Assembly: GCA_964410905.1 (NCBI GenBank)
Contig: CAYPIR010000011.1
Coordinates: 1,813-65,812 of the forward strand
DNA: 64,000 nucleotides
Source: an uncultured bacterium
GTDB taxonomy: Bacteria; Omnitrophota; Omnitrophia; Omnitrophales; Aquincolibacteriaceae
Direction of reading: 5' to 3'
Part shown: positions 1 to 64,000 of the stretch, piece after piece
Layout of the letters: every line of letters starts with the position of its first letter
How positions within the stretch are numbered: position 1 is the first letter of the stretch
Made by a program: the position numbers and the translations under genes
Notes under the pieces: generated by a model
Database searches by the model: none
What the model saw: only the letters and a program-made list of their open reading frames with translations
What the model was told of the DNA's origin: nothing

Positions 1-470
1 AATGGATTGTGAATTTGAGGCTTTCTGTAGGCGTCAGAACCATTTACCAAAACGAGGCTGTTCGCGGCATCCATCGCTGTCTTAAAAATGGTGAAGTTGT
101 CGGGCTTTTACCGGATCAGGATTTGGATAGAGCGCGCGGTGTTTTTGTGGATTTTTTTGGGAAGCCTGCTTATACAAATATCGCGCCGGTAAAAATCGCC
201 ATGAAATTAGGGACGCCGATACTTATCGCTTTTATGATTAGGCAGCCTAAGGGCCGATACAAGCTGTTTTTAGGAGATGTTATTCGTCCTAAAATAGAAA
301 ATGGAAATCACGAAGCCTCGATAGAAAAATATACCAAGATTTGGATGCGGGAGTTTGAGACGATGATTCGCAAATATCCGGAGCAATGGGGCTGGCTGCA
401 CAACAGATGGCGAACGCGGCCTGAAGATGTTTTAAGAGAAAATAAAATCGAAAAAGAAAACGAGAAATGA
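1..470 (+). CDS. Lipid A biosynthesis lauroyl/myristoyl acyltransferase (LpxL/HtrB family), C-terminal fragment; 5' end lies outside the window
   Basis: Open frame runs from the window edge. C-terminal block KYPEQWGWLHNRWRTRPE matches the conserved YPEQY-W-H-RWK tail of LpxL-family acyltransferases. It sits immediately upstream of an LPS-export operon. Confidence 0.6.
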   Translation, partial: WIVNLRLSVGVRTIYQNEAVRGIHRCLKNGEVVGLLPDQDLDRARGVFVDFFGKPAYTNIAPVKIAMKLGTPILIAFMIRQPKGRYKLFLGDVIRPKIENGNHEASIEKYTKIWMREFETMIRKYPEQWGWLHNRWRTRPEDVLRENKIEKENEK

Positions 471-471
471 A

Positions 472-1356
472 ATGATAAAAAAAAGCATAATAGTTTTTGT
501 CGCGTTGGTTATTTTTTACGTATTTTTTATTCAATTCCAGGTTGTAATTACACGCAAGGAACGCGCTCAGAAAAAAACGGAGAGGGTTTCTTCGGAACGT
601 TCGCAAAAAGTTTTTGCTTTTTCTTTTACCAAATACACTCCGGAGGGGCAGCGCGAAATTGAAATAGAAGGAGATTCCGCGGACATTCTTGCCAGCAATG
701 TCAAATTAATGAATGTGATGGCAAAGGCCTATGCCGAAGAAATTCCTGTAACGGTAACCGCCGACAAAGGCGCGTATGACAAAAAGGAAAATAAAATCCG
801 CATAGAAAAAAATGTTATCGCAACCACTGACGATGGGACAAGGCTCATAACAGAATCGCTTGATATGCGTCCGTCGGAGCACTTGGTAGAAACGGAGCTT
901 CCTACGCAGGTGAAGAGGGATAATATTAATGTCGAAGGAACGGGCGCGCGCGCTGACACTAGACTAAAAAGAATCCGTTTTAAAAAAAATGTTACAGTTG
1001 TAATTCAAAACCTTGAAGACAAAGAAGGCGGCCCGACAACGATTACTTGTGATGGACCGCTTATAATCGACTATGAAAAAAACATCGCGTATTTCAGCGA
1101 TAATGTTGTGGCGCAAGATGCGAGAGGGAAACTTTCAGCTGATAAAATGGACGTTTACTATAATAAAATCTCAAAACGCGTTTCTAAAATTACTGCGGCG
1201 GGCGATGTGGCGATTGAAAATCCCGATGGAAATAAAACTTTTTCCGACAGCGTTATTTATTTGGCCGATGAAGGCAGAATTATTTTGGGTGGAGATACAG
1301 AAGCGCTTTATGTTGAGGGCAGAGAATCTTCTTCGCTTCTCGAAGGAGGTTTTTAA
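472..1356 (+). CDS. Membrane-anchored LptC/LptA-like (OstA-fold) LPS export periplasmic protein
   Basis: Single N-terminal TM helix (IIVFVALVIFYVFFIQF), then two OstA-like beta-jellyroll halves. Stop overlaps the lptB start (TAATGATG). Position is immediately 5' of lptB, as in lptC-lptA-lptB operons. Confidence 0.55.
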   Translation: MIKKSIIVFVALVIFYVFFIQFQVVITRKERAQKKTERVSSERSQKVFAFSFTKYTPEGQREIEIEGDSADILASNVKLMNVMAKAYAEEIPVTVTADKGAYDKKENKIRIEKNVIATTDDGTRLITESLDMRPSEHLVETELPTQVKRDNINVEGTGARADTRLKRIRFKKNVTVVIQNLEDKEGGPTTITCDGPLIIDYEKNIAYFSDNVVAQDARGKLSADKMDVYYNKISKRVSKITAAGDVAIENPDGNKTFSDSVIYLADEGRIILGGDTEALYVEGRESSSLLEGGF

Positions 1357-2084
1357 TGATGAACCTTCTTGAGACCAAACAAATAGTTAAGACTTATAAA
1401 GGACGCAGTGTTGTAAACGGTGTTAGCATACAAATTTCGCGAGGTGAAATTGTCGGGCTTTTGGGTCCGAACGGTGCCGGGAAAACGACATCTTTTTATA
1501 TGCTCACAGGAGTTATCCGCCCGGACGCGGGACAAATTTTTTTCCGCGGCGAAGATATCACTAATCTTCCTATGTTTGAACGCGCGCGGCTTGGAATGGG
1601 CTACCTTTCACAAGAGCCTTCTATCTTCCGTAAACTTACAGTGGAAGAAAATATTATGGCTATTTTAGAAACGCTGGAAATTTCGCAAGAAGAACGCGAC
1701 CGCAGATTAAAAAGACTTTTGGCCGATTTAGACATCGCGTACCTCGCGAAGAATAAGGCTTATACGCTTTCCGGCGGCGAACGCAGGCGACTCGAAATTA
1801 CGCGCGCGCTTGTAACAAATCCATCGCTTATTCTTTTGGACGAGCCTTTCAGCGGAGTTGATCCGATAGCGGTTTTTGAAGTGCAGAAAATTTTACAAAA
1901 ATTGAAAGCGCAGGGGCTTAGCATACTTTTGACTGACCACAGCGTTCGAGAAACGCTTTCTATTACCGATAGGTCATATCTTCTTTTTGAAGGACGGGTT
2001 GAAGTGTCGGGGACATCGGAATTTTTGGCGTCCGATACTAAGGCGCGGGAAATTTATTTGGGCGAACGGTTTACATTATCTTAA
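1356..2084 (+). CDS. lptB: LPS export ABC transporter ATP-binding protein LptB
   Basis: 242 aa. Walker A GPNGAGKTT, ABC signature LSGGERRR, Walker B ILLDEPFSGVD, H-loop. Length and context are typical for LptB. Confidence 0.85.
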   Translation: MMNLLETKQIVKTYKGRSVVNGVSIQISRGEIVGLLGPNGAGKTTSFYMLTGVIRPDAGQIFFRGEDITNLPMFERARLGMGYLSQEPSIFRKLTVEENIMAILETLEISQEERDRRLKRLLADLDIAYLAKNKAYTLSGGERRRLEITRALVTNPSLILLDEPFSGVDPIAVFEVQKILQKLKAQGLSILLTDHSVRETLSITDRSYLLFEGRVEVSGTSEFLASDTKAREIYLGERFTLS

Positions 2085-2129
2085 AAATAATTTGGCTTTT
2101 GCTGAATAAACAACTAGGAGGAGAACGGC

Positions 2130-2675
2130 GTGGATATTCGTTTTACTGGTCAAAACATTAAAATCACCTCGGGAATGAAAGAGCATCTTGAGGCGCATTT
2201 GCCTAAACTTGAAAAATATGCTCCATCGGTTGTCGAAGCACACGTTTTTTTGAAAAAAGAGAAATATATTTTCAGAGCGGAAATCGCTTTGACGGCGAAG
2301 GGATTTAGAGCTATTGGAGTCGCGGAAAAGAAAGATAATATTTTTGCTGCTATTGACGAAGCGTATGTTCGAATTGAAAAACAACTTAAAAAGTTTCGCG
2401 CCAAGTCTAAAGGACATCATAAAAAAATACACAAGTCTTCAGCAAAAGTTTCGCGCGCTTTAAAAATGATTGAAGCCGAAGAAGTGGATTTGCCTGAATC
2501 TCCAAAAGTTGTTTCTTCAAAAGCGTTATCTTCAAAACCAATGTCGGTGGAAGAAGCCAGTCTTCAATTAGAAGCAACAAGCGAATCATTTGTTGTGTTT
2601 CGCAATCGCGAAACAGACGAAGTAAATGTAATTCACAAACTCAAAAGCGGAAATCATGGTCTTATTGAACCATAA
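2130..2675 (+). CDS. hpf: Ribosome hibernation promoting factor (long form HPF/RaiA)
   Basis: GTG start 6 nt downstream of AGGAGGAG. The N-terminal RaiA/YfiA fold sequence (DIRFTG..I.IT...KEHLE) is followed by a C-terminal extension. Gene order lptB-hpf-ptsN is conserved. Confidence 0.8.
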   Translation: MDIRFTGQNIKITSGMKEHLEAHLPKLEKYAPSVVEAHVFLKKEKYIFRAEIALTAKGFRAIGVAEKKDNIFAAIDEAYVRIEKQLKKFRAKSKGHHKKIHKSSAKVSRALKMIEAEEVDLPESPKVVSSKALSSKPMSVEEASLQLEATSESFVVFRNRETDEVNVIHKLKSGNHGLIEP

Positions 2676-2719
2676 TTTTGATTGTCAACAGGGACGACCC
2701 TTAAAAGGAGAAATGAAGC

Positions 2720-3184
2720 ATGAAAATAACAGATTTTCTTAATTTAAAAGCCATTAAAGTTGACTTGGATTCGACGACGAAAGAAGATGTTCTTTCCGAA
2801 ATGGTTGATGCTCTTGCTGAGTCAAAAGATATTGGCGATAAAAAAACTGTTTTGAAGGCTTTGCTTGAGCGTGAAAATTTGGGGTCTACGGGCATTGGCC
2901 AGGGCATTGCAATTCCTCATGGAAAAACAGATAAAGTTGACGGACTTATTGCCGCGCTCGGAGTGAGCAAGAAGGGAGTTAATTTTGAGGCGTTAGACGA
3001 TGAACCGGTCTATATTTTATTTTTACTTGTTGCTCCCAAAGATGCCGCTGGAGCGCATTTGAAGGCTTTGGCGCAAATCTCTAGGCTTTTGCGTGATACA
3101 TATTTTTGTGAACTTATGCGTAAATGTGAAACAGCAAAAGATGTTTTCGATTTGATCGCAAAAGAAGAAAATCGCAAAGCCTAA
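2720..3184 (+). CDS. ptsN: PTS EIIA(Ntr)-type nitrogen regulatory protein PtsN
   Basis: 154 aa. EIIA type-2 fold with the phosphorylatable His in GIAIPHGKTD. Located downstream of hpf, as in rpoN-hpf-ptsN clusters. Confidence 0.8.
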   Translation: MKITDFLNLKAIKVDLDSTTKEDVLSEMVDALAESKDIGDKKTVLKALLERENLGSTGIGQGIAIPHGKTDKVDGLIAALGVSKKGVNFEALDDEPVYILFLLVAPKDAAGAHLKALAQISRLLRDTYFCELMRKCETAKDVFDLIAKEENRKA

Positions 3185-3213
3185 GTCCCAAAATTGTCTA
3201 GGGCAAAATTTAT

Positions 3214-4473
3214 ATGAAATTTTTCAAGTGGCTTTATCCGGGAATAGGTCTTAAACGCTGGGTTTTTTTGTGCGTCTTAGGTCTTAGCATAATCGTTGTC
3301 GTTGCCTTTTTGACGGTTCAGACGATAGCCCGTTATAGCGTTTTGCGCGCGTCCTTGACTACGGCATTTTTAATTCTTGGAATATTTCTTATTTTTACGT
3401 CCATTAAAAATATGATTAGAATTTTCGTGCGGGCGCTTATGCCTGTTAACGAAAATGATTCTCTGGTAGATATTGTTTATCGGAAACGAAAAGGTGAATC
3501 TCTTTTACACGGGCCGCGAATAGTTGCGATTGGCGGCGGAACTGGTTTGAGCACGCTTCTTTCCGGTGTTAAAACTGTTACGAGCAACATTACGGCGATT
3601 GTAACAGTAACGGATAATGGAGGAAGCTCGGGCAGGCTACGCGAAGAAATGGATGTGTTGCCGCCGGGAGATATTCGCAACTGTCTTGTGTCGCTTTCGG
3701 ATACGGGACAACTTATCCGCGATTTGTTTCAGTATCGGTTTATGGAAGGCGAAGGTCTTAAGGGACATAGTTTTGGGAATTTGTTTATCACGGCTCTTTC
3801 TAAGGTAACAGGTGATTTTGAAAAAGCGATAGCCGAGTCCAGCAAGGTTTTGGCGATTCGCGGAAGAGTGCTGCCATCGACTTTGGAAAAGGTGTCGCTT
3901 GTGGGCGAGTTTAAGGATGGAACTCAAGCCGTGGGCGAAACAGATATCACCGATCTTAGAAAAGCGATTCACAGTATCAGCCTTCGGCCTGATGATTGCA
4001 AGGCTACGCAGGAAGCGTTAGAGGCTATTGATATAGCCGATATTATTTTGATGGGACCGGGCAGCCTTTACACAAGTATTTTGCCGAATTTGCTGGTAAA
4101 AGATATTCGGGAAGCAATATTGCGGTCAGACGCGTATAAGATTTTTATAATGAATGTGATGACGCAGGCCGGCGAAACAACGGGAATGACCGCGTGGAAT
4201 CATATGAGCACCATTATAGAGCATACGGATCCACGTATTTTTGACGCGTGTTTTGTAAATAACGCGTCAGTGCCACAAGCGGTTTTGAAACGTTATGAAA
4301 AACAGAACTCAATTCCGGTTTATTTGGACACAGATAAAATTCAGGAAAAAGGATACAAAATAATTTCAGGCGAAACGCTTCTCTCGGGAGATCAAGTTCG
4401 TCATGACTCTGAAACATTGATGAAAATAATTATGGATTATTACCGCGAAAATATAGTTGGTGAAGAGGAATAA
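3214..4473 (+). CDS. YvcK/CofD-like (UPF0052, gluconeogenesis factor family) protein with an N-terminal membrane anchor
   Basis: VAIGGGTGLSTLLSGVK is the P-loop-like motif characteristic of YvcK/CofD. An 85-aa N-terminal extension carries two hydrophobic helices. An alternative internal start at about 3412 would give a canonical ~333-aa protein. Confidence 0.7.
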   Translation: MKFFKWLYPGIGLKRWVFLCVLGLSIIVVVAFLTVQTIARYSVLRASLTTAFLILGIFLIFTSIKNMIRIFVRALMPVNENDSLVDIVYRKRKGESLLHGPRIVAIGGGTGLSTLLSGVKTVTSNITAIVTVTDNGGSSGRLREEMDVLPPGDIRNCLVSLSDTGQLIRDLFQYRFMEGEGLKGHSFGNLFITALSKVTGDFEKAIAESSKVLAIRGRVLPSTLEKVSLVGEFKDGTQAVGETDITDLRKAIHSISLRPDDCKATQEALEAIDIADIILMGPGSLYTSILPNLLVKDIREAILRSDAYKIFIMNVMTQAGETTGMTAWNHMSTIIEHTDPRIFDACFVNNASVPQAVLKRYEKQNSIPVYLDTDKIQEKGYKIISGETLLSGDQVRHDSETLMKIIMDYYRENIVGEEE

Positions 4474-4478
4474 ATAAA

Positions 4479-4775
4479 ATGACTGCTAACAAAAAAAAAC
4501 ATGGCGTAGAAGTTTTGGAAAAGACTTTTACCATAAGAAATAAATTAGGGCTTCACGCGCGCCCCGCGGCCGTCTTTGTTCAAACTGCGAGCAAGTTTGT
4601 GTCATCGGTTGAAATACGAAAAGATGATACAAATGTGGACGGGAAATCCATTATGGGAATAATGGGACTTGCCGCGGAAATGGGTTCTTCCATAACGCTG
4701 CGCATATCCGGAGCTGATGCCGATGCCGCGCTTGCGGCTTTAGGCAAATTGATAGAGTCTGATTTTGGAGAATAA
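4479..4775 (+). CDS. ptsH: Phosphocarrier protein HPr
   Basis: 98 aa. His15 motif LGLHARPAA and Ser46 region GKSIMGIMGL. Confidence 0.85.
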   Translation: MTANKKKHGVEVLEKTFTIRNKLGLHARPAAVFVQTASKFVSSVEIRKDDTNVDGKSIMGIMGLAAEMGSSITLRISGADADAALAALGKLIESDFGE

Positions 4776-4781
4776 TAAAAA

Positions 4782-6530
4782 ATGAAACAATACAAAGGAA
4801 TAGGCGTTTCTCCGGGCATTGCTATTGGGAAAGTGTTTGTTCTGCACAGCCGAGAATCCTTTAATCCGCCTAAACATCCTATTGCCGCCACGCAAGTGGC
4901 TAATGAAATTGCTCGCTTTGAAGAGGCGTTAACACAAACTCGTGCCGAGATTCTTTCTGTCCGTTCAAAATTATCAGACAAAATCGGCAGAGAAAGCTCG
5001 GACATTTTCACAGCGCATCTGTTGATTTTGGAGGACAGGACGCTGATAGAAGATGTTATTGGCGTTATTAAAGAAGAAAAAGTAAGCGCCGATTACGCGT
5101 TTGCCCTTGTTATCCAACGATACTTTCAAGCGTTTTCGCAAATAAGCGATGATTATTTAAAAGAACGCGTCGCGGACATTCGCGATGTCGGCAAACGACT
5201 TTTGGGCAATTTATGTGGTGAAGAAAAAAAACGATTAGAAGAGTTTGAAGGAAAAGTGATTTTGCTTTCGCGAGATTTATCTCCTTCTGATACGGCCTCT
5301 CTTGACCGCGAAAAAGTTATAGCGTTCGCGACAGAGATTGGCGGGCCGACTTCACACACGGCCATTTTGGGACGTTCTTTAGAAATCCCCGCGGTTGTCG
5401 GTTTAGAATCCATAGTTAATGAATTAAATGACGGCGATCAAGTCATCGTGGACGGGACAAGCGGCGTTGTAACGGTTAATCCTGATGATGAAACGCTAGA
5501 AAAATTGCATTTTCGCGAAAGTAAGTTTCAGCACTTGTCGACAGAACTGGATAAGTTGCGAGATTTGCCCGCGGAAACTTTGGATGGGCATAAGATTGTG
5601 CTTGCCGCCAATATTGAATTTCATCATGAAATATCTTCCGTTTTTCAGCATGGCGGAACGGGCGTGGGCCTTTATAGAACGGAGTATTTTTATATGAACC
5701 GGGCAGCACTGCCGACTGAAGATGAACAATATGAAGCCTACAAAAAAGTAGCGGAAAAAATAAAGCCGAATCCAGTGGTCATTAGAACGCTTGATTTGGG
5801 GGGAGATAAGTTTGCGTCTACTTTAGACATTCCGCACGAAATGAATCCGTATCTTGGCTGGCGGGCAATTAGATTTTGTCTCGCGCGAACGGATATTTTC
5901 AAAACACAGCTTCGGGCTATTTTAAGGGCAAGCGCTCACGGAAATCTTAAAATTATGTATCCTATGATCGCTAGCATTTACGAAATACGTGCTGCGCGTG
6001 CAATTCTAAACGAAGCGATGAATGAGCTCACAAAAGAAGGAATAACTTACGACAAGAAAATTCATGTAGGCGCGATGATCGAAATCCCATCGGCGGCGCT
6101 TGCTAGTGATGTGCTGGCGAAAGAAGTTGATTTTTTCTCGATTGGAACAAATGACTTAATTCAATACACGCTGGCAATTGACCGCATGAATGAAAAAATT
6201 GTTTACTTATATGAGCCGACACATCCGGCAATTATTCGTCTTATAGATTTAACAGTCAGGAACGGACACGGGCATAACATTAGCGTTGGAAGCTGCGGAG
6301 AAATGTCATCTGACCCGGCCATCGCGCTTCTGCTTGTAGGGCTTGGCGTGGATGAAATAAGCGCCAGCCCCGTAACTTTGCCTAAAATTAAAAAAGCAAT
6401 TCGTTCAATAAAGTATTCCGATGCCAAGTCAATCGCGCAGCGCGCTCTCGCGTTGAAGACCGGCGAAGACATTTATGTTTTCCTGAAAAAGAAACTTAAA
6501 GACGTTTGCCAAGAACTAGTCGATGACTAA
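4782..6530 (+). CDS. ptsI: Phosphoenolpyruvate-protein phosphotransferase (PTS enzyme I)
   Basis: 582 aa. N-terminal MKQYKGIGVSPGIAIGK, phospho-His domain (GGPTSHTAILGRSLEIPAVVG) and PEP-utilizing C-terminal domain with the SIGTNDLIQYTLA motif. Confidence 0.9.
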   Translation: MKQYKGIGVSPGIAIGKVFVLHSRESFNPPKHPIAATQVANEIARFEEALTQTRAEILSVRSKLSDKIGRESSDIFTAHLLILEDRTLIEDVIGVIKEEKVSADYAFALVIQRYFQAFSQISDDYLKERVADIRDVGKRLLGNLCGEEKKRLEEFEGKVILLSRDLSPSDTASLDREKVIAFATEIGGPTSHTAILGRSLEIPAVVGLESIVNELNDGDQVIVDGTSGVVTVNPDDETLEKLHFRESKFQHLSTELDKLRDLPAETLDGHKIVLAANIEFHHEISSVFQHGGTGVGLYRTEYFYMNRAALPTEDEQYEAYKKVAEKIKPNPVVIRTLDLGGDKFASTLDIPHEMNPYLGWRAIRFCLARTDIFKTQLRAILRASAHGNLKIMYPMIASIYEIRAARAILNEAMNELTKEGITYDKKIHVGAMIEIPSAALASDVLAKEVDFFSIGTNDLIQYTLAIDRMNEKIVYLYEPTHPAIIRLIDLTVRNGHGHNISVGSCGEMSSDPAIALLLVGLGVDEISASPVTLPKIKKAIRSIKYSDAKSIAQRALALKTGEDIYVFLKKKLKDVCQELVDD

Positions 6531-6574
6531 ACCGATGAGTTTTGTCTTCATAAAAGAATAATAAGAGGAGACAA

Positions 6575-7327
6575 GTGAAAGTTGTTGTTCTTTGCGCGGG
6601 TTACGCGACACGGCTTCATCCGTTGACAGAAAATACTCCCAAGCCTCTTCTCCCAGTAGGAGGCAAACCGATATTGGAATGGATTTTGGATAAAATTGAA
6701 AATCTTTCTAATGTCGAGGCTGTTTATGTCGTAACCAACCAAAAATTCGCGGAGCATTTTAATAATTGGAAAAAGACTTCTAAACATTCGTGGCCTGTCA
6801 TAGTTGTAAATGACAAGACGACAGAAAATGAAAAAAGGCTTGGCGCAATCGGCGATTTGAATTACGCAATAAAGACGGAAAAGTTACCTCCAAGCGATTT
6901 GTTGGTGCTGGCGGGAGATAATTTTTTTGATTTTGATTTGGTTAAATTTATTGAGAAAACGAAAACGCTTCGTCCGCACGGCGCTCTCGCGGCTTACGAC
7001 ATTGGCGACTTGGAGATTGCTAAAAAATATGGGCTTGTCAGGATAGACTCGCAAAGCCGCGTTTTGGAATTTCAGGAAAAACCATCTAATCCTTTTTCCA
7101 CTCTTGTTTCGTGCGGAATATATTGGCTGCCTATAGAGATTTGGCAATTGCTTGACAAATATATTGAATTGGGTAATAACACCGACCAGCCCGGAAATTA
7201 TATGCGCTGGCTTGCGGAAACCGTCGGACTTTTTGCTTTTTCTTTTAAAGGTATATGGCTGGATATCGGCGATATTGTTTCCTATCAACGAGCAAACGAA
7301 ATCATAAAAAACGCGTCTAACATTTAA
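6575..7327 (+). CDS. Sugar-phosphate nucleotidyltransferase (glucose/mannose-1-phosphate NTP-transferase family)
   Basis: GTG start after AGGAG. N-terminal [31 protein letters not shown] is the canonical NTP_transferase signature. Confidence 0.7.
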
Positions 7328-7338
7328 GGAGAAGTTTT

Positions 7339-8526
7339 ATGGGTAAGGGGCATTATTTTTTTACATCGGAATCTGTTTCTGAGGGACATCCAGATAAAGT
7401 TTGTGATCAAATTTCCGACGCAATTTTAGACGCGTTTTTGGCGGGAGACGCCACGTCGCGCGTGGCGTGCGAGTCACTTGCCACGACTGATCGGCTGACT
7501 ATCGCGGGAGAGGTTACGAGTAAAACTAAAGTTGATGTTGAAAAAGTGGCGCGGAATGTAATTCGTAAAATTGGTTATACAGATCCCAAAGTTGGTTTTG
7601 ATTATAAAACTTGCAAAATTGATGTAGCGCTCCATACCCAGTCGCCAGACATAGCTCAAGGAGTTGATATTGGCGGAGCGGGTGATCAGGGAATGATGTT
7701 TGGCTATGCCACGGCCGAAACCAAAGAATTAATGCCTCTTCCAATTATGCTAGCGCAAAAACTTGTTAGACATCTCACGGCTGTTCGGAAATCCGGGAAA
7801 CTCAAATACTTGCGGCCAGATTCCAAAAGCCAGGTTACTGTTGAATATGAAAATGAAAAACCAAAACGCGTAGACGCCGTTGTTCTGTCAAGTCAGCATG
7901 ATGACAAAGTAAGTCAAAAAACACTGAAAAAAGATTTGATTGAAAAAGTTATTAAAAAAGTTATTCCCGCGAAACTGTTGGATAAAAATACAAAAATCTT
8001 TATTAATCCTACGGGACGTTTTGAGGTTGGCGGTCCGCATGGCGATACAGGCTTAACGGGACGGAAAATTATAGTTGATACCTACGGCGGAATGAGCAGA
8101 CACGGGGGCGGCGCATTTAGCGGTAAAGATCCTTCTAAAGTTGATCGCTCGGCGGCATATTTCGCACGTTACGTAGCCAAAAATATTGTCGCGGCAGGAC
8201 TCGCGGGAAGTTGCGAAATACAAGTTTCTTACGCCATTGGCGTGGCAAAACCTGTTTCAATTCGCGTTGATACATTTGGCACAAATCGCGTTAATGAAGG
8301 AGCGATAGTAAAAGCCGTTTTCGAAGTATTTGATTTTACGCCGCGGGGAATTATTGAAGCGCTTGACCTCCTCCGCCCTATTTATAATAAAACAGCTGCT
8401 TATGGACATTTCGGCAGAACCGAAGCGGGATTTACTTGGGAAAAAACGGATAAGGTAGAGGCGCTTAGAAAAGCATTGAAATTAAAAGACAACTGCGCCT
8501 GCTGTAAACTCACGATTGAAATTTAA
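7339..8526 (+). CDS. metK: S-adenosylmethionine synthetase
   Basis: [44 protein letters not shown] and DTYGG motifs. 395 aa with a short Cys-rich C-terminal tail ([11 protein letters not shown]). Confidence 0.9.
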
Positions 8527-8547
8527 CCAGTTGCAAAAGGACTAAAA

Positions 8548-9969
8548 ATGAAAGTAAAAGTTTCAAACGATACGAACGATTTCAAAGTAGCCGACTTATC
8601 CCTTGCCGAATGGGGACGCAAAGAAATTGATATGGCGGAAAAAGAAATGCCCGGTCTCATGGCGACAAGACGGAAATATGGTCCTAAAAAACCACTCAAA
8701 GGGTTACGGATTATGGGAAGTTTGCATATGACCATACAAACCGCCGTTCTGATTGAAACTTTGATAGAACTTGGCGCGGATGTTAGATGGTGCTCTTGTA
8801 ACATTTTTTCTACGCAAGACCATGCCGCCGCCGCCCTCGCGGTGAAAGGCATTCCTGTTTTCGCGTGGAAAGGCGAGACTTTGGAAGAATATTGGTGGTG
8901 CACGCTTCAAGCACTTAATTTCCCTGGCGGCAAAGGACCGCATCAAATAGTCGATGACGGCGGAGATTCAACGCTTTTAATTCATCTTGGGTATGAAGCG
9001 GAAAAGAATCCTAAAATTTTAAATAAAAAAACCGCGTCGCAAGATGAAGTAGAGCTCTTAAAACTTCTCAAAAAAGTTTTAAAGACTGAGCCGAAAAAAT
9101 GGCATGGCATGGTTAAAGAATGGAAAGGCGTTTCGGAAGAAACCACAACAGGTGTTCATCGCTTATATAAAATGCAAGAGGAAGGGACGCTTTTGGTTCC
9201 CGCGATAAATGTCAACGACTCTGTCACAAAATCAAAGTTTGATAATCTTTATGGTTGTCGCGAATCGCTTGCTGATGGGATTAAGCGCGCTACTGATGTA
9301 ATGATTGCAGGAAAAGTGGCAGTGATTTTAGGCTATGGAGATGTCGGCAAAGGCAGCGCTCAAGCAATGCACGGTCTTGGGGCGCGGATAGTTGTTACGG
9401 AAATTGATCCGATTTGTGCGCTTCAAGCATGTATGGCGGGTTATCAAGTCGCTCGCATAGAAGATGTTTTAACGATAGGAGATATTTTTGTAACGGCAAC
9501 AGGCAATGTCGATGTAATTACCGCCGAACATATGTCGAAAATGAAAGACGAAGCTATTGTTTGCAACATAGGGCACTTTGATAACGAAATTCAAGTATCT
9601 AAACTTGAAAGCTGGAAAGGAATAAAAAAATTAAATATAAAGCCGCAAGTCGATAAGTATATTTTTCCAGACGGGCATTCAATTATTTTGCTCGCGGGAG
9701 GACGGCTTGTTAATCTCGGATGCGCGACAGGACATCCAAGTTTTGTTATGTCGAACTCATTTACTAATCAAACGCTGGCGCAAATTGACCTCGCGCAAAG
9801 TTCTAAAAAACCCGGCGTATATCGATTAGATAAAAAATTAGACGAGGAAGTGGCGAGACTTCATCTGGATAAACTTGGCGCGAAACTCACGAAACTTACG
9901 GCTCGTCAGGCGGGCTACATTGGCGTCCCCGTTGACGGACCGTATAAACCGGAGTATTACAAATACTAA
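8548..9969 (+). CDS. ahcY: Adenosylhomocysteinase
   Basis: 473 aa. [27 protein letters not shown]-terminus, NAD-binding [12 protein letters not shown], and the conserved C-terminal PYKPEYY-Y. Confidence 0.9.
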
Positions 9970-9970
9970 T

Positions 9971-11113
9971 ATGAAAAAATTTAATTTTTACAATCCCACA
10001 ACAATTCTTTTTGGGCGGGGCAAAATCGCGGAAATTTCATCAAGACTTCCCAAAGGCAAAACGGTTCTTTTTTTGTATGGCGGCGGTTCTATAAAAAAGA
10101 ATGGCATTTACGGGCAAGTTTGTCGCGCTTTGAAAGGCGTGAAGTTTGTTGAGTTTTCCGGCATTGAAGCCAACCCTCTCTATGAAACTTGTCTTAAGGC
10201 GGCGGCTTTGGCAAAAAAAAATAAAGTGGGATTTATCCTCGCGGTTGGCGGAGGCTCTGTTCTTGACGCGGCAAAATTTATTTCCGCGGCTGTTCTTTTT
10301 AAAGGCAAATCCGCTTGGGATATTTTGCGTCAAGGCGGAAGCAATGTGCGCGAAGCATTGCCAATAGGAACAGTTTTAACACTCCCCGCTACGGGTTCGG
10401 AAGCAAACGGCAATTCTGTTATTTCGCGAAAAGAAACACATGAAAAACTTCCGTTTTATTCCAAACTGGTTTATCCAAAATTTTCTGTTCTTGACCCTGA
10501 AGCAACATTTTCGCTTCCCCAAAATCAGCTCAGGAATGGAATTGTCGATTCATTTGTTCACGTAATGGAGCAGTACGCGACATATCCCGCCGAGGCTCCG
10601 CTGCAGGACAGGTTTTCTGAAGGTATTATCCAAACCTTGATAGAGGTCGCTCCTAAAATTCTTAAAAATCCTAAAGATTATAATTCGCAATCCTCATTTA
10701 TGTGGAGCGCGACGCTAGCGCTTAACACGCTTATCGCGTGCGGAGTTCCGCAAGACTGGTCGACTCATATGATCGGGCATGAGTTAACGGCGTTTTATGG
10801 GCTTGCCCACGCGGAGACTTTGGCGATTATTTTACCGGGTGTTTGGAAATACAAATTAAAATCCAAACGGGAAAAGCTGCGGCAATTTGGAAAGCGAATA
10901 TGGAATGTTAAAACTGCTGAACAGGCAATAGAGAAAACAGAAGCGTTTTTTCATTCTATTAAAATGCCCACAAGACTTAGCAATTACAAAATAGACGCGC
11001 GCGAGGCGTCAGAAAAAATCAGCAAGCGTTTTAAAGAGCGCGGAGCCGCGTTTGGTGAAAATGGCGATATTAAACCTGCCGATGTCGCGAAAATTATTCT
11101 TTCTAGGAAGTAA
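9971..11113 (+). CDS. Iron-containing alcohol dehydrogenase (YqhD/butanol-dehydrogenase-like)
   Basis: ATG at 9971 is 1 nt after the ahcY stop. The ORF track extends upstream to 9875, but that stretch overlaps ahcY in another frame. Fe-ADH motifs: GGGSVLDAAKFIS, and the metal-binding His in HMIGHELTAFYGLAHAETLAI. Confidence 0.8.
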   Translation: MKKFNFYNPTTILFGRGKIAEISSRLPKGKTVLFLYGGGSIKKNGIYGQVCRALKGVKFVEFSGIEANPLYETCLKAAALAKKNKVGFILAVGGGSVLDAAKFISAAVLFKGKSAWDILRQGGSNVREALPIGTVLTLPATGSEANGNSVISRKETHEKLPFYSKLVYPKFSVLDPEATFSLPQNQLRNGIVDSFVHVMEQYATYPAEAPLQDRFSEGIIQTLIEVAPKILKNPKDYNSQSSFMWSATLALNTLIACGVPQDWSTHMIGHELTAFYGLAHAETLAIILPGVWKYKLKSKREKLRQFGKRIWNVKTAEQAIEKTEAFFHSIKMPTRLSNYKIDAREASEKISKRFKERGAAFGENGDIKPADVAKIILSRK

Positions 11114-11170
11114 ATTTATAAGTCCCGCATTTAATGTCCGCAAGCATTTGCTGCAGAGAAAATCAAGCCA

Positions 11171-12976
11171 ATGACGGTTTTATTACAAGTAAACAATATT
11201 AGAAAAAGTTACGGAGCGAGGGCGCTTCTCGATAACGCCACGGCTACATTTGGCGATGACCAAAAAATAGGCGTAATTGGCAGAAACGGAGCGGGGAAGT
11301 CAACGCTTTGCAGAATCATCACGGGCCACGATACTGCTGACAGCGGGACTATTACAAGAAATTTCGCGCTGCGCTTAAGTTATTTGGAGCAGCACGACGC
11401 GTTTAAGCCGGGTGAAAATGTTTTGAGTTTTTTAAAGCGCGTAACGCGAGGAGAGCATTGGGAATGCGCTCAAATGGCGGCGCAATTCCAAATAAAAAAT
11501 GAAATGCTTGATGAGGCGGTCGGGAGTCTTGCCGGAGGGTATCAAACGCGCGTAAAACTTGCAGCGATGCTTTTAGGCGACCCTAACTTTTTAATACTGG
11601 ATGAACCTAGTAACTATCTTGACTTAAGTACTTTGATTTTGCTTGAAAATTTTCTTCTAAATTTCAAAGGCGGATACCTTGTAGTGTCGCACGATAGAGA
11701 GTTTTTGAAACGCACTTGCGATCATACGCTTGAGGTGGAGAACGGGCAGCTTGTGCTTTATCCGGGCGATGTAGAAGAATATTTTGGATTTAAAGAAGAA
11801 CAATTAAAACAAGCTGAAGCGTATAACAGAGGCGTTGATAAAAAACGCGAGCAGTTGCAGACATTTATTGATAAATTTAAAGCGAAAGCGACAACTGCGA
11901 CGCGGGCACAGTCAAAAATGAAGCAGCTTGCCAAACTAAAAACAATAGAAATCGCTCACCCCATGAACAATGTGAATATTCAAATTCCCACTGTTGAAAG
12001 AAAGACAGGAGTCGCGCTTTCATGTGAAGATTTAACAATAGGCTATCCTGAAAAAGATATCGCAAAAAAGATTCATCTGGAAATTGAACGCGGCAAACAC
12101 GTGGCGGTTCTTGGTAATAACGGCGAAGGTAAAACAACTTTTCTTAAAACTATTGTCGGAAATCTTGCGCCAAAGGCGGGCGGCTTCAAGTGGGGGACTG
12201 GGCTTAAGGTGGCGTATTACGCGCAGCACGTTTTTACAACGCTCTCGCCGGAGGACGATATTTTGACGCATCTCTCGCGCGAGCGGGCAGAAGGCGTAAG
12301 CCGACAAGATGTATTGGATATGGCGGGCTGTTTTCTTTTCAAAGGCGATGATGTTGAAAAAAAAATAAAAGTATTGAGCGGAGGAGAGCGAGCGAGGCTT
12401 GTCCTGGCGGGAATTTTGCTTTCAAAAAGTCATGTTCTTTTACTGGATGAACCTACAAACCATTTGGATTTTGAAACCGTTGAGTCTTTGGCTCGAGCGC
12501 TTAAAAATTTTAACGGCACAGTTATTTTTATTAGCCACGACAGAACGTTTGTAAATTTGCTCGCGACAAGCATAGTTGAGGTAAAGCGCGGCCGCATTAC
12601 GCATTATCCGGGCAGTTATGAAGATTATGTTTATCACTTAGAGCAGATTGCTCGCGGCGAGATAGAAGACGATACCAATAATGATTTGCCTGAACGAGAA
12701 AGCCTCAAAGAAAACGAGGCGGAAAAAGTAATCGAAGAACCAAAAAAAACGCCACTTTCTGAAATAAAAAAAATCCAGAAACAGATGGAAAAAAGCGAAG
12801 GGCGTATGAAACATTACATCGCTGAGCGCGACAGAATTTTAAAAGAAATGGCGGACAATCCGCTTCATTATTCAAAAGACCGAAACGCGAAATTGAAAGA
12901 CGCGCAAATCCAAATAGAAAACGCGGAAGAAGAGTGGCTTTCTCTTCAATCTAAATTAGAAAAATTACAAAAGTGA
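11171..12976 (+). CDS. ABC-F family ATPase (tandem ABC domains, no TM domain)
   Basis: Two Walker A motifs (GRNGAGKST, GNNGEGKTT), two signature motifs (LAGGYQTRV, LSGGERARL) and a C-terminal coiled-coil arm. No membrane domain. Confidence 0.8.
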   Translation: MTVLLQVNNIRKSYGARALLDNATATFGDDQKIGVIGRNGAGKSTLCRIITGHDTADSGTITRNFALRLSYLEQHDAFKPGENVLSFLKRVTRGEHWECAQMAAQFQIKNEMLDEAVGSLAGGYQTRVKLAAMLLGDPNFLILDEPSNYLDLSTLILLENFLLNFKGGYLVVSHDREFLKRTCDHTLEVENGQLVLYPGDVEEYFGFKEEQLKQAEAYNRGVDKKREQLQTFIDKFKAKATTATRAQSKMKQLAKLKTIEIAHPMNNVNIQIPTVERKTGVALSCEDLTIGYPEKDIAKKIHLEIERGKHVAVLGNNGEGKTTFLKTIVGNLAPKAGGFKWGTGLKVAYYAQHVFTTLSPEDDILTHLSRERAEGVSRQDVLDMAGCFLFKGDDVEKKIKVLSGGERARLVLAGILLSKSHVLLLDEPTNHLDFETVESLARALKNFNGTVIFISHDRTFVNLLATSIVEVKRGRITHYPGSYEDYVYHLEQIARGEIEDDTNNDLPERESLKENEAEKVIEEPKKTPLSEIKKIQKQMEKSEGRMKHYIAERDRILKEMADNPLHYSKDRNAKLKDAQIQIENAEEEWLSLQSKLEKLQK

Positions 12977-13971
12977 GACATTACAATTCCTTCAAAAGAA
13001 GCCAAAATTCCCGTGATGGCTCGCGAGGTTTTTACGGCAGGGCAAACGAACATTTTGAACCGCGTTATGAACCGCGTCAAACTTCGCGAGAAAATCCAGC
13101 GTTGAAAAAGTTTAAAGAAACTGTCGCGATTGATCCGAAACCTCGTATCCGTCTTGAAGATGGTTCAAATGAACTTAGTATGAGAGTTATGGATTTGATT
13201 GCTCCCATAGGACGCGGGCAGCGCGGGCTTATTGTCGCTCCGCCGGGTTCTGGGAAAACTACATTTCTAAAACAAATTTGCAATTCCGTGATTAAGAGCT
13301 CGCCGGATATTAAGGTTTACTGTCTCTTAATTGACGAGCGCCCCGAAGAAGTTACGGATTTTAGACGCGGCGTTCAAGCTGACGTTAGATGGTCGTCAAC
13401 TGATGAGACATATGGACATCACATTGAAACGGCTGATAAATTGATGAATGAAATTTATGAAGAAGTATTGATGGGCAAGCACATTATGCTTCTTGTGGAT
13501 TCTCTCACGCGTCTTTCAAGAGTTCATAACGCCGAGCGTTCTTCTGGCGGGCGAACGCTTTCCGGCGGTGTGGACGCGCGCGCGTTAGAAATTCCGCGCC
13601 GTATTTTTGGTTCCGCGCGGTGCGTGGAAAATGGAGGGTCGCTTACAATACTCGCGACGGTTTTGGTGGATACCGGGAGTAGAATGGATCAAATTATTTT
13701 TGAAGAGTTCAAGGGAACGGGGAATATGGAAATTTTTTTATCACGTGAAATTTCTAATCAGCGAATTTTCCCCGCCGTCGATATTTTAAAAAGCGGGACG
13801 CGCAAAGAAGAACTGTTGTTTACGGCGGAAGAGTTAGAGCCGATACGAAAAACAAGACGTGTGTTGGCGGGTATGAAACCTACGGAAGCGATAGCCGCGC
13901 TTTTGACGCAACTAAAAAAACATTCTACAAATCGCGAGTTTTTGCAAGCGATAGAAAAGATTGGCAAATGA
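12973..13971 (+). CDS. rho: Transcription termination factor Rho: ATPase/RecA-like core only, apparently lacking the N-terminal OB-fold RNA-binding domain
   Basis: GTG start overlaps the upstream stop (GTGA). The 332 aa align with the Rho core: [22 protein letters not shown] (P-loop), [60 protein letters not shown]. The N-terminus is instead an Arg-rich low-complexity segment. Confidence 0.8.
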
Positions 13972-14201
13972 AAACTAATTCAGACTTGGGCGTGCAGCCG
14001 CTAGACGCGCTAATGACAAACTTAGGTCTTACTAATCATAGCCTTGTCGAGGCTTCAACAGAACAGCTTTCGCATAAGGTTATTCATAAGGCGAGGATTG
14101 GGCGAAGACTTACACCGAGAATGAAGACCAAAGTTTTAAACGCTCTTCACCTGGCATGTCCTGAAAAAAGTTTTGCGCATAGAGACCTTTTTAACTATTG
14201 A
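13968..14201 (+). CDS. Hypothetical small protein (77 aa)
   Basis: ATG overlaps the rho stop (ATGA). No recognisable motif; coding status rests on ORF integrity and translational coupling only. Confidence 0.35.
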   Translation: MKTNSDLGVQPLDALMTNLGLTNHSLVEASTEQLSHKVIHKARIGRRLTPRMKTKVLNALHLACPEKSFAHRDLFNY

Positions 14202-14240
14202 TTTTATGACGTGACAAAACAGTAAAAAATTTCCCTAAAG

Positions 14241-14507
14241 GTGAGTTGGTTTTATCGTTATCGCCCTTTGCGGTATTTTGCCCTTGCGACCAATTCGCCG
14301 ATACATAATAGCGAATCCGCTTCGCAGTATTCGTCCACTACGTCATTTTGCACGAAACATAGTGGCATTGCAGAATCCATAGGCGATCAACGCTTGGAGC
14401 CTGCGACATTAAAAAACAACGAGCAGGATGACTTTAGAATTAAATCTGTCCATGAATTAGCTGACATCAACAAGGATGACGGAAACGAATGGCGAGCCAG
14501 AAAATAG
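14241..14507 (+). CDS. Hypothetical small ORF (88 aa); the intact member of a dispersed repeat family, carrying the conserved PATLKNN-QDD-KSV-EL peptide
   Basis: GTG/TTG start after AAAGG. The sequence from 14291 to 14440 is homologous at nucleotide and peptide level to blocks at 46995-47100, 51258-51445 and 21927-21959. Confidence 0.3.
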   Translation: MSWFYRYRPLRYFALATNSPIHNSESASQYSSTTSFCTKHSGIAESIGDQRLEPATLKNNEQDDFRIKSVHELADINKDDGNEWRARK

Positions 14508-14566
14508 CCGCACAACAAGTGCAAACGAGCCATCTCAAAAAATCTCTCTTTTTTCATTGGTTTTTA

Positions 14567-14595
14567 TTGAAGCAAAAAAAAATTTACTGTAATAT
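14567..14595 (+). promoter_or_regulatory. Candidate sigma-70-type promoter for the polyamine operon (TTGAAG, 17-nt spacer, TAATAT)
   Basis: TTGAAG at 14567-14572, 17-nt spacer, TAATAT at 14590-14595, about 65 nt upstream of the 14662 start in an AT-rich leader. Confidence 0.35.
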
Positions 14596-14661
14596 TCACG
14601 CTGTTTTGCTTTTGAAAATTTTTTAAAAACCACAAAAAAAAATTGGAGAGCTGAATATAAA

Positions 14662-16164
14662 ATGAGTGAATTCAAATATCCCAAAATCAAAGCCCAAGTT
14701 CCAAAAATTAAACAAAAATTCTCTGGGAAAATTCTCGTTATCGGCTGCGGCGGTGTGGCGCAATGCGTGGTTCCGCTTTTGCTAAGACATCTTAATACTC
14801 CCGCCTCAAAAATAACAATTATGGATTTTGTGGACAATAGATTTCGTGTCCAAGATTCGCTCAAAAAAGGCGTTCACTATGTTTTTGACCGTATCACAAA
14901 AGATAACTACAAAAAACTTCTCGTGAAATATGTCGGAGCCGGAGATTTAATTGTTGACCTTGCGTGGAACATTGAAGCGTGGGCGATTCTTGATTGGTGC
15001 CGCGAAAACGAAGTTCTTTATGCGAACACCTCCATTGAAGAATGGGATCCTTACCGCGATGATAAACGCACAGATCCGACTCTTTATACTCTTTATGCGC
15101 GACATATGAAACTTCGCGCCATTATGGCGAAACAATGGAAGGGCGTAAAAGGGACAACTGCGATAGTCGATCACGGCGCGAATCCCGGCCTTGTGTCTCA
15201 CTTTACAAAAAAAGCATTAATTGATATTGGACAAAAAGTTTTAAAAGAAAAAAAGAATGACGCGCGCCGAACAAAACTAGAACAATTTATCGCTGAAAAA
15301 AACTTCGCGAAACTCGCGCAAATTTTGGGCGTTAAAACTATTCACATAAGCGAGCGCGATACTCAGATTACGGACGCGCCTAAAAAGGTAAACGAGTTTG
15401 TTAACACTTGGTCGATAGAAGGTTTTTATGAAGAAGGCGTCGCGCCAGCCGAAATGGGTTGGGGAACTCATGAGAAAAAATTGCCCATCGGTGCTCACGA
15501 ATATAAAACAGGCCCTAAGAATCAAATTTGCTTAAATTCTCTTGGAATGAATACTTGGGTGAAGTCTTGGGTTCCGTGCGGCGAGATAAACGGAATGGTG
15601 ATTCGACACGGTGAGGCGTTCAGCATTTCTGATCGGCTGACAGTTTGGCAAAACGGAAAAGCGGTTTATCGTCCAACCGTCCATTATGCTTACTGCCCGT
15701 CTGACGCGGCGATTCTCTCTTTGCATGAACTTAAAATGCGCCAATACAAAATGCAGGATAACTTGCGGATTTTGTCTGACGATATTGTTGACGGACGCGA
15801 TGAATTGGGCGTTCTTTTGATGGGGCACGATTTTAAATCATGGTGGTGCGGCTCTTTGCTTGATATTCATACAACACGAAAACTTCTGCCGCATCAAGAA
15901 GCGACAACTCTTCAAGTCGCGGCGTCTGTCGTGGCGGCGGTCATATGGATGATACAAAATCCTAAAGAAGGGTTCTTGCTGCCTGACGATGTCGATCACG
16001 AATTCATTTTAAAATTTGCGACGCCTTATATTGCCCCTTTGGTTTCAATTCCATCGGATTGGACGCCGCTTAAAAATTTGAATCAAAAATATTTGAAGTT
16101 TGGCGCGCAAATGCCAAAAGAAAAAGATCTGTGGCAATTCACTACATTTTTAGTGGAGCGATGA
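14662..16164 (+). CDS. Homospermidine synthase-like (saccharopine dehydrogenase NAD(P)-binding family)
   Basis: N-terminal Rossmann motif ILVIGCGGVAQCVVPLLLRH resembles the Hss N-terminus, and the ~500-aa length fits. Lies adjacent to an ornithine decarboxylase gene. Confidence 0.6.
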   Translation: MSEFKYPKIKAQVPKIKQKFSGKILVIGCGGVAQCVVPLLLRHLNTPASKITIMDFVDNRFRVQDSLKKGVHYVFDRITKDNYKKLLVKYVGAGDLIVDLAWNIEAWAILDWCRENEVLYANTSIEEWDPYRDDKRTDPTLYTLYARHMKLRAIMAKQWKGVKGTTAIVDHGANPGLVSHFTKKALIDIGQKVLKEKKNDARRTKLEQFIAEKNFAKLAQILGVKTIHISERDTQITDAPKKVNEFVNTWSIEGFYEEGVAPAEMGWGTHEKKLPIGAHEYKTGPKNQICLNSLGMNTWVKSWVPCGEINGMVIRHGEAFSISDRLTVWQNGKAVYRPTVHYAYCPSDAAILSLHELKMRQYKMQDNLRILSDDIVDGRDELGVLLMGHDFKSWWCGSLLDIHTTRKLLPHQEATTLQVAASVVAAVIWMIQNPKEGFLLPDDVDHEFILKFATPYIAPLVSIPSDWTPLKNLNQKYLKFGAQMPKEKDLWQFTTFLVER

Positions 16165-16172
16165 TTTCTTAA

Positions 16173-17351
16173 ATGAATGAACCCGTCGTAAACGGCAACG
16201 TCTTCGTCTCTTCTTTAAAGCCCAAACTGTCCGACAGTTCCGGAGTGGAGCAGCTCATTCGCAGTATGCTTCAAAAGCATAAGACGCCGTTTATGCTTAT
16301 CCGTCGCAGCGTGCTCGAAAAACAGTTCACAAGATTTAAAAAAGCGTTTCCGAAAGTTACTCCTTATTATGCTATAAAGGCAAATCCTAATCCTAAAATC
16401 GTTAAAACATTTGCCGAGCTCGGCGCTAATTTTGATGTGGCGTCAGCCGCCGAAATGCGCGCGGTTCTTCGCCACAAAGTTTCGCCGAAACAGATTATTT
16501 TTGCCAACACTATTAAATCCGAAGAAGATTTGATTGCCGCCCGCAGACGCGGTGTTAGGCTTATGACATTTGATAATGAGGCCGAGCTTTATAAAATTGC
16601 GGAGAATTTTCCGCGAGCTCATGTCCTCTGCCGAATAAAAGTTGAAAATCGGGGAAGTGTTGTTCAGCTATCTTTGAAATTTGGCGCGGAAGTCGCGCAC
16701 GCGTTTCCGTTGCTTCGCAAAGCGAAATCTCTTGGGCTTGTTCCTAAAGGGATTAGTTTTCATGTGGGTTCGCAATCGACAAATGTGGAAAATTATTTGC
16801 AGGCGTTGGAGTTAACAGCAAATATCTTTAAAGAAGCAAAAGACAATGACATTCCTCTTAAAATAGTGGACATCGGAGGAGGTTTTCCGATACAACATTT
16901 TGAAAACGAAATAGGAATTAACTTTGAGCGGATGGCGGCGCAAATCCGCAAACAAATGCGCGAGTTGTTTCCTAAAACAACGGAATTTATTGCTGAACCG
17001 GGCAGGTTTTTTGCGGGTCCGGCGGGAGTTTTGGTTACACAAGTTATCGGAAAATCATTCCGCGACAACAAACACTTTTATTATCTCAATGACGGAGTGT
17101 ATCAAGATTTTTCAGGAATGATTTTTGACCATTGCAAATATGAATTTAAAACTCTAAGGCGCGGGCCGCGCGTTCAATGCGCTTTGGCGGGTCCCACCTG
17201 CGATTCCCTCGACATACTTTCCTCAAGTGAAGAACTTCCCGAGCTCTCCGCCGGCGATGTCGTCTACGCCAAAAACATCGGAGCATATTCAAGCGCTTCA
17301 GCCGTGTCGAATTTCAATGGCTTTGAACCCGCAAAAACCCTTTTGGTTTGA
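16173..17351 (+). CDS. Ornithine (or lysine/ornithine) decarboxylase, alanine-racemase-fold PLP enzyme
   Basis: PLP-Lys motif PYYAIKANPNP and glycine-rich DIGGGFP. 392 aa is typical of eukaryote-type ODC or the Orn/Lys/Arg decarboxylase family II. Confidence 0.8.
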   Translation: MNEPVVNGNVFVSSLKPKLSDSSGVEQLIRSMLQKHKTPFMLIRRSVLEKQFTRFKKAFPKVTPYYAIKANPNPKIVKTFAELGANFDVASAAEMRAVLRHKVSPKQIIFANTIKSEEDLIAARRRGVRLMTFDNEAELYKIAENFPRAHVLCRIKVENRGSVVQLSLKFGAEVAHAFPLLRKAKSLGLVPKGISFHVGSQSTNVENYLQALELTANIFKEAKDNDIPLKIVDIGGGFPIQHFENEIGINFERMAAQIRKQMRELFPKTTEFIAEPGRFFAGPAGVLVTQVIGKSFRDNKHFYYLNDGVYQDFSGMIFDHCKYEFKTLRRGPRVQCALAGPTCDSLDILSSSEELPELSAGDVVYAKNIGAYSSASAVSNFNGFEPAKTLLV

Positions 17352-17434
17352 TGCCGTTACTACTATAGCTATAAAAAACGCGCGCTATTCTAGCGAAATA
17401 GTTCTGAAAAGATTGCAAATATTTATGAACGAAT

Positions 17435-17734
17435 ATGAACATAAACCAGATTAAACAAACAAAGAAATGGGCGGAGCTTAGCGGCTTTCAAAAATCTGTT
17501 TATGAATATGTGGCTACGATCCCGCACGGCGGAACGAAAAGTTATAAAGAAGTCGCCGTGGCAATTGGACGGCCAAAAGCCGCGCGCGCGGTAGGCAATG
17601 CGCTTAATAAAAATCCATTCGCACCCGATGTGCCGTGCCACAGAATTATAAAGTCAGACGGCTCGGCGGGCGGTTTTGCTTTCGGAACGGCTAAAAAAGA
17701 AAAATTGCTGCTGGCCGAGAGGAAGAAAATCTAG
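17435..17734 (+). CDS. ogt: Methylated-DNA-protein-cysteine methyltransferase (Ogt/MGMT), C-terminal catalytic domain only
   Basis: 99 aa. Active-site PCHRII (Cys acceptor) and the GSAGG/FAFG motifs of the MGMT DNA-binding domain. Confidence 0.75.
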   Translation: MNINQIKQTKKWAELSGFQKSVYEYVATIPHGGTKSYKEVAVAIGRPKAARAVGNALNKNPFAPDVPCHRIIKSDGSAGGFAFGTAKKEKLLLAERKKI

Positions 17735-17783
17735 CAAAGCGACTCGGCTGAAAATATAAAATTCAATCGATAAAGTCCCAGCC

Positions 17784-18839
17784 TTACGCAAAACACTTTC
17801 CGTTTTTATCTCTCGGACAGGGTTTTGCCGTGCCGCATTGATAGCAAATTTCGTTGGGGATTTTTCCATCGGCAAAAAAAGCGCGTATATTTTCTAGCGT
17901 GGTATTCGCGATGTTGTGCAATGCTTCACGAGTAAAAAATCCTTGATGAGAAGTCACGATTACATTGTTGAATGACAAAAGCCGCGCCAGCGTATCGTCC
18001 GTTACAACGGTATTTGAAAAATTCTCAAAAAAATACTCGTCTTCTTCCTCGTAAACATCCAGCCCTGCGTAACCGACCTTTTCAGTTTTTAGACCCTCAA
18101 TCAGCGCGTGGGAATCAATGAGTTTTCCGCGCCCCGTATTAATAATCATTACACCACGCTTCATTTGCGAAATGGCTTTTTCGTCAATTAAATGCTGAGT
18201 CTCTTTTGTCAGCGGGCAGTGAAGCGAAATTATGTCGGCTTCTTTATATAAGGCTTCAAGCGATACATATTTGAAACCGGTTTTTTGGGCGAACACGTTG
18301 TCGGGAAAAAGGTCGTATGCCAAAACCTTCAACCCAAGACCGAGAAGAATATTGATTAGAACTTTTCCAATTTGTCCTGTGCCGATTACGCCGGCAGTTT
18401 TGCCGCAAAGGTCAAAACCCATCAACCCTTCCAGCGTAAAATTGTTATCGCGGGTTCTTAAGTACGCTTTATGAATCTTGCGATTTAAAGAGAGTATTAA
18501 CGCTAGCGCGTGTTCTGCCACAGCGTGAGGAGAATAAACAGGAACGCGAGCCACATGTATTTTGTCAAATGTCGCGCGCAAGTCGATGTTGTTGTAGCCC
18601 GCGCAGCGGAGGGCTATAAAACGAACTCCGCAATCTTTTAAAATTTGAGCGACTTCATCCGTTATCTTGTCGTTTACAAAAACACAGGCAACATCATGCC
18701 CTCGCGCGATCGGCGCGGTTTCTTTTGTAAGACGGGTGTGGAGGTAAGTGATTTGAAAATTAAAGCTTTTGTTTGCTTCGTTGAACGATTCTTCGTCGTA
18801 TGATTTGGTATCGAAAAACGCGACTTTAATTCGGTTCAT
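17784..18839 (-). CDS. ldhA: D-isomer-specific 2-hydroxyacid dehydrogenase (fermentative D-lactate dehydrogenase-like)
   Basis: 351 aa. NAD-binding GVIGTGQIGKVLINIL and catalytic Arg/Glu/His region (RGKLID..AL...L..EKV.YAGLDVYEEE..). C-terminal Cys-rich tail CYQCGTAKPCPRDKNGKCFA. Confidence 0.8.
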   Translation of the reverse strand: MNRIKVAFFDTKSYDEESFNEANKSFNFQITYLHTRLTKETAPIARGHDVACVFVNDKITDEVAQILKDCGVRFIALRCAGYNNIDLRATFDKIHVARVPVYSPHAVAEHALALILSLNRKIHKAYLRTRDNNFTLEGLMGFDLCGKTAGVIGTGQIGKVLINILLGLGLKVLAYDLFPDNVFAQKTGFKYVSLEALYKEADIISLHCPLTKETQHLIDEKAISQMKRGVMIINTGRGKLIDSHALIEGLKTEKVGYAGLDVYEEEDEYFFENFSNTVVTDDTLARLLSFNNVIVTSHQGFFTREALHNIANTTLENIRAFFADGKIPNEICYQCGTAKPCPRDKNGKCFA

Positions 18840-18931
18840 GGCGGCTCCTTTGTTGAAGATAAAAACAAGTATAAACCTGCGTTATGCGAATAATACCTTC
18901 TTATGTTTGAAAGACAATGTAAAAGGTTATG

Positions 18932-18940
18932 TGCTATAAT
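18932..18940 (+). promoter_or_regulatory. Extended -10 promoter element (TGCTATAAT) for dapF-dapA-dapB
   Basis: Perfect TGnTATAAT match about 37 nt upstream of the dapF ATG, in the divergent ldhA/dapF intergenic region. Confidence 0.4.
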
Positions 18941-18976
18941 TCTTGTCCGTTTTAATTGCTTTTTAAGGACTATGAA

Positions 18977-19789
18977 ATGAAAACAACAATTCCTTTTTAT
19001 AAAATGGTAGCATCGGGAAATGATTTTGTTGTGGTTGATAACCGCCAAAAAATTATAAGAGACACGGCCGCATGGGCGCGCCAAGTTTGCAAACCTCATC
19101 AAGGCGTTGGAGCGGACGGAGTTCTGCTTTTTGAAAATTCAAAAACAGCTAATTTTAAGATGCGCATAATCAACCTCGATGGGACAGAGGCGGCGGCGTG
19201 TGGAAACGGATTTCGCTGCATAGCTCTATATGCTAATCAAATTTTGAAATATTCATCACGCATACAATTCGAATCAGGCTCTGGACTAATAGAAGCTGAA
19301 GTGGAAAAAGACAATATTGTAAAAGTTCAGCTTGTTAAACCGAAGGTTTTCGATTTGGATTCTGAACTTTCTTTAACGCAAAATAAAATTCATTACACGT
19401 TTTTGGATACAGGCGTTCCGCATGTTGTGATTTTTGTTGAAGATTTAGAAATAGTAAATGTTTTTGAGGTGGGCAGACTTGTCCGTAATCACGCCAAGTT
19501 TCAGCCGTTTGGCGCGAATGTGAATTTTGTCGCTATACGCGGCAAAAAAGATATAGAAGTCAGAACATATGAGCGCGGAGTGGAAAATGAAACGCTTGCT
19601 TGTGGGACGGGCTCTACGGCATCGGCCGTGGCGAGTGTCCTGCGGGGGTTTACTGCGCCGCCTGTTCATGTCAAAACCCGAAGTGGTGAAGTCTTGAAAA
19701 TTGACATGAGTCTGAAGGACGGTAAAGTTGAAAAGGTTTTTTTGCAAGGGCATGCCCAAATTGTCTATAAAGGAGAGTATTTTTTATGA
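18977..19789 (+). CDS. dapF: Diaminopimelate epimerase
   Basis: Start ATG 18977 preceded by AAGGA. FYKMVASGNDFVVVDN, the catalytic Cys pair AACGNGFRC and LACGTGSTASAV. The track ORF begins at an upstream TTG (18956). Confidence 0.85.
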   Translation: MKTTIPFYKMVASGNDFVVVDNRQKIIRDTAAWARQVCKPHQGVGADGVLLFENSKTANFKMRIINLDGTEAAACGNGFRCIALYANQILKYSSRIQFESGSGLIEAEVEKDNIVKVQLVKPKVFDLDSELSLTQNKIHYTFLDTGVPHVVIFVEDLEIVNVFEVGRLVRNHAKFQPFGANVNFVAIRGKKDIEVRTYERGVENETLACGTGSTASAVASVLRGFTAPPVHVKTRSGEVLKIDMSLKDGKVEKVFLQGHAQIVYKGEYFL

Positions 19790-20673
19790 GTAATCCGAAA
19801 GTTAGATTTGAAGGTTCGATGACCGCTCTTGTTACGCCGTTTAAAAATGGCAAGGTCGATAAAAAAACTTTTAAAGAATTAATAGATTTCCAGATTGAAG
19901 AAGGGACAGATGTCCTCATTCCGTGCGGAACAACCGGCGAAGCGGCAACAATGTCTCATGAAGAACATCGAGATACGCTTAGCTTTGTTGTGGATTATGT
20001 CGCGGGCAGAGTTCCTGTTATTTGCGGGTGCGGATCCAATAACACAACGGAAGCGCTGGGTCTTATCCGCCACGCGAAAAGCATAAAGGCGAACGCCGCG
20101 CTTGTTGTAACGCCTTATTATAATAAGCCCACTCAAGAGGGACTTTTTAAGCATTACCAATATCTTGCCAGCCACGTTGATATTCCGATAATTCTCTATA
20201 ATGTGCCGGGCAGAACAGGCGTGTCGCTTACGCCGGAAACGGTCGCGCATCTTTCAAAAATAGAAAACATTGTGGCTATTAAAGAGGCGAGCGGAAGTCT
20301 AGACCAAGCAGATCAAATTATGCAGCTCTGCAACCTTCCCATTATATCCGGCGAAGATTCGCTTACTTTTCCGCTTATCGTGCTTGGTGCGCGCGGCGTT
20401 ATTTCGGTTGTTTCAAATGTGGTGCCGCGTTTGGTAAAACAAATGGTGTCGCTCGCGCTTGACGGCAAGATTGATGAAGCTCGGTCGATGCATAAAAAAC
20501 TTTATCCAATTTCAAAAACACTTTTTATCGAAACTAATCCGATACCGGCAAAAACAGCGCTGGCTATTATGAAAAAATTGACGCTTGAGTTTCGCCTGCC
20601 GCTCTGCGAGATGAAGCCGGAAAATGAAAAAAAACTGCGAGAAGTTTTAAAAAAATTGGGAGTGACGAAGTAG
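19786..20673 (+). CDS. dapA: 4-hydroxy-tetrahydrodipicolinate synthase
   Basis: ATGA overlaps the dapF stop. Motifs GSMTALVTPF, CGTTGEAATMSHEEH, and the Schiff-base Lys region IVAIKEASG. Confidence 0.85.
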   Translation: MSNPKVRFEGSMTALVTPFKNGKVDKKTFKELIDFQIEEGTDVLIPCGTTGEAATMSHEEHRDTLSFVVDYVAGRVPVICGCGSNNTTEALGLIRHAKSIKANAALVVTPYYNKPTQEGLFKHYQYLASHVDIPIILYNVPGRTGVSLTPETVAHLSKIENIVAIKEASGSLDQADQIMQLCNLPIISGEDSLTFPLIVLGARGVISVVSNVVPRLVKQMVSLALDGKIDEARSMHKKLYPISKTLFIETNPIPAKTALAIMKKLTLEFRLPLCEMKPENEKKLREVLKKLGVTK

Positions 20674-20708
20674 AGTTTTGCGGTAAAAAGTTATAAAGGA
20701 GAGACAAA

Positions 20709-21512
20709 ATGATTAAATTAGTTGTGGCTGGCGCGGCTGGACGAATGGGAAAAATTATCCTTAACCTCGCGCTTCAAGATAAAACTTTTAAAGTTGTCGG
20801 CGCTCTTGAGAGTCAAGGAAATCCTGTTTTAGGAAAAGACATTGGACTTATACTCGGTCGTGAACCTATGAGCAGGACTGTTACTCCATACGCTAACGCC
20901 GCGCTTAAGGACGCGGACGCTCTTATAGACTTCAGTCATTTTTCGGCAATTCCCGACTACCTTGATGCTGCTGTGAAAAACAAAACGGCGTATGTTATTG
21001 GCACTACCGCGATTCCTAAAGAAACGATGAGAAAAATCAAGCTGGCTTCAAAAAAAATACCAATAGTTCAGTCTCCAAACATGAGTGTCGGCGTGAATCT
21101 TCTTTTCAAGTTAATGGCGATCGCGGGGACGGTTTTGAACGATGACTATGATCTTGAAATTTCCGAAACTCATCACAGAATGAAAAAGGACGCGCCAAGC
21201 GGAACGGCCATGAAGCTTTTGGAAGTTCTTGCTAAGGCTCGCAAAAAGGATATTGAAAAAGATGTTGTTTACGGCAGGGTCGGGGATACCGGCGCGCGTG
21301 AAAAAGGCAAAATAGGCGTTTTTGCGCTGCGAGGCGGCGATGTCGTTGGAGATCACACTGTTTCTTTTTTAGGCGACGGCGAGAGAATTGAATTTACGCA
21401 CAAGGCGTCATCGCGCGAAGCCTTCGCGCGGGGAGCTCTTTTGGCAACGAAATTTCTTGCTAAAAAAAAGAACGGGTTCTATCATATGTCGCAAGTTTTA
21501 GGAATTGAATAG
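20709..21512 (+). CDS. dapB: 4-hydroxy-tetrahydrodipicolinate reductase
   Basis: MIKLVVAGAAGRMGK N-terminal NAD(P) motif and the E(L/I)SETHHR-KKDAPSGTA catalytic block. Confidence 0.85.
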   Translation: MIKLVVAGAAGRMGKIILNLALQDKTFKVVGALESQGNPVLGKDIGLILGREPMSRTVTPYANAALKDADALIDFSHFSAIPDYLDAAVKNKTAYVIGTTAIPKETMRKIKLASKKIPIVQSPNMSVGVNLLFKLMAIAGTVLNDDYDLEISETHHRMKKDAPSGTAMKLLEVLAKARKKDIEKDVVYGRVGDTGAREKGKIGVFALRGGDVVGDHTVSFLGDGERIEFTHKASSREAFARGALLATKFLAKKKNGFYHMSQVLGIE

Positions 21513-21626
21513 CAAATTTGTTCATTGTCATTTCCAGTTAAATCTTTCAGAAATGACGAAGTTTCATCTAACATTTTCTGTGATTCTTTCACACAATTAA
21601 TCAAACGCGAGAGAGTATTATTGTCG

Positions 21627-23543
21627 ATGAGAAGAATTAAAAAAAATTTAATAATCTCAATCGCATATCTTCTAGCCATATCTTCCCCAAGTTCCCAATC
21701 TTTCGCGGGTGATGGTCCGCAAATTTCAAGCTCGCATGAGCAAGATGTGTTGGTTCAAACCTCCTCCGCCGAAGCTCAAGCGCAATCTGCCTCACGAAAG
21801 GTTGCGGTTGTTAAACCGGCCGCGACATCAACAGCGAAAAAACATCTTAGTATCAATAGAAAGCCACCAGCTGTAAAAGCGGCTACTGCGGTTGATGTTC
21901 AAACGGCTACAACTCCTTCAAGTCATCCTGCGACATTAAAAAACAACGCGCAGAATGACGTAATGGACGAGGGCGGCGGCAATATCCGTTACGAACAAAT
22001 TGAACAAACAGATATTCCAGGCGTGAAATTGCCAACGCTTGAAATTCGTAAGTCGACTCAGTCAAGTGGTATGGATGTAAATCCTTTTGCCGATCAATTT
22101 TTTGTTCCGGCAAATCAGAAGACCGCAAATCGCGTGGAACTTGTTCGCGGATTTCCCATAATCAAGACGCCGAATAAATCCAAAAACACCGAATATTCCA
22201 TTGTTACGGATTTCAAATCAAACATCTTAAAATCTCGCTACCTTCCCGGTCTTAAAAATATAAAAGAAATTGACAGCTATATTAAAAGTAATGCTCAAGT
22301 CGCTCAATACGCGGGGACGGAGATTAGGCAACTTCCAGTCCCAACTGTCCAGGGCGGCGTAACAACTCTTTATTTTGTTGGAGAAAAAGCGTTTACGGAT
22401 GCCACCTCCGCGGCTCAAGCGGTAGATTTTGTTAAATTGGCAGTTGAATCATACGGCGGAAACTTTGCTGAAGTTGTGAAATCCGCGCCGGTTTATGTCC
22501 CAGAGCCTGAACCTGTCCTTGAAATAAAAACGCCCGCGCAGTTTAAACGCGAAGAAGAGTTGATGCTTAAGTTCACGGATCAACTTGGTATCGGTGAAAA
22601 GATGTATGGCGTGTTATATGGAGAAAATTCTGGAACGCCGATTACCTGGCAATCGTTTGGCGAAACAAGTTGGCGTATGACAAACCTTTCGGCAAGACAT
22701 TATGATACGCAGGTTGGATATTGGGCAAACCGCATTGTGTTTGGCGGTATTCGCTTTCCTTTAAATAATCTTTCGCCGTTCGTTGAATCAATTGTAAGTA
22801 TGGACTCAAGCGATACGTCCTGGACAAATAATCTTAGACTTTATGTCGGTATGGAATGGCGGCCTTTGGCTCGCAATCCTTGGCTTGTCAATTTTCGTCC
22901 ATACGGCGGGATCCCAATTTTGGAATGGATGCGGAACTATCGTTTTTATATTAAATACGGTGAACAATACAATATTAAAAACGAAATTCTCGGCGCGCAA
23001 CATTATGACCTTATTTGGGGCGTTCAATGTTTTTATGAATGGGGAACGGACTTGTCGCCACTTGACGAAGGAAAACCGGAAACTTTTGCCGACTATATCC
23101 GTCAATATGTTTGGGGAGAATATTTTGGCGACTACTATGTTTCCAAAACAGGATTTGCCAACAAAGCCGAGAAGCCAAGTTACAATGCCATCACGGCAAA
23201 CTCATCGCTTATTTTGGGTATTAAACTTCCCGGCATTCCTCTGCCAGAAAATCCCATAAATAACGAACTGGTTTTTATGCCTTATATGCGGTTTGAGCAT
23301 GTCAATAATTCTGATTATTCTGACTACTATCAAAACCAATACTTCATTGCCGCGGGCGTTCGCATTATGCCTTTCCGCGCATATAAATGGAAAGAAAACG
23401 AATGGTTATCCAAGATTGCTATTTTTGGAGAATGGGTCGGAGTCGGCCGCGCGCAGCGCAACAAACAAGATCCGGATACGCCGCCGTATATTCCCGACTA
23501 TGATTTGCGTTTTGGCGTTAAATTTTCAAGCAGGCGGTTTTAA
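21627..23543 (+). CDS. Secreted outer-membrane beta-barrel-type protein with an Ala/Ser/Thr/Pro-rich N-terminal linker (hypothetical)
   Basis: ATG 21627 gives a signal peptide (MRRIKKNLIISIAYLLAISSPSSQSFA). The low-complexity region contains the repeat-family block HPATLKNNAQND. A W/Y/G-rich ~480-aa C-terminal domain ends in an aromatic residue (..FSSRRF), typical of OMP C-termini. The stop overlaps the next start (TAATG). Confidence 0.5.
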   Translation: MRRIKKNLIISIAYLLAISSPSSQSFAGDGPQISSSHEQDVLVQTSSAEAQAQSASRKVAVVKPAATSTAKKHLSINRKPPAVKAATAVDVQTATTPSSHPATLKNNAQNDVMDEGGGNIRYEQIEQTDIPGVKLPTLEIRKSTQSSGMDVNPFADQFFVPANQKTANRVELVRGFPIIKTPNKSKNTEYSIVTDFKSNILKSRYLPGLKNIKEIDSYIKSNAQVAQYAGTEIRQLPVPTVQGGVTTLYFVGEKAFTDATSAAQAVDFVKLAVESYGGNFAEVVKSAPVYVPEPEPVLEIKTPAQFKREEELMLKFTDQLGIGEKMYGVLYGENSGTPITWQSFGETSWRMTNLSARHYDTQVGYWANRIVFGGIRFPLNNLSPFVESIVSMDSSDTSWTNNLRLYVGMEWRPLARNPWLVNFRPYGGIPILEWMRNYRFYIKYGEQYNIKNEILGAQHYDLIWGVQCFYEWGTDLSPLDEGKPETFADYIRQYVWGEYFGDYYVSKTGFANKAEKPSYNAITANSSLILGIKLPGIPLPENPINNELVFMPYMRFEHVNNSDYSDYYQNQYFIAAGVRIMPFRAYKWKENEWLSKIAIFGEWVGVGRAQRNKQDPDTPPYIPDYDLRFGVKFSSRRF

Positions 23544-26500
23544 TGTCTATTCAATCTAATAACAAAAAATTTGGTTTAAAATTTATAGCAAACGTCGTGG
23601 CGTTTTTTATGATCGCCTCATCGTTTGTGTTCGTTCCCGCTCAGCCCAAAGCATATGCTGCAACGGAATTTGGCAATCTTAATTTTGAACAGCCCTTGGG
23701 CGATGGTATGAACGGAACTTGGTCTAACGGTGAGCCTCAGAAAACATATGCCAAATACGATATTACAACTGCTGAAAAACACAGTGGATCATCAAGTTTA
23801 AGACTTCAAGCATATTACAAAGCAGGTTCGCCTCCAGATTATGAATCGACTTATACTTGGCAGGCTGTAGATGCGAGCGCTGGAGATTATGTGTCTGTTT
23901 CAGGTTGGGCAAAATCGACTGTTGGTTCGGGAGACGCTGGTGCTTTTGTTCAAATAAAATTTGAAAATGCTTCTGGACAGAACCTTTGCGGCGGGCCTGG
24001 TTATTGCGTGCAAACGCCAAAAATCACATCGGGCACATATACTAATTGGAAAGCTTTTCCTGTTATTTCTTATACTGCACCGGAAGGAACCGCTCGTGTG
24101 GTTATCGTTTTAAAAACAGATGGGGTTAGTGGTGGTAGCCCAAGTTATGGAACAACTTATTTTGATGATTTTATTGTAAATGTAACAAGAAACGGACTTA
24201 GTGTTACTGCTTCAAAACAACGAGTTTCTGTAGGCGACGCGGTTGGAGTTAATGGTACATTTACTAATGGTTCGGGCGCGCCGCTCAACGATGTTTTCGT
24301 TCATATTGATATGCCTAGCGGTTTTGACTTTGCTGATAAAACAGTTCGCGTTAATGGCAAACAAGCCATGTCGCAGACTCTGGGCGATATGCCAAACGAC
24401 ACCACTTACACATCAAGCATTGTTTTACTTGTTACAAGCGGCGTGCGTATTGGGCATCGTTACAAAATCCCAGTTTGGGTGGAAGATGCCGTTGGGAATG
24501 TTTTAGGACGGGCATATATTTACTTCGACATTGAAGCAGATCCCGTTTTTGATAAAGGAACGATTATTGGAAAGGTGTTTAATGACTTTAACGAAAACAC
24601 TGTTCAAGATTGCGGTGAAATGGGTGTGCCGTTTGTCAGTCTTTATACTGAAGAAGGCATTGGAATTGTTACCGACGAATACGGACGCTATCACCTTCCT
24701 AATGTAAACCCCGGCAGGCATATTGTGAAAATCGATGGACACAGTTTGCCCGAAGGAACAAAGTTTGTTACGGAAGAGGCCAAACTTGTAAAAACCACGC
24801 GCGGAATGATACAAAAAGCGAATTTTGCGATACTTTTGCCGCCATCTGGGATACCTGAAGAGTTTGCTCAAGACTTGCAAGTTATGGTAACGCAAGGCGT
24901 TGATGTGTTTCAGCCAACGCTTGATGTTTCAATCAATCAAGATGTTCTAAAGCTTGGTGTTGGAGTTTTTGAAAAAGAGCCTGTTTTTACATTCGATAAC
25001 AATTATGGAAAATATATAAAGAAATGGTCGCTTGAAATTCGCGATAGTTTTGGCGAATTGGTTTGGATTGGATATGGCGTTGGACAGCCGCCCGCGGAAG
25101 TTTCTTGGGCGGGCACGGCGGAAAACGGAATGCTTGTTACGCCAGGAATTTATTCTTATCAGCTTAAAGTTCGAGACGAACAATACAATGAAGATTGGAC
25201 AACGTTGAAGTTTTTTGAAGTGATGACTAAAAACGATCCGAAAGCGAGCGGAAATTATCATCCTGAGATTCCGTCAATCGGCGATTTTAATCTTTTTAAA
25301 GACGGCAAACGCAGTATTTCACTTAACGCGAAGCCTGTTGTTAGAGTTCAAGGAACTACTAAACTTGGCAACCAGATCACTATCAACGACACGCCCGTTA
25401 TGGTGGAAGAAGAAAGCGGAATGTTCCAAAAGGAGTTTTTTGTTACGCCCGGCACTCACGACATAAAAATTTCTACAACAAATCAAGACGGCGAAACAAC
25501 GAGCTTCACAAAATCTGTTACTGTAAAAGACAGCTCGCTTTTTATGGTCGCGCTTGCCGAACAGCAATTTGGGCTTAATCACAATCACGGTTCTATGGAG
25601 GCGGTAGAAGGCGATGAGTTCAGAAACGGGTTTCGCCAAGACGGCCGCGTGGCGTTTTTCCTAAAAGGGAAAATTAAAGGCAAGTTTCTTATCAAAGCAA
25701 AATATGACACCGAGGGCGAAGACGAAAATTATTTTACCAACCTCAATCCTAACGACTATTACCCGATTTATGGCGACAACTCAACCCGCGATTATGAAAC
25801 GCTTAGCACAACTCAGAAACTTTATATATTAGTAGAGATGGATAAAGCGTATGTAAAATGGGGAAGTTATGAAACGGAATTTACGGACACGGAACTTGCC
25901 TCGCATAACAGAACTCTTTCCGGTTTGAAAATTAATTATGACTCTGTTGAGACAACGGTTTATGGCGATTCAAAACGCGGGTTTAAACTTTATAGCGCGG
26001 AGTCTGAAACATTGTCCGACCATAACGAACTTTACGCGACGGGAGGTTCGCTCTTTTATACTCGCAATCGCCGAATCGCGATGGGAAGTGAGAAAATTCG
26101 TGTCGAGGTTCGCGACAAGATTCAAAATATGACAATCGCCAGCTATGATCTTCAAGCGTCTACCGACTATGAAATTAACTATGAGGAAGGACGCATTTTG
26201 CTGTCCCGTCCTCTTTCGTCAGTCGCGGCGGCTGACACGCTGATTTCCAACGATATTTTGGACGGCGCGCCGGTTTATTTGATCGTGGACTATGAATATG
26301 AACCTGCCGGACAGGCATATAAGGCGCTTACGAATCAAGGGCTTCGCGGTTATGTTTGGATGGGCGATCACATTCGTGTCGGCGGCACGGCAATTCAAGA
26401 AAAACGCGCTGACGCGGACTATCAATTACGCGGCGTGGACGCGTTGTTTAAAATTGGCCGCAATACAAAGATTACAGCGGAATACGCTCAATCGCTTAGC

Positions 26501-28276
26501 CATCTCAGCGGTTCGTCAGTTTCATATGATGGCGGTATCACTTATGCTGATATTCGTTATGCGGATGCTAGCGGGAACAGACAAAATTATTATAACGGCG
26601 GTGCGATCCCGAAAGACCCGGACACGCTTCAACACGCGTATTTAATCCGTGGTGCGTCTCAGCCCATTCGAGATCTTGAACTTTCTGGATATTTGCAAGG
26701 CGTTGAAAACGGATTTTCCAGCAACTTCAATATAGGTCAAGAAGGAACGCAGAAATATGGAGTTTCGGCACGTTATAAATTTACAGATAATTTTTCAATG
26801 CGTTACCGTTTTGATCGTGAAGACGTAATTGAAACGCTTCTTTCGGGCGGAAACGGTGTTTACGCGCCGTATCAAAATCGCGGCGTTCACACCGCGCAAG
26901 CGGTTTATGACAACGGTAAATATTTAGCCGCGCTTGAATACGCTAAAACAAACGCGTATGACGGTCAGGAGTCTCAATATCTTTTGCCGACAATAGACAA
27001 TCAAATTTCTTTTGACAACGGACTTGCCGCGAAGCTGGGTTATCATATAAACGACAAACTGCTTCCTTATATTAAGGCTCAAACGGTTTATGAAAGCAAA
27101 AGCAACCATCAATTTGGCGCGGGCGTGCGCTATCAAGTTTTAAATGATTTGTACGCGTATATTGAGCAGATGTATGGGAATTACGGAGATTCAACTTATT
27201 TTGGTTTTGAACGACAGCACAAAAACGGAGTCCGAAGTTACGCGAATATCCGCTCAATAGATAGGGGCATTGGCGATAAAGTTATCGGCACGGCGATCGG
27301 GAATTCGTTTTCGCTTACTCAAAACTCACGTGTTTATTCCGAACGTCAATATTCATCATATACCGGAAAAGACGCTTACGCGGATATTTTGGGATATGAA
27401 GGGAAAGCGGGGGATAATTGGGATTATGGAGCAAAGTTTGAACGCAGACGGCTAAATTATAAAGGGGATTGGATTTTAAGCCAGGCCGCGGCGGAATCCT
27501 TGGCGCGCGCGAATACATTTAATACCTTGGGCGGAAATTTGGGTTATGCACGGGGCAAAAAATTTCGCGCACGGACTTATTGGGAAATTCGTCACGATAA
27601 AGAGTCGCCGTCATTAGCGCAAATCGTAACGAGAAACTCCGTTAAATATCAATTTAACGAAGAATGGTCATGGCTTTCATATATGAATTATGGCGTGTCT
27701 GATCAATATGGAGAGGCCTCTGATTCCGCGAAATTTTTGGAATGGAATACAGGATTTGCGTATCGTCCGATTTATTGCGACAAATTGAATATGTTGGGCC
27801 GCTATACTTATACGCGTGATTTTGCTCCTGAGCAGCAATGGAAAAGTTCTTATTACAATGGCTATGGAACGGACGAGTCGGCGCATATTTTATCTTTTGA
27901 TATTGCTTATGATATAAGTAAATATTTTGGATTGGCCCAAAAATTTGCATTTAAGCAATCGCGTCTTTTTACCTCATATGGCGATACTGTCGCGGCGAAC
28001 ACGTTCTTGACTGCCACACGAGTAAATTTTCATGTAACCCGCAAATGGGATTTCGCAGTGGAGTATAGAATTTTGGGACAAAGTTACGCGCAAGAAACAT
28101 TGCGGCAGGGGGTCGTTGTTGAGCTTGACCGCGAAATTTATGAGTATGTTCGGCTTGGGATCGGCTACAATTTCACTGATTTTAGCGATGATTTGCGTTA
28201 TGACCAGGGCGATGTCCGCACAACTGACAACCTTCGTTCCAACGGCTTTTTTGTTCGCATGACAGGCAAGTTTTAA
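23543..28276 (+). CDS. Giant (1577 aa) secreted outer-membrane protein: signal peptide, CBM4/9-like jelly-roll module, SdrD-B/Cna-B-like beta-sandwich repeat(s), very large C-terminal beta-barrel-like domain
   Basis: Signal peptide (FMIASSFVFVPAQPKAYA). Residues ~40-215 have the CBM_4_9 pattern (W..GE....S...L.....G.....W...V.A..GDYV.SGWAK......F.AP.G.AR....L......YFDDF). GKVFNDFNENTVQDCGEMGVPFVSL..TDEYGRYHL.NVNPG is SdrD-B-like. The last ~900 aa are Y/G/N/D-rich alternating strands ending ..FFVRMTGKF. Confidence 0.6.
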   Translation: MSIQSNNKKFGLKFIANVVAFFMIASSFVFVPAQPKAYAATEFGNLNFEQPLGDGMNGTWSNGEPQKTYAKYDITTAEKHSGSSSLRLQAYYKAGSPPDYESTYTWQAVDASAGDYVSVSGWAKSTVGSGDAGAFVQIKFENASGQNLCGGPGYCVQTPKITSGTYTNWKAFPVISYTAPEGTARVVIVLKTDGVSGGSPSYGTTYFDDFIVNVTRNGLSVTASKQRVSVGDAVGVNGTFTNGSGAPLNDVFVHIDMPSGFDFADKTVRVNGKQAMSQTLGDMPNDTTYTSSIVLLVTSGVRIGHRYKIPVWVEDAVGNVLGRAYIYFDIEADPVFDKGTIIGKVFNDFNENTVQDCGEMGVPFVSLYTEEGIGIVTDEYGRYHLPNVNPGRHIVKIDGHSLPEGTKFVTEEAKLVKTTRGMIQKANFAILLPPSGIPEEFAQDLQVMVTQGVDVFQPTLDVSINQDVLKLGVGVFEKEPVFTFDNNYGKYIKKWSLEIRDSFGELVWIGYGVGQPPAEVSWAGTAENGMLVTPGIYSYQLKVRDEQYNEDWTTLKFFEVMTKNDPKASGNYHPEIPSIGDFNLFKDGKRSISLNAKPVVRVQGTTKLGNQITINDTPVMVEEESGMFQKEFFVTPGTHDIKISTTNQDGETTSFTKSVTVKDSSLFMVALAEQQFGLNHNHGSMEAVEGDEFRNGFRQDGRVAFFLKGKIKGKFLIKAKYDTEGEDENYFTNLNPNDYYPIYGDNSTRDYETLSTTQKLYILVEMDKAYVKWGSYETEFTDTELASHNRTLSGLKINYDSVETTVYGDSKRGFKLYSAESETLSDHNELYATGGSLFYTRNRRIAMGSEKIRVEVRDKIQNMTIASYDLQASTDYEINYEEGRILLSRPLSSVAAADTLISNDILDGAPVYLIVDYEYEPAGQAYKALTNQGLRGYVWMGDHIRVGGTAIQEKRADADYQLRGVDALFKIGRNTKITAEYAQSLSHLSGSSVSYDGGITYADIRYADASGNRQNYYNGGAIPKDPDTLQHAYLIRGASQPIRDLELSGYLQGVENGFSSNFNIGQEGTQKYGVSARYKFTDNFSMRYRFDREDVIETLLSGGNGVYAPYQNRGVHTAQAVYDNGKYLAALEYAKTNAYDGQESQYLLPTIDNQISFDNGLAAKLGYHINDKLLPYIKAQTVYESKSNHQFGAGVRYQVLNDLYAYIEQMYGNYGDSTYFGFERQHKNGVRSYANIRSIDRGIGDKVIGTAIGNSFSLTQNSRVYSERQYSSYTGKDAYADILGYEGKAGDNWDYGAKFERRRLNYKGDWILSQAAAESLARANTFNTLGGNLGYARGKKFRARTYWEIRHDKESPSLAQIVTRNSVKYQFNEEWSWLSYMNYGVSDQYGEASDSAKFLEWNTGFAYRPIYCDKLNMLGRYTYTRDFAPEQQWKSSYYNGYGTDESAHILSFDIAYDISKYFGLAQKFAFKQSRLFTSYGDTVAANTFLTATRVNFHVTRKWDFAVEYRILGQSYAQETLRQGVVVELDREIYEYVRLGIGYNFTDFSDDLRYDQGDVRTTDNLRSNGFFVRMTGKF

Positions 28277-28345
28277 CGATTGTTTTCTCGAGTTGCGCTG
28301 AATTTGGCGCAGTTCACGGGTAATAAAGATAAAGGACATTTAAAT

Positions 28346-28729
28346 ATGAAAAAACTTTTTTCTTTTTGTCTTATCGCGGCCTTGACTCTTTCGCTTTCCG
28401 CTTGCAAAACGCTTGAAGTCGCGGACCCGTCCGCGAAGAAACTCACGTTTCAACTCCCGTATGATCTGACGTATTTGCGAGTTCTTGAAGCCGTTGATGG
28501 TTATAAGGATTGGCAGCTCGCGCTGACTGAAAAAGAGCAAGGAACTTTGAAGCTGCGCGATGTTAATTATTCAAATTTAGTGGATGCCGATTTGCGCGAA
28601 ATAACGATTTTGATTGAACGCATTGATCCTACCACGACGGCGGTTTATCTTTCTCCGAGTTCACAAAAAGGCGGAAAAGATGTTTTGAATAAGATTAAGG
28701 AGACGCTCGCAAAAGTTGTAAAGCGTTAA
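28346..28729 (+). CDS. Small lipoprotein (hypothetical, 127 aa)
   Basis: ATG 28346 gives MKKLFSFCLIAALTLSLSAC with a lipobox LSAC. The track ORF starts at an upstream in-frame Met (28280), which lacks signal-peptide logic. Confidence 0.45.
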   Translation: MKKLFSFCLIAALTLSLSACKTLEVADPSAKKLTFQLPYDLTYLRVLEAVDGYKDWQLALTEKEQGTLKLRDVNYSNLVDADLREITILIERIDPTTTAVYLSPSSQKGGKDVLNKIKETLAKVVKR

Positions 28730-28734
28730 GCCTC

Positions 28735-31518
28735 TTGAACGCAATTTGTCTTCGTAATATTTCAACGCATAATCTAAAAAATCTTTCTATTACTCTTCCG
28801 CATAGAAAACTTTATGTCATAACAGGCGTTTCAGGTTCCGGGAAATCCTCGCTCGCGTTTGATACTCTTTACGCCGAAGGGCAGCGCCGCTACATAGAAT
28901 CCGTTTCGGCTTATGCCAGACAATTTTTGGAACGCATGCCGAAGCCGGATGTGGAATCTGCCGATGGAATTCCGCCGGCAATAGCCATTCAAGCGAAAAA
29001 TGTTATATCTAACGCGCGCTCTACAGTCGGAACGCAAACGGAAATTAATGATTATTTGCGAGCGCTTTTCTCTAGAGCCGCGACTCTGATTTGTCCCGCC
29101 TGCGAAACCTTGGTAGAAAAATCTAATCCCGCCAATGTTTTCCAATTTCTAAATAAAAATTTTTATGAGCAAATAGCGCGCGTTTTTTTTAAGACACAGC
29201 TCAATAAACGAACTCAAAAATATTTGAAAGAGACATTTGAGGAATTGGAAAGGCAGGGCTTTAGCGAGTTCTCTTTTGACGGAAAATGGGATTTGTCTGA
29301 AAATCTGATCGCAAAAATCAAATCAAAAAAAGAGATTTTAGTCGGTGTTGATAAGCTGAAAATATCAGAGGCTAATAAAGAGAGGCTTTCGGACTCGCTT
29401 GAGTCGGCGTTCAAACTTGGGCGCGGCGAGATCGGCATTGAGATAAACGCTCAAAATTATTTTTTCTCGGAAAAATTAAAATGCCACGGCTGCGGGAAAG
29501 AATTTATAGAAGCAACTTCCAATCTTTTTTCATTCAATAGCCCACTCGGCGCGTGCCCGACCTGCCAAGGTTTTGGGCGAGTGATTACTATCGATTGGGA
29601 TTTAGTTGTGCCTGATGAAACTCTTTCGTTGCAAGACGGAGCAATCGCGCCGTGGAGAACAGAAAGCGCCCGTTGGGAACAAGGACAACTTTTGGATTTT
29701 TGTGAAAGAAAACGTATATCTACTAAAAAATCTTGGAAGGATTTAAAATCGCAGCATAAAAAACAAATTTTACATGGTTCGCCGGAGGATGACTTTTACG
29801 GCGTTCAAGGGTTTTTCGACTACTTGGCAAAAAAAACTTACAAAATGCATGTGCGAATTTTTCTTAATCGTTACCGCGGCTATACGCCTTGCGATGTTTG
29901 CGGCGGTTCTCGGCTTAAGCCCGAAGCGTTGAGTTATTTGATAAACGGAAAAAATATCGCCGAAGTTCAAGCTTTGAATATTTCGGAACTTTTAAAGTTT
30001 TTGAACACGTTTATTTCGACTTATCCCAATCAAACAAAAATCGAACCAGTTATGAGAGAGCTTTTTGACAGAACGAATTTTTTAAATGATGTCGGGCTTG
30101 GATATTTGACCATGGACAGAATGTCTCGCACTCTTTCGGGAGGTGAAGTAGAACGGATTCATTTGGCAAGTTCTCTTGGCTCAGCTCTTGTGGATACACT
30201 TTATGTTTTGGATGAGCCGTCTGTAGGGCTTCATGAACGGGACAATCAGATGCTTATAGGGCTTCTGAAAAAACTGAGAGATTTAGGAAATACAGTTGTC
30301 GTAGTGGAACATGATCAAACTATGATTGAGGCGGCTGACGAAGTTTTGGATTTGGGGCCGACGGGAGGCGTTCAAGGCGGACATCTTTTGTTTCAGGGGA
30401 GCGTTGAAAATCTTAAAGCGCAAAAAAATTCACTTACGGGCGCTTACCTTTCTCATAAGAAAAAACTTTCGCGGAAAATTTTGTCCAAAACCGAAGGAAC
30501 AAGCAAAATAGAAATTTTTGGAGCAAAAGCGCACAATCTTAAAGGCATAAATGTTTCAATCCCTCTTAGAAAGTTTAGTGTTTTAACGGGCGTTTCAGGC
30601 TCTGGGAAAAGCACGTTTTTATATGAGATTCTTTACAATAATTTTTTGAAATTTAAAGGGCGTTCCGTGCCCTCGGAAGAACTTGGCGGCGTTGAGAAAA
30701 TAAAAGGTTTTGAGCATTTGTCGGATATGGTGATGATGGACCAATCGCCGCTTGGGCGTTCTCCTCGCTCTAATTCGGCAACATTTATGAAAGCGTTTGA
30801 AGACATAAGAAAAATATTCGCTAACACCGCCGAAGCACACCGGGAAGGATTTGACGCGGGACATTTTTCTTTCAATGTTGAAAGAGGCAGATGCGATGTT
30901 TGCGAAGGCGATGGCGAGGTGAAAGTCGAGATGCATTTTTTAGCGGATATATTTGTTCCTTGTGAAGAATGCGGCGGCAAACGATTTAAGTCAGAAATTT
31001 TAAAAATTAAATATAGAGGAAAAAATATTGATGATGTTTTAAATATGACGATAGATGAAGCCTTAGAGTTTTTTTCTGACAGCAAAGGGTTCGTTACTAA
31101 AATGCAGCATGTGAAAAAAATCGGACTGGGATATTTGAAATTAGGACAGTCTACTTTGACTTTGTCGGGCGGCGAAGCGCAGCGGCTTAAAATTGCTTAT
31201 GAGCTTTCCGAACGAAGAATGAGAAACATTTTATATCTTTTAGATGAGCCTACAACTGGGCTGCACGAAGACGATGTTAGATATTTGCTTGGGGCATTCG
31301 ATGAAATTTTAGCAAGAGGAGACTCCGTGCTTGTTATAGAACATCATATGGGGCTTATTAGTTTGGCAGATTACTGCATAGATTTGGGACCAGAAGGCGG
31401 AAATTTGGGCGGCGAGGTTTTGTATCAAGGTGACGCCTCGGGGCTTTTAAATTGCAAGCGTTCGTATACCGGGCAATGTCTGAAGCGTTATTTGCGCACG
31501 TATTCAAGCGCGACTTAA
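28735..31518 (+). CDS. uvrA: Excinuclease ABC subunit A
   Basis: 927 aa. TTG start. Two ABC ATPase modules (GVSGSGKSSLAFDTLYAEGQRRY, GVSGSGKSTFLYEIL), zinc-finger Cys clusters (CHGCG..C..C, CDVCEGDG...CEECGG) and signature motifs LSGGEVERI and LSGGEAQRL. Confidence 0.9.
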   Translation: MNAICLRNISTHNLKNLSITLPHRKLYVITGVSGSGKSSLAFDTLYAEGQRRYIESVSAYARQFLERMPKPDVESADGIPPAIAIQAKNVISNARSTVGTQTEINDYLRALFSRAATLICPACETLVEKSNPANVFQFLNKNFYEQIARVFFKTQLNKRTQKYLKETFEELERQGFSEFSFDGKWDLSENLIAKIKSKKEILVGVDKLKISEANKERLSDSLESAFKLGRGEIGIEINAQNYFFSEKLKCHGCGKEFIEATSNLFSFNSPLGACPTCQGFGRVITIDWDLVVPDETLSLQDGAIAPWRTESARWEQGQLLDFCERKRISTKKSWKDLKSQHKKQILHGSPEDDFYGVQGFFDYLAKKTYKMHVRIFLNRYRGYTPCDVCGGSRLKPEALSYLINGKNIAEVQALNISELLKFLNTFISTYPNQTKIEPVMRELFDRTNFLNDVGLGYLTMDRMSRTLSGGEVERIHLASSLGSALVDTLYVLDEPSVGLHERDNQMLIGLLKKLRDLGNTVVVVEHDQTMIEAADEVLDLGPTGGVQGGHLLFQGSVENLKAQKNSLTGAYLSHKKKLSRKILSKTEGTSKIEIFGAKAHNLKGINVSIPLRKFSVLTGVSGSGKSTFLYEILYNNFLKFKGRSVPSEELGGVEKIKGFEHLSDMVMMDQSPLGRSPRSNSATFMKAFEDIRKIFANTAEAHREGFDAGHFSFNVERGRCDVCEGDGEVKVEMHFLADIFVPCEECGGKRFKSEILKIKYRGKNIDDVLNMTIDEALEFFSDSKGFVTKMQHVKKIGLGYLKLGQSTLTLSGGEAQRLKIAYELSERRMRNILYLLDEPTTGLHEDDVRYLLGAFDEILARGDSVLVIEHHMGLISLADYCIDLGPEGGNLGGEVLYQGDASGLLNCKRSYTGQCLKRYLRTYSSAT

Positions 31519-31653
31519 TTTGCCGTGATTTTCGAGAGATGAGCCGCTTTGTGATATCAAAATGGTCAACGCCGTCTGCGTTGATGAAAATAAGCGGGTT
31601 TTATAAATGGAACAGTTATTGCTAAACAAATTCTCATAAGGCATACTTGCGAT

Positions 31654-32061
31654 ATGAAAAAACAAATTTTGATTTCGCTTATTTTACTATGTCTGGCCTG
31701 TCTCAATCTTGCCTCGGTTCGTAAAAACGAAGATCCAATTTTAAATACTCAAGCCGAAGGCGTTCTTTATCGGCAGAAAATGGAAGAAGAAAAAGACGGA
31801 GTAAAAGGGCCGCTTCTTTATCATGTCCGCAACAATCCGAGCGACACATTTTTTATTGACCCGCCATTCGCAAAAGACACTTCAAGTGAATATAGTTATG
31901 AAAAATCTGATAGCGCGGTCGGACGGGAAGATGTTAACTCGTGGTGGGATGACTCCAGCGATGATAATGCTTTAGAGGGCGAAAAAGGAGGATCATATAC
32001 TTCTGAGCGAACAGTTGAAGAAGCCGCAAACGATAGCTCTAATGACGATGGTTGGTGGTAG
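31654..32061 (+). CDS. Small secreted acidic protein (hypothetical, 135 aa)
   Basis: Signal peptide MKKQILISLILLCLACLNLASV followed by a D/E/S-rich sequence ending DDGWW. No recognisable domain. Confidence 0.35.
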   Translation: MKKQILISLILLCLACLNLASVRKNEDPILNTQAEGVLYRQKMEEEKDGVKGPLLYHVRNNPSDTFFIDPPFAKDTSSEYSYEKSDSAVGREDVNSWWDDSSDDNALEGEKGGSYTSERTVEEAANDSSNDDGWW

Positions 32062-32205
32062 GTGGTTTTTTTATAAAAGATGTTTTGACCGGAACTTTCA
32101 GTTATTTTAAATTGTCTGTTATAGAAATAGATTTAATTTACGGTTATAATCCGCGAACTTTGTCTTTATCAAATCCAAACAAGCACTTTTAAAAAGGCGG
32201 TTTTT

Positions 32206-33870
32206 ATGAATAAATGGCGCAGGTGGAAACTTTTCATAATGGATCATTGGGTCAAGGTCGCGATTATCAGCGCGGCGCTTATTTTGGTTTTGGCTTCTAT
32301 TTGGGGCATGGCTTCCCTAGAAAGTTATTACCGTAACATTACTCTCGCCCAACTTCCTCTGCAGATTTTGATGGTGATTATCAACTCCGTCATTTTTGTC
32401 TATTTATATATGATAGTTTTTCGCGGCGGATTTTCCAAAATGGACAAAAAAAATATCAAATCCAATCAAGTAAATGTCCATTTTTCCGATGTGCTTGGCA
32501 TCGATGAAGCAAAGGACGAATGCTGGGAAGTCGTACAGCTTATCAAAGATCACGCCCGCTTAAAAAAAATCGGCGGAAAAATCCTTAGAGGTATTTTGAT
32601 GATGGGACCTCCCGGCTGCGGAAAAACTTATTTAGCAAAAGCAATTGCTACTGAATCTGGACTTCCATTTATATCAATGGCGGCGAGCGAATTTAATGAG
32701 ATTTTTGTTGGCGTGGGCGCCAGCCGCGTCCGTCAACTTTTCAAAAAAGCGCAGCGTTTGGCATACGGCTTTGGAGGCTGTATTGTTTTTATAGACGAGC
32801 TTGACGCTATGGGACAACGCCGCACGTTCAACCAGTTCGGAAGCGGTGAAGGGAACACTACGCAAAACCAATTGCTTGTCGCGATGGACGGACTAAATGA
32901 AAAGTCCGAAAATATCGTTGTAATTGGCGCGACTAATGCCGCTGAAGATGTCCTCGACCCCGCGCTTCTTAGGCCGGGAAGATTTGACAGAAAAGTTTAT
33001 ATTAAAAAACCAAATCTTGAAGGGCGCGAGTCGCTTTTTAAGTTTTATTTGAGCCGAGTAAAATACGATGCTTCAGTTGACTGCAAACGCTTGGCAAGAA
33101 AAGCGGTTGATAAATCGCCCGCAGATATCGAAAACATTGTTAAAGAATCCGCGCTTATTGCCACGCGAAATAAACGAGATGTCATTAGCCTTCGTGATAT
33201 TACGGAAGCTATTGAAAGAATTGAACTTGGCGTGAAGCAGAAACTTACAATAAATGCCAAAGAGCGGGAAATGACGGCGTATCACGAAACTGGACATTTG
33301 ATTGTTACATATCTTTTGCATCCGCGTAACGATGTTTTTAAAGCGTCAATCATCCCGAGAAAATCATCGCTTGGAGTGGTTCATCCAACACCGATAGAGG
33401 AATGGCATAGCCAAGACCGCGAAACGTTGATGGCGCAGATTAAAGTTTGTGTCGCGAGTTATGTTGCTGAAAAACTTAAATTTGGAACAACGACAACAGG
33501 TGTCGGCGGAGGTCCAGGAAGTGATTTTTATCAAGCCTCCGGTATTGCCAACGCAATGGTTTGGCGGTTTGGCATGGGACCATCGGGGATGGTTGGCGAC
33601 TATACCGTAAATTTTCAGCTTTTATCAGAAGAAATCAAGACTCGACTTAACCAAGATGTGGACAAAATTTTGAAAGAAGCGATGTTGGATGTTGAAAATC
33701 TTCTTAAAAAAGAAAACGCTCTTTTTGAGCGGTTCGCAAAACTTCTCATTGAGAAGCAAGAACTTGATTACGATGAAATCGAAGCGGTGTTTGCTGAATT
33801 TGGCAAAGTCAATCCCCGCAGAGCTCATTTGTTAGAATCTTCCAATAGCGCGTATCTTCCTAAGGAATAA
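32206..33870 (+). CDS. FtsH-like membrane AAA+ zinc metalloprotease with a minimal periplasmic loop
   Basis: Two N-terminal TM helices. AAA module with Walker A GPPGCGKT, Walker B IVFIDELDA and second region of homology (ATNAAEDVLDPALLRPGRFDR). M41 peptidase HEXXH (AYHETGHLIV). Confidence 0.8.
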   Translation: MNKWRRWKLFIMDHWVKVAIISAALILVLASIWGMASLESYYRNITLAQLPLQILMVIINSVIFVYLYMIVFRGGFSKMDKKNIKSNQVNVHFSDVLGIDEAKDECWEVVQLIKDHARLKKIGGKILRGILMMGPPGCGKTYLAKAIATESGLPFISMAASEFNEIFVGVGASRVRQLFKKAQRLAYGFGGCIVFIDELDAMGQRRTFNQFGSGEGNTTQNQLLVAMDGLNEKSENIVVIGATNAAEDVLDPALLRPGRFDRKVYIKKPNLEGRESLFKFYLSRVKYDASVDCKRLARKAVDKSPADIENIVKESALIATRNKRDVISLRDITEAIERIELGVKQKLTINAKEREMTAYHETGHLIVTYLLHPRNDVFKASIIPRKSSLGVVHPTPIEEWHSQDRETLMAQIKVCVASYVAEKLKFGTTTTGVGGGPGSDFYQASGIANAMVWRFGMGPSGMVGDYTVNFQLLSEEIKTRLNQDVDKILKEAMLDVENLLKKENALFERFAKLLIEKQELDYDEIEAVFAEFGKVNPRRAHLLESSNSAYLPKE

Positions 33871-33883
33871 GGTAAAAATATTT

Positions 33884-35269
33884 ATGGGGCGAATTCGGGC
33901 TTTAAAATTTACCGCGTTCGCCCCTTTTTTATGTCTTATTTTAGCGGCCTCTTTTTTAAGTGGCTGCGGACAAGCGACTTTCCCCGAAGAAAAACTTAAG
34001 CGGTCTCTCCAAGAAATAGCTCTCAAAGAATATTCCATTCCCAATATTGAAGTGGAATTCAAAGGAACAACGCTGGGCGTTTACTTACCTCTTAAAAATT
34101 TGTTTGCTATGGATTTTAAAGAGGCGATTTTAAAAGGAGAAGAATTGGATATGGAAACTCTTTTTAGGCCAAGCGAAGAAGCGGTTGGGCAAGTGGAAGA
34201 TATTCTTTTCTCTATGTCGCGGGTGATGCTTAGCACAGATAAAAAAATAGAGTTTTATTATCTGCAGGCAACCGACGGCGAAAAATCTGCGATGGATTTG
34301 ACGTTTCTTGGGCATATTGATGACCTTAAGCGTGTCAGATTTTGGGATATCCCCAGAAGCGAATATCGAAAACGTATTATTCATGATATGGGGATAAACC
34401 GCGCCGTGCTGCAGCACAGACCCGTTAAGAATTTTTTTAAAGATTTAAACGAGGCGGATCTTAAAACGATAGAAAAAAAATATTTCTCTAAAAAAAATAA
34501 AGAGAAATGGGAAAAAGAGTTCTTTTTTGTTGATTATAAAGGAAAAAAACTTGAATACGGCATTGTGTCTTGGGCTGTTTTAGATATGCGCAGCATACCG
34601 CTTGAGGACGGGAAAGTTGCCGTTTATGTTAAAGTGTTTTTTGCTCCAAAAGAATCGGGCGTATCGGCAAGCATTGAAGGCGAGAGGGAATTTGTTTTTA
34701 TTGTTTCGGCAAGTTTAGGTCAAAACGCGGTAATCACGCAAATTATTCCTATGACGGAACTTGATAAAATGGAAGCGCCGTCTGATTTCGCGTTTACCCG
34801 CGAGGCGATTTATGAAAGTTTGCCTGGTTGGGAGCGTGATTTTGAAACTCCTGATATGACTATGGAAAAGTTCTTGTCCCTTCAAATTACACGCCGCTGC
34901 CAGGAGTTATTAATGAAAGACGAGAGAATTTTTAATACTTTTTCCGACGCCAAAGGGGCGTTCCGCTTTGAGCAAGCTCGAGAGCCGAGATTTATTTTTG
35001 AATCAATGGCGCTTCTGAAAGATAAAAAACAAAAAATCGTGTCAGACGATGGCTCGATTAACGAAGACATTTTATATTTGTGGAGCACCGTCGCACGAGA
35101 ATTTGTTGATGTTCTTCATAGTTATGGATTTGAAAACTATATATCGCTTGATTTTCAAACCACAGGCGAGGATGATAAATTGACGACGCGGACGGCAAAC
35201 AAAAGAGATCTGGAGCTTTTTCGTAAAAATAAAAAATCTCTAAAAGATGCTTTGATAGATCTGAATTAA
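33884..35269 (+). CDS. Lipoprotein of unknown function (461 aa)
   Basis: Signal peptide with lipobox FLSGCG. No recognisable catalytic motif. Lies directly downstream of the ftsH-like gene. Confidence 0.45.
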   Translation: MGRIRALKFTAFAPFLCLILAASFLSGCGQATFPEEKLKRSLQEIALKEYSIPNIEVEFKGTTLGVYLPLKNLFAMDFKEAILKGEELDMETLFRPSEEAVGQVEDILFSMSRVMLSTDKKIEFYYLQATDGEKSAMDLTFLGHIDDLKRVRFWDIPRSEYRKRIIHDMGINRAVLQHRPVKNFFKDLNEADLKTIEKKYFSKKNKEKWEKEFFFVDYKGKKLEYGIVSWAVLDMRSIPLEDGKVAVYVKVFFAPKESGVSASIEGEREFVFIVSASLGQNAVITQIIPMTELDKMEAPSDFAFTREAIYESLPGWERDFETPDMTMEKFLSLQITRRCQELLMKDERIFNTFSDAKGAFRFEQAREPRFIFESMALLKDKKQKIVSDDGSINEDILYLWSTVAREFVDVLHSYGFENYISLDFQTTGEDDKLTTRTANKRDLELFRKNKKSLKDALIDLN

Positions 35270-35523
35270 AACTCCGATTGCCTTTCAGCTGTTTACTAGC
35301 TCAAACAGTGAAATTTTTCTTACTCAAAAGTTGCGTAACAAAAATGTTTATGATATAGTCCGTTTCCCTTTAGCCCCATTTTGGCTAAAATACCGTCCCC
35401 GCTTTTGTGGCTTCTGCTTACGAGACGAACGGAAAGTTATCATTTAAGTTAAAATATATGTTTTTTTGTTGCGATAACTGTCGCAATGTCTAAAAATACA
35501 AGCTGTTATTAGAGGAGCAAGCA

Positions 35524-35868
35524 ATGAAAAAATACGAAGGTTTGTTTATTTTCCCGCCTGAAGTTACAAGCGATTCGGCGAAAGATTCTACAGCTGAAGT
35601 GACAAAATGGATTGAAAAGTTCCAAGGCAAGGTTCTGCAGGCAAACGATCTTGGCAAAAAGTCCCTTGGGCATTTGATTGGGAAATATCGAGAAGGGCGA
35701 ACATTCGTTTTTGAATATGAGATGCCAGCTTCTCAGACACAGGCATTTAGAAAAGACCTTGAACTTCAAGAAGGGCTTTTGAAATATATGATAACATTCC
35801 CCTCTGGAAAACCTACTTTGCCTCCAGTAACTGTCGCGGTTGATGACTTGGCGGAAGAGCAGGAATAA
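35524..35868 (+). CDS. rpsF: 30S ribosomal protein S6
   Basis: MKKYEGLFIFPPE N-terminus typical of S6. 114 aa. Followed by ssb-rpsR-rplI. Confidence 0.8.
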   Translation: MKKYEGLFIFPPEVTSDSAKDSTAEVTKWIEKFQGKVLQANDLGKKSLGHLIGKYREGRTFVFEYEMPASQTQAFRKDLELQEGLLKYMITFPSGKPTLPPVTVAVDDLAEEQE

Positions 35869-35886
35869 AAATAGGCGAGATATCTT

Positions 35887-36348
35887 ATGGCGACATTAAA
35901 TAAAGTAATGCTAATTGGAAATCTTACAAGAGATCCCGAAATGCGTTACATTCCTTCAGGACAGCCTGTAACGCAGTTTTCTATAGCGGTAAGCCGTAGA
36001 TACAAATCTAAGTCGGGTGAAGCGAAAGAGGAAGTTTCATTTATTCGTATTGTCGCGTGGAGTCGTCTCGCGGAAATCTGCAATGAGTATCTTAAAAAAG
36101 GACGGCCTGTATTTGTAGAGGGAAGAATTCAAGTCCGTAATTATGACGCGCAAGATGGAACCAAAAGAAGTGTTACTGAAATTATCGCGGACAATATCCA
36201 ACTCCTCGGTTCAAAACAAGGCGGCGGAGCGGGACAAGGCGAAGGGATACCTTCTGTAGACGTTGATGACAGCGCGTTTGAAGTCCCTAAAAATACAAAT
36301 TCTTTTTCAAATGATGAACTTAAACCCGATGAGGATGTTCCTTTTTAA
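35887..36348 (+). CDS. ssb: Single-stranded DNA-binding protein
   Basis: LNKVMLIGNLTRDPEMRY..G..V..FSIAV OB-fold signature, a Gly-rich linker and the acidic C-terminal tip DEDVPF. Confidence 0.85.
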   Translation: MATLNKVMLIGNLTRDPEMRYIPSGQPVTQFSIAVSRRYKSKSGEAKEEVSFIRIVAWSRLAEICNEYLKKGRPVFVEGRIQVRNYDAQDGTKRSVTEIIADNIQLLGSKQGGGAGQGEGIPSVDVDDSAFEVPKNTNSFSNDELKPDEDVPF

Positions 36349-36380
36349 TCGGCTAGACAGGGAAATGCTAAGGAAATACT

Positions 36381-36701
36381 ATGGAACCTAGACCTTCTTC
36401 TCGATTTTCTAAAGATAACAAAAAAAAGCCATTTAACAAAAACGCGCGCGGGCCTAAAAAAGGCGAAAAAAAGTTTTCTTCGTCGGAGCGTTCAAACCGT
36501 TCGCCCCGCAAACGTGTTCGTCGCGTGCTTCCGCCTATAGATTACAAAGACGTTGACGCTCTTTCGAAATTCATCACAGAAAAAGGGAAAATTCTTCCTC
36601 GACGTATTACGCGCCTTAGCGCGAAAGATCAACGCGAATTGACAAGACTTATTAAAAAATCGAGACACTCGGGACTTTTGGCCTTCCAAGCCAATTACTA
36701 A
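36381..36701 (+). CDS. rpsR: 30S ribosomal protein S18
   Basis: [48 protein letters not shown] is canonical S18. It has a basic N-terminal extension. Confidence 0.85.
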
Positions 36702-36750
36702 TCGTAAACGGTTAAAGTTGATTAAACGAAAATAAAGGGGAATAGAGACA

Positions 36751-37203
36751 ATGGAATTGTTGCTTTTAAAAGATGTGGCGGATGTTGGAAAAAAAGGCGA
36801 TGTTGTTCGTGTTCGTGACGGCCACGCGAGAAATTTTTTGATTCCTCGCGATCTAGCGATTCCGGCGACTCGCGCCAATAAGCAATTTTTTGCAGAGCAT
36901 CGCGCGCGCAGTGTTGCCCGCAAAACTAAAGAAAAAGAAGCTGCGGAAAAACGGGCTAAGGATCTTAAAGATTTAACCATTCGTCTTGAAGTTAAAGCTG
37001 GCGAAGGCGAAAAACTTTTTGGCTCTGTTACGGCGGAAGACATACGGTTTGAACTCGAAAAATTGGGACATATTTTTGAAAAGAAACAGGTTCGTGTTAA
37101 AGGCGCTTTGAAAACTCTTGGGACGCATCAAGTTGACTTGGAAATTTACCCGCAAGTAAAAACGCGATTAACTATAGAACTTGTTCGCCAGCCGGAAGCC
37201 TAA
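36751..37203 (+). CDS. rplI: 50S ribosomal protein L9
   Basis: MELLLLKDVADVGKKGDVVRVRDGHARNFLIP N-terminus is canonical L9. 150 aa. Confidence 0.85.
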   Translation: MELLLLKDVADVGKKGDVVRVRDGHARNFLIPRDLAIPATRANKQFFAEHRARSVARKTKEKEAAEKRAKDLKDLTIRLEVKAGEGEKLFGSVTAEDIRFELEKLGHIFEKKQVRVKGALKTLGTHQVDLEIYPQVKTRLTIELVRQPEA

Positions 37204-37290
37204 TTTTTGCGGGAAGGTAGTTTTTTTTCGGGATAGATAAGTCATAAATATCTTTTAAATCATCCTGCTTTAATTTCTCCAAAAGGGGCT

Positions 37291-38655
37291 TTGAATGTGG
37301 AAGTAAAGACAACAGTAAATCTTCAGACAAAGCGACCTCCTCAGAATATCGAAGCGGAAATGAGCGTTTTAGGTGCGATGTTCATTGACGCCGAGGCGAT
37401 TGACCACGCTATAGAAATTCTTCGTCCGGAATATTTTTATGATTCTCGCCATCAAAATATTTTTCAAGTAATACTCGACCTTTCTTCGCGTAACCACCCC
37501 GTAGATCTTATTTCCGTTTCTGACGCTTTAGAAAAAAATGGACAATTAGATTTTGTTGGAGGAAAAACATATTTGATGCAGCTTCAGGAAATGGTCCCGA
37601 CCGCGGCGAATGTTGAATATTATTCCAAAATAGTTAAGGAGAAAGCTCTTCTCAGGGAATTGATTCGTTCGGCCACGGAAATTGTTCAAGAAGGTTTGGA
37701 GTCCGATGGAGACGCGAAACAAATTATAGAAGACGCTGAGAAAAGAATTTTTGAAATTGGGCAATCTCAAATTAGCAAACGAGCAGTCCCGATAAATGAG
37801 ATTATTAACAGCACAATTGAAACCATTGAAATGCTCTCGCAAAGAAAAGAAGCGATAACGGGGCTCGCGACCGGTTTTCGAGATTTTGATAAAAAAACCG
37901 CAGGATTGCAACCGTCAGATTTAATTATTATCGCGGGGCGGCCGTCTATGGGAAAATCGGCTTTCGCCGGCTCTATTTGCGAACACGTGGCGGTTCATCT
38001 TAAAAAGGGTGTTGCCATTTTCTCTCTTGAAATGAGTAAAGAACAGCTTGTCCAAAGAATGCTTTGTTCCCAGGCTATGGTTGAGTTGTCGCGCGTTAGA
38101 AACGGATATTTGTCAGGCGAAGATTGGAGCAAATTGACTTTGGCCGCGGGCAAATTATCCGAGTCGCCGATTTTTATAGATGACGCGCCGGGGCAAACGG
38201 TTTTGGAAATTAGAGCAAAGGCAAGACGGCTTAAAATGAAACACGATATTTCACTAATTGTGATAGACTATCTCCAGTTTATACAGTCGGCGAAGCGAGC
38301 CGAAAATCGTCAGCAGGAAATCTCGGAAATTTCTCGTTCTCTTAAGGCTTTGGCACGTGAGCTTCGCGTGCCTGTAATTGCCGTAAGTCAACTTTCTCGT
38401 CAAGTGGAACAACGAACTGGCAATCGCCCGCAACTATCAGACCTTCGCGAGTCGGGAGCAATTGAGCAAGACGCTGACGTGGTTGTGCTTCTTTTTAGAG
38501 AAGATTATTATAAAGAAACCGAAGAAAATAAAAACAAAGTAACGGCTATTATAGGTAAGCAGCGTAACGGTCCTACGGGAAGTGTTGACCTAATGTTTCT
38601 CAAAGAATTTACGCGCTTTGCTGATTTGGACACCGAACATCAGGAGGATTTTTAA
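37291..38655 (+). CDS. dnaB: Replicative DNA helicase
   Basis: PPQNIEAEMSVLGAMFID N-terminal domain, Walker A GRPSMGKSAFAG, and IVIDYLQFI and SQLSRQVEQR motifs. The stop overlaps the bamA start. Confidence 0.9.
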   Translation: MNVEVKTTVNLQTKRPPQNIEAEMSVLGAMFIDAEAIDHAIEILRPEYFYDSRHQNIFQVILDLSSRNHPVDLISVSDALEKNGQLDFVGGKTYLMQLQEMVPTAANVEYYSKIVKEKALLRELIRSATEIVQEGLESDGDAKQIIEDAEKRIFEIGQSQISKRAVPINEIINSTIETIEMLSQRKEAITGLATGFRDFDKKTAGLQPSDLIIIAGRPSMGKSAFAGSICEHVAVHLKKGVAIFSLEMSKEQLVQRMLCSQAMVELSRVRNGYLSGEDWSKLTLAAGKLSESPIFIDDAPGQTVLEIRAKARRLKMKHDISLIVIDYLQFIQSAKRAENRQQEISEISRSLKALARELRVPVIAVSQLSRQVEQRTGNRPQLSDLRESGAIEQDADVVVLLFREDYYKETEENKNKVTAIIGKQRNGPTGSVDLMFLKEFTRFADLDTEHQEDF

Positions 38656-40994
38656 TGAAAAGAGTTTTTTTATGGTTGTTCTTAGTAGGCATTTTGAGCG
38701 CAAATACCTTACCTTTGATTTATGCTGACGCAAACTCAGGTGATAGCGGCAACGCAGCGAATCCTTCCGTTTCGTCTTCGTCTACAGGTAAGGCTATATC
38801 TGAAATTGAGGTTCGTGGGAATAAAATCGTTAGCACCAATACAATTTTGAGTAAAGTCCAGAGCCAGCAAGGCGTAGCGTTGAAGCAGCAGACGGTAAAT
38901 GAAGATATTAAGCGTCTCTACGCGACAGGTTTTTTTGATGATGTTAGGCTGGAAGTAGAGGATTTGTCATCAGGGTATAAATTGATAGTCAACGTGAGCG
39001 AGAAACCGATTGTAAAGCAAATTATTGTCGAGGCCGGAACCGCTTTTAAAGAAGATAAGATTCGCAAAACGTTAGGCGTTATAGAAGGACAGATTTTAGA
39101 TCGCAGCGCGGTGAAAAAAGGCGAAGCGGAAATCAAAAAACTTTATGCGAATAAAGGTTACAGATTTGTCGATGTTGAAACTTCCATGGAGGAAGACGCG
39201 CAGCAAAAAGAAGCCACTATAAAAGTAAAAATCACCGAAGGCAAAAAATATAAAATCGATAAAATTTCTTTTGAAGGAAATCACGCGTTTACAAATAAAG
39301 AACTTCGCAAGTTGATGAAAACGAAGGCGAAAATGTGGTTCCTTTTTGGAACGCTTAAGGAAGAGGATTTTGAAAAAGACATTGAAAACCTGACCTTCTT
39401 TCATCAAAAAGAAGGTTATCTTGACGCGAAAGTCGCGCCCGAATTTACGTATAACAAAGAAAAAGATACTATACAAGTCCTTATCAAAATTGAGGAGGGC
39501 GCGCATTACGAGACTGGAGCGGTTTCATTTAAGGGCAACAGCCTTTTCCCCGAATCCGAACTTTGGCAAGAAATTGAAATGTTGCCGGGGCTTTCTTACT
39601 CCCAATACTATGTAGCGCAGGATATTGAAAAGCTGCGTTATTTTTATTCAAGTCAGGGATACATTGAAGCGCGAATTGTTCCTGATGTGCGAATGAACAG
39701 CGGGACGCACAAAATTGATGTAACTTACGAAATACAAGAAGGCGAACTCTTTTTTGTAGATCGAATTCAAATTCGCGGGAACACAAAAACACGCGACAAA
39801 GTAATCCGCCGCGAACTTCGCGTCCGTCCCGGCGAACGCTTTGATGGAAAGAAAATTGAAAAGTCCAAAGAGCGTCTTCAGAATTTAAATTACTTTGAAG
39901 AAATCACTTATGATACGGAACCGTCGGACACGGAGCCTAACAAAAAAGATCTTATCTTTCGCGTTAAAGAAAAACGGACAGGCGAGCTTTCATTCGGCGG
40001 CGGAGTTAGTTCTGTCGATGCATTTATGGGATTCGCGGAAATTTCTCAGCGTAACTTTGACATTTTAAATTGGCCAAGGCTTACAGGCGGCGGACAAAGT
40101 TTATCTCTTCGCGGACAAATTGGAACAATTAGGCAAGAATACGATTTGAATTTTGTTGAGCCTTATCTTTTCAATAAGCCTATTTCTTGGGGCACAAATA
40201 TTTATGCCACAGAGCAGGATAACGACAACACTCTTTTTGGCGAAAAACGCATGGGCGCGTCCACATCAATTTCCCGACTCTTTAAGGACGTGTTGAGGCT
40301 TGGAACAGGATACACCATGGAACGAGTTAAGTTGGAAGAGATTGTCGGCGGCGCTCCAAAATCCGTCACGGATTTCAAAGGACCGGAGTGGCTTTCCCGC
40401 GGACGTATTTTTGCGACATTTGATAATCGCGATAATGTGATGAATCCAACTAAAGGACGCGTTGCAAATATAAGCGGCGAACTTGTCGGCAGTTTTTTAA
40501 GTGGCGACCGTGATTACTACATATTTAAAACAGGATATACAGAATATTTTACATTTTTTCAAAAGCATCAAATAGAGCTTCAGACGCGTCTCGCCACAAT
40601 AGATTCACTGGGAGATGACGATGTTTCTCCAGCATATGACAGATTTTTTGCTGGAGGACTTGGAACGGTTCGCGGTTTTGATTATCACAGAGTCGGACCT
40701 CAGTGGAACGGTCAAGCACTAGGCGGACAAACGATGGCTATTGTTAATATCGATTATACATTTCCGCTGCCAAAACTTGACGCGTTTAGAGGAGTCGTTT
40801 TTATTGACGCGGGGCAAGTAAATGCGGATTCGTATAAAATAGACGCCGGAGAGTTTTGCGTCAGTGTTGGACCTGGTATTAAAATCAAAACTCCTATCGG
40901 GCCGCTTGCGTTTTACTATGGACTCCCCATTAAAAATAAATCTGACAAAGATAAAAATGGGCGTTTTGAATTTAGTCTTAGCAAAAGTTTCTAA
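38655..40994 (+). CDS. bamA: Outer membrane protein assembly factor BamA
   Basis: 779 aa. Signal peptide, five POTRA-like repeats (e.g. ISFEGNHAFTNKELRKLM, IQIRGNTKTRDKVIRREL) and a C-terminal 16-strand barrel region ending ..FEFSLSKSF. Confidence 0.85.
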   Translation: MKRVFLWLFLVGILSANTLPLIYADANSGDSGNAANPSVSSSSTGKAISEIEVRGNKIVSTNTILSKVQSQQGVALKQQTVNEDIKRLYATGFFDDVRLEVEDLSSGYKLIVNVSEKPIVKQIIVEAGTAFKEDKIRKTLGVIEGQILDRSAVKKGEAEIKKLYANKGYRFVDVETSMEEDAQQKEATIKVKITEGKKYKIDKISFEGNHAFTNKELRKLMKTKAKMWFLFGTLKEEDFEKDIENLTFFHQKEGYLDAKVAPEFTYNKEKDTIQVLIKIEEGAHYETGAVSFKGNSLFPESELWQEIEMLPGLSYSQYYVAQDIEKLRYFYSSQGYIEARIVPDVRMNSGTHKIDVTYEIQEGELFFVDRIQIRGNTKTRDKVIRRELRVRPGERFDGKKIEKSKERLQNLNYFEEITYDTEPSDTEPNKKDLIFRVKEKRTGELSFGGGVSSVDAFMGFAEISQRNFDILNWPRLTGGGQSLSLRGQIGTIRQEYDLNFVEPYLFNKPISWGTNIYATEQDNDNTLFGEKRMGASTSISRLFKDVLRLGTGYTMERVKLEEIVGGAPKSVTDFKGPEWLSRGRIFATFDNRDNVMNPTKGRVANISGELVGSFLSGDRDYYIFKTGYTEYFTFFQKHQIELQTRLATIDSLGDDDVSPAYDRFFAGGLGTVRGFDYHRVGPQWNGQALGGQTMAIVNIDYTFPLPKLDAFRGVVFIDAGQVNADSYKIDAGEFCVSVGPGIKIKTPIGPLAFYYGLPIKNKSDKDKNGRFEFSLSKSF

Positions 40995-41014
40995 TTTAAA
41001 GAACGGATTCTAAA

Positions 41015-41767
41015 ATGATAAGAAAAAAATTTTTACTTTCAGCGTTGGCGGGCGTGTTAAGTTTTTCTTTTCTAATTCCTTTTGCGTTTTCAACCGAACG
41101 TTGCTGCGAACAAGAATATCCCAAAGTAACAGTGCAGGGAGAGGGAAAAATTGAAACGGCTCCCGATAAAGCGAGTTTTAATTTCAATCTTCGCGTAGAA
41201 GAGAAAAAACTAGAAAAAGCGTTTGAAGAAAGCTCTAATCGGATTAATAAAACATCTGCCGCTTTAGCGAAACTTGGTATCCGAAGCGAGGATATAAAAA
41301 ATCAGGGTTACTCCTATCAGCCTTTATATGAAGGAAAGAAGTTTTTTTCAACCATAGATAAACCCAGCAGCTATGAAGTTACTTATACATTGAAGGTAAC
41401 AGTGCTTAGTCTTGATAATCTCGGTAAGATTTTGAATGCTCTTTCCGAAATCCCAGAAAGCCGTGTGGAGAATTTGGAGTTTGCTTCAATGAAAATTGAC
41501 GATTTAAAACGAGACGTTTTGAAAAAAGCCGCGGAAGACGCAAGACTTAAAGCGGCAAAATTGGCGGAAGGCGCCGGAGCAGCGATTGATTCGGTTTTAA
41601 ATATTTCATCGTATGTAAGCGGAGGCTATAGACCCGTAATGAAAATGGCGATGGCAGACGATGCGGCGATGTTGAAGACGGCATCATCCGCGTCTATTGC
41701 GCCATCTATAGAGTCAGGAACAATAGAAGTTTCCGCGCAATGCACAGTTGTTTATTCATTAAAATAA
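41015..41767 (+). CDS. SIMPL/DUF541-family periplasmic protein
   Basis: Signal peptide, then VTVQGEGKIETAPDKASFNFNLRVEEK and the typical two-lobed SIMPL pattern. Inserted between bamA and skp. Confidence 0.65.
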   Translation: MIRKKFLLSALAGVLSFSFLIPFAFSTERCCEQEYPKVTVQGEGKIETAPDKASFNFNLRVEEKKLEKAFEESSNRINKTSAALAKLGIRSEDIKNQGYSYQPLYEGKKFFSTIDKPSSYEVTYTLKVTVLSLDNLGKILNALSEIPESRVENLEFASMKIDDLKRDVLKKAAEDARLKAAKLAEGAGAAIDSVLNISSYVSGGYRPVMKMAMADDAAMLKTASSASIAPSIESGTIEVSAQCTVVYSLK

Positions 41768-41792
41768 TCTAAACCTCAATCAAGGAGAATAT

Positions 41793-42302
41793 ATGAAAAA
41801 GGCAATGCGTTTTTTCGCAGTGTTTTTCACGGTAGCATTTCTTGTTTCTTCGGTCGGATTTGCGGCAGAGTTGAAAGTCGCGTTTGTTGAAGTGAGTGAT
41901 GTGTTTGACGGCTATCAAAAGACAAAAGATCAGGATTTGCTTTTGAAAACGGCAGGTGAAGCAAAGGAAAAAGAACGCACGGATATCACTAACAAGATTC
42001 GCGCCATGGAAGATGAGCTTGCGCTTCTTTCCGCGGATACTCGTGGCAAAAAACAAGAACAATTGATAGAAGAAAAACGAAAACTCGAAGATTTTGACCG
42101 CAATGTCCGTCAACAGCTTGCTGAGCAGCGTGACAAAGTTGTTCGTGAAATTTTTGAAGAAATCGATAAAGTGATACAAGAAATCCGTGAAAAAGAAGGA
42201 TACGATATGATTTTTAATAAACGCGTTCTTCTAGCTCAAAAATCGGAGTTTGATTTAACAGAAAAAGTTTCTACCGAGCTCGCGAAGCGATATAAAAAAT
42301 AA
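41793..42302 (+). CDS. skp: Periplasmic chaperone Skp (OmpH family)
   Basis: 169 aa. Signal peptide, then the ELKVAFVEVSDVFDGYQKTKD start of the OmpH fold, then long coiled-coil helices. Canonical position after bamA. Confidence 0.7.
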   Translation: MKKAMRFFAVFFTVAFLVSSVGFAAELKVAFVEVSDVFDGYQKTKDQDLLLKTAGEAKEKERTDITNKIRAMEDELALLSADTRGKKQEQLIEEKRKLEDFDRNVRQQLAEQRDKVVREIFEEIDKVIQEIREKEGYDMIFNKRVLLAQKSEFDLTEKVSTELAKRYKK

Positions 42303-42318
42303 GCGGTATATCTAAGAC

Positions 42319-43611
42319 GTGATTAAGCAGCAAACAATAAAAGCAAAAGTTTCGCTAGAGGGCGTTGGACTTCATACCGGAAATAAAATTAGGGTAACGC
42401 TATGCCCAGAGCCAGCCGACAGCGGCGTTTCGTTTTGTCGTGTCGATCTAGATGCGAATTTAAAAGCCTCTGCCACATTTGAAAATGTTAGAACGGATGA
42501 GCTTCGTCAAACTTCCATTATTGTTGGAAAAGGGCGAGTGAGGACGGTAGAGCATTTGATGTCGGTATTTCACGGGCTTGGGATAGATAATATAACCGTT
42601 GAGATAGACGGCGATGAAGTCCCCGGAATGGATGGAAGCGCGTTAGAGTTTGTTAAAGCCATTCAGGCGGTTGGCTTGGAGCAACAAGACGCTCCGCGTA
42701 AGTTTCTTGAAATAAAAGAAACGGTAGTTGTTGATCGCGGCGATCAATCAATAGTCATTGTGCCGGCGGCCGCTTTCTCTGTTTCTTATACTCTTAGCTA
42801 TCGCGATCCAAACCTTTTAGACCAAAATGCTACATTTGTCATAACACCGGAAATTTTTTTGAAAGAACTTGCTCCTGCTAGGACGTTTTGTCTCAAGAAA
42901 GAGGCCGAGCAACTTTTGGCTTTGGGACTTGGCAAAGGCGCTAACCCAAACAACACACTGATTTTTGAAAATAATAAACCGATAGAAACAACATTAAGAT
43001 TTGAAAATGAACCGTGTCGCCATAAAATCACAGATATTATCGGCGACCTTTTTTTATGCGGAAAATTTATCCGCGGACATGTTATCGCTTCGCGAAGCGG
43101 GCATGCTCTTAACTCTGAAATAGTGAGGAAATTAACCATGAGTGAAAATGCGCAAACTCCACAAAATAATTTAGGAACTTTGAACGTGGAGCAAATCCAA
43201 AAAATCATTCCGCATCGTTACCCGTTTCTTTTTGTCGATAGAGTTGAAAATCTCGTCCCGGGTGAACGAGCGACAGGATTTAAAAATGTAACGATGAACG
43301 ATTATTTTTTTCAAGGGCATTTCCCCGGACATCCAGTCATGCCGGGGGTCTTGATTGTTGAGGCGATGGCGCAAGTTGGCGGCGTGATTATGCTTCAAGA
43401 ACCGGAAAATGTCGGAAAAATCGCTTATTTTATGAGCGTTGATTCTGTTAAATGGCGAAAACCGGTATTGCCCGGCGATACGCTTAGAATGGAAGTTGTG
43501 GTTGTAAAAAAACGCTCGTCATTTGGACAATGCGAAGGCAAGGCCTATGTTGGCGACAAACTAGTATGCGAAGCAGATGTAAAGTTCGCAGTGGTTGATA
43601 GGGAGCAATAA
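42319..43611 (+). CDS. lpxC/fabZ: Bifunctional UDP-3-O-acyl-GlcNAc deacetylase / 3-hydroxyacyl-ACP dehydratase (LpxC-FabZ fusion)
   Basis: The N-terminal ~290 aa carry LpxC motifs (KQQTIKAKVSLEGVGLHTG.., HKITDIIGDL, GHALNSEIVRKL). The C-terminal ~145 aa are a FabZ hot-dog (IPHRYPFLFVDRV.., FFQGHFPGHPVMPGVLIVEAMAQ). Confidence 0.85.
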   Translation: MIKQQTIKAKVSLEGVGLHTGNKIRVTLCPEPADSGVSFCRVDLDANLKASATFENVRTDELRQTSIIVGKGRVRTVEHLMSVFHGLGIDNITVEIDGDEVPGMDGSALEFVKAIQAVGLEQQDAPRKFLEIKETVVVDRGDQSIVIVPAAAFSVSYTLSYRDPNLLDQNATFVITPEIFLKELAPARTFCLKKEAEQLLALGLGKGANPNNTLIFENNKPIETTLRFENEPCRHKITDIIGDLFLCGKFIRGHVIASRSGHALNSEIVRKLTMSENAQTPQNNLGTLNVEQIQKIIPHRYPFLFVDRVENLVPGERATGFKNVTMNDYFFQGHFPGHPVMPGVLIVEAMAQVGGVIMLQEPENVGKIAYFMSVDSVKWRKPVLPGDTLRMEVVVVKKRSSFGQCEGKAYVGDKLVCEADVKFAVVDREQ

Positions 43612-44378
43612 TGATTCATCCTACAGCAATTGTTCACCCTGATGCTCAAATAGGCGAAGGCGTAGAAATTGGACCTTGGGCTATTGTCGCGGGAACTGTT
43701 CAAATCGGCGCGCGGACAAAAGTTGGCGCTCGCGTAACTATAGAAGGCAACACCATAATCGGCGAAGACAACACCATTTTTACAGGCGCTGTCGTGGGCA
43801 GTTTGACACAGGATAGAAAATTTGACGGCGGTAAAAGTTATCTTCGCATTGGAAACCGCAACATCATCCGTGAATATTCGACGTTTAATCCCGGCACGCT
43901 TGATGGAACCGAAACGGTTGTGGGAGACGATAACCTTTTAATGGCGTATTGCCACGTAGCGCACGATTGCGTTATCGGAAACGGCGCGACTCTCGCCAAT
44001 AACGCGACTCTCGCCGGGCACGTGATAGTGGAAGACAAAGCAATACTTGGCGGATTGAGCGCCGTGCATCAATTTGTCCGAGTCGGAAAACTTTCCATCA
44101 CAGGTGGCTGTTCTAAAATTACGCAAGATATTCCTCCTTTTGTTATGGTCGATGGCCATCCCGCGAGAGCGTTTGGAATTAACTCTATAGGGCTCGATCG
44201 CGCTGGATTTTCTTCAAATGAAAAATCTATAATTAAAAAAGCCTTCAAAATTATTTTTAAATCGGGATTAATACTTAAAAATGCTATTAGTCAAATTCAG
44301 CAAGACCTTCCTCAAACCCCTTCTATTCAGACCATACTGGAATTTTTGGAGAAGTCCGAAAGAGGCATCTGCGGATAA
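43611..44378 (+). CDS. lpxA: Acyl-ACP--UDP-N-acetylglucosamine O-acyltransferase
   Basis: MIHPTAIVHPDAQIGEGVEIGPWAIV begins a left-handed beta-helix of hexapeptide repeats, with an LpxA-specific C-terminal helical domain. Its start overlaps the lpxC/fabZ stop. Confidence 0.85.
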   Translation: MIHPTAIVHPDAQIGEGVEIGPWAIVAGTVQIGARTKVGARVTIEGNTIIGEDNTIFTGAVVGSLTQDRKFDGGKSYLRIGNRNIIREYSTFNPGTLDGTETVVGDDNLLMAYCHVAHDCVIGNGATLANNATLAGHVIVEDKAILGGLSAVHQFVRVGKLSITGGCSKITQDIPPFVMVDGHPARAFGINSIGLDRAGFSSNEKSIIKKAFKIIFKSGLILKNAISQIQQDLPQTPSIQTILEFLEKSERGICG

Positions 44379-44424
44379 ACTATTTGCGTAAGTGATATAG
44401 ATTCAAAATTTCTGGAGCAGCAAA

Positions 44425-45261
44425 ATGAAAACACTGGGAATAATTGCCGGTAATGGACGCTTCCCAATTCTTGTGGCAAAGGAAGCCAAAAAAGAAGACT
44501 ATCGCGTGGTCGTATGCGCTATTGAGCAAGAAGCCGAACCTTCGCTTGTCGATTTCTCAGATGCGTTCCGCTGGATGAAAATAGGAGAGATGAAACGACT
44601 CACTAATTTTTTTGCTGCGGAAGGAGTTCATGAAGCGGTTATGGCTGGCAAGGTTGAAAAAGTTAGACTTTTCAAAGAAAACGTTCGCCTTGATTTGGAT
44701 ATGATGGCGATACTTGTCAAGCTTAAAGACCACAAGGACGACTCTCTTCTTGGCGGCATCGCTGATTACCTATTTAAAAAAGGCGTAACGCTTCAAGATT
44801 CCACATTTCTTTTAAAACATTTGATGCCCGGCGCGGGAGTTTTGGGGAAGCGTTCGCCGTCAAAAGCAATACTTGAAAATATTAATTTTGGTTTTGAAAT
44901 GGCAAAGAAAATCTCGGGAGCGGATATCGGGCAGACCGTTGTTGTAAAAAATAAAGTGGTGCTTGCTGTTGAGGCGATAGAGGGAACGGACGAAGCAATA
45001 AAGCGTGGTGCCGAACTTGGGCGGGGAAAGATAGTGGTTGTAAAAGTCGCAAAACCCAATCAGGATATGCGCTTTGATGTGCCAGCGGTCGGGCTTAAAA
45101 CACTTGAAGGATTAATAGCGGCACGAGCTGAAGCGCTTGCGTTTGAAGCAAATAAAACACTTTTTATAGGGCAGGAAATTTTCGTAGAGAAAGCCAACCG
45201 TGCCGGCATCGTGCTTTACGGCATAGAAGAAAAGCTGACAGAAACAAAAATAAATGACTAG
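44425..45261 (+). CDS. lpxI: UDP-2,3-diacylglucosamine pyrophosphatase LpxI (DUF1009)
   Basis: LGIIAGNGRFPILVAKEAKK N-terminus and overall 278-aa length match LpxI. Sits between lpxA and the next gene, where lpxI lies in LpxH-lacking lineages. Confidence 0.65.
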   Translation: MKTLGIIAGNGRFPILVAKEAKKEDYRVVVCAIEQEAEPSLVDFSDAFRWMKIGEMKRLTNFFAAEGVHEAVMAGKVEKVRLFKENVRLDLDMMAILVKLKDHKDDSLLGGIADYLFKKGVTLQDSTFLLKHLMPGAGVLGKRSPSKAILENINFGFEMAKKISGADIGQTVVVKNKVVLAVEAIEGTDEAIKRGAELGRGKIVVVKVAKPNQDMRFDVPAVGLKTLEGLIAARAEALAFEANKTLFIGQEIFVEKANRAGIVLYGIEEKLTETKIND

Positions 45262-46834
45262 CGGAAAAACAAAAGTATCAAAGCCCGCCTCACGCGAAAG
45301 CAGAGAAATCGAAGCCATTTATGAAGTAACGCGTCAAATGAGCGCGCCGTTTTCTTTGGAAGATCGCCTCCGCAATGTTCTTAATTCTTTACATCAAAAA
45401 ATGGGAATGCATCGTGGAACGCTCGCAATTCTTGACGCGGAAGGTGAAAATCTCACAATAGAAATTGCCCATAGCATAGATGATCAAGCGATTAAAAAAG
45501 GGCGAAATAAGGTTGGCGAGGGAATAACGAGAAAAGTCGTTGAGGCGGGAGAGCCGATAGTGGTTTCTAATATCGGTGAAGAACCGCTTTTTTTAGACAT
45601 AACTGGGATACGGAAAGATTTTAAAAAAAATCGCATAGCGTTTATTTGCATTCCTATAAAAATTGACCAAAAAACAATAGGCGCGCTTAGTGTTGATAGG
45701 CTTTTTGAAGAAAATGTTTCGTTAGATGAGGATCTAAGACTTCTTACTATTATTAGTTTTGTTATCGCACAAGCCGTCGCGAACTTTCGTCTGAGAGAAC
45801 AAGAAAAGGAAAAACTGCAGACAGAGAATATTCAGCTTAAGCGAGAACTAGCCAAAAAATTTCATCCGACAAATATTATTGGCGAAAGTAAACGGATGGA
45901 AGAAGTTTACGAAGCTATTGATATGGTGAGCCGCACGCGTTCGACAGTGCTTATTCGCGGGGAAACTGGAACGGGTAAAGAACTAGTAGCCCACGCAATT
46001 CATTACGGAAGTTTTAGATTTAAAGGACCGTTTGTAAAAGTGTCATGCGCGGCTCTTCCTGAAACTCTTCTTGAAAGTGAGCTGTTTGGCTATGAAAAAG
46101 GAGCGTTTACAGGAGCAGTGAATCAAAAGCCCGGTCGTTTTGAAATGGCGGATGGCGGGACGCTTTTTTTAGATGAAGTGGGCGATATATCCGCGGCAAT
46201 GCAGATAAAACTTCTGCGTGCGTTGCAGGAACGCGAGTTTGAGAGAGTCGGCGGGACGCAAACCATATGCGTGGATGTTCGAGTGATTGCCGCGACAAAT
46301 AAAGATTTGGAAAGAGCGGTTCGGGAGAATCAATTTAGAGAAGATCTTTATTATCGTTTGAATGTTGTTCCGATTTTTTTGCCGCCGCTTCGTGAACGCA
46401 GAGAAGATATTCCGCTTCTTGTTACGCATTTTTTAAAGAAAGCGGCAATTGAGAATGGGAAAAAAGTCCGCTACGTTTCGGACGATGCCATGAAGTATTT
46501 GATGGGATACGCGTGGCCGGGCAATATTCGTGAATTGATGAATGTTATTGAACGTGCGGTTTTGCTTTGCAAAACAGACACCATCGAACCAGATGTATTT
46601 CCCATACCCGGCAGAAAAAATCAACCGACTTCTATTTATATTAACTCTTTGCCTGAAAAAGTTGTTCTTGGGAAACCTTCCGCTTTGCTTTCTGAGGCTG
46701 TGGAAGAATTAGAGAGGAAAATGATACAAAACGCTTTGGAGAAAAATTCTGGGAATCAACGCAAAACGGCAAAAGAGTTAGGAATTACTGAAAGAGTTTT
46801 GGGATACAAAATAAGAGGCTACGGTCTTAAGTAA
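45254..46834 (+). CDS. Sigma-54-dependent transcriptional activator (GAF - AAA+ - Fis-type HTH; NifA-like architecture)
   Basis: N-terminal GAF-like domain. AAA+ sigma-54 interaction domain with Walker A GETGTGKE, GAFTGA motif (EKGAFTGA) and Walker B LFLDEVGD. C-terminal HTH (QRKTAKELGITERVLGYKIRGYGL). Confidence 0.9.
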   Translation: MTSGKTKVSKPASRESREIEAIYEVTRQMSAPFSLEDRLRNVLNSLHQKMGMHRGTLAILDAEGENLTIEIAHSIDDQAIKKGRNKVGEGITRKVVEAGEPIVVSNIGEEPLFLDITGIRKDFKKNRIAFICIPIKIDQKTIGALSVDRLFEENVSLDEDLRLLTIISFVIAQAVANFRLREQEKEKLQTENIQLKRELAKKFHPTNIIGESKRMEEVYEAIDMVSRTRSTVLIRGETGTGKELVAHAIHYGSFRFKGPFVKVSCAALPETLLESELFGYEKGAFTGAVNQKPGRFEMADGGTLFLDEVGDISAAMQIKLLRALQEREFERVGGTQTICVDVRVIAATNKDLERAVRENQFREDLYYRLNVVPIFLPPLRERREDIPLLVTHFLKKAAIENGKKVRYVSDDAMKYLMGYAWPGNIRELMNVIERAVLLCKTDTIEPDVFPIPGRKNQPTSIYINSLPEKVVLGKPSALLSEAVEELERKMIQNALEKNSGNQRKTAKELGITERVLGYKIRGYGLK

Positions 46835-46854
46835 TGTCTACAAAAATGTAGACA
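46835..46854. promoter_or_regulatory. Perfect palindrome TGTCTACAaaaaTGTAGACA: candidate enhancer (UAS) site and/or terminator hairpin
   Basis: 8-bp arms with a 4-nt centre, 1 nt after the activator stop codon. The TGTCTAC/GTAGACA core recurs in two further palindromes nearby. Confidence 0.45.
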
Positions 46855-46864
46855 CGGGCAATTT

Positions 46865-46891
46865 TTCTACAAAATTGTAGAATTTTGTTTT
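46865..46891 (+). terminator. Hairpin TTCTACAAaaTTGTAGAA followed by a T-run: candidate intrinsic terminator of the activator gene, or a second UAS palindrome
   Basis: 8-bp inverted repeat sharing the TCTACA/TGTAGA core, followed by TTTTGTTTT. Confidence 0.4.
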
Positions 46892-46955
46892 AGTATAGAC
46901 GTAGATTGCGCATGCCGGTTAATTTAGACGGGTCTAGTTCTAAAGTTATCCTTGT

Positions 46956-46981
46956 GTATGTCTACTAATTAGTTGACATAC
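46956..46981. promoter_or_regulatory. 26-nt near-perfect palindrome GTATGTCtACTAATTAGTtGACATAC: candidate enhancer-binding site
   Basis: Symmetric apart from two mirrored positions. Shares the TGTCTAC core with the palindromes at 46835 and 46865. About 80 nt upstream of the -24/-12 promoter. Confidence 0.4.
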
Positions 46982-46994
46982 ACACGATCGACTT

Positions 46995-47100
46995 GCGTCG
47001 GTGGCCAATTCGCTGATACGAAACGGCGAGTTGCCTTTGTCATACTCGTCCGATACGCATTCTGGTATAGATTTTGCTTTTATTTATGTCTGACGAATGG
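46995..47100 (+). repeat. Degenerate copy of the same repeat family, overlapping the glnA3 sigma-54 promoter region
   Basis: CCAATTCGCTGATAC (47005-19) and ..TACTCGTCCGATACGCATTCTG match 14291-14305 and 14328-14350. The translated peptide ANSLIRNGELPLSYSSDTHS matches ATNSPIHNSESASQYSSTTS of ORF 14241. Confidence 0.45.
47062..47078 (+). promoter_or_regulatory. Sigma-54 (-24/-12) promoter cTGGTATagatTTTGCt upstream of glnA3
   Basis: GG at 47064-47065 and GC at 47076-47077 have the exact consensus spacing (TGGCAC-N5-TTGC). It is ~75 nt upstream of the GS start codon and downstream of the palindromic sites and the activator gene. Confidence 0.5.
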
Positions 47101-47153
47101 ATTTTATGCTTTTTAAGAGAAATAAAGACAATTTAAACTAAAGGGGGAAGGCA

Positions 47154-49280
47154 ATGAGCTGTGATTGTAATAAGAAAATAGATGTGACAGAGATTTTTGG
47201 CTGTCATGTTTTTAACGATAGAACGATGCGCGAAAGGCTTCCAAAAGAAACCTACAAAGCGCTTAAGAAAACTATTCAACAAGGGCTTCCTCTTTCCGCT
47301 GAAGTCGCCAATGTTGTTGCTGACACTATGAAAGATTGGGCTATTGAACGCGGTGCGACACATTACACTCACTGGTTTCAACCTCTCACAAGTAAAACCG
47401 CGGAAAAGCATGATTCCTTTATTTCTCCCACCGATGAAGGCGGAGTTATTATGGAATTTTCCGGGAAACAATTGGCGCAGGGAGAGCCTGACGCGTCATC
47501 ATTCCCCAGCGGCGGACTTCGCTCTATGTTTGAAGCTCGCGGCTATACCGCTTGGGACTGCACGTCTCCGGCATTCCTGAAAGAAGACGGTTCCGGCAAT
47601 GTTACGCTCACTATTCCCACCGCATTTTGCTCATACACGGGCGAAGCGCTTGATAAAAAAACACCGCTTCTTCGCTCCATGGACGCGGTTTCCAAACAAG
47701 CGATGCGTGTTCTTCGCGCGCTCGGCAACAAAAGTGTCACGCGCGTAACATCTACGGTTGGTCCTGAACAAGAATATTTTTTAATCGATAAAAAGTATTA
47801 CGAAAAACGGCTTGATCTTATCGTTGCCGGCAGAACGCTATTTGGCGCGCCGTCTCCAAAAGGTCAAGAGTTAGAAGATCAATATTTCGGAGCTATCAAA
47901 GATCGCATTTCCTCGTTTATGAAAGATCTTGATATAGAGCTCTGGAAGATGGGTATTTCTTCAAAGACAAAACATAACGAAGTCGCTCCCGCGCAATATG
48001 AAATGGCGCCCATTTTTTCGACTACAAACATCGCGGCAGATCATAACCAGCTTATTATGGAAACAATGCAAAAAGTTGCGCTTCGCCATGACCTTGTTTG
48101 TCTATTGCATGAGAAACCCTTCGCCGGCGTAAACGGTTCGGGGAAACACAACAACTGGTCGCTTTCAACTGATGATGGACAGAACCTTTTAGAGCCGGGC
48201 AAAACACCTTCCGATAATGGACAGTTTTTGGTTTTTGTGAGCGCTCTTATCGCGGCGGTTGATAAACACGCGGATAAACTTCGCGCAAGCTGCGGAAATC
48301 CGGGCAATGACCTTCGGCTTGGAGCAAACGAGGCGCCTCCCGCGATTATTTCCATTTTTATGGGGGAAGAATTGACGGATATTTTGGAAGGCATCGCGCA
48401 GGGTAAAAAAGTTTCTTCCAAAGGGCAGAGTTTCTTACAAGTCGGAGCTGACGCTCTTCCTCCGCTTCCTAAAGACAGCACTGACCGCAACCGCACATCG
48501 CCATTCGCGTTTACCGGCAACAAGTTTGAGTTTCGCATGGTTGGCTCTTCCGCTTCCATCTCAGGACCAAATGTTGTAATTAACACCATTGTCGCCGAAG
48601 CTCTCGACGAAATCGCCACGCGTCTTGAAAAAGCTGGAAAGTCGGGCTTGGACAAAGAAGCGACGGCTATTGTCCGCGACGCGATAAAAAAACACGGACG
48701 CGTGATTTTTAACGGGAACAATTATTCTGATGAATGGGTTGCGGAAGCCAAGAAACGTGGTCTCCCAAATATCAAGACGGGAGTTGAAGCGACTAAAGCG
48801 ATGGCAACGCCTGAAGCGGAGAATCTTTTTAGCAAGTATAGAGTGCTAAGCTCTAAGGAACTTCATTCACGTAATGAAATTTACCTAGAGCATTATGTGA
48901 AGCACGTTAACATTGAGGCGCAAGCCGCGGTGCAAATGGTAAAGAGACTTTTTATTCCCGCGGGAATTAAATTCGCGACCAAGCTTGCAAAATCCATCGC
49001 GGCGTTCAAGGCGGTATCTGTTTCCGCGAGCGTTCAAAAGGATTTGCTTGCAACGGTGAACGAGCTTGTCTCATCCGCTGCGAATAATTTGGCGGTGCTT
49101 GAAGCGGCTATTAAAAAAGCGCACAAAATTGCTGATGTTGAAAAACGTGCTGAAGCGTTTCGCGATAAGGTTAATGTGGTGGTTTCTGAGCTGCGTAAGG
49201 ATATTGACGCTCTTGAAGGCATAACGCCGGCAAATATTTGGCCGGTGCCTACATATGCCGATATGCTCTTTAAGTTATAA
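47154..49280 (+). CDS. glnA3: Glutamine synthetase type III (GlnN)
   Basis: 708 aa. SD GGGGGAAGG. GSIII-specific N-terminal domain ([24 protein letters not shown]), catalytic core ([35 protein letters not shown]) and the long C-terminal extension. Confidence 0.85.
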
Positions 49281-49316
49281 GATAAAACTTAGTATAAAGT
49301 AATTAGAGAGAATTAG

Positions 49317-49356
49317 CCTCGCATTCGGTTTTTGAATGCGGGGCTTTTTGTTTTTG
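49317..49356 (+). terminator. Rho-independent terminator after glnA3
   Basis: 10-bp stem CCTCGCATTC / GAATGCGGGG (one G-U wobble), 7-nt loop, then CTTTTTGTTTTTG. Confidence 0.65.
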
Positions 49357-49550
49357 TCGGAAATTTACTCTATAAATAAAAAACGTCATTAATTCCAAAT
49401 CTTCACAGATTCTCATATGGCATTGTTTGTCATTAATGATGTTTATTTATACACAACGTCATTCTGAACCTGTGTGTAGCCGCCGCGACAATTGTTTCAG
49501 GAGCGATGGCAGAACGCACGAAATTTAGTGCGTATCTCATTTATACAATA

Positions 49551-49582
49551 CTTATTAGCGCGATCACTTATTAGCGCGATCA
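49551..49582. repeat. Perfect tandem duplication of a 16-nt unit (CTTATTAGCGCGATCA x2)
   Basis: Exact adjacent copies at 49551-49566 and 49567-49582, about 190 nt upstream of the porin-like gene. Confidence 0.8.
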
Positions 49583-49774
49583 TTTATCCGGTGGCCGAGA
49601 TTCTCGCGGACAATGTTGAAAAAATGGCAAGAATTGACTATAGAAGGCTTTTGGACGTATTCCGGGGGCTTAAGTCTCCGAAGTCATCAGAAAGCGGTAA
49701 AGTTTCTTGAAAAATGACCGAAACAGTGTAGTATTCACGCAGTTTTTTAAAACAAAAACAAGGGAGATTAGACG

Positions 49775-51073
49775 ATGAAAACACTAGCGAAAGCAATAAG
49801 TGTTATTTGCCTCGGATTGTTTCTTGTTCCCGGCATCACACTTGCTGAAACCAGTGAGGTTGCAGATCTTAAAGCTCAAATCGACAAATTAACCCGCAAA
49901 CTTGAGGCTATGGATTCCAAAGTTGCTTCGTTGCAAAAAACCGCTTCTGCGGCGCAAGCGACGTACATAACTCCGGATGGCGAACCAGCTTCTATCGTTT
50001 CAACCACTCTTGATGGTGTCCGTATTGGCGGTTATGTCGAAACGCAATACAATGAATATCTTGGCCAAACCGGCTCAACAGGCTCTTATGGAATGGGACG
50101 CAATGGGTTTGACACGGCAGATTCGTTTTCTCTCAATGCCGCCAAGATTTATTTAGAAAAACAAGCTAACCCGGACGGCGGAGCTGGTTTCCGTATTGAT
50201 ATGATTGCCGGCACAAACGCTCGTTTTTACAATGCAGAAGAGAACGACGTGAACAACAAAGGCGACACAGACTTTGCTTTTCAACAAGCATATGTTCAAT
50301 ACATCCAACCGCTTTGCGCTTTCAATGACAGCAAATGGCTTCCGCACTCAATCGAGTTTAAAGCCGGTCGTTTTTATTCTCTTGCTGGATTTGAGGTCTT
50401 AGATGGCCCAGACAACTGGAATATCAGCCGCAACATCATTTTCGGTTATATCCCTGTCGCGCATACTGGTGTTCGCGCAACGTATTCGTTGTTCAATGAT
50501 TTCTTAACCGTTACGCATGGCGTGAATAATGGTTGGAATATCAATGTTGACAACAATCGTTTCAAGACAATTGAAAACGCAGTCAGTTTCAAGCCGACCA
50601 AAAACACAACATGGACAACAGCTACTTATTTTGGGCCTGAAACTGCAGGTAAGGATGACAATAAACGTTTCCTTATCACGAATGTTTATCAATGGGATGT
50701 TACTGAGAAATTGTCCTTAGTCGGAGAATTTGATATTGGCAACCAAAACTATAATCGCTATGGTGTCGCTGGTGAAACTGACACACGCCACAGCGCTCAA
50801 TGGTATAGTGTTGTTGGTGCTGCGCGTTATCAAATTAATGACAAATGGGCAGCTGCCTATCGTGCTGAACTTTTCAACGATAGTGATCATTATATGGCAA
50901 CTCAAGCTGGAGATGCTCGCCGTATTATTTCTAACACGGCAACAATCGAATATAAGCCATATGAGAACGTTATCGCACGTGCGGAATATCGTCTTGATCA
51001 CGCAACAAATAAAGACTTGGAAGGCAAGAGAAATCAGAGCACAATCGCAGGACAACTTATTTATCTCTTCTAA
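49775..51073 (+). CDS. Outer-membrane beta-barrel porin (Porin O/P-like) with N-terminal coiled-coil segment
   Basis: Signal peptide (..FLVPGITLA). The heptad-like AEVADLKAQIDKLTRKLEAMDSKVASLQK is followed by GVRIGGYVETQYNEY and alternating amphipathic strands. C-terminal ..AGQLIYLF has a terminal aromatic residue. SD AAGGGAG. Confidence 0.5.
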   Translation: MKTLAKAISVICLGLFLVPGITLAETSEVADLKAQIDKLTRKLEAMDSKVASLQKTASAAQATYITPDGEPASIVSTTLDGVRIGGYVETQYNEYLGQTGSTGSYGMGRNGFDTADSFSLNAAKIYLEKQANPDGGAGFRIDMIAGTNARFYNAEENDVNNKGDTDFAFQQAYVQYIQPLCAFNDSKWLPHSIEFKAGRFYSLAGFEVLDGPDNWNISRNIIFGYIPVAHTGVRATYSLFNDFLTVTHGVNNGWNINVDNNRFKTIENAVSFKPTKNTTWTTATYFGPETAGKDDNKRFLITNVYQWDVTEKLSLVGEFDIGNQNYNRYGVAGETDTRHSAQWYSVVGAARYQINDKWAAAYRAELFNDSDHYMATQAGDARRIISNTATIEYKPYENVIARAEYRLDHATNKDLEGKRNQSTIAGQLIYLF

Positions 51074-51101
51074 TAAGTTTCTTGCTTTTTAGTTTCACAA
51101 A

Positions 51102-51142
51102 AAATCCCGTTTGGGCTAGCGCTCAAGCGGGATTTTTGTTTT
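51102..51142 (+). terminator. Rho-independent terminator after the porin gene
   Basis: Arms AAATCCCG / CGGGATTT enclosing an imperfectly self-paired loop (TTGGGCTAGCGCTCAAG), followed by TTTTGTTTT. Confidence 0.55.
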
Positions 51143-51257
51143 ACTGCCAATGGGTTCCCGCCAAAAGCATTCGAGAATTGTAAAAGTCAGTAATTTTGCA
51201 GACAGACTTGTTGAGGGTTTTTTGTTTTTTTATTATCGCTGGCGAAAGCGAGACAAT

Positions 51258-51445
51258 CTAGTCATTCTGCGCAAATCGTAGCGTAGTTGCAGAATCCAGA
51301 GGAAATTAGCCTTTGGTTGCATTTGTAGAGCAACCACCCGATACGCACGATTAAAGAAATCGTGTCGGATCTTGTAGATCCTGCGACGTTAAAAAGCAAC
51401 CCGCAGGATGATCGAGTATCAAAATCTGTCTACGAGTTATTTGGC
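51258..51445 (+). repeat. Degenerate copy of the dispersed repeat/small-ORF family (frameshifted, in-frame stop) in the leader of the giant gene
   Basis: Blocks GTCATTCTGCGCA (51261-73), TTGCAGAATCCA (51287-98) and CCTGCGACGTTAAAAAGCAAC (51380-51400) match 14342-54, 14368-79 and 14400-21. The encoded peptides SFCANRSVVAESRGN* and DPATLKSNPQDDRVSKSVYEL match SFCTKHSGIAESIGD and EPATLKNNEQDDFRIKSVHEL, but lie in two different frames. Confidence 0.5.
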
Positions 51446-51606
51446 ATGTACAAGAAGGGCAAAGCTTAGTCTACTAATAATCGATAAAAATCTATTTTGG
51501 GCAGATTATTAGTAAATAATCAATTAAAAATTATATTTTTTTCATTTCGCGAGCGATAAATTTAAACATTATTTTTAATGAACCCGTTTCGCGAGAGGAG
51601 AAAAAT

Positions 51607-54600
51607 ATGAAAAAAACATTTTTATTTATAAGGTTAATAGCCGGACTTACCGCTCTAATTTTCTCTTCTGAACAAATAATTTTGGCAAACGGTTCGCTGC
51701 CGTCTTCCGTTTATACTATTTCTAGCAAATCTCCTACTGTTGATTCGACACAAGAGTTGTCTGCAACATTTAACTCGCAAATAAATGACGCAACGACAGA
51801 TTTTTTTGTGACACAAAACTCTCCATTATCAATGTCCGACACTCCGCAAAATGTTTATGGTGAAAACGGAGAGCTGCGGACAGAATCTTTAATCAACAGC
51901 AAAACAATACACCACGTTTATCAAGGCGAGTCCATTCAAAACGCAATAGAAGGAGCGAAGGCGGGAGATACGATTTTTATTCACGTCGGAATTTACAAAG
52001 AGAACTTAGAACTCAAAAATGGAGTTTCAATAAAAGGAGAAGATGCAAACGCGACAATCTTGAACGGTGAAAACAAAACAGGAACACAAATTATACGCGC
52101 GCTTGGCAACAATAGAATTGAAGACATAACCGTTACGGGCGGAGGCGCGTATTCTGGAACGCCTTCAAGCGCTATCAAAGTGGATGGCGACAAGGTTCAA
52201 ATACGAAACAGCATTTTTTCTGACAATAAAGATTACGGGATTTTTGCGGCCTTTGATGGCCACCTGTTAATAGAAGGAAATATTTTTATAAATACACATA
52301 TTGGAGTGCAGCTCCCAAAAGATAAAACACAAATCCGTTATAACACTTTTTACGAATGCGATATCGGCGTAAATGTTTTAAACGGGACAACGCCCGAGAT
52401 TGCGAACAATATTTTTTATGGCAGCAAGAATTCGTCAATTTATGAATTTAATTGGGCAAGTTACGCAAAAGGCGAGGCGAGCCGCGGATTTTTAACGGCA
52501 ATAAATAATACTTTTTGGGCTAACAAAGAAAAACCGAGCGCTTACGGCAGCGCGATGCCTTTTATGGTTGAGCAACAGGCTGAAGGAAATATAAAAGAAA
52601 ACCCGCAATTTTTTGATGCCAGCAACGGAGACTTTAGAAATTTGGAGAGAGAGCGTGGAGCGATTTTGCCGGAAGCGTTAAAAAGGGCGCTTACTCGCGC
52701 GAGTTTGTTTTCTTATGAGGTGAAGATAGAAAATATTTTGGATGAAGGCGCTGTAACCGGATACAAAACGCTTTATAACGACGGCTCGATAGAGAAGTTT
52801 TACAATGACGGACGAGACATTTTGGATACTACGCCGCCGGAGATAAATATAGCCGATGAAATTTGGACGAATCAAACGAGCGGGGAAATTACATATGAAG
52901 TTGATGGCGTTTTGCGAACTCTGGCATTTGAATTTTTTGGGGAGACGGCAAGCATTACTATAGAAGAAACGGATATTTTGGGAAATAAAGCGGCTAAGAC
53001 GATTTTGCTAAAACAAGATTTGATTTTGCCTACGGGAACATTACAGATTGAAAATTTTGTCGGGAAAGCAAATACGCGAGAAGCAGTTATTACAGTCAAC
53101 GCTCAAGACAACGCGGCGCTTAAAGATTTAAGGTTTTCGGCAGACGGAGGAATAACTTGGACGGAATGGACAAGCTGCGGAGTAAAAAAAGGTTTGGATA
53201 TAAATATAGATACGACAGAAATTTTATGTCAGCTGCGAGATCGCGCGGGGAATATAACAACTCTTAGCGCTAACATTCTGAAAGGCGATTTTGCATCGAC
53301 AATCAATTTTATTTCGTCAAATATAACGAATGATGAAAACTATATTTTGCGTTACACAATAGACGGCGAACTTCACGAAGAACATTGGAAATTGAACAGC
53401 GGAGAAAATCGTTTAATTGTTTCTATCGCGCAAGGCGGCTTGGCTGAATATGCCGATTTTGTTGTAACACTCAATGCACCAAGCGATTCGTTTAAAGATA
53501 TACCGCAACCGCTCGGAACAATTCCTAACGACTTAATTTCATACACCGCCGAAGACGGCTCGCTTGTCAGTTACTCGCAAGGGAAACTTTTTTCTATAGA
53601 AATGACGGGTGATTATTGCTTTTATTCGCCGGAGTTTGATGATGACGGAGAACTTGTAAATGGAATAGTTGAATTCGCGAACGGCAGCAGGATTTGTTAT
53701 GAAAATGGGAATGTTATAAGACGTATTGATTCCGATGGCGCGAAGTCCATTTATGACGGCGATAATCATATTGTCAAAAAAATATCTGAAAACGGCGAAG
53801 AAGTTTCTTTTGCGTATAGATTTGACGAGGCGGAAAATGTGTCGGGAATTTTATCTACGAGTAATGGAGCGAGTAATTTTTATGACGAAAATGGTGAAGC
53901 AGTTTGGATAAAAAGGGCGGATAACTCCGAGTGGTTTTATCAAAACGGGCGACCGTATATTTATCAAGATTCATTCGGAAATAAATATAAATATGAAACG
54001 GCGGTTAGCAGAGACGGAATGGACATAACAGGATTTAAAACAAGTCTTACTTATGTTTTGCCGAGCGGACAAGAAACTTGGATTTTGTATTCTGATGTCG
54101 CGGCAAGTTATGACGAATTTGCCGAGATAAAAAATGTTTTTAACGCCGGGCTTCCTAAGGAAATAACTTATGAGTCCGGTGGCGAAGTAAAAGAAATCGT
54201 CTCAACTTCCGGAGCTTTGGTCAATCTTGAAAATGGAATGCTTACTGGTGTTGATGCCGGAGGAAACCAAACTTATACATTTGACGTTGACCGCTTGGGA
54301 AATAATGAAAACTATTTTGTAGTAACGCAAGACGGCGGAGATTTTTCTCAAAAATTTAATGAGAGAGGTGAATTGATAGAAATACAAATGGCGGGCGGAG
54401 AGTCTCTGAAAATTAAGGAATTAAAACTTGACCAAATAATTTTTGAGAATGGGGAATTTTTAAGCGACCTCACGCGGGATGAAAATAACCTTATCGGATT
54501 TGTTTACAATCATTTAGACGGAAGCCGTGATTTTTATCAAGACGGGAAAATAATTAAGCGTGAAGATGCGGACGGTGTTATAACGCGATATGTGTCAGAT

Positions 54601-57600
54601 GCTGCGGCGGCGTTTCCTGAAAGCGTTCTGCTTCCGGACGGCAGAGAATATATTTTAAGCGAGACTATAAATTTAAACGGTGAAATTGAACGGCTTATGA
54701 CGCTTGCGTCTGTTTCGCTTGCGGGAGGTGAACAACTGCAATTCCAAAACGGGAACGCGGCTTGGCTTTCCGCTGTAAAAATAATTTCTTTGAATCCGCA
54801 AGATATTCCAAGTCTTTTGGACAATCAATTCTTTGTCCCTTCAATCAAACTTACAAAAGCTGAACTAAAAAATTTAACAGTTGATGAAAATGGGGATATT
54901 TTTTCCGGCGAAATTTTATTTAGCGACGGGACGCAGTTTTTTATTGAGGAAGGAAAAATTATAAAACAAGCAACGGCGGACGGACATTTAATAGAGCTTG
55001 AAAACACCGCTTTAGAAAATACTCAGCAACAAAAAGAAATATTGGCTGAACCGCTTACGGCGAAAGAATTAGAGTTTCGCAATCAAATTATTGACGCGCA
55101 GCTTGATTATTTTACAGACGGAATTGGAATAGACGCGGCAACGGGTTTGCCGGTCGATTCTTTCGCGATTTCTGCAGGTGAACAGTCGACTTATTCACAA
55201 TCCACGCTCGTTGGGTTTTGGGCAGAAATACTCGCGGCAATCGCCAGAGGAGATTTTCCCACTCAAAAATTATCTCAAGACGAGGCTTTTTCAAAACTAA
55301 ATCAATTGCTTCAAACTTACAAGGAAGCGCAGCGGGACGCGGGCTGGAAAGGAATATTGTCGTTTTTTTCTCGCGGGACAGCCACGAAAGAAATTTTGGA
55401 TGAAGAAACCAATGAGCCGACAGGCGAAATTATTACGACTTATTATTGGAAAAATGAATTTGATCAAGCAGGGCTTGGAGACGCGCTTAATCTCGCGATG
55501 AGTCTCGCGAGCGTTATTGGCGCGTTCGGAAATTTTGATGTCGCGCCGGAGTTTAATAATCAAAAAGATCAGATTTTATCAACCGCACGCGAAATTTTGT
55601 TGGCGCAGGAAGAAGGCTTCTCGGCATTTTACGATGCGGAAAACGACAGATTCTATGGTTCCGTAAAGCTCAATCAAGCGACAGGGAAGTGGGAATTTGA
55701 AAATTATGTGATGGACAGAGTTTTCAATGAGTTTAGATCGGGGCTTATTTATCTTGCCACGAAATATCCACAATACGCTAGCTCCGTTAAAAAATTAGAA
55801 GTGGCGCGGAGTGAATATGAACTTCAAAACGGAGAAAAAATTAATATTGCTCTTACCTATGACGGCGGTGCGTTTCAGATGTTTTGGCCGCTCATTCACG
55901 TGGATGAAACAAAATATCCTCAATTTGATGTCGCGATAAAAAACTTTTTATACGCGCAAGCAGACTTTGCCGCCCACGAAAACATCGCGGGTCTTTTATC
56001 CGCCGGAGCAAATGCTCTTTCCGAATATGAAAGTAAATCAGGGGTTCAAAATACGGCTGAAACCGATGAACGGCTTTTTTCGGATGCCGGTTCGCTTTAC
56101 GGAACCGCGGCTGCGTTCGGCGCGGCTCCGCATTACACGCTTCAATTCCTTAAAAATCTCATAGAGCAATTTCCAGAAATAATGACTTCAGCCGGCTTTG
56201 TGGATTCAATCGGGTTTAAAACCGTATTAAACGAAGATGAACAAACCGGCGAAATTTTTGAGACAACAGAGACGGTGTTTTCTGATAGCTTTTTCGGAGT
56301 AAACCAAGCCGCATTTTTGCTTTCACTTTTAAAAATAGGGCAAACATATTTTAGTAATTATTTGAAAAATGAAGGATTGGAAACGGAGTTTGATACTTTG
56401 TATCAATCTTTCAAATGGGATCTGTCGCCGGTTACTGAAAGCAATTCTACGCCGCCTTTTGGCACGGAGCCGGCAGATTTGCTTTATCAAGGCGATAGCG
56501 AATTTCCGGACGGCAAATTATCGGGGTTAGTTAAACAGCCTTCTTTTATCGCTTCTATTCAAGACACTGATCTTGGTAAAGGGAAAGTCTATAACTATTT
56601 AACGAATGACGGAAGTTTTCATCACTCGGAAATAGAGTTTGGCTCCGACAAAAACATTCTAAAAATGAATTTACAAGAATATTTTTTATCACCGTCGCAT
56701 TCCGGAGTTGCTACATCCATTTTGGACGGGATAGATTTGAATATACTTGATTCATCTATACAAAAAGGAGTTTTTTATACGCCGGGAAATGGCGCCGCCG
56801 GACTTGTTGTGGCAAACGATTCAAAAATCGGAGCGGTAACCAGAATGCCTTTCGATTTTAAAAATGTGGAATATCCCGTCGGCATTTGGGCGAATTTTAA
56901 TGAACGGGATTTTTCCGGTTATGACTTTTTCTCCGTCCCTGTCCGAGTTGATTCCGCGAATGCCGGAAAAGTTAGATTGAAATTCGAGTTCAAAGGAATG
57001 GGCGAAATTTTTATCTCGGATTTTCTCGATACCGATTGGAATTATTTATCACTGCCTATTCCAAAATCCTTTAGCAATTTATCGCAGCTTGCGATTTCTA
57101 TTCAAACGCTTGATGGGGAAGCCGCTTCCGGCGATGTGCTTTTAGGCCCAATATCTGCAATAAAAATTAGAACATCTAACGATATTAATTGGCAAGTGCT
57201 TTTGGGGAAAACTGAATCAGAAATTAAAAATCTTGTATTGCGGGCACTCGTAGAAAATAAAGAACCTGAAACGCAAATAGAGGCGCGTGATATTTTGCGT
57301 AATTTTTCTTTGGACGATAACGGAAGAGTTGTAAACGGTATTTTGGAACTTGCGACGGGCGATAAACAGTATTTTCAAAACGGGCGACTCGTGAAATGGA
57401 TTTTTGCAGATGGGAAAACGATCCTTTTTGAAAATGGGCTTGCAAGTTTTATATTGGATTTGTCGCGCGGCAAGCTTGAGACGGGCAGGTTTTATTACGA
57501 GAGAAATTTCAAAGGAGATATACAGTCTTTTGTTTTGCGCGACAATGATTCTGAACGCGTATTTTCTTTGTCGGGAGAAATGGTTTCTTATTTTAGAGAA

Positions 57601-60600
57601 GGAGTCCGCGCGTTTTATGAAAACGGAGAGATGAAATTCATAAAAACTTCCACGGCGGAATTGAACGATTTAGAGTTTTCTTCTGAAGGAGAACTTTTGA
57701 GCGCTCGCGTTACGCTTTCTGACGGACGCGAATTCGATTTGGATAAGGAGGGAGTTCAAACTCTTTATCTTGATAACGGGGCGACGGTTTTTGTTAAAGA
57801 CGGAAGGACCATAGCGATTGAAACACCACAAAATGGCAGAATTAATCTTACGTATAGGCTGGACGCGCTTGGGCGAATGTTCGGCGTTGATGTTTCGTTT
57901 TTTGAAACAGTTCAAGGTGAAGAAATTTTGAGAGAAATGGATTTGTTTGATTATCTTAATTTGGCGGGAAGAGAAATCGAACGAAACATAATTTTTGACG
58001 AAGCGGTTTGCGTTTTGGATTCTGCCATTGCCGGAGGTTTTAGCGTTGGTCAGCTTAAGCAAGGAGAAATTACCACGGCCGTGAAAAATTCTAGCTCAAA
58101 TGAAGTTGCTTACACTTATAGGTACGCGGAGGCAAGCGGAACAACCTTGGGAGCGGTTGTTAAGCCTACCAGAGAAAATACTCGTTTTGAAGATTATGAT
58201 TTTTTCACATTAAACGTTAGAGAAAATCCAAATTTTTTAGGTGCGGATAACTTTTACCTAAAACTTAAAACCACGAATATGCAGACGCGGTTTTCTGGAG
58301 ATATTCAGGGCGTTAGTGTTGATGAAAAACTTTTTGGATTTTCTTTGCAAGGGATAACGGGCGATTTTGGAGAAATGACATTAGAAGTCATACGCGATGA
58401 AAACTTTATTGGACAAACGCAAGGCGTTTATTTAAACGATATTAAGTTTCTTAATTTGAGGAAATTTGATGAAATTCTCGAAATGCAAATTGGGGCGGAC
58501 GCGGAAATTTTTCAAAGGCTTAAAACGAAAGGAGATAAACTTGTTTTCATAGGAGAAAAAATAGCGGCGTATTCGCCATTTGTGCTTGATGGTGCGGTTG
58601 AGTTTTTAAATATGCCGACTCAAATGACTTACAAAGGAACGAAAGCGGATTTGGGACGCGTGGAAGCGTTTGAGCGTTTCGATGGAAGCAGAGTAGAGCT
58701 AAATGAACAAAATGAAGTTTCCCGCGTAATTCTCTCGGATGGAAGCGTTCATGAATTTGAAGTGTCGGGAAATTTTACCGTAGGACATATTTCCGGCATT
58801 GACCAAGCGGCCGGTACAACTAATGAACTTAGCTATAGATACGGAATGCTAAAAAAAATTATTAGCGCGGACGGGAGGGAAATTAATTTGTCGTATGAAT
58901 ACGACTCGGACGGAAAAAAGATAACAGTTTTTACGGACGCGGCGAGCGGCGAGGAGCAAAAGTTTAAAGACGGAAAAATCATATCAACCGATGCCTCAAC
59001 GGATTTGAAAACGCAATATGAGTATGTTAACGGAGTTTTGAGCGGCGCGCGGCTTACTTATAACGGAAGAACGCTTAGTGAGACTCAATATGAATTTGCC
59101 GGTGATGAAACGCGGATTACGGACGAAGAAGGAACAATATGGTTTTATGACGCGGCGGGAGAACTCACAAAACATATTACGACAGGCGGGTTTTTGTATG
59201 AATATTCTGGGCATACGCAAGAAGCCGAAGACGGCGGTGAAATCTCTGATGACTATAAGAAGGAACTTTATGAGAGTGAAAATCTTCGGGAAGTTAGGCT
59301 TAACGGATATGAAGCAAAAGACGGTTCGTGGATTAAATATGATTTTTCAAATGGCGCGGAAATACGTCTCGCTTCAGGCATTCAAGCGTTCAATGTGGAA
59401 TTTGACAGTGAACAAAAAATGAAAAGCGGTCAGCTGCTTTTCCCCGATGAAATGATTCTTGAAATAGAAAATTATGTTCCTGTCCGCGGCAGACTCCCAA
59501 GCGGAGAGATTTTTGATTGTGAAATTCCGCTGGGTGAGTCGTATGAATTAATTCAAGACGAGAAGGGAAACTATGATGGATTTTCTATCGCCCAAGACGG
59601 CATTAAATGGACTTATAACGCATTTGGAGAATTGATTAAGACGGAATCTGAAGACGGCGAGACTAATACTTTTACTTATGTCCGAAACGCCTCAGGCGAA
59701 ATTACGGATGTTATTAGGAAAGAACGCAAGCAAGCGGACTTTAACGGCGTGCCGTTTCCTAAGGAAATAATTTTAGAAACGACCGGCGGGCAGAGGCTTT
59801 TTGACACGGGTGAATTGGCGGCATCGCACGATGGAGATGGTTTTTTAGCCGCGATTTATAAGGAAGCGACAAATCAATGGGAAGTTTATACGGGAACATT
59901 TAACTCTGAGGCGAACCGCGCTGGACTTAATTATTTTTTATCAAGCATAAAGACGGGCGAGTATTTTGTAATGGCGGTGTCTGACCCGAATTTTTATAAG
60001 GCAGATGAGGAGACAAAAAGTTTACTGGAGGGTTTGGGCGCGGGAAATGTCCGCGAAATCGCTTCGCAAAATATGTCTTGGAGTTTTATAGGCAACGAAA
60101 GTTTGTCTATTGGTGAAGGCATAGAATCCGTAAAAAAACTTTCTAGCACTTACGAAACCACGGTTACTGAGAAAATCATAACTAGCCAAAAGTTTTTGTT
60201 TTATAAAAAAACTACATATAAATATGTAACTTACACAAAGCAAGTTCCCGCTGAATTTCTTGAAGCGGATGAATTGTCCACGATTACCGAAAGTATTCAC
60301 GAGGAATTAATAGATGTGGAAGCAAAATCCAGTTGGGAAGGCGGACAAATGTTTTTAAATATGCTTTCCGCGGTTCATCGAGCCTATTCCGATTTTCTTA
60401 TTCAAAGCGAAAGTTTAAAGATAGCAAGCGACTTGCAAATTCTTGTTGTTTATAACGAAAAAAATGAAATGGTTTTTTCCCGCCGCATGGACGGGATAAG
60501 TTCTTTTTATGAAAATGGAAATGTCCGCGAAACTTTTTCCGCAGAAGGCGAGCTTTTAAGCGTTCACGAATATGAACAAAACTCGGACGGCGAATGGATT

Positions 60601-63600
60601 GTGAGCAAAATTACGCTTGTAAAAGTCAGACAAGATTTTGAAGAAGAGTCCGCGAGACTTCTCAATCAAATAGAACAGGCAAAATATGACGCGCTTCTTC
60701 AACTGGTTTGGCAGGACGATGTCGCCAGACTTGAAATAAATGAAAATGTTACGGCGGGGCTTGCGGCGTATGACGCGCATATCGCGTATTTAAACAGTCA
60801 ACTATTTAGAACGGTAAAACAATGCAAAAAAATAGTTTTTGTTACGCATTGTGAAAAGCATACCTATGAAGTCCCAGGCGTTCGAGAAATGATTTATACC
60901 GCGCAAAACGAACGAAGAAATTTGCTCGTAACGGGCGAGGAAGAACTCGCGAAAATTCCCGGCGCGATTGCTGACAAAAAAATAGAAATTGAGCAGGCAA
61001 CGCTTGAGAAAATCACGGAGCTTGAGACGCAAAAACAAGAATTTCTTTTAGATATTTTGCGCAAGGAAATGGAACCCGTAATCACGGATATTTATCGCCG
61101 CGTTTTAGGACGCGATGTTTCTAAAGAAGAATTTGAAGAATGGATTTTGCGTTATAAAGAAACGGGGGCAGTAAATGTGGAGGAAGTTTATCAAACTCTG
61201 AATGATTCTGATGAAAAGATAGTTAAGCAAAATCAAAAAAATATGATTATCCGCTCGGTCCGTGATTTCTTGGAAGATTATCTCGAGGCTGACGCGGCGG
61301 AACGTGAAACTCTTTTGGAAGAATTGAATCTTACAAAAGATGAGACGGTTGCGCTTGATAGCGAAGAAGTAGATTTGATTTTGGGATGGCTTAATACGCG
61401 TGATTTGCACTTTGGACAATCGGCGTTTTTATCATTACAGGAAATGCTGGCCTCGGAAGGTGTGGAAACATCGCTTGAAACGCTTGGAATACAGACAATC
61501 CTTATTGATATTTTGACAGGCGTTATTCACAGATTTTCCGCGGGCGAGCTTGTCATTTCAATGTTCGCGCTTGAGCGGACCGCGCAAATTTACGCTAAAC
61601 AATTCGCTGTCGTCCGCTATGACTTTCAAGACCTTTTGGATTTGTATAAAGAAGCTTGTCCGGATCAAGAAACGGAATGCGGATTTCGTGTTATCGCCCA
61701 TATTGCCGGCGATCACTTTGTTGTGATTAAACGCGTAACGGAAACCGAAGTTGTAATGGTTGAAACAAACAAGGGCGAGGACGGAGAAGTGTCTATCGCG
61801 CGACGTGATGAGTTTATGAAACGCTGGTTAGACGGCGAAGGCTCGGGACATTTGCTTGTGTCCGATTCAAAGGCCGTTCAGACAAAAAAATTAACAAATG
61901 AGCAATCAAGAAAAATACGCGGAGCGTTTTTCCCTCTTATTATTGTATGGGCGTTTTGGGCATCGGTAGCGCTTAGCGTCGCGAGCGTGATTGTCGCGCC
62001 ATTTAGTCCAACGTTTGGAAAAATATTAGGTTATGCCGCGCTTGTCGCAAGCGTTATCAGCATTGTTGCAAGCGTGGGGAATTTTATAGTTCAAGGCGTA
62101 AAATCAATATTTACTCAAATCGCGGCTAACGGAATCATTTCTACCCTTAAGGCTGGGATTTCGCAAATAGGAGGCATTATTGTTTCAGGCGTTAAAGCGG
62201 TCGGGCGATTTTTTTCTAACGCGTGGACATTTACAAAAGATGCTTTTACGGGCGGACTTAAGGCTCTCGGCTCCGGGTTAATGAAAATCAAAAATTATGC
62301 GGCGGCAAATGTAGGAGGACTTGCCACCAAAGAAGGCTTGTTGAAGGCAATATCCAATAATTTAGTTTTGGCGTCAATCAATTGGAATGTTTCAAACGGC
62401 TTAGAGATTTTAGGCTTAGATTCACGACTGACTAGAATTATTTCTAGCGCTGTCGGCGCTGCTTATGGCGGCGCTATGGGAGTTGGCTTAAGCGTAAATA
62501 CGACGCAAGAGGCGATGGCGGAATTTTGGAAGTCGGGCATATCGGCGTTCGCGCTGCAGGGCGTAAACGAAATCTCGCGGCATTTAGATTTGCCGCCTCC
62601 GCTTCTGTCTATAGTAGAAACCGTGGGCAGTGTCACGTTGGAATTTTTTAACACGGAATTAACTTTAGACGAAGGCTTTAAAAAAATATTACCAGACGTC
62701 GTGAATGGTGCAACCGCCTGGGGCATAGACTTCTTAGGAGAATCTCTCGAACTTGATTCTCGCATTACAAAACTTCTTGGGCTTTCTGTTACATCGCTTG
62801 CAGGCGGGCTTGTGGCGGATTATCTAAATCCGAAACGGGATATATCGTTTGACTTAGATTCGATTTGGGAGCGCGTAAAAGACGCATTTCTTTCAAAAGA
62901 AAGTCTCGGCGGGACGCTTTCCATCTCGGCTGAAGTCGTTATTGATAAATTTGAGCTTGATGAGTCTTTGTGGAAGTCGGGAGTTGCCCGCATTGTGGCG
63001 GGAATGTTTAATGATTTTTTAAGCGATACGCCGGCGAAATTTGACTTTATAAAAAGCATTGGCAAATCTGTGGACGAATCCATTGATGACTTTTTGAACA
63101 AAGACAACCTGGTCAATCTTTTAGAAGCAATAGATAAATTGGGATTTTCCGAGGGAATAGAAAAATACGCGACATTTCTATTTACACAAGGAGCTTTGCA
63201 GGAAATGACCAAGGGCGGTGAAACTATAGCGTATTTAATTGAGCATGGAATTTTCCGCAACGCGAGTTTCTGGATTGACGGCAAATTGAAAAATGTGTTG
63301 ATGGTGGAAGCTAATGGAAAAACTGTAATGATTACTTATGAAGCTCATGGAGATAAAAAAACCATAACGGGAATTTATGAAGAAAATGAAGACGGTTCGT
63401 ATCAGTATGTTTCTTGGGAAGTAGATGAAAATGGAGAAATTACGAATATTAAGGTCATTAAAAAGGACAGTTCCGGCGGAATAAAAACCGAAGAAGATTT
63501 AAAAACAGGAAATTTCAAAATTACTTTCGAGGATTTTAACGGTAATGAATATGGCGAAATTTTCTATGATAAAGAATCGGGCAAAATTGGATTTTCAAAT

Positions 63601-64000
63601 CAGGACGCGGGAATTACTTCGAGTCTTAACGCCGGCGGGAAAATCGAAATCGATTTTGCTATTCTGCCGGACATGGAGGACATAAAAGGATTTCTTGAAA
63701 ACTACAATCAAAATATGACCAAAGATTCCGCCGCTCAAATTGTGGCATTTTCTGTCGGGCAAGGATTTTGGAATTCGCTTGGAAGTTATGACCAAGTTTC
63801 GGATTTGATGTCGCATTTTAGGCAAGCGGTTAAAGAAGATAAAATAAAATTTGGGGCGGCGGGAATTGTTTTGTTTGATGAAAATGGAAATATCGCTTAT
63901 GACAAAAACGGTGAAGTTTTGACTACGGCCGCGCTTCCTGTAACGCTTTATGAGGAGACAACTCTTTTCGGGAATTCTATAAGATGGATCGCGGAAACTT
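51607..64000 (+). CDS. Giant secreted multidomain protein (>4130 aa, 3' end beyond window): signal peptide, parallel beta-helix, YD-repeat block 1, (alpha/alpha)6 glucoamylase-like domain, YD-repeat block 2, C39-like peptidase-like module, glycine-zipper TM segment
   Basis: ATG 51607 sits 7 nt after GAGAGGAG. Frame 1 stays open to the window end: no stop seen on manual codon reading, and the ORF track lists no frame-1 ORFs after 51093. Signal peptide MKKTFLFIRLIAGLTALIFS. PbH1-like repeats (NGVSIKGEDANATILNGEN..ITVTGG..IRNSIFSDNKDYGIF..IEGNIFINTHIGV.., ~51920-52460). YD repeats (FYDENGEAVWIKRADNSEWFYQNGRPYIYQD; SYRYGMLKKIISADGREINLSYEYDSDGKKITVF; FYDAAGELTK). Alpha-helical domain at ~55150-56350 (GFWAEILAAIARGDF, YDGGAFQMFWPLIHVDE, AAFGAAPHYTLQFLKN). 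C39-like block ..QEML.SEG.. to ECGFRVIAHIAGDHFVVIKRV (~61400-61880). Hydrophobic glycine-zipper helices (FFPLIIVWAFWASVALSVASVIVAP, GAAYGGAMGVGLSV; ~61905-62560). Confidence 0.8.
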   Translation, partial: MKKTFLFIRLIAGLTALIFSSEQIILANGSLPSSVYTISSKSPTVDSTQELSATFNSQINDATTDFFVTQNSPLSMSDTPQNVYGENGELRTESLINSKTIHHVYQGESIQNAIEGAKAGDTIFIHVGIYKENLELKNGVSIKGEDANATILNGENKTGTQIIRALGNNRIEDITVTGGGAYSGTPSSAIKVDGDKVQIRNSIFSDNKDYGIFAAFDGHLLIEGNIFINTHIGVQLPKDKTQIRYNTFYECDIGVNVLNGTTPEIANNIFYGSKNSSIYEFNWASYAKGEASRGFLTAINNTFWANKEKPSAYGSAMPFMVEQQAEGNIKENPQFFDASNGDFRNLERERGAILPEALKRALTRASLFSYEVKIENILDEGAVTGYKTLYNDGSIEKFYNDGRDILDTTPPEINIADEIWTNQTSGEITYEVDGVLRTLAFEFFGETASITIEETDILGNKAAKTILLKQDLILPTGTLQIENFVGKANTREAVITVNAQDNAALKDLRFSADGGITWTEWTSCGVKKGLDINIDTTEILCQLRDRAGNITTLSANILKGDFASTINFISSNITNDENYILRYTIDGELHEEHWKLNSGENRLIVSIAQGGLAEYADFVVTLNAPSDSFKDIPQPLGTIPNDLISYTAEDGSLVSYSQGKLFSIEMTGDYCFYSPEFDDDGELVNGIVEFANGSRICYENGNVIRRIDSDGAKSIYDGDNHIVKKISENGEEVSFAYRFDEAENVSGILSTSNGASNFYDENGEAVWIKRADNSEWFYQNGRPYIYQDSFGNKYKYETAVSRDGMDITGFKTSLTYVLPSGQETWILYSDVAASYDEFAEIKNVFNAGLPKEITYESGGEVKEIVSTSGALVNLENGMLTGVDAGGNQTYTFDVDRLGNNENYFVVTQDGGDFSQKFNERGELIEIQMAGGESLKIKELKLDQIIFENGEFLSDLTRDENNLIGFVYNHLDGSRDFYQDGKIIKREDADGVITRYVSDAAAAFPESVLLPDGREYILSETINLNGEIERLMTLASVSLAGGEQLQFQNGNAAWLSAVKIISLNPQDIPSLLDNQFFVPSIKLTKAELKNLTVDENGDIFSGEILFSDGTQFFIEEGKIIKQATADGHLIELENTALENTQQQKEILAEPLTAKELEFRNQIIDAQLDYFTDGIGIDAATGLPVDSFAISAGEQSTYSQSTLVGFWAEILAAIARGDFPTQKLSQDEAFSKLNQLLQTYKEAQRDAGWKGILSFFSRGTATKEILDEETNEPTGEIITTYYWKNEFDQAGLGDALNLAMSLASVIGAFGNFDVAPEFNNQKDQILSTAREILLAQEEGFSAFYDAENDRFYGSVKLNQATGKWEFENYVMDRVFNEFRSGLIYLATKYPQYASSVKKLEVARSEYELQNGEKINIALTYDGGAFQMFWPLIHVDETKYPQFDVAIKNFLYAQADFAAHENIAGLLSAGANALSEYESKSGVQNTAETDERLFSDAGSLYGTAAAFGAAPHYTLQFLKNLIEQFPEIMTSAGFVDSIGFKTVLNEDEQTGEIFETTETVFSDSFFGVNQAAFLLSLLKIGQTYFSNYLKNEGLETEFDTLYQSFKWDLSPVTESNSTPPFGTEPADLLYQGDSEFPDGKLSGLVKQPSFIASIQDTDLGKGKVYNYLTNDGSFHHSEIEFGSDKNILKMNLQEYFLSPSHSGVATSILDGIDLNILDSSIQKGVFYTPGNGAAGLVVANDSKIGAVTRMPFDFKNVEYPVGIWANFNERDFSGYDFFSVPVRVDSANAGKVRLKFEFKGMGEIFISDFLDTDWNYLSLPIPKSFSNLSQLAISIQTLDGEAASGDVLLGPISAIKIRTSNDINWQVLLGKTESEIKNLVLRALVENKEPETQIEARDILRNFSLDDNGRVVNGILELATGDKQYFQNGRLVKWIFADGKTILFENGLASFILDLSRGKLETGRFYYERNFKGDIQSFVLRDNDSERVFSLSGEMVSYFREGVRAFYENGEMKFIKTSTAELNDLEFSSEGELLSARVTLSDGREFDLDKEGVQTLYLDNGATVFVKDGRTIAIETPQNGRINLTYRLDALGRMFGVDVSFFETVQGEEILREMDLFDYLNLAGREIERNIIFDEAVCVLDSAIAGGFSVGQLKQGEITTAVKNSSSNEVAYTYRYAEASGTTLGAVVKPTRENTRFEDYDFFTLNVRENPNFLGADNFYLKLKTTNMQTRFSGDIQGVSVDEKLFGFSLQGITGDFGEMTLEVIRDENFIGQTQGVYLNDIKFLNLRKFDEILEMQIGADAEIFQRLKTKGDKLVFIGEKIAAYSPFVLDGAVEFLNMPTQMTYKGTKADLGRVEAFERFDGSRVELNEQNEVSRVILSDGSVHEFEVSGNFTVGHISGIDQAAGTTNELSYRYGMLKKIISADGREINLSYEYDSDGKKITVFTDAASGEEQKFKDGKIISTDASTDLKTQYEYVNGVLSGARLTYNGRTLSETQYEFAGDETRITDEEGTIWFYDAAGELTKHITTGGFLYEYSGHTQEAEDGGEISDDYKKELYESENLREVRLNGYEAKDGSWIKYDFSNGAEIRLASGIQAFNVEFDSEQKMKSGQLLFPDEMILEIENYVPVRGRLPSGEIFDCEIPLGESYELIQDEKGNYDGFSIAQDGIKWTYNAFGELIKTESEDGETNTFTYVRNASGEITDVIRKERKQADFNGVPFPKEIILETTGGQRLFDTGELAASHDGDGFLAAIYKEATNQWEVYTGTFNSEANRAGLNYFLSSIKTGEYFVMAVSDPNFYKADEETKSLLEGLGAGNVREIASQNMSWSFIGNESLSIGEGIESVKKLSSTYETTVTEKIITSQKFLFYKKTTYKYVTYTKQVPAEFLEADELSTITESIHEELIDVEAKSSWEGGQMFLNMLSAVHRAYSDFLIQSESLKIASDLQILVVYNEKNEMVFSRRMDGISSFYENGNVRETFSAEGELLSVHEYEQNSDGEWIVSKITLVKVRQDFEEESARLLNQIEQAKYDALLQLVWQDDVARLEINENVTAGLAAYDAHIAYLNSQLFRTVKQCKKIVFVTHCEKHTYEVPGVREMIYTAQNERRNLLVTGEEELAKIPGAIADKKIEIEQATLEKITELETQKQEFLLDILRKEMEPVITDIYRRVLGRDVSKEEFEEWILRYKETGAVNVEEVYQTLNDSDEKIVKQNQKNMIIRSVRDFLEDYLEADAAERETLLEELNLTKDETVALDSEEVDLILGWLNTRDLHFGQSAFLSLQEMLASEGVETSLETLGIQTILIDILTGVIHRFSAGELVISMFALERTAQIYAKQFAVVRYDFQDLLDLYKEACPDQETECGFRVIAHIAGDHFVVIKRVTETEVVMVETNKGEDGEVSIARRDEFMKRWLDGEGSGHLLVSDSKAVQTKKLTNEQSRKIRGAFFPLIIVWAFWASVALSVASVIVAPFSPTFGKILGYAALVASVISIVASVGNFIVQGVKSIFTQIAANGIISTLKAGISQIGGIIVSGVKAVGRFFSNAWTFTKDAFTGGLKALGSGLMKIKNYAAANVGGLATKEGLLKAISNNLVLASINWNVSNGLEILGLDSRLTRIISSAVGAAYGGAMGVGLSVNTTQEAMAEFWKSGISAFALQGVNEISRHLDLPPPLLSIVETVGSVTLEFFNTELTLDEGFKKILPDVVNGATAWGIDFLGESLELDSRITKLLGLSVTSLAGGLVADYLNPKRDISFDLDSIWERVKDAFLSKESLGGTLSISAEVVIDKFELDESLWKSGVARIVAGMFNDFLSDTPAKFDFIKSIGKSVDESIDDFLNKDNLVNLLEAIDKLGFSEGIEKYATFLFTQGALQEMTKGGETIAYLIEHGIFRNASFWIDGKLKNVLMVEANGKTVMITYEAHGDKKTITGIYEENEDGSYQYVSWEVDENGEITNIKVIKKDSSGGIKTEEDLKTGNFKITFEDFNGNEYGEIFYDKESGKIGFSNQDAGITSSLNAGGKIEIDFAILPDMEDIKGFLENYNQNMTKDSAAQIVAFSVGQGFWNSLGSYDQVSDLMSHFRQAVKEDKIKFGAAGIVLFDENGNIAYDKNGEVLTTAALPVTLYEETTLFGNSIRWIAET

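Follow-up and report, generated by a model that had tools for sequence, protein, structure and literature searches.

The closest described counterparts of the repeats reported here are REP and REPIN sequences, the BIMEs of enterobacteria, Rickettsia palindromic elements and, among RNAs, paralogous sRNA families and 5'-leader RNAs. A genome with a REP or REPIN family typically has tens to hundreds of its members, nearly all extragenic, and a cognate RAYT (Y1 transposase) gene that is flanked by the repeats; a high copy number is the hallmark of REP and MITE families. BIMEs, including those of the IHF-binding RIB/RIP type, are mosaics that combine palindromic units with extra motifs, some of the motifs being protein-binding sites. 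In REPINs (Bertels & Rainey 2011, PMC3116915), REP doublets that RAYT tyrosine transposases mobilise form a hairpin, have a variable spacer and show compensatory changes, and singlets occur as their remnants. Rickettsia palindromic elements and other intragenic MITEs are found in frame within coding genes (PMC10969869).

Here, we analyzed a window of 64 kb (the whole stretch of DNA under study), which is a core chromosomal segment of an uncultured Candidatus Omnitrophota bacterium. The Omnitrophota are a phylum known only from metagenomes, and we know of no earlier report of such a repeat family in them. Three loci within the window are related beyond chance, namely two long copies at 14 and 51 kb (c14 and c51) and one 38-nt copy at 21.9 kb (c21). 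We see about an even chance that they belong to a small, lineage-specific, REP/REPIN/BIME-like family of non-coding mosaic repeats; on this best reading the family is real but small, a modest curiosity of a kind already known.

Like REP and REPIN sequences, the repeats are short imperfect palindromes (here ~38 nt), their doublets form a single long hairpin whose spacer varies (15 or 76 nt) and whose changes preserve pairing, their singlet is readable as the remnant of a doublet, and they are lineage-specific and mostly extragenic. Unlike REP and REPIN families, only five units are seen in 64 kb with one copy intragenic, no RAYT occurs among the scanned window proteins, no GTAG-like 5' tetranucleotide is conserved, the loop is conserved more than the arms, and a conserved tail extends past the hairpin. 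The mosaic of hairpin units, 5' module and operator-like palindrome, the order of which differs between 14 and 47 kb, resembles BIMEs, but there is no sequence relationship to these, far fewer copies are seen and the binding sites are putative. With Rickettsia palindromic elements, the family shares a hairpin repeat that is both intergenic and intragenic in frame, where it encodes a short peptide in a tolerant region (PMC10969869); those elements, however, are ~100–150 bp long and frequently intragenic, whereas here only a single 38-nt unit lies inside a gene, where the linker around it is unalignable in homologues. Paralogous sRNA families and 5'-leader RNAs are likewise long irregular hairpins whose internal loop is conserved and whose tip varies, with + strand U-G pairs, but differ in that the present repeats show no cross-species conservation, match no Rfam family, occupy inconsistent positions relative to transcripts and have one member in a coding sequence.

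Genomic context of the window

Pfam matches identified a range of housekeeping proteins in the window (Lpt, PTS, SAM cycle, Rho, Dap, UvrA, FtsH, ribosomal proteins, DnaB, BamA and Lpx), together with a GAF/sigma-54 activator and, after it, a type III glutamine synthetase, as well as a BBP2 porin and a giant protein of the beta-helix/RHS type. The activator is encoded at 45254–46834, has an HTH_8 domain and adjoins the palindromes upstream of glnA3. The homospermidine synthase gene (hss) is located at 14662–16164, and its closest relatives, at 77–80% identity, all come from Omnitrophota MAGs; the nearest one in the protein database is only 80% identical, and the identical protein was found on one NCBI contig and three short Logan contigs. 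The organism is also present in sequencing runs SRR27197510 and SRR11845624/5. No transposase, RAYT, integrase or reverse transcriptase was found among the Pfam-scanned window proteins, which counts against reading the copies as REP-like repeats.

Copies of the repeat

The 33-nt block CCTGCGACRTTAAAAARCAACNNGCAGRATGAY is found at 14400, 21927 and 51380. In blastn-short searches against the 64-kb window, the first two of these sites were identical at 31/33 positions (E 2.6e-8), and the first and the third at 28/32 (E 0.006). The two long copies are collinear and homologous (Table 1), with ~70% identity overall; nhmmer gave an E value of 4e-7 for the whole span and of 2e-7 and 0.002 for its two parts, and their Smith-Waterman score of 60, compared with 19.5 +/- 2.3 for dinucleotide shuffles, was reached by 0/500 of the latter. 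The original prediction had placed these copies at 14291–14440 and 51258–51445; homology holds over 14342–14476 and 51261–51455, but positions 14291–14341 have no equivalent in c51. Likewise, the 76-nt insertion ascribed to the 51-kb copy amounts to a net insertion of 61 nt, 76 nt being the length of its inter-unit spacer, versus 15 nt in c14. The copy at 51 kb lies between the terminator of the porin gene (51100–51137) and the giant gene, which starts with an ATG at 51607.

Covariance models of the whole element (R1) and of the 38-nt unit (R2), run with filters off, recovered no further copies in the window: the unit model scored five units at 36–45 bits and everything else at no more than 20.5 bits. 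The recurrence of the blocks at several sites was borne out for the 14-kb, 21.9-kb and 51-kb loci, is marginal at 47 kb and failed at 49.4 kb. The weak copy seen at 49445–49470 is at chance level, as 112/500 shuffles score as well and neither nhmmer nor the covariance models match there; the GTCATTCTG at this site is made up of codons in frame with an ammonium-transporter relic (Pfam PF00909, E 6.6e-9).

Table 1. Positions of the repeat copies, their parts and neighboring features in the window
Feature	Position	Strand	Description
Long copy c14	14342..14476	+	Doublet with 15-nt spacer and ~45-nt tail; inside spurious ORF 14241-14507
c14 HP1	14342..14379	+	GTCATTTTGCA, 16-nt loop, TGCAGAATCCA; unit model R2 36.3 bits, E 9e-7
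c14 HP2	14395..14432	+	Conserved loop ACATTAAAAAACAAC; unit model R2 39.3 bits
5' module of c14	14290..14348	+	Small hairpin ATTCGC/GCGAAT; common to 47005-47063 only
c14 tail palindrome	14447..14466	.	TGTCCATGAATTAGCTGACA (TGTC-N12-GACA), operator-like; 16/20 identical to palindrome 46959
88-aa ORF	14241..14507	+	GTG start; judged not a gene
hss operon sigma-70 promoter	14567..14595	+	TTGAAG-17-TAATAT; downstream of c14
Single unit c21	21922..21959	+	GTCATCCTGCG, loop ACATTAAAAAACAACG, CGCAGAATGAC; R2 44.7 bits, E 6e-9
Three 20-bp palindromes TGTCTAC-N6-GTAGACA	46835..46978	.	At 46835, 46864 (degenerate) and 46959
Marginal partial relative	47005..47063	+	5' module only; directly upstream of glnA3 sigma-54 promoter
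Long copy c51	51261..51455	+	Doublet with 76-nt spacer and tail; whole-element covariance model 198.7 bits
c51 HP1	51261..51298	+	R2 38.4 bits
c51 variable spacer	51299..51374	+	61 nt longer than that of c14; the long hairpin carries two extra hairpins at its tip (alignment gaps, folds)
c51 HP2	51375..51412	+	Loop ACGTTAAAAAGCAAC; R2 41.1 bits
c51 tail palindrome-like site	51427..51446	.	TGTCTACGAGTTATTTGGCA; 16/20 identical to palindrome 46959

Unit structure and folding

The unit is a 38-nt imperfect palindrome that consists of an 11-nt arm (GTCATYCTGCG), a 16-nt loop and a second 11-nt arm (CGCAGRATGAC), and all five units align without gaps at this fixed 11+16+11 geometry. The blocks by which the recurrence had originally been described are the arms of these palindromes, with GTCATTYTGC being the reverse complement of GCAGRATGAC, and TTGCAG the complement of CTGCGA. 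Since the arms are self-complementary and the loops unrelated, the two units of a doublet can equally be read as inverted or as direct repeats. A doublet folds best into a single long irregular hairpin, with pairing between the two outer arms and between the two inner arms, an extra 5-bp helix between the two loops (UAGYG with CRUUA) and a conserved 11-nt A-rich internal loop that remains. All 46/46 cells of the nested 23-pair structure are paired, compared with 33–55% in slid controls, and local single-unit hairpins are poorer (73% paired).

Folded as + strand RNA, c14 reaches -32.1 kcal/mol (z -4.9), and DNA parameters give the same fold (z -2.1). The + strand of c51 adopts the same architecture (z -3.75) and folds equally well on both strands, while c21 folds better on the - strand (z -5.75 vs -3.3). 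The outer helix of both doublets depends on T-G (U-G) pairs that are present on the + strand only; such pairs suit an RNA better than a DNA hairpin and in this respect count against a DNA repeat. Pair-preserving changes between c14 and c51 comprise one compensatory change (U-A to C-G) and two one-sided changes (of the U-G to C-G type). The search for covariation yielded this one compensatory pair, a signal that, from two sequences, is no better than that of shuffles, 237/500 of which do as well.

The stems of the long copies are much less substituted than the linkers, which argues for selection or conversion rather than neutral decay; this difference too counts against the REP-like reading. 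The HP2 loop is conserved more than the HP2 arms, with 13/15 positions invariant, a pattern more typical of a functional RNA or a protein-binding loop than of a REP and likewise a point against that reading.

Coding potential

The 88-aa ORF that encloses c14 has a GTG start and no evident Shine-Dalgarno sequence, as read from the sequence. Among 5.8 billion proteins, neither a homologue nor the ORF product itself was found; the ORF has no Pfam match and was not called as a gene on Logan contig L001. To detect ORFs that might have been called over further copies, as well as other in-frame insertions, all open six-frame segments of the three copies were joined into an 843-aa composite, which matched no protein at E values up to 10. 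Six-frame Pfam composites of the 14-kb, 47-kb and 51-kb spacers were also empty, and the same approach readily finds the amt relic in the 49-kb spacer. The 44 substitutions between c14 and c51 are distributed over codon positions 1, 2 and 3 as 13:14:17, and the reading frame of c51 is broken by stop codons and the 61-nt indel.

These results bear on the proposal that the copies derive from a small protein gene as decayed paralogues, or from an OMP N-terminal region as pseudogene fragments, with ORF 14241–14507 as the last intact member. One frame is open throughout the c14 copy, the translated blocks are alike (SFCTKHSGIAES vs SFCANRSVVAES, and PATLKNNEQDD vs PATLKSNPQDD and PATLKNNAQND), and other relics are present in the spacers, such as the amt fragment at 49.45–49.6 kb. 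Against this stand the even substitution phases and the lack of any homologue, gene call or Pfam match in any frame. The differences at 14363 (T>C) and 14408 (A>G), which had been taken as synonymous and thus as a coding cue, are the two sides of one compensatory pair. The start codon without a recognizable ribosome-binding site argues in the same direction, homology with the OMP gene is confined to the 38-nt hairpin, and a coding model leaves the palindromic organization unexplained. Coding is not supported, the peptide similarity is a by-product of the DNA similarity, and we regard a decayed gene as so improbable that this reading is already largely refuted. Of the options raised in the original prediction, the evidence favors the one of a cis-acting RNA or DNA element with secondary coding capacity. 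As an aside, the amt gene relic at 49.45–49.6 kb documents that gene relics do occur in the spacers of this genome.

The unit inside an OMP gene

The block at 21.9 kb had been described as lying in frame within gene 21627–23543 (SSHPATLKNNAQND) with 33/35 identities; the frame was confirmed, and the identity is 31/33. The unit corresponds to residues ~99–111 of the OMP, and the feet of the 38-nt hairpin mark exactly where the similarity to the OMP gene stops. It sits in a disordered, hypervariable N-terminal linker that is unalignable even in the closest OMP homologue (57% identity), the conserved OMP domain starting near residue 150. An insertion of c21 into the OMP gene is plausible from these comparisons. 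The singlet is 94% identical to HP2 of c14, versus 85% between c14 and c51 in HP2, which points to recent copying between unrelated sites.

Outer membrane protein mRNAs are classic sRNA targets, and the - strand of c14 is complementary to the OMP mRNA at 31/33 positions (21927–21959). The long copies might accordingly give rise to - strand antisense RNAs of the micF type, the HP2 region of which would repress the OMP gene in trans, and a weak terminator-like hairpin on the - strand (14325–14311) lies downstream of the element in that orientation. We nevertheless consider such RNAs very improbable: neither scans nor inspection of the sequence found a - strand promoter, the outer helix has C-A mismatches on that strand, the equivalent - strand hairpin of c51 is followed by an A-run instead of a U-run, and the target site is itself a stable hairpin.

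Tail palindromes and the glnA3 upstream region

In both long copies, the homology continues for ~45 nt beyond the 3' hairpin arm and includes a site of the TGTC-N12-GACA type. This motif is 15-fold over-represented in the window (5 matches vs 0.34 expected), and 3/5 exact matches fall in the intergenic regions considered here, while 2/5 belong to the palindromes that precede the glnA3 sigma-54 promoter (TGGTATAGATTTTGCT at 47063–47078). When palindrome 46959 was used as the query, the only sites in the window with at most 5 mismatches were palindrome 46835 and the tails of c14 and c51. The palindromes at 46835–46978 are presumed to be upstream activator sites of glnA3; by sequence, they are related to the tails of the element but lie outside the repeat itself.

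The partial copy that had been reported at 46995–47100, on top of the glnA3 sigma-54 promoter, proved marginal. The stretch 47005–47063 matches only 14290–14348, a module that is absent from c51 (nhmmer E 0.016; its score of 33 is reached by 0/500 shuffles, the highest of which scores 32), contains none of the quoted blocks and ends at 47063, where the -24 element begins. The 47-kb region has both the 5' module of c14 and the tail palindrome, in a different order. A correspondence between copy positions and sigma-54 promoters, which had also been suggested, exists only indirectly, through the resemblance of the tails to the glnA3 upstream palindromes; by inspection, no such promoter lies beside c14 or c51, and a window scan found no exact TGG-N8-TTGCW within the copies or between their tails and the downstream start codons.

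A further explanation is that the long copies are duplicated upstream modules that carry putative operators for the factor acting at the TGTCTAC-N6-GTAGACA palindromes of glnA3, such that hss (polyamine synthesis) and the giant gene would be under nitrogen control and the hairpin arms would serve as extra protein-binding half-sites. The over-representation of the motif in these intergenic regions, the exclusive resemblance of the two tails to the glnA3 sites, the position of the c14 site ~100 nt upstream of the hss -35 box and the 5' module shared with the 47-kb region are all consistent with this. Operators, however, explain neither homology that is collinear over ~135 nt and includes a nested hairpin, nor a tail-less unit within a gene; as palindromes, the tail sites are weak, with 16/20 matches to the model site and largely unpaired arms, no sigma-54 promoter is seen downstream of either tail by reading or by exact-pattern scan, and the hss upstream regions of relatives are without such a site. 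Duplicated regulatory DNA is, in our estimation, decidedly improbable.

Transcript context and the structured RNA alternative

The copy at 14 kb lies 100–220 nt upstream of the sigma-70 promoter of the hss operon, and this promoter block (TTGATG/TTGAAG, 17 nt, TA[G/A]TAT) is kept upstream of hss in six other Omnitrophota genomes. The claim that all copies occupy 5' leaders was not upheld, as c14 is located upstream of this conserved promoter and c21 inside a coding sequence; c51, which follows the porin terminator, is the only copy that could sit in a leader. A cis-regulatory leader RNA or riboswitch is not supported as a class. No Rfam family was detected at gathering thresholds on the whole window, and when the intergenic regions were searched with E values of up to 10, only noise was returned. 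A scan for the promoter and terminator of a stand-alone RNA gene gave nothing convincing on either strand, and is insensitive in that it misses the conserved hss promoter too.

We consider it possible, if unlikely, that the long copies are paralogous + strand structured RNAs, either sRNAs or RNA modules that act in cis. In that case, the long hairpin would present its conserved A-rich internal loop (AAAAARCAAC) to a protein or a target RNA, and the copy in the OMP mRNA would be a third binding site of the same factor. Both long copies share the + strand fold with markedly negative z-scores, 0/23 consensus pairs are broken at ~30% divergence with the pair-preserving substitutions described above, the outer helix is specific to the + strand through its U-G pairs, conservation of the loop exceeds that of the arms, and length variation is confined to the tip of the hairpin; in addition, a plausible promoter (TTGTTG-17-TATTAT, 51208–51236) can be read from the sequence just upstream of c51. 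Opposed to these points are the empty Rfam searches even at the permissive threshold, the absence of the element at the orthologous site in six related genomes and in all collections searched, the location of c14 outside the hss leader with no convincing promoter or terminator on either strand, a two-sequence covariation signal matched by nearly half of the shuffles, and the folding of c21 and c51, of which the former prefers the - strand and the latter neither.

A more ambitious version, which we rate as clearly unlikely, would make the element a new + strand RNA module of the Omnitrophota whose AAAAARCAAC loop is bound by a protein or partner RNA. A small post-transcriptional regulon would then comprise the copies close to the hss operon, before the giant surface-protein gene and in the OMP mRNA, and the operator-like palindrome would tie this regulon to the nitrogen regulator of glnA3.

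Distribution

The element is absent from the loci orthologous to hss in 13 genomes, and the hss upstream regions of six Omnitrophota genomes (77–79% protein identity) are without it. The unit model R2 found no match in 91 kb from related genomes, and a 21-nt signature had 0 matches in 185,579 species-representative genomes and 0 in IMG/VR. Six matches to the signature in JGI metagenomes were dismissed as chance, being unrelated by their flanks and GC content. By these searches, the family is lineage-restricted.

Origin and spread of the repeats

Several lines of evidence favor reading the copies as a REP/REPIN/BIME-like family. The five units with their gap-free, fixed geometry are the sole strong matches of the unit model in the window, and the hairpin-forming doublets, the 61-nt length difference at the tip and the pair-preserving changes are as in REPINs. 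A near-identical singlet occurs in an unrelated coding sequence, with similarity that ends at the hairpin feet, and it lies in frame in a hypervariable linker as do Rickettsia palindromic elements and intragenic MITEs. The family is missing from orthologous sites and from the searched collections, shows no coding signal and has no Rfam family. The context of the copies relative to transcripts is inconsistent (upstream of a promoter, in a coding sequence and after a terminator), and the mosaic organization, in which the 47-kb region reorders the 5' module and tail palindrome of c14, recalls that of BIMEs. Counting against this reading is the small number of copies, with only five units at three loci within 64 kb. 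A GTAG-like tetranucleotide is not conserved at the 5' side of the units either: GTAG precedes HP2 of c51 only, and the others are preceded by CTAC, GGAG, TCTA and TCAA.

As in REP/REPIN, BIME, MITE and Rickettsia palindromic element families, the units would have spread at the DNA level. A transposase that acts in trans may have copied them in the form of single-stranded hairpins, or recombination among the units may have done so, and deletion between the near-identical YCTGCG arms could turn doublets into singlets. As a possible secondary effect, copies would bring a binding site of the glnA3 regulator upstream of the hss operon and the giant surface-protein gene.

Other kinds of elements were considered and set aside. 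The outer arms act as inverted repeats, but the homology of the long copies runs ~45 nt past the 3' arm, and no target-site duplication could be read at the flanks (CTAC/TTTA, TCTA/CGAG and TCAA/GTAA), so that the TIR/TSD signature of a classical MITE is missing. By inspection, integron attC sites were rejected for want of RYYYAAC/GTTRRRY ends, template or variable repeats of diversity-generating retroelements because there is no reverse transcriptase and the differences are not adenine-specific, CsrA-type GGA loops because GGA is located in the stems, intrinsic terminators for want of a U-tract, and a hidden sigma-54 promoter inside HP1 because of the wrong GG/GC spacing.

The repeat family opens no long-standing question. 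If the REP/REPIN-like reading is true, hairpin repeats occur even in genomes as small as these, and can both settle in frame within genes for surface proteins and bring operator-like sites to new promoters. In practice, the family is of modest use: annotators are cautioned against calling the 88-aa ORF, the two covariance models (R1 and R2) are available for use on full genomes, and the repeat can serve as a strain-typing marker.

A conserved promoter and the nitrogen locus

The promoter block of the homospermidine synthase gene hss (TATTTCTTGATGTG...TTTGATGTAGTATTCG) is strikingly conserved among seven Omnitrophota genomes, and it lies immediately 5′ of position 3001 in the hss loci of the six other genomes (L004–L008 and L016). 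Despite this conserved block, the genes neighbouring hss on its upstream side differ in all seven genomes.

The series of palindromes 5′ of the sigma-54 promoter of the type III glutamine synthetase gene glnA3 begins immediately 3′ of the stop codon of the gene for the GAF/sigma-54 activator, and these palindromes are probably upstream activator sites of this regulator. The spacer between glnA3 and the porin gene contains the relic of an ammonium-transporter (Amt) gene that matches profile positions 93–134 of Pfam PF00909 (E 6.6e-9), the frame of which is shifted by a 16-nt tandem duplication (49550–49565 and 49566–49581). Taken together, the Amt relic, the activator, and glnA3 mark a decayed nitrogen-assimilation locus.

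Features of the window discussed here
Feature	Position	Details
Rho-like ATPase gene	12973–13971	product only 332 aa
77-aa ORF	13968–14201	immediately 3′ of rho
hss promoter block	14567–14595	
Second sigma-54-like promoter of the window	31608–31623	TGGAACAGTTATTGCT; in spacer 5′ of ORF 31654–32061
Activator gene	45254–46834	
Three 20-bp palindromes	46835, 46864, 46959	TGTCTAC-N6-GTAGACA; 5′ of glnA3 promoter
glnA3 sigma-54 promoter	47063–47078	TGGTATAGATTTTGCT; graded good
Amt relic	49445–49600	
ORF >12.3 kb	51607–64000	continues past window end

Other genes

No Pfam family was found for the 135-aa ORF behind the second sigma-54-like promoter or for the 77-aa ORF. Giant surface proteins are typical of Omnitrophota, and the product of the longest ORF listed, with matches to right-handed beta-helix and RHS repeat, is one of this kind. 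The start codon of the Rho-like ATPase gene overlaps the stop of the ABC-F gene 5′ of it. In the Rho-like protein, Pfam matched the ATPase domain and neither Rho_N nor Rho_RNA_bind; the N-terminal ~60 residues are rich in Arg/Ser and look disordered. Between the end of the 77-aa ORF and the 14-kb repeat copy, a long hairpin-forming doublet, lie 140 nt.

Follow-up and report, generated by a model that had tools for sequence, protein, structure and literature searches.

The Three-Gene Locus

The window is the whole 64,000-nucleotide stretch of DNA analysed here, which comes from an uncultured bacterium of the Omnitrophota. It contains two adjacent genes, A and B, and a small lipoprotein gene, C:

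21627..23543, + strand: gene A, predicted outer-membrane protein of 638 aa (from the ORF and the sequence)
23541..23545, + strand: TAATG stop/start overlap of A and B (from the coordinates)
23543..28276, + strand: gene B, predicted outer-membrane protein of 1577 aa, signal peptide aa 1-39
28346..28729, + strand: gene C, lipoprotein of 127 aa directly 3' of B, lipobox LSLSAC with an invariant Cys

The initial annotation had described A and B as consecutive genes with overlapping stop and start, and the coordinates (21627-23543 and 23543-28276) agree: the TAA of A (23541-23543) and the ATG of B (23543-23545) have one base in common. The pairing is real and conserved, the A stop lying at most 30 nt from the B-frame start or overlapping it in 51 of 59 loci, with the identical one-base overlap in eight of the 59. 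However, the proposed two-component system leaves out a third gene that belongs to it. At essentially all Omnitrophota ortholog loci with sufficient flank, A is found upstream and C downstream of B; the gene unit is a triad, not a pair, and there is strong support for the three genes being inherited and expressed together. The module is flanked by dapB and uvrA at nearly every such locus, in the order dapF-dapA-dapB-A-B-C-uvrA-ftsH. This conserved neighbourhood holds no linked secretion ATPase, chaperone or cargo gene, and no other lpt genes. The window also carries bamA, skp and lpx genes, the BAM machinery being encoded 10 kb downstream. An ORF of at least 4,130 aa is located 23 kb downstream.

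A and B have over 100 homologues each, with identities of 35-68%. Searches of Pfam, NCBIfam, PDB sequences and PDB folds gave no described family for either protein, as had been suspected, and gene C has no match in Pfam or the PDB. Both A and B begin with the n/h/c layout of a Sec signal peptide, read from the sequence as in the initial annotation, with likely cleavage between SFA and G in A and between AYA and A in B.

Protein A

The signal peptide of A (aa 1-27) opens with the ATG at 21627; the ORF's own opening is a TTG at 21525. Three parts follow, the last ending in SSRRF:

21708..22070, + strand: disordered low-complexity tail, aa 28-148 (AF2 pLDDT 30-46)
22074..22586, + strand: conserved alpha/beta domain without family assignment, aa 150-320 (AF2 pLDDT 92-97)
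22644..23540, + strand: 12-strand beta barrel, aa 340-638 (12 DSSP strands in the AF2 model)

The AF2 model has an overall pLDDT of 75, with values above 90 within the folded parts. Residues 19-148 are predicted to be disordered (pLDDT <50), and the tail, rich in Ala/Ser/Thr/Pro/Lys, differs in length between orthologs: homologues of 445-929 aa align to the C-terminal 76% of A only. The long linker previously read here thus stands, whereas its "periplasmic" location would follow from standard barrel topology. The alpha/beta domain found no match in Pfam, NCBIfam or PDB sequences, and its HMM found none among the relatives of B.

Twelve long strands span residues 340-637. The best Foldseek matches are 12-strand barrels, namely autotransporter beta domains, FapF, COG4313 and NanC, with target-normalised TM-scores of 0.3-0.46. 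The more than 120 homologues of A are without a Pfam domain, and those with a named source are all labelled Omnitrophota. These predictions support A as an outer-membrane beta-barrel protein; a soluble periplasmic protein, which the initial annotation had considered, is contradicted by the 12-strand barrel and the C-terminal Phe.

The Giant Barrel of B

25529..28273, + strand: giant beta barrel, aa 663-1577, ending in VRMTGKF, about 40 predicted wall strands
26006..26326, + strand: beta-rich insertion, aa 822-928 (about 105 aa), carried by the loop that joins wall strands 7 and 8

C-terminal barrels with a terminal aromatic residue had been proposed for both proteins, and AF2 and Foldseek bear this out; B, like A, ends in Phe. 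The region of about 900 aa noted earlier in B corresponds to residues 663-1577, which are modelled as a single all-beta meander of about 43 consecutive long strands (AF2 pLDDT 73.7, pTM 0.68). Foldseek matched it exclusively to outer-membrane barrels, with TM-scores of about 0.2.

Covariation was analysed by mfDCA and MI-APC in 455 homologues of B. It backed 33 of the 42 neighbouring strand pairs, each scoring beyond the 99th percentile of the non-adjacent ones. The ladder between the first and last strands reached a z of 4.3 by mfDCA, ranking 3rd of 861 non-adjacent and 1st of 780 distant pairs, and ranked 3rd of 780 by MI-APC. Since the first and last strands pair, one closed, pore-like barrel of about 40 strands is predicted, a count that comes from a single AF2 model (pLDDT 74) with a covariation uncertainty of about two strands. 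A split into two barrels of 8 and 35 strands finds no support, its closing pairs covarying at background level (S1-S8 0.14, S9-S43 0.18). Insertion of B by the BAM machinery as a single barrel of this size is strongly supported.

All loops of at least 13 residues in the AF2 strand list fall at odd-to-even strand junctions, as extracellular loops should. The loop with the insertion would be extracellular by this topology. By covariation, S7 and S10 form a direct ladder, and S8 and S9 pair mutually. The insertion covaries with the conserved YYPxYGDxS loop and with far parts of the wall, the model pairs 312-573 and 316-628 ranking 6th overall and 11th, respectively; it is probably a lining or partial plug of the lumen.

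It is very improbable that B is a known large barrel inflated by insertions (a TonB-dependent receptor/SusC, LptD, an usher, Omp85/TamA, or an alginate or polysaccharide exporter) beside a soluble A. TonB-dependent receptors, LptD, MtrB and SprA do appear in the Foldseek list with E-values of 1e-5 to 1e-7. However, their TM-scores of only 0.1-0.27 indicate generic barrel similarity, and Pfam and NCBIfam gave no Plug, TonB_dep_Rec, LptD/OstA, Usher, POTRA/Omp85 or Alginate_exp match, even at E ≤1. With its roughly 43 regular strands joined by short turns, the B barrel cannot accommodate a 22-26-strand core expanded by low-complexity insertions, and A itself is confidently modelled with a 12-strand barrel. 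The earlier view that B is far larger than TonB-dependent receptors and LptD, and outside both, agrees with this lack of HMM matches, which extends to SusC, Omp85 and CBM4/9.

The N-Terminal Arm of B

23660..24187, + strand: beta-rich head domain, aa 40-215, fast-evolving, without family assignment
24188..24532, + strand: DUF11/CLIPPER-like Ig domain, aa 216-330 (Pfam, sub-threshold E 0.026)
24533..24847, + strand: SdrD_B (CnaB-type) domain, aa 331-435, where B is most conserved
24848..25222, + strand: linker and FlgD-Ig-like domain, aa 436-560 (E 7e-4)
25223..25336, + strand: conserved linear segment, aa 561-598, ...GDFNLFKDGKRS..., with nearly invariant residues in the alignment
25337..25528, + strand: Ig-like domain (Glucodextran_B-like), aa 599-662 (AF2 pLDDT 79-88)

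The head had been taken for a CBM4/9 jelly-roll. It has no significant HMM match, only weak, non-significant ones to NTTRR-F1, HpiC1-like and MG2, and Pfam scans of the window protein and seven orthologous heads found no CBM family. As no search supports the CBM4/9 assignment, the "glycan capture" built on it is without support. The SdrD_B module fared better: it stays below threshold in the window protein (E 2.8e-5), exceeds the Pfam gathering score in orthologs, and the family profile matches the SdrD structure (E 1.2e-6). The initial annotation is thus partly confirmed in what it observed and partly supported in its interpretation.

The CLIPPER-like domain passes the Pfam threshold in ortholog P0084, as the FlgD-Ig-like domain does in P0059. 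Mean pairwise identity among orthologs is highest in SdrD_B (0.76) and lowest in the two fastest-diverging parts, the head (0.38) and the CLIPPER-like domain (0.35). The segment at aa 561-598 occupies the position where relatives have an OmpA domain plus about 190 aa, judged from domain order; in the window protein, Pfam and NCBIfam gave no OmpA, SLH or other recognisable wall-binding domain. The Ig-like domain adjoins the barrel and belongs to a unit conserved across the family.

The Barrel Family Beyond the Window

The barrel of B belongs to a family that lacks annotation and comprises at least 2,691 clusters (50% identity), in at least 463 GTDB species of Omnitrophota, Planctomycetia, Desulfobacterota, Nitrospirae and Gammaproteobacteria. 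In the members listed, 450-7,612 aa long, the barrel is C-terminal or nearly so. The domain order in relatives is head - CLIPPER - SdrD_B - FlgD_ig - OmpA - Ig - barrel. The heads vary (Big_1/Invasin_D3, Calx-beta, CshA repeat, PKD, PQQ propeller), CLIPPER-repeat stalks reach thousands of residues, and up to about 6,700 residues lie N-terminal to the barrel. In most relatives outside the Omnitrophota, a canonical peptidoglycan-binding OmpA domain comes just before the Ig-barrel unit. Some, e.g., P0313, consist of OmpA, Ig and barrel alone, and an Omnitrophota paralog of about 1000 aa has only Ig and barrel.

Gram-negative fibrillar adhesins have such domain types and an "OmpA-like anchor" (PMC12617251, PMC10952558). 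By their sequences, other members of the family look like such adhesins, with a tandem CLIPPER/DUF11 stalk, CnaB-type domains, a variable adhesive head and an OmpA-type wall anchor. However, OmpA is the C-terminal anchor in that literature, whereas the relatives of B continue for about 900-1,100 residues into the unannotated giant barrel, and the arm of the window protein is short and lacks OmpA.

Comparison with Known Systems

In its overall plan, B also resembles a type Va autotransporter, with a signal peptide, passenger-like N-terminal repeats and a C-terminal barrel with a terminal aromatic residue; the barrel fold of A resembles autotransporter beta domains. Autotransporter barrels have 12 strands with a helix inside the pore. 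The B barrel is more than three times that size, its relatives have OmpA between stalk and barrel, and Autotransporter (PF03797) gave no match.

LptD-LptE combines a 26-strand barrel, an N-terminal periplasmic beta-jellyroll and a lipoprotein plug. B likewise has beta-rich N-terminal domains before a large C-terminal barrel, and the small lipoprotein encoded beside it suggests a possible plug-and-barrel logic as for LptE. The strand number differs, however; B has no LptD or OstA HMM match, and C no similarity to LptE in Pfam or the PDB.

The top Foldseek matches of B are structures of Deinococcus radiodurans SlpA (PDB 8ae1/7zgx/8agd), one of the SlpA/OmpM connectors of outer membrane and cell wall. 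Like B, SlpA has a very large C-terminal single-chain barrel, lumen insertions and an N-terminal arm, and its accessory lipoprotein DR_0644 would parallel C (PMC9388160). A wall-binding domain precedes the barrel in relatives of B too. However, SlpA has 28-30 strands against about 40 in B, and SLH plus a coiled coil where the B family has OmpA plus Ig-type domains; the window protein has neither wall anchor. The structural match is weak (TM-score 0.2), and the sequences show no similarity.

A role of this kind, in which the entire arm is periplasmic and B, jointly with A and C, keeps the outer membrane braced or spaced against the wall like SlpA/OmpM or OmpA, with the barrel as scaffold or general pore, is a serious but rather unlikely alternative. 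Under standard barrel topology the residue before strand 1 is periplasmic, and the OmpA domain of most non-Omnitrophota relatives, P0313 among the examples, sits shortly before Ig and barrel. In addition to the SlpA matches, B is a single conserved ortholog amid housekeeping genes, and paralogs with only Ig and barrel exist. However, CLIPPER, CnaB-type SdrD_B, Big_1/Invasin_D3, Calx-beta, CshA repeat and PKD are almost exclusively extracellular-stalk domains (PMC12617251), and about 6,700 residues are hard to fit in a periplasm. The fastest evolution lies in the distal head, as expected of an environment-facing part, and Pfam and NCBIfam recognise no wall-binding domain in the window protein.

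The largest solved barrel, of 36 strands, is that of SprA, the type 9 secretion translocon (bioRxiv 10.64898/2026.03.07.710327), which the barrel predicted here would exceed. Three D. radiodurans proteins, mentioned as predictions only, are given 38 strands (PMC9388160) and, compared by description, offer a precedent for predicted single-chain barrels of more than 36. SprA is also a giant single-chain barrel in the Foldseek list, and its lumen needs caps or plugs supplied by partners. However, B has no SprA domains and no T9SS genes nearby; its barrel is compact, forming about 40 strands from about 915 aa where SprA has more than 2,000 aa, and it carries an adhesin-like arm.

It is improbable that B works as a gated channel for cargo that is folded or very large, such as the giant proteins typical of Omnitrophota, with the loop insertion, C and the periplasmic domain of A as plug or cap. 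A lumen this wide must be gated, and covariation of the insertion with distant parts of the wall is what a lumen plug would give. Parallels are SprA, together with PorV and Plug, and LptD, together with LptE; C is co-inherited and barrel-only paralogs exist. Giant ORFs like that downstream are common in the phylum (PMC10066038). Against this, no secretion or cargo gene is linked to the module, neither Pfam nor Foldseek relates B to SprA, secretins, ushers or Omp85/TpsB other than as a generic barrel, and a pure channel leaves the fused adhesin-like arms of relatives unexplained.

Proposed Role of the Module

The preferred explanation, tentative at a rough probability of 0.45, is that B is a barrel-anchored, adhesin-like surface protein and that A and C are accessory subunits, the three forming an Omnitrophota-specific outer-membrane module. 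B would be a compact member of the widespread fibrillar-adhesin-like family, its giant barrel serving as membrane anchor and probably also as conduit for the arm, in the manner of a type V autotransporter but far larger. The proximal domains (SdrD_B, FlgD-Ig, linker and Ig) may dock in or at the barrel, which would account for their strong conservation, while the head and CLIPPER-like domain would be turned towards the environment, binding a ligand on a surface or on a partner cell. Outside the Omnitrophota, the OmpA domain next to the barrel would tether the assembly to peptidoglycan; in Omnitrophota it may have been lost, with A and C co-inherited in its place. By analogy with LptE-LptD and DR_0644-SlpA, A and C are proposed to cap, plug or brace the very wide barrel.

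Several points count against surface display. As OmpA lies between stalk and barrel in relatives, an exposed stalk must traverse the lumen and re-enter the periplasm before strand 1; an arm wholly in the periplasm is the simpler topology. The paralog with only Ig and barrel implies a role for the barrel without a passenger, and a lumen of about 7 nm is far wider than a stalk requires. One-to-one orthology and deep housekeeping synteny also fit a structural protein of the envelope better than a typical adhesin. The topology and function of B given here are inferred. B is no lone oddity but the Omnitrophota ortholog of a very large unannotated barrel family, one that the databases searched have yet to describe.

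The A-B-C Locus

The three genes under study lie on the plus strand of a window with a GC content of 42%, the gene products of which match proteins of Candidatus Omnitrophota metagenome-assembled genomes (MAGs). A and B were taken from the ORF listing, and C is the small ORF directly after B.

21525/21627-23543, plus strand: gene A, 638-aa protein
23543-28276, plus strand: gene B, 1577-aa protein
28346-28729, plus strand: gene C, 127-aa lipoprotein, starting MKKLFSFCLIAALTLSLSAC..., with a lipobox

Base 23543 is common to the stop codon of A (TAA) and the start codon of B (ATG), which confirms the overlapping TAATG junction of two plus-strand genes described in the initial annotation. The frame of A opens at a TTG at 21525, and its putative signal peptide starts at Met 21627 (MRRIKKNLIISIAYLLAISSPSSQSFA, followed by GDG), from which an identical public protein is also called. 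The N-terminus of B is MSIQSNNKKFGLKFIANVVAFFMIASSFVFVPAQPKAYA, followed by ATEF. As read by eye, both N-termini have the classical n/h/c pattern, in keeping with the Sec-type signal peptides attributed to them, and each protein ends in the terminal aromatic residue that had been claimed (Phe in both; ...SSRRF in A and ...MTGKF in B). The start of uvrA follows six bases past C. None of the public copies of A, B and C is named, and Pfam and NCBIfam scans gave no match for A or C. Neither the Rfam nor the tRNA scan of the window gave a hit, and a promoter/terminator scan stayed near chance level and was uninformative.

Conservation of the locus was examined by tblastn in 165 fetched loci. It was found that every B ortholog (at least 34% identity) with enough flank has A before it and C after it, and that both are absent beside the more distant B relatives. 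A start codon in the B frame occurs within 30 nt of the A stop, or overlaps it, in 51 of 59 loci, eight of which share the one-base overlap of the window. The order dapF-dapA-dapB-A-B-small gene-uvrA-x-ftsH recurs in two distant Omnitrophota MAGs. The lipobox cysteine of C is invariant, and C matches no family. The proposed pairing of A and B is thus conserved in related genomes, but the two-component description missed the third gene; the unit is a triad.

Other genes noted in the window:

31654-32061, plus strand: ORF of 135 aa, no Pfam match
33884-35269, plus strand: ORF of 461 aa, no Pfam match
38655-45261, plus strand: envelope-biogenesis cluster of bamA, a DUF541/SIMPL protein, skp (OmpH), LpxC-FabZ, lpxA and lpxI
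38655-40994, plus strand: bamA, five POTRA domains plus Omp85, the genuine BamA of the genome
49775-51073, plus strand: BBP2 (OmpL-like) porin, 432 aa
51520-64000, plus strand: giant ORF, Met at about 51607

The presence of BamA, Skp, the LpxC-FabZ fusion (430 aa, an unusual fusion), LpxA and LpxI indicates that the organism makes LPS and inserts barrels via BAM. Counterparts of the 461-aa and 135-aa ORFs occupy the same positions, next to ftsH and uvrA, in other Omnitrophota MAGs; in one fetched locus (L001) they are genes of 452 aa and 134 aa. The giant ORF, with the porin gene just upstream, starts with the signal-peptide-like MKKTFLFIRLIAGLTALIFS, spans at least 4,130 codons and runs past the window end, in line with the "giant ORFs" that have been described in Omnitrophota (PMC10066038); its product might be a cargo or partner of surface systems.

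Protein A

The AlphaFold2 (AF2) model of A has a pLDDT of 75, and above 90 in the folded parts, and divides the protein as follows:

aa 1-17: signal helix
aa 19-148: disordered tail
aa 150-320: alpha/beta domain
aa 340-637: 12 strands

The Foldseek neighbours of the predicted barrel are 12-strand barrels, namely the autotransporter beta domains of AIDA-I, EspP, Hbp and BrkA (TM 0.27-0.43), together with FapF, COG4313 and NanC; A itself has no passenger. Since the Foldseek output consisted mostly of barrel matches, the alpha/beta domain was left without a fold assignment.

The Predicted Giant Barrel of B

The AF2 model of B covers aa 590-1577, with a pLDDT of 73.7 and a pTM of 0.68. It begins with one Ig-like domain, after which come about 43 long strands (S1-S43) connected by short turns and, here and there, a long loop, with a small beta-rich insertion past the eighth strand. 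Foldseek returned outer-membrane barrels only, with Deinococcus SlpA at the top, followed by TonB-dependent receptors, MtrB, SprA and LptD. The TM-scores of about 0.2 indicate that B shares the barrel type of these proteins, yet no solved structure is close. The model thus agrees with the initial description of the C-terminal region of about 900 aa as barrel-like.

A single closed barrel of more than 36 strands would form one sheet, the first strand of which is hydrogen-bonded to the last. Barrel domains were gathered from three protein searches, a GTDB genome scan and a metagenome scan, and their HMM alignment (455 sequences, effective number 377) was analysed by mean-field DCA, with mutual information under APC as the control. 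The antiparallel ladder score had a median of 0.67 for sequence-adjacent strands versus 0.21 ± 0.075 for non-adjacent ones, and 33 of the 42 adjacent pairs exceeded the 99th percentile of the non-adjacent pairs. S1 (aa 671-682) and S43 (aa 1565-1576) scored 0.53 (z 4.3), which ranks third among 861 non-adjacent pairs and first among the 780 pairs at least four strands apart; by the control the pair had a z of 3.2 and ranked third of 780. The z was 2.7 in a smaller first data set, so the signal rose with added data. A split into two barrels of 8 and 35 strands was rejected, as S1-S8 (0.14) and S9-S43 (0.18) were both at background. Taken together, the evidence that B forms a single closed barrel, with 38-42 strands, is good but not conclusive.

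S7 and S10 form a direct ladder (0.55), and S8 is paired with S9 (0.61), which makes the segment S8-insertion-S9 (aa 822-928) an excursion from the wall. Once S8, S9 and the five-residue S14 are left out, 40 wall strands remain, a count that is uncertain by about two strands. In this numbering all loops of at least 13 residues fall at odd-to-even junctions, which is the pattern expected of extracellular loops with a periplasmic N-terminus. Ladders between strands two apart at S25-S28 (aa ~1217-1273) are as strong as those of neighbours (S26-S28, 0.56; S25-S27, 0.40). This signal may reflect a hairpin indel or a register shift between subfamilies, and adds an uncertainty of about two strands to the count. 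Dyad hydrophobicity is clear for about half of the strands, which fits a membrane barrel and is not discriminating. SprA, with 36 strands, was still named the largest known barrel in a 2026 preprint (bioRxiv 10.64898/2026.03.07.710327), and for D. radiodurans, barrels of 38 strands have been mentioned as predictions (PMC9388160).

The Insertion and the Invariant Loop

The insertion covaries with distant wall positions (model pairs 312-573, rank 6 overall; 316-628, rank 11; and 311-573) and with the invariant YYPxYGDxS loop (253-150, 290-148 and 283-144). This suggests that the insertion and the loop are both folded into the lumen of B, much as the insertions of SlpA sit in its lumen (PMC9388160). 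The same pairs may also stem from contacts within a homo-oligomer.

The loop itself (aa 723-759; window ~25709-25819) spans 37 residues between wall strands 3 and 4 and carries the most invariant motif of the family, D-x-x-Y-Y-P-x-Y-G-D-x-S. Its pLDDT is below 50 despite this invariance, and covariation links it to the insertion domain and to model positions 784-787. It could be a metal, ligand or inter-subunit site.

The Arm of B

The N-terminal arm of B precedes the barrel (aa 663-1577). Pfam and NCBIfam matches in B were limited to sub-threshold Ig-type domains:

aa 220-299: DUF11
aa 344-411: SdrD_B
aa 490-543: FlgD_ig
aa 599-662: Glucodextran_B

These domains exceed the Pfam thresholds in orthologs. 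The SdrD_B profile (PF17210) scores 24.7 bits in B against a cut-off of 29.7, and 33.8-36.4 bits in four orthologs (P0052, P0059, P0081 and P0084). In addition, a profile of the B family matches the SdrD crystal structure (E 1.2e-6), the only match in PDB searches of A, B and C with single sequences and profiles. The Ig-type arm can therefore be regarded as real, and by profile membership B has the SdrD_B/CnaB-type stalk domain proposed earlier.

The head (aa 40-215) had been called a CBM4/9-like domain, an assignment that calls for a match to CBM_4_9 (PF02018) or to a related CBM profile or structure. No CBM match was found in B or in seven ortholog heads at E values up to 5, nor in a PDB profile search. 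The CBM call was rejected on these searches, and the head may still have a jelly-roll fold. Of the structural reading in the initial annotation, the two barrel proteins stand, but the CBM domain does not, and the third gene was overlooked. Among 40 Omnitrophota orthologs, the head (0.38) and the CLIPPER-like domain (0.35) are the least conserved parts of B, and no part of the protein is better conserved than SdrD_B (0.76, versus 0.55-0.66 for the barrel).

The Family beyond the Window

A phmmer search of 1.84 billion representatives found at least 2,691 clusters that match the B barrel, 882 of them at E ≤ 1e-30. Among the matches listed, no more than about 130 residues separate the barrel from the C-terminus, and the proteins are between 450 and 7,612 residues long. 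The GTDB scan found it in at least 463 species, including Planctomycetia, Desulfobacterota, Nitrospirae and Gammaproteobacteria. The family was defined by an Ig-like domain and a beta meander of about 900 aa that ends in G-K-[FY], with the YYPxYGDxS loop and the insertion TGGSLYY...DYEIDY..GRI. B fits this definition, with invariant columns in three alignments (A1, A2 and A5), and is 27% identical to one relative (P0089) over 1,042 aa (BLASTP, E 2e-94). Full-length relatives also occur in MAGs labelled Clostridia bacterium (GTDB records, loci L071 and L073), which suggests either that these are diderm Firmicutes or that the contigs were mis-binned.

The domain order of B is kept in the relatives, where an OmpA peptidoglycan-binding domain and about 190 residues are added between FlgD_ig and the Ig-barrel part. 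This OmpA_C-like domain (PF00691) is present in many non-Omnitrophota relatives but absent from A, B and C of the window. The idea that the alpha/beta domain or barrel of A had split off from the OmpA-to-Ig region of the relatives was tested by HMM searches, which found nothing. The heads of the relatives vary (Big_1/Invasin_D3, Calx-beta, Big_9/CshA repeat, PKD plus PQQ propeller); some carry CLIPPER repeats over thousands of residues, and others consist of OmpA, Ig and barrel only. This make-up matches the literature class of Gram-negative fibrillar adhesins with an OmpA-like anchor (PMC12617251, PMC10952558). Literature searches found no paper noting a barrel behind the OmpA domain, and no description of the B barrel family or of the A-B-C module.

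Omnitrophota also have a second paralog of about 1000 aa with the Ig domain and barrel only (P0323 and relatives; L086-L089; P0420, P0439, P0444), beside which no A-like or C-like gene lies. That such a paralog exists speaks for a role of the barrel in its own right. That B is a gated channel for large cargo was considered quite improbable.

Comparison with Known Families

TonB-dependent receptors and SusC combine an N-terminal Plug (PF07715) with a 22-strand barrel (TonB_dep_Rec, PF00593) and have a TonB box, and LptD joins an OstA/LptD_N jellyroll (PF03968) to a 26-strand barrel (PF04453) and is paired with LptE. No Pfam or NCBIfam profile of the receptors matched at E values up to 1, the predicted strands number about 43, and the TM-scores to BtuB, FhuA and Fiu are 0.15-0.27. 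The LptD profiles did not match B either (TM 0.14-0.20), and C gave no LptE match. Both families were rejected for B on these grounds; the initial annotation had noted that B is far larger than either. The Omp85/TamA/TpsB group, of which TamA was named there for comparison, is defined by POTRA repeats and a 16-strand Omp85 barrel, and no POTRA or Omp85 match was found in A or B. Usher and alginate-export profiles did not match B.

Functional Reading

A, B and C are three co-inherited, tightly spaced genes for a 12-strand barrel protein, a giant barrel protein and a lipoprotein, and the giant barrel carries a conserved loop insertion. The module is real and not ordinary. The predicted size of B is unprecedented and its family undescribed; outer-membrane beta-barrel proteins with accessory lipoproteins are already known.

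The preferred reading, with a probability of roughly 0.45, is that B is a short-armed, barrel-anchored adhesin-like protein. The barrel would anchor the arm and probably let it through, the conserved proximal domains would dock at the barrel, and the variable head would face outward. A and C would stand in for the OmpA tie that was lost, and would cap or brace the wide barrel.

If the arm were periplasmic instead, B would be a wall connector on the logic of SlpA and OmpA. The position of the OmpA domain in the relatives, the barrel-only paralogs and the housekeeping synteny speak for such a role. [quoted passage not shown] This alternative is considered doubtful.

Type Va autotransporters have a 12-strand beta domain (PF03797), a pore-filling helix and an N-terminal passenger. 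PF03797 matched neither A nor B; the arm of B is passenger-like, but its barrel has about 40 strands. The B family may be a new class of self-anchoring surface-display systems, giant-barrel autotransporters, in which the largest barrel known, of about 40 strands, would thread its own Ig stalk through the lumen. An adjacent OmpA domain would pin it to peptidoglycan in most phyla, and in Omnitrophota it would work with A and C instead. The pairs that covary between the Ig domain and the barrel were weak and mixed in topology, and the SdrD_B arm could be aligned in 197 sequences (Meff 147), too few for a test of stalk-lumen contacts. This proposal is rather unlikely; if true, it would explain how the many "fibrillar adhesins with an OmpA anchor" of Gram-negative bacteria get across the outer membrane and stay fixed in it.

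If the prediction holds, the size range of single-chain outer-membrane barrels extends past SprA, and a barrel of about 40 strands poses the question of how BAM folds and seals such a size. For a large class of adhesin-like proteins from environmental Gram-negative bacteria, the barrel also offers a concrete and testable answer to the question of anchoring. Such proteins are now annotated only as "OmpA family" or "DUF11 repeat" proteins, and at least 2,691 protein clusters have no family annotation across about 900 residues. Omnitrophota are ultra-small bacteria that are thought to live attached to other cells. For them A-B-C is a phylum-wide envelope module, and a prime candidate for a surface structure in contact or envelope integrity.

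Follow-up and report, generated by a model that had tools for sequence, protein, structure and literature searches.

A candidate polymorphic toxin-like effector family of giant proteins in uncultured Omnitrophota

What kind of protein is encoded by a reading frame that runs on until the available sequence ends? The DNA analyzed here, a stretch of 64,000 nucleotides from an uncultured bacterium (the window), closes within such a frame on the + strand. As an earlier note made from the sequence alone had stated, the frame is uninterrupted from ATG 51607, with no stop over 4,131 codons (51607-63999). This ATG is the first start codon past the nearest in-frame stop on the 5' side (51517-51519), and a Shine-Dalgarno-like sequence, GAGAGGAG (51593..51600), lies 6 nt upstream of it. 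The upstream neighbour encodes an OmpL-like porin (PF07642, E 1e-66) and is followed by a terminator-like hairpin with a T-run (51100..51137; 17-bp stem with 7 GC pairs), which sets the giant gene apart as its own transcription unit. The earlier note had advised obtaining the full ORF, and the NCBI protein P0006 (4,334 aa, from a 66,821-bp contig) supplies it, being 100% identical across all 4,131 residues encoded in the window. The gene therefore terminates just 203 codons beyond the window, and 51607..64000 contains codons 1-4131 of 4,334.

With ~6% stops among random codons at 41% GC, we calculate that 4,131 codons would stay free of stops by chance with a probability of ~e^-260. The GC content of the giant ORF (0.41) is close to that of the remainder of the window (0.42); this native composition, together with widespread orthologues, ruled out a horizontally acquired island. 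A search for long internal DNA repeats in the ORF found none, ruling out the collapsed-repeat assembly about which the earlier note had been concerned, and more than 12 independent MAGs and metagenomes contain collinear ORFs of comparable length, each matching over 3,000-4,180 residues in a single BLASTP alignment. An artefact (chimeric assembly, several genes fused through sequencing error, or a decaying pseudogene) has almost no probability, for although the homologous region is broken by in-frame stops in two relatives (L011/L004 and L014) and short-read Logan contigs end just 5' of the giant gene, this reading is opposed by the stop-free length, the native GC, the lack of internal repeats, the identical full-length protein already recorded at NCBI and the uninterrupted collinear ~4,300-aa ORFs of numerous independent assemblies, among which those of L016 (4,329 aa) and L028 (4,343 aa) are complete. 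We conclude that the giant ORF is a genuine gene for a 4,334-aa exported protein of an uncultured member of the Omnitrophota, of which the window holds the first 95%.

The protein consists of a trunk (aa 1 to ~3750) and an exchangeable C-terminal module of ~585 aa. The trunk comprises a signal peptide, a beta-helix, two YD blocks, a glycoside-hydrolase (GH) domain, an ILEI-like domain and a coiled coil, and continues with a C39-fold domain, a leader-like motif, a membrane hairpin and a glycine-rich region. The Sec-type signal peptide (aa 1-27, 51607..51687) was recognized from the sequence (MKK, a hydrophobic core, and ILA followed by NG) and its hydropathy peak, and the N-terminus aligns with those of the orthologues L016, L006, L008, L009 and L028. 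A right-handed parallel beta-helix follows at aa ~105-345 (51919..52641; Pfam Beta_helix E 9.9e-19, NosD 4.4e-8; NCBIfam NosD family 1.5e-11). YD/Rhs-type beta-hairpin repeats (RHS_repeat PF05593 E 9.4e-14, TIGR01643 1.5e-7) occupy two blocks. In block 1 (aa ~640-1135, 53524..55011), recognized by RHS_repeat, profile A6 and an iterative HMM, the HMM placed repeats at aa 701-731, 755-781, 976-995 and 1106-1130, and profile A6 matched Rhs 7q97 (E 4.9e-5), teneurin 8fia (1.5e-3) and Tse5 (0.02) in the PDB. In block 2 (aa ~1895-2720, 57289..59766), RHS_repeat matched at aa 2498-2528 and the HMM at aa 1920-1938, 2497-2533 and 2664-2689. This block is interrupted at aa ~2130-2340 by an inserted domain with no assigned fold, and its profile A7 (aa 1880-2740) returned nothing significant from the PDB. 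The Sec signal, the beta-helix and both YD blocks had been proposed in the earlier note, and all were borne out.

YD repeats are the signature of Rhs, Tc (TcB-TcC) and teneurin proteins, and the giant protein resembles these in having such repeats recognized by Pfam and profile searches. It might accordingly be a canonical Rhs/Tc-type cocoon toxin, in which a closed YD shell surrounds a C-terminal toxin that is released by the Rhs aspartyl autoprotease core. The RHS_repeat and PDB matches given above would fit such a shell, and Rhs, RHS2 and teneurin shells are found among the structural neighbours of the beta-meander. However, the DPxG motif of the Rhs core is absent throughout the full 4,334 aa, and the protein is therefore not a canonical Rhs toxin. 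Searches of Pfam and NCBIfam gave no match to the T6SS or Tc adaptor domains PAAR, VgrG, SpvB and TcdB/TcB. Moreover, the repeats are sparse (~10 detectable by the iterative HMM), degenerate and broken up by large globular domains, and the tail lies ~1,000 residues past the last YD block, with the coiled coil, the C39-like domain, the TM hairpin and the Gly-rich region in between. A cocoon is thus very improbable.

Between the YD blocks lies an (alpha/alpha)6 GH domain of the SGL clan (GH-S; aa ~1150-1600, 55054..56406). A profile of 14 sequences (A2) matched 8xuj_A, the GH192 beta-1,2-glucanase EeSGL1, with E 1.4e-20 over ~370 residues. PF10091 was found in 12 of 14 orthologues (best 5e-7), the window sequence alone reaching just E 0.07. 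These matches upheld the earlier guess of a 'glucoamylase-like/DUF3131' (alpha/alpha)6 fold. In EeSGL1 the general acid is E221 and the candidate base D149, and Group 4 of clan GH-S is inactive (PMC12102758). The putative catalytic residues E1375 (DRVFNEFR) and D1292 (GDALNL), both invariant in the 14 sequences of A2, align with E221 and D149, respectively (note that the PDB chain numbering is shifted by 1 from that of PMC12102758). With both catalytic acids intact, the domain appears to be an active glycoside hydrolase and a candidate beta-1,2-glucanase-like enzyme of clan GH-S. Its relation to EeSGL1 is a distant one at the profile level, and here the domain forms part of a chain of 4,334 aa. 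The GH domain is the most conserved stretch of the giant protein in a conservation profile, and is missing in the more distant family members L021, L023, L024 and L025.

Directly after the GH domain, a conserved beta-rich domain (aa ~1600-1890, 56404..57276; alignment A4, 62% mean column identity) gave no PDB or Pfam match. Its homology to the beta-domain at aa 2130-2345 was rejected (hhalign probability 2%). Beyond block 2 follows an ILEI/FAM3-like domain (aa ~2735-2850, 59809..60156; Pfam ILEI E 6e-8), whose profile A5 matches FAM3C 5lc3 (E 5e-3) and FAM3A (6e-3); a fold of this type serves glycan binding in POMGnT1. The next region, aa ~3000-3250 (60604..61356; alignment A3), is conserved and alpha-helical/coiled-coil, with a YRRxLGRD motif. 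Its likeness to DUF4214 is a weak assignment, resting on weak coiled-coil matches and on a DUF4214 match (E 0.19) in just one member out of 17, and a profile of aa 3000-3440 found nothing significant in the PDB.

Next comes a papain-like domain of C39 fold (aa ~3255-3425, 61369..61881; AF2 model, pLDDT 74). The best Foldseek matches of the model are the peptidase domains of PCAT1, LahT150 and ComA (7n87, 6mpz, 3k8u; best E 7e-5, probability ~1.0, TM ~0.5). Pfam C39 (PF03412) matched 14 of 17 orthologues at a sub-threshold E of 3e-4, scoring 21.0 bits against a gathering cut-off of 22 and covering only profile positions 46-121. The Cys-His-Asp triad of C39 peptidases is incomplete: S3272 (HFGQSAF) occupies the Cys position, H3370 is retained and the acid at His+16 is E3386, all three being invariant in 21 of 21 homologues. 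The spacing of the acid is that of LahT (Cys27/His101/Asp117), in which it likewise stands 16 residues after the His. The lack of the catalytic Cys and the sub-threshold Pfam score suggest that this may be a non-catalytic binding domain, as is the C39-like domain of HlyB. Thus, of the C39-like peptidase module proposed earlier the fold stands, but the nucleophile is Ser rather than Cys.

Immediately 5' of the first transmembrane helix we found a double-glycine-leader-like motif, LTNEQSRKIRGA (aa 3429-3440, 61891..61926), which is kept in 21 of 21 homologues. The family consensus is L-S-D-x-E-A-x-x-I-R-G-A/FF, where the slash marks a putative processing site (A3440/F3441 in this protein), and the pattern [LIM][ST]Dx[EQ][AS]xx[IV][RK]G[AS]/F occurs in cis in all 21. 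The published leader consensus is Leu(-12)-X3-Glu(-8)-Leu(-7), with a hydrophobic residue at -4 and GG, GA or GS at the end (PMC6363468); the window's own motif has Glu at -9 rather than -8. The arrangement is reminiscent of PCAT/AMS transporters in its substrate-like motif, L(-12)...E(-8)...I(-4)-x-G-A, and in a C39-fold domain placed directly before TM helices. In contrast to those systems, the nucleophile here is Ser and the acid Glu, the Pfam score lies below the gathering threshold, the 'leader' is in cis and C-terminal to the domain, and there is no ABC transporter.

The transmembrane helical hairpin itself (aa 3445-3463 and 3477-3495; 61939..62091) has Kyte-Doolittle peaks of 2.3 and 2.2, the sole peaks of such height in the protein besides the signal peptide, and the sequence FSPTxGKILGYAAL is invariant in the alignment of this region. 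The last part of the trunk is a Gly/Ala/Ser-rich amphipathic region (aa ~3496-3745, 62092..62841), recognized by its composition, GxxxG-type zippers and alignments, which closes with the conserved motif LGxSLxLDxRITxLLGL. Hydropathy and composition are in agreement with the glycine-zipper hydrophobic helices described in the earlier note.

The behaviour of the protein beyond this point became apparent from its relatives. We compared 39 loci, 22 from genomes (nearly all Candidatus Omnitrophota/Omnitrophica) and 17 from metagenomes. More than 12 of them contain ORFs of ~4,300 aa that are collinear with the giant protein at 36-48% identity, and homology breaks off abruptly at aa ~3750. Clustering of the last 250 aa yielded at least 7 unrelated tail types, and among the relatives the clusters of the next ORF match the tail clusters almost one to one (the window ends before its own downstream gene). 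Even the nearest trunk neighbours carry different tails (L013/L014, 95% identical; L033/L035, 80%; L007/L028, 76%); between L013 and L014, identity drops from at least 90% to ~15-25% at window aa ~3745-3758. The complete collinear orthologue L028 bears a YiiX/C92-like tail (P0004 matches C92, E 4e-7). A Planctomycetia locus (L025), with a trunk of 22% identity, has its tail and downstream ORF in common with the Omnitrophota loci L023 and L031, and this tail type pairs with a small partner without a signal peptide. The partners of envelope-type tails, in contrast, bear signal peptides and are TPR or PD40 propeller proteins (the latter at E 1.6e-25) of 180-360 aa; the TPR partners have an N-terminal half common to different tail subtypes. 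Note that 15 of 29 typed loci carry tails of one broad Ser/His class, so that part of the 'polymorphism' reflects divergence and not replacement. Word-indexed protein searches with shorter queries returned just 4 matches and 1 match.

As judged from these comparisons, the tail and the next gene are exchanged jointly between close relatives, which is the logic of polymorphic toxin/immunity systems and a hallmark of bacterial contact weapons. The suggestion of a polymorphic toxin in the earlier note is thereby strengthened by tail clusters, paired next genes and a trunk breakpoint in close relatives. Its description of the locus as the only clearly accessory gene fits the tail alone, since the trunk has native GC and is conserved across Omnitrophota.

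In the window, the variable module starts at aa ~3750 (aa ~3750-4131 of ~3750-4334; 62854..63999, + strand). It is built of a helical linker, a beta-hairpin meander and, from aa ~4040, a Ser/His hydrolase-like domain, the first third of which lies in the window; S4174, the predicted nucleophile, and H4264 are encoded past the window's end. This Ser and His are invariant both in a 12-sequence alignment and in one of 30 diverse sequences, and a model of poor confidence (pLDDT 55) places the predicted nucleophile in a strand-SHSG-helix elbow. Searches of Pfam, NCBIfam and the PDB, including those with profiles of the 12 and the 30 sequences, gave no sequence match for the tail domain. In each of the 177 representative proteins matched, this domain stands at the C-terminus. 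The tail of the giant protein itself is probably a Ser/His hydrolase of alpha/beta-hydrolase (lipase/esterase-like) fold. The earlier note had seen neither Rhs core nor toxin tip in the window and had put the informative C-terminus downstream; the absence of the core holds even at full length, but the variable tip begins within the window, at nt ~62,850.

On balance, we think it reasonably probable that the giant protein belongs to a family of polymorphic toxin-like effectors that had not been described before and is largely confined to Omnitrophota. In the delivery mechanism that we infer, the protein would be exported via Sec, and its long YD/beta-helix body, with glycan-binding and glycan-cutting domains, would act on the envelope of a neighbouring cell (prey, host or rival). 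The C39-like domain would cleave, or at least bind, its own ...I-R-G-A/F-F site, cleavage splitting the body from the membrane-inserting hairpin. The hairpin would then take the C-terminal enzyme, here probably an alpha/beta-hydrolase, into or across the target membrane, while the product of the co-varying next gene, a TPR protein with signal peptide in the case of this tail type, would shield the producer or handle the tail in the periplasm. Within the window we see no route by which the protein could cross the producer's outer membrane. At 180-360 aa, the TPR and PD40 partners are bigger than expected of immunity proteins, which speaks against a toxin, and the common N-terminal half of the TPR partners would also suit a role in assembly or as a chaperone.

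Such partners, typical periplasmic scaffolds, point to an alternative that we consider unlikely, namely that the protein is a self-anchored surface enzyme for attack or adhesion, held in the producer's own inner membrane by the hairpin after Sec export, and not a delivered toxin. The 3,400-aa body would reach outward as an arm for adhesion and polysaccharide degradation (beta-helix, YD shaft, SGL glycosidase and ILEI lectin), the tail hydrolase a second envelope-degrading or self-remodelling enzyme, and the TPR or PD40 protein a periplasmic assembly partner. An N-terminal signal combined with two, an even number of, TM helices would place body and tail both outside the cytoplasm, and the glycosidase is the most conserved part, as this alternative would have it. 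Published giant Omnitrophota proteins have likewise been read as membrane-anchored coats that degrade target-cell surfaces (PMC10066038; passages of bioRxiv 10.1101/2023.11.21.568195). What a self-anchored enzyme fails to predict is that tail and next gene are abruptly replaced where trunks share 76-95% identity, that the tail type of L023, L025 and L031 pairs with a small partner without signal peptide, and that one tail-plus-partner cassette recurs on a trunk from Planctomycetia.

The polymorphic effector reading can be taken further, to a claim that we regard as speculative and rather improbable. The protein would then be a self-contained delivery machine of ultrasmall predators or parasites, in which self-cleavage by a Ser-His-Glu C39 domain frees a hairpin/glycine-zipper module carrying exchangeable envelope-degrading enzymes, independently of T5, T6 or T7 secretion, and the trunk glycosidase digests beta-1,2-glucans. 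These are periplasmic/osmoregulated glucans of Gram-negative cells, and their digestion would serve to breach the target or to feed on it. Omnitrophota have been described as likely predators or parasites that use very large surface proteins (PMC10066038), a framework also found in passages of bioRxiv 10.1101/2023.11.21.568195.

Comparison with known systems places the family closest in logic to polymorphic toxins such as CdiA-CT/CdiI and Rhs-CT/RhsI (Zhang, Aravind et al. 2012, PMC3482391). Shared features are a large conserved N-terminal body with YD repeats and a Sec-type signal, which fits the 'T2SS/Sec' class of PMC3482391; abrupt switching of close relatives to unrelated C-terminal enzymatic domains, with the cognate gene directly 3'; a papain-fold domain 5' of the tail, in the position of 'releasing peptidases'; and candidate tails of alpha/beta-hydrolase and NlpC/P60 type, both known toxin classes. 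In contrast, the giant protein has none of the described pre-toxin or demarcation elements, such as VENN, DPxGL, HINT and ZU5, and its junction comes after a TM hairpin and Gly-rich region. Its candidate releasing peptidase is a Ser-for-Cys C39 fold beside a cis double-glycine-like site, its trunk bears an apparently active glycoside hydrolase, its partners are secreted TPR/PD40 proteins of 180-360 aa instead of small cytoplasmic immunity proteins, and its host phylum is Omnitrophota.

Giant Omnitrophota proteins of at least 10,000 aa are known as 'Archaeovorin' and dockerin types (passages of West-Roberts et al. 2023 preprint; 10.64898/2026.06.07.730766). According to these passages they have in common with our family the phylum, a signal peptide, TM anchors, C39 domains, Rhs-like antiparallel beta structure, carbohydrate-active domains and a proposed role at the target-cell surface. 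However, at 4.3 kaa the present protein is below their size classes, and it lacks the dockerin, TSP3 and SecA-like Pfam families that the passages list. Membership of the published classes of at least 10 kaa was therefore rejected on size and domains as given there. The passages on these proteins contain neither a swappable tail with cognate gene nor an SGL-clan domain.

We found no sequence homology to large clostridial toxins or MARTX. These toxins offer an analogy, in that one giant polypeptide combines an autoprocessing papain-like/cysteine-protease-type domain, a membrane-insertion region and effector enzymes; it is an analogy alone, as domain order, targets and organisms all differ.

In conclusion, Omnitrophota are abundant, uncultured and ultrasmall, are suspected predators or parasites of microbes, and have had no effector system defined so far. 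The giant family is a first candidate for one, consisting of a conserved ~3,750-aa delivery body, an enzymatic tip that is exchanged and a partner gene to match. NCBI lists the protein without a name, and word-indexed protein searches barely detect the family. The family connects cell-cell conflict with an SGL-clan (beta-1,2-glucanase-like) domain, with an enzymology that can be tested, and sets a papain/C39 fold with an invariant Ser beside its own leader-like site. The tail families, at least 7, and their partners are candidate new toxin/immunity domains, Pfam covering none of them except the YiiX/C92-like tails and, on the partner side, the TPR and PD40 proteins. If the self-contained delivery machine were true, it would constitute a new principle of toxin delivery and the first effector repertoire of the Omnitrophota.

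The giant gene is open without interruption for more than 12.4 kb, as the earlier note had read it: translation from the ATG at 51607 to the window end gave 4,131 codons and zero stops. The closest in-frame stop on the 5' side lies at 51517, ATG 51607 is the earliest start codon thereafter, and GAGAGGAG directly precedes it. Since ~6% of random codons are stops at 41% GC, such a run is not explicable by chance. A profile search for the full-length protein among 1.84 billion representative proteins recovered P0006 (4,334 aa), a nameless NCBI entry on a 66,821-bp contig, with 100% identity to all 4,131 window residues. Thus, the window is short of the final 203 codons only, and the complete ORF that the note wanted to see is available. 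As for its concern about collapsed repeats, no long direct DNA repeats were found within the ORF, and its GC content is that of the remaining window.

The neighbouring genes are housekeeping genes of a diderm, encoding DnaB, BamA, OmpH, an LpxC-FabZ fusion, LpxA, LpxI, a sigma-54 activator, a type III glutamine synthetase and an OmpL-like porin, with UvrA, FtsH and others more distant. The fusion (42319-43611, + strand) combines PF03331 and PF07977 in a single 430-aa ORF followed by LpxA and LpxI, a lipid-A-making set that confirms the diderm envelope. Pfam searches at E<=1e-5 left three + strand ORFs of this otherwise housekeeping region without a match (21525-23543, 23543-28276 and 33884-35269; 672, 1,577 and 461 aa); the stop codon of the first and the start codon of the second overlap. 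The upstream porin gene is followed by a strong terminator-like hairpin (51100-51137, + strand), indicating that the giant gene stands by itself, preceded by a leader of 470 nt. The intergenic region (51074-51606, 533 nt) contained no match to a sigma-70-like promoter. Three short-read Logan contigs with an identical porin gene (L001-L003) all end 175-186 nt past the porin stop, so that assemblies from short reads consistently stop just short of the giant gene.

Related loci were found in 22 cases in a scan of GTDB genomes, nearly all titled Candidatus Omnitrophota or Omnitrophica, and in 17 further cases in metagenomes. The GTDB loci share at most 44% identity with the window protein in the query region, so the window comes from an under-sampled Omnitrophota lineage. 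Samples rich in this lineage include SRR11845623 and SRR27197510. Many relatives (L005-L009, L012, L015-L020, L022, L028, L031, L033, L034 and L036) are collinear with it over 3,000-4,180 residues at 36-48% identity, each in a single BLASTP alignment. With complete orthologues among them (L016, 4,329 aa; L028, 4,343 aa), an uninterrupted frame of ~13 kb is the normal state of the gene. In-frame stops within the homologous region occur in two relatives, L011 (= L004; nt 70-72 and 6907-6909) and L014 (nt ~8558-8560), with same-frame homology on both sides; they may reflect pseudogenisation or decay, sequencing error or a split into several genes.

The conserved trunk begins with a Sec-type signal (aa 1-27) and a right-handed beta-helix (aa ~105-345; Beta_helix E 1e-18, NosD 4e-8). 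A first block of YD-type repeats (aa ~640-1135) matches Pfam RHS_repeat and, as a profile, Rhs 7q97 (E 5e-5), teneurin (1.5e-3) and Tse5 (0.02). The most conserved stretch (50-60% identity) is a glycoside-hydrolase domain at aa ~1150-1600. Its profile, built from 14 sequences, matched PDB entry 8XUJ at E 1.4e-20, and PF10091 ('putative glucoamylase') matches 12 of the 14 orthologues. 8XUJ is EeSGL1, a clan GH-S beta-1,2-glucanase of family GH192 that is built on an (alpha/alpha)6 barrel (PMC12102758). The catalytic residues E221 and D149 of EeSGL1 align with E1375 (DRVFNEFR) and D1292 (GDALNL), both invariant in the family. This SGL-clan domain is wholly absent from the distant members L021, L023, L024 and L025, L021 skipping from the equivalent of aa ~1149 to ~1651; the trunk is thus itself modular. 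A conserved beta-rich domain (aa ~1600-1890), for which searches returned no match, precedes a second YD block with an inserted unknown domain (aa ~1895-2720).

Further along the trunk are an ILEI-like domain (aa ~2735-2850; Pfam ILEI/FAM3 6e-8, FAM3C 5e-3), a conserved helical/coiled-coil region (aa ~3000-3250) and a C39-like domain (aa ~3255-3425) with the papain-like peptidase fold. In Foldseek, the model of this domain (pLDDT 74) falls among C39 peptidase domains, those of PCAT1, LahT and ComA; Pfam C39 is just below threshold, yet matches 14 of 17 orthologues. It is followed by a transmembrane hairpin (aa 3445-3463 and 3477-3495), whose helices are the only strongly hydrophobic ones besides the signal peptide, and by a Gly/Ala/Ser-rich amphipathic region reaching from the hairpin to ~3745. 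The modules that the earlier note had read from the sequence alone, namely signal and beta-helix, two YD blocks, a glucoamylase-like (alpha/alpha)6 domain, a C39-like peptidase module and hydrophobic glycine-zipper helices, are borne out by these analyses.

The C39-like unit carries Ser at the position of the catalytic Cys (HFGQSAF) in 21 of 21 homologues. The His (DHFVV) is retained, and the residue at His+16 is Glu, again in all 21. LahT likewise has an acid at His+16 (triad Cys27/His101/Asp117; PMC6363468). About 50 residues past this Glu and abutting the first transmembrane helix, every one of the 21 homologues contains the motif [LIM]-[ST]-D-x-[EQ]-[AS]-x-x-[IV]-[RK]-G-[AS]|F-[FW]. As published, a double-glycine leader terminates in GG, GA or GS and features Leu(-12), Glu(-8), Leu(-7) and a hydrophobic residue at -4 (PMC6363468), so the motif resembles a substrate in cis. 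Judged from sequence, it looks like a putative cis substrate that the Ser variant would either cleave or merely bind.

Many relatives that are otherwise collinear with the window protein lose homology to it at aa ~3740-3880. For the 29 loci whose ends are complete, the last 250 residues fell into nine tail clusters: a broad Ser/His class (15 loci, the window's type among them), a YiiX/C92-like class (L028, L039 and L042; related to P0004, Peptidase_C92 match 4e-7), L023/L025/L031, L033/L037/L041, L034/L035, and the singletons L013, L030, L027 and L043. The partner, defined as the ORF starting at or overlapping the giant-gene stop codon, partitions nearly identically. Ser/His tails are accompanied by signal-peptide TPR proteins of 180-320 aa, C92-like tails by signal-peptide PD40 beta-propeller proteins (E 1.6e-25), and L033/L037 and L034/L035 by separate secreted partners of ~200-220 aa; the L023/L025/L031 partner (121-141 aa) is without signal peptide. 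At a distance of a few hundred nt 3' of the tail/partner cassette, several loci have ORFs that begin MPRK(K/R)R..SPTGIYHW (L015, 13544-14131; L019, 14429-15037; two copies in L025, 15026-15613 and 16872-17459); presumably they resemble the N-termini of IS200/RayT-type transposases.

Trunk kinship does not set the tail type among the loci compared. At 76% identity, L007 has a Ser/His tail and L028 a C92-like one; L033 and L035 are 80% identical. L013 and L014, tandem paralogues on a single contig (ASOC01000009.1) of a Candidatus Omnitrophus fodinae SAG, agree at 95% identity over the C39-TM region, but their tails are unrelated and their downstream genes differ. Identity between them falls from at least 90% to ~20% in ~15 residues (window aa 3745-3758), immediately after a conserved LGxSLGLDxRITxLLGLP motif. 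The Planctomycetia locus L025, with a trunk 22% identical, shares its tail-plus-partner with Omnitrophota L023 and L031. At the genome level, polymorphic toxin systems are defined by such patterns of tails and partners (PMC3482391).

In the window protein, the tail (aa ~3750-4334) runs through a helical linker and a meander of beta-hairpins into a terminal domain of ~300 aa, which begins at aa ~4040. The stop codon is predicted 609 nt beyond the window, with a ~280-aa signal-peptide TPR gene of the L005/L016 type expected to overlap it or to start shortly after it. This domain is invariably C-terminal in 177 matching representative proteins, many of 2-4.8 kaa, and has no match in Pfam, NCBIfam or PDB sequences. 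In sets of 12 and of 30 diverse sequences, the invariant positions are NG (or a related motif) following the first strand, [HYF]-S-G, one Gly and one His. In a low-confidence model of the homologue P0001, the Ser sits in a strand-Ser-helix elbow. The tail is probably an alpha/beta-hydrolase (lipase/esterase-like) effector. The invariant Ser and His (S4174 and H4264) lie past the window end, where the earlier note had placed a toxin tip; the variable tail itself already starts inside the window.

The genomic features of polymorphic toxin systems that we tested for are found in this family, including the co-variation of tail and downstream gene. In contrast to those systems, the described pre-toxin and releasing modules are missing from the giant protein. 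On balance, we lean towards a family that operates like a polymorphic toxin. The main rival, a self-anchored surface enzyme or adhesin with the partner as an assembly factor, accounts for the topology but leaves the cassette exchange unaccounted for, and we consider it rather unlikely. A canonical Rhs toxin is ruled out by failure of the defining Rhs-core test, as DPxG is absent throughout the full-length protein and not just from the part in which the note had seen no Rhs core. Published giant Omnitrophota proteins are of at least 10 kaa, with mention of C39 domains, TM anchors and Rhs-like beta structure; in the passages covered, we found no ~4.3-kaa family, SGL-clan domain, Ser-variant C39 with a cis leader-like site, or exchangeable tails.

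The architecture, conservation, catalytic-residue patterns, topology signals and cassette-like exchange of tail plus partner are supported directly. For a toxin-like protein, Sec export would bring the 3,400-aa body outside the cytoplasm, and with two TM helices the C-terminal module would end up there as well. No secretion system for passage across the producer's outer membrane is encoded within the window. The body (beta-helix, YD sheets, ILEI-like lectin and SGL-clan glycosidase) may bind and cut envelope glycans of another cell, and the C39-like unit may process or hold the GA|FF site. Resembling the insertion elements of translocation and pore-forming domains, the hydrophobic hairpin and amphipathic Gly-rich helices could deliver the enzyme of the tail into the envelope of the target cell, and the secreted partner would shield the periplasm of the producer. 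Two combinations are consistent with this toxin logic: tails directed at the envelope (hydrolase, NlpC/P60-superfamily amidase) whose partners are secreted, and one tail type whose partner is not.
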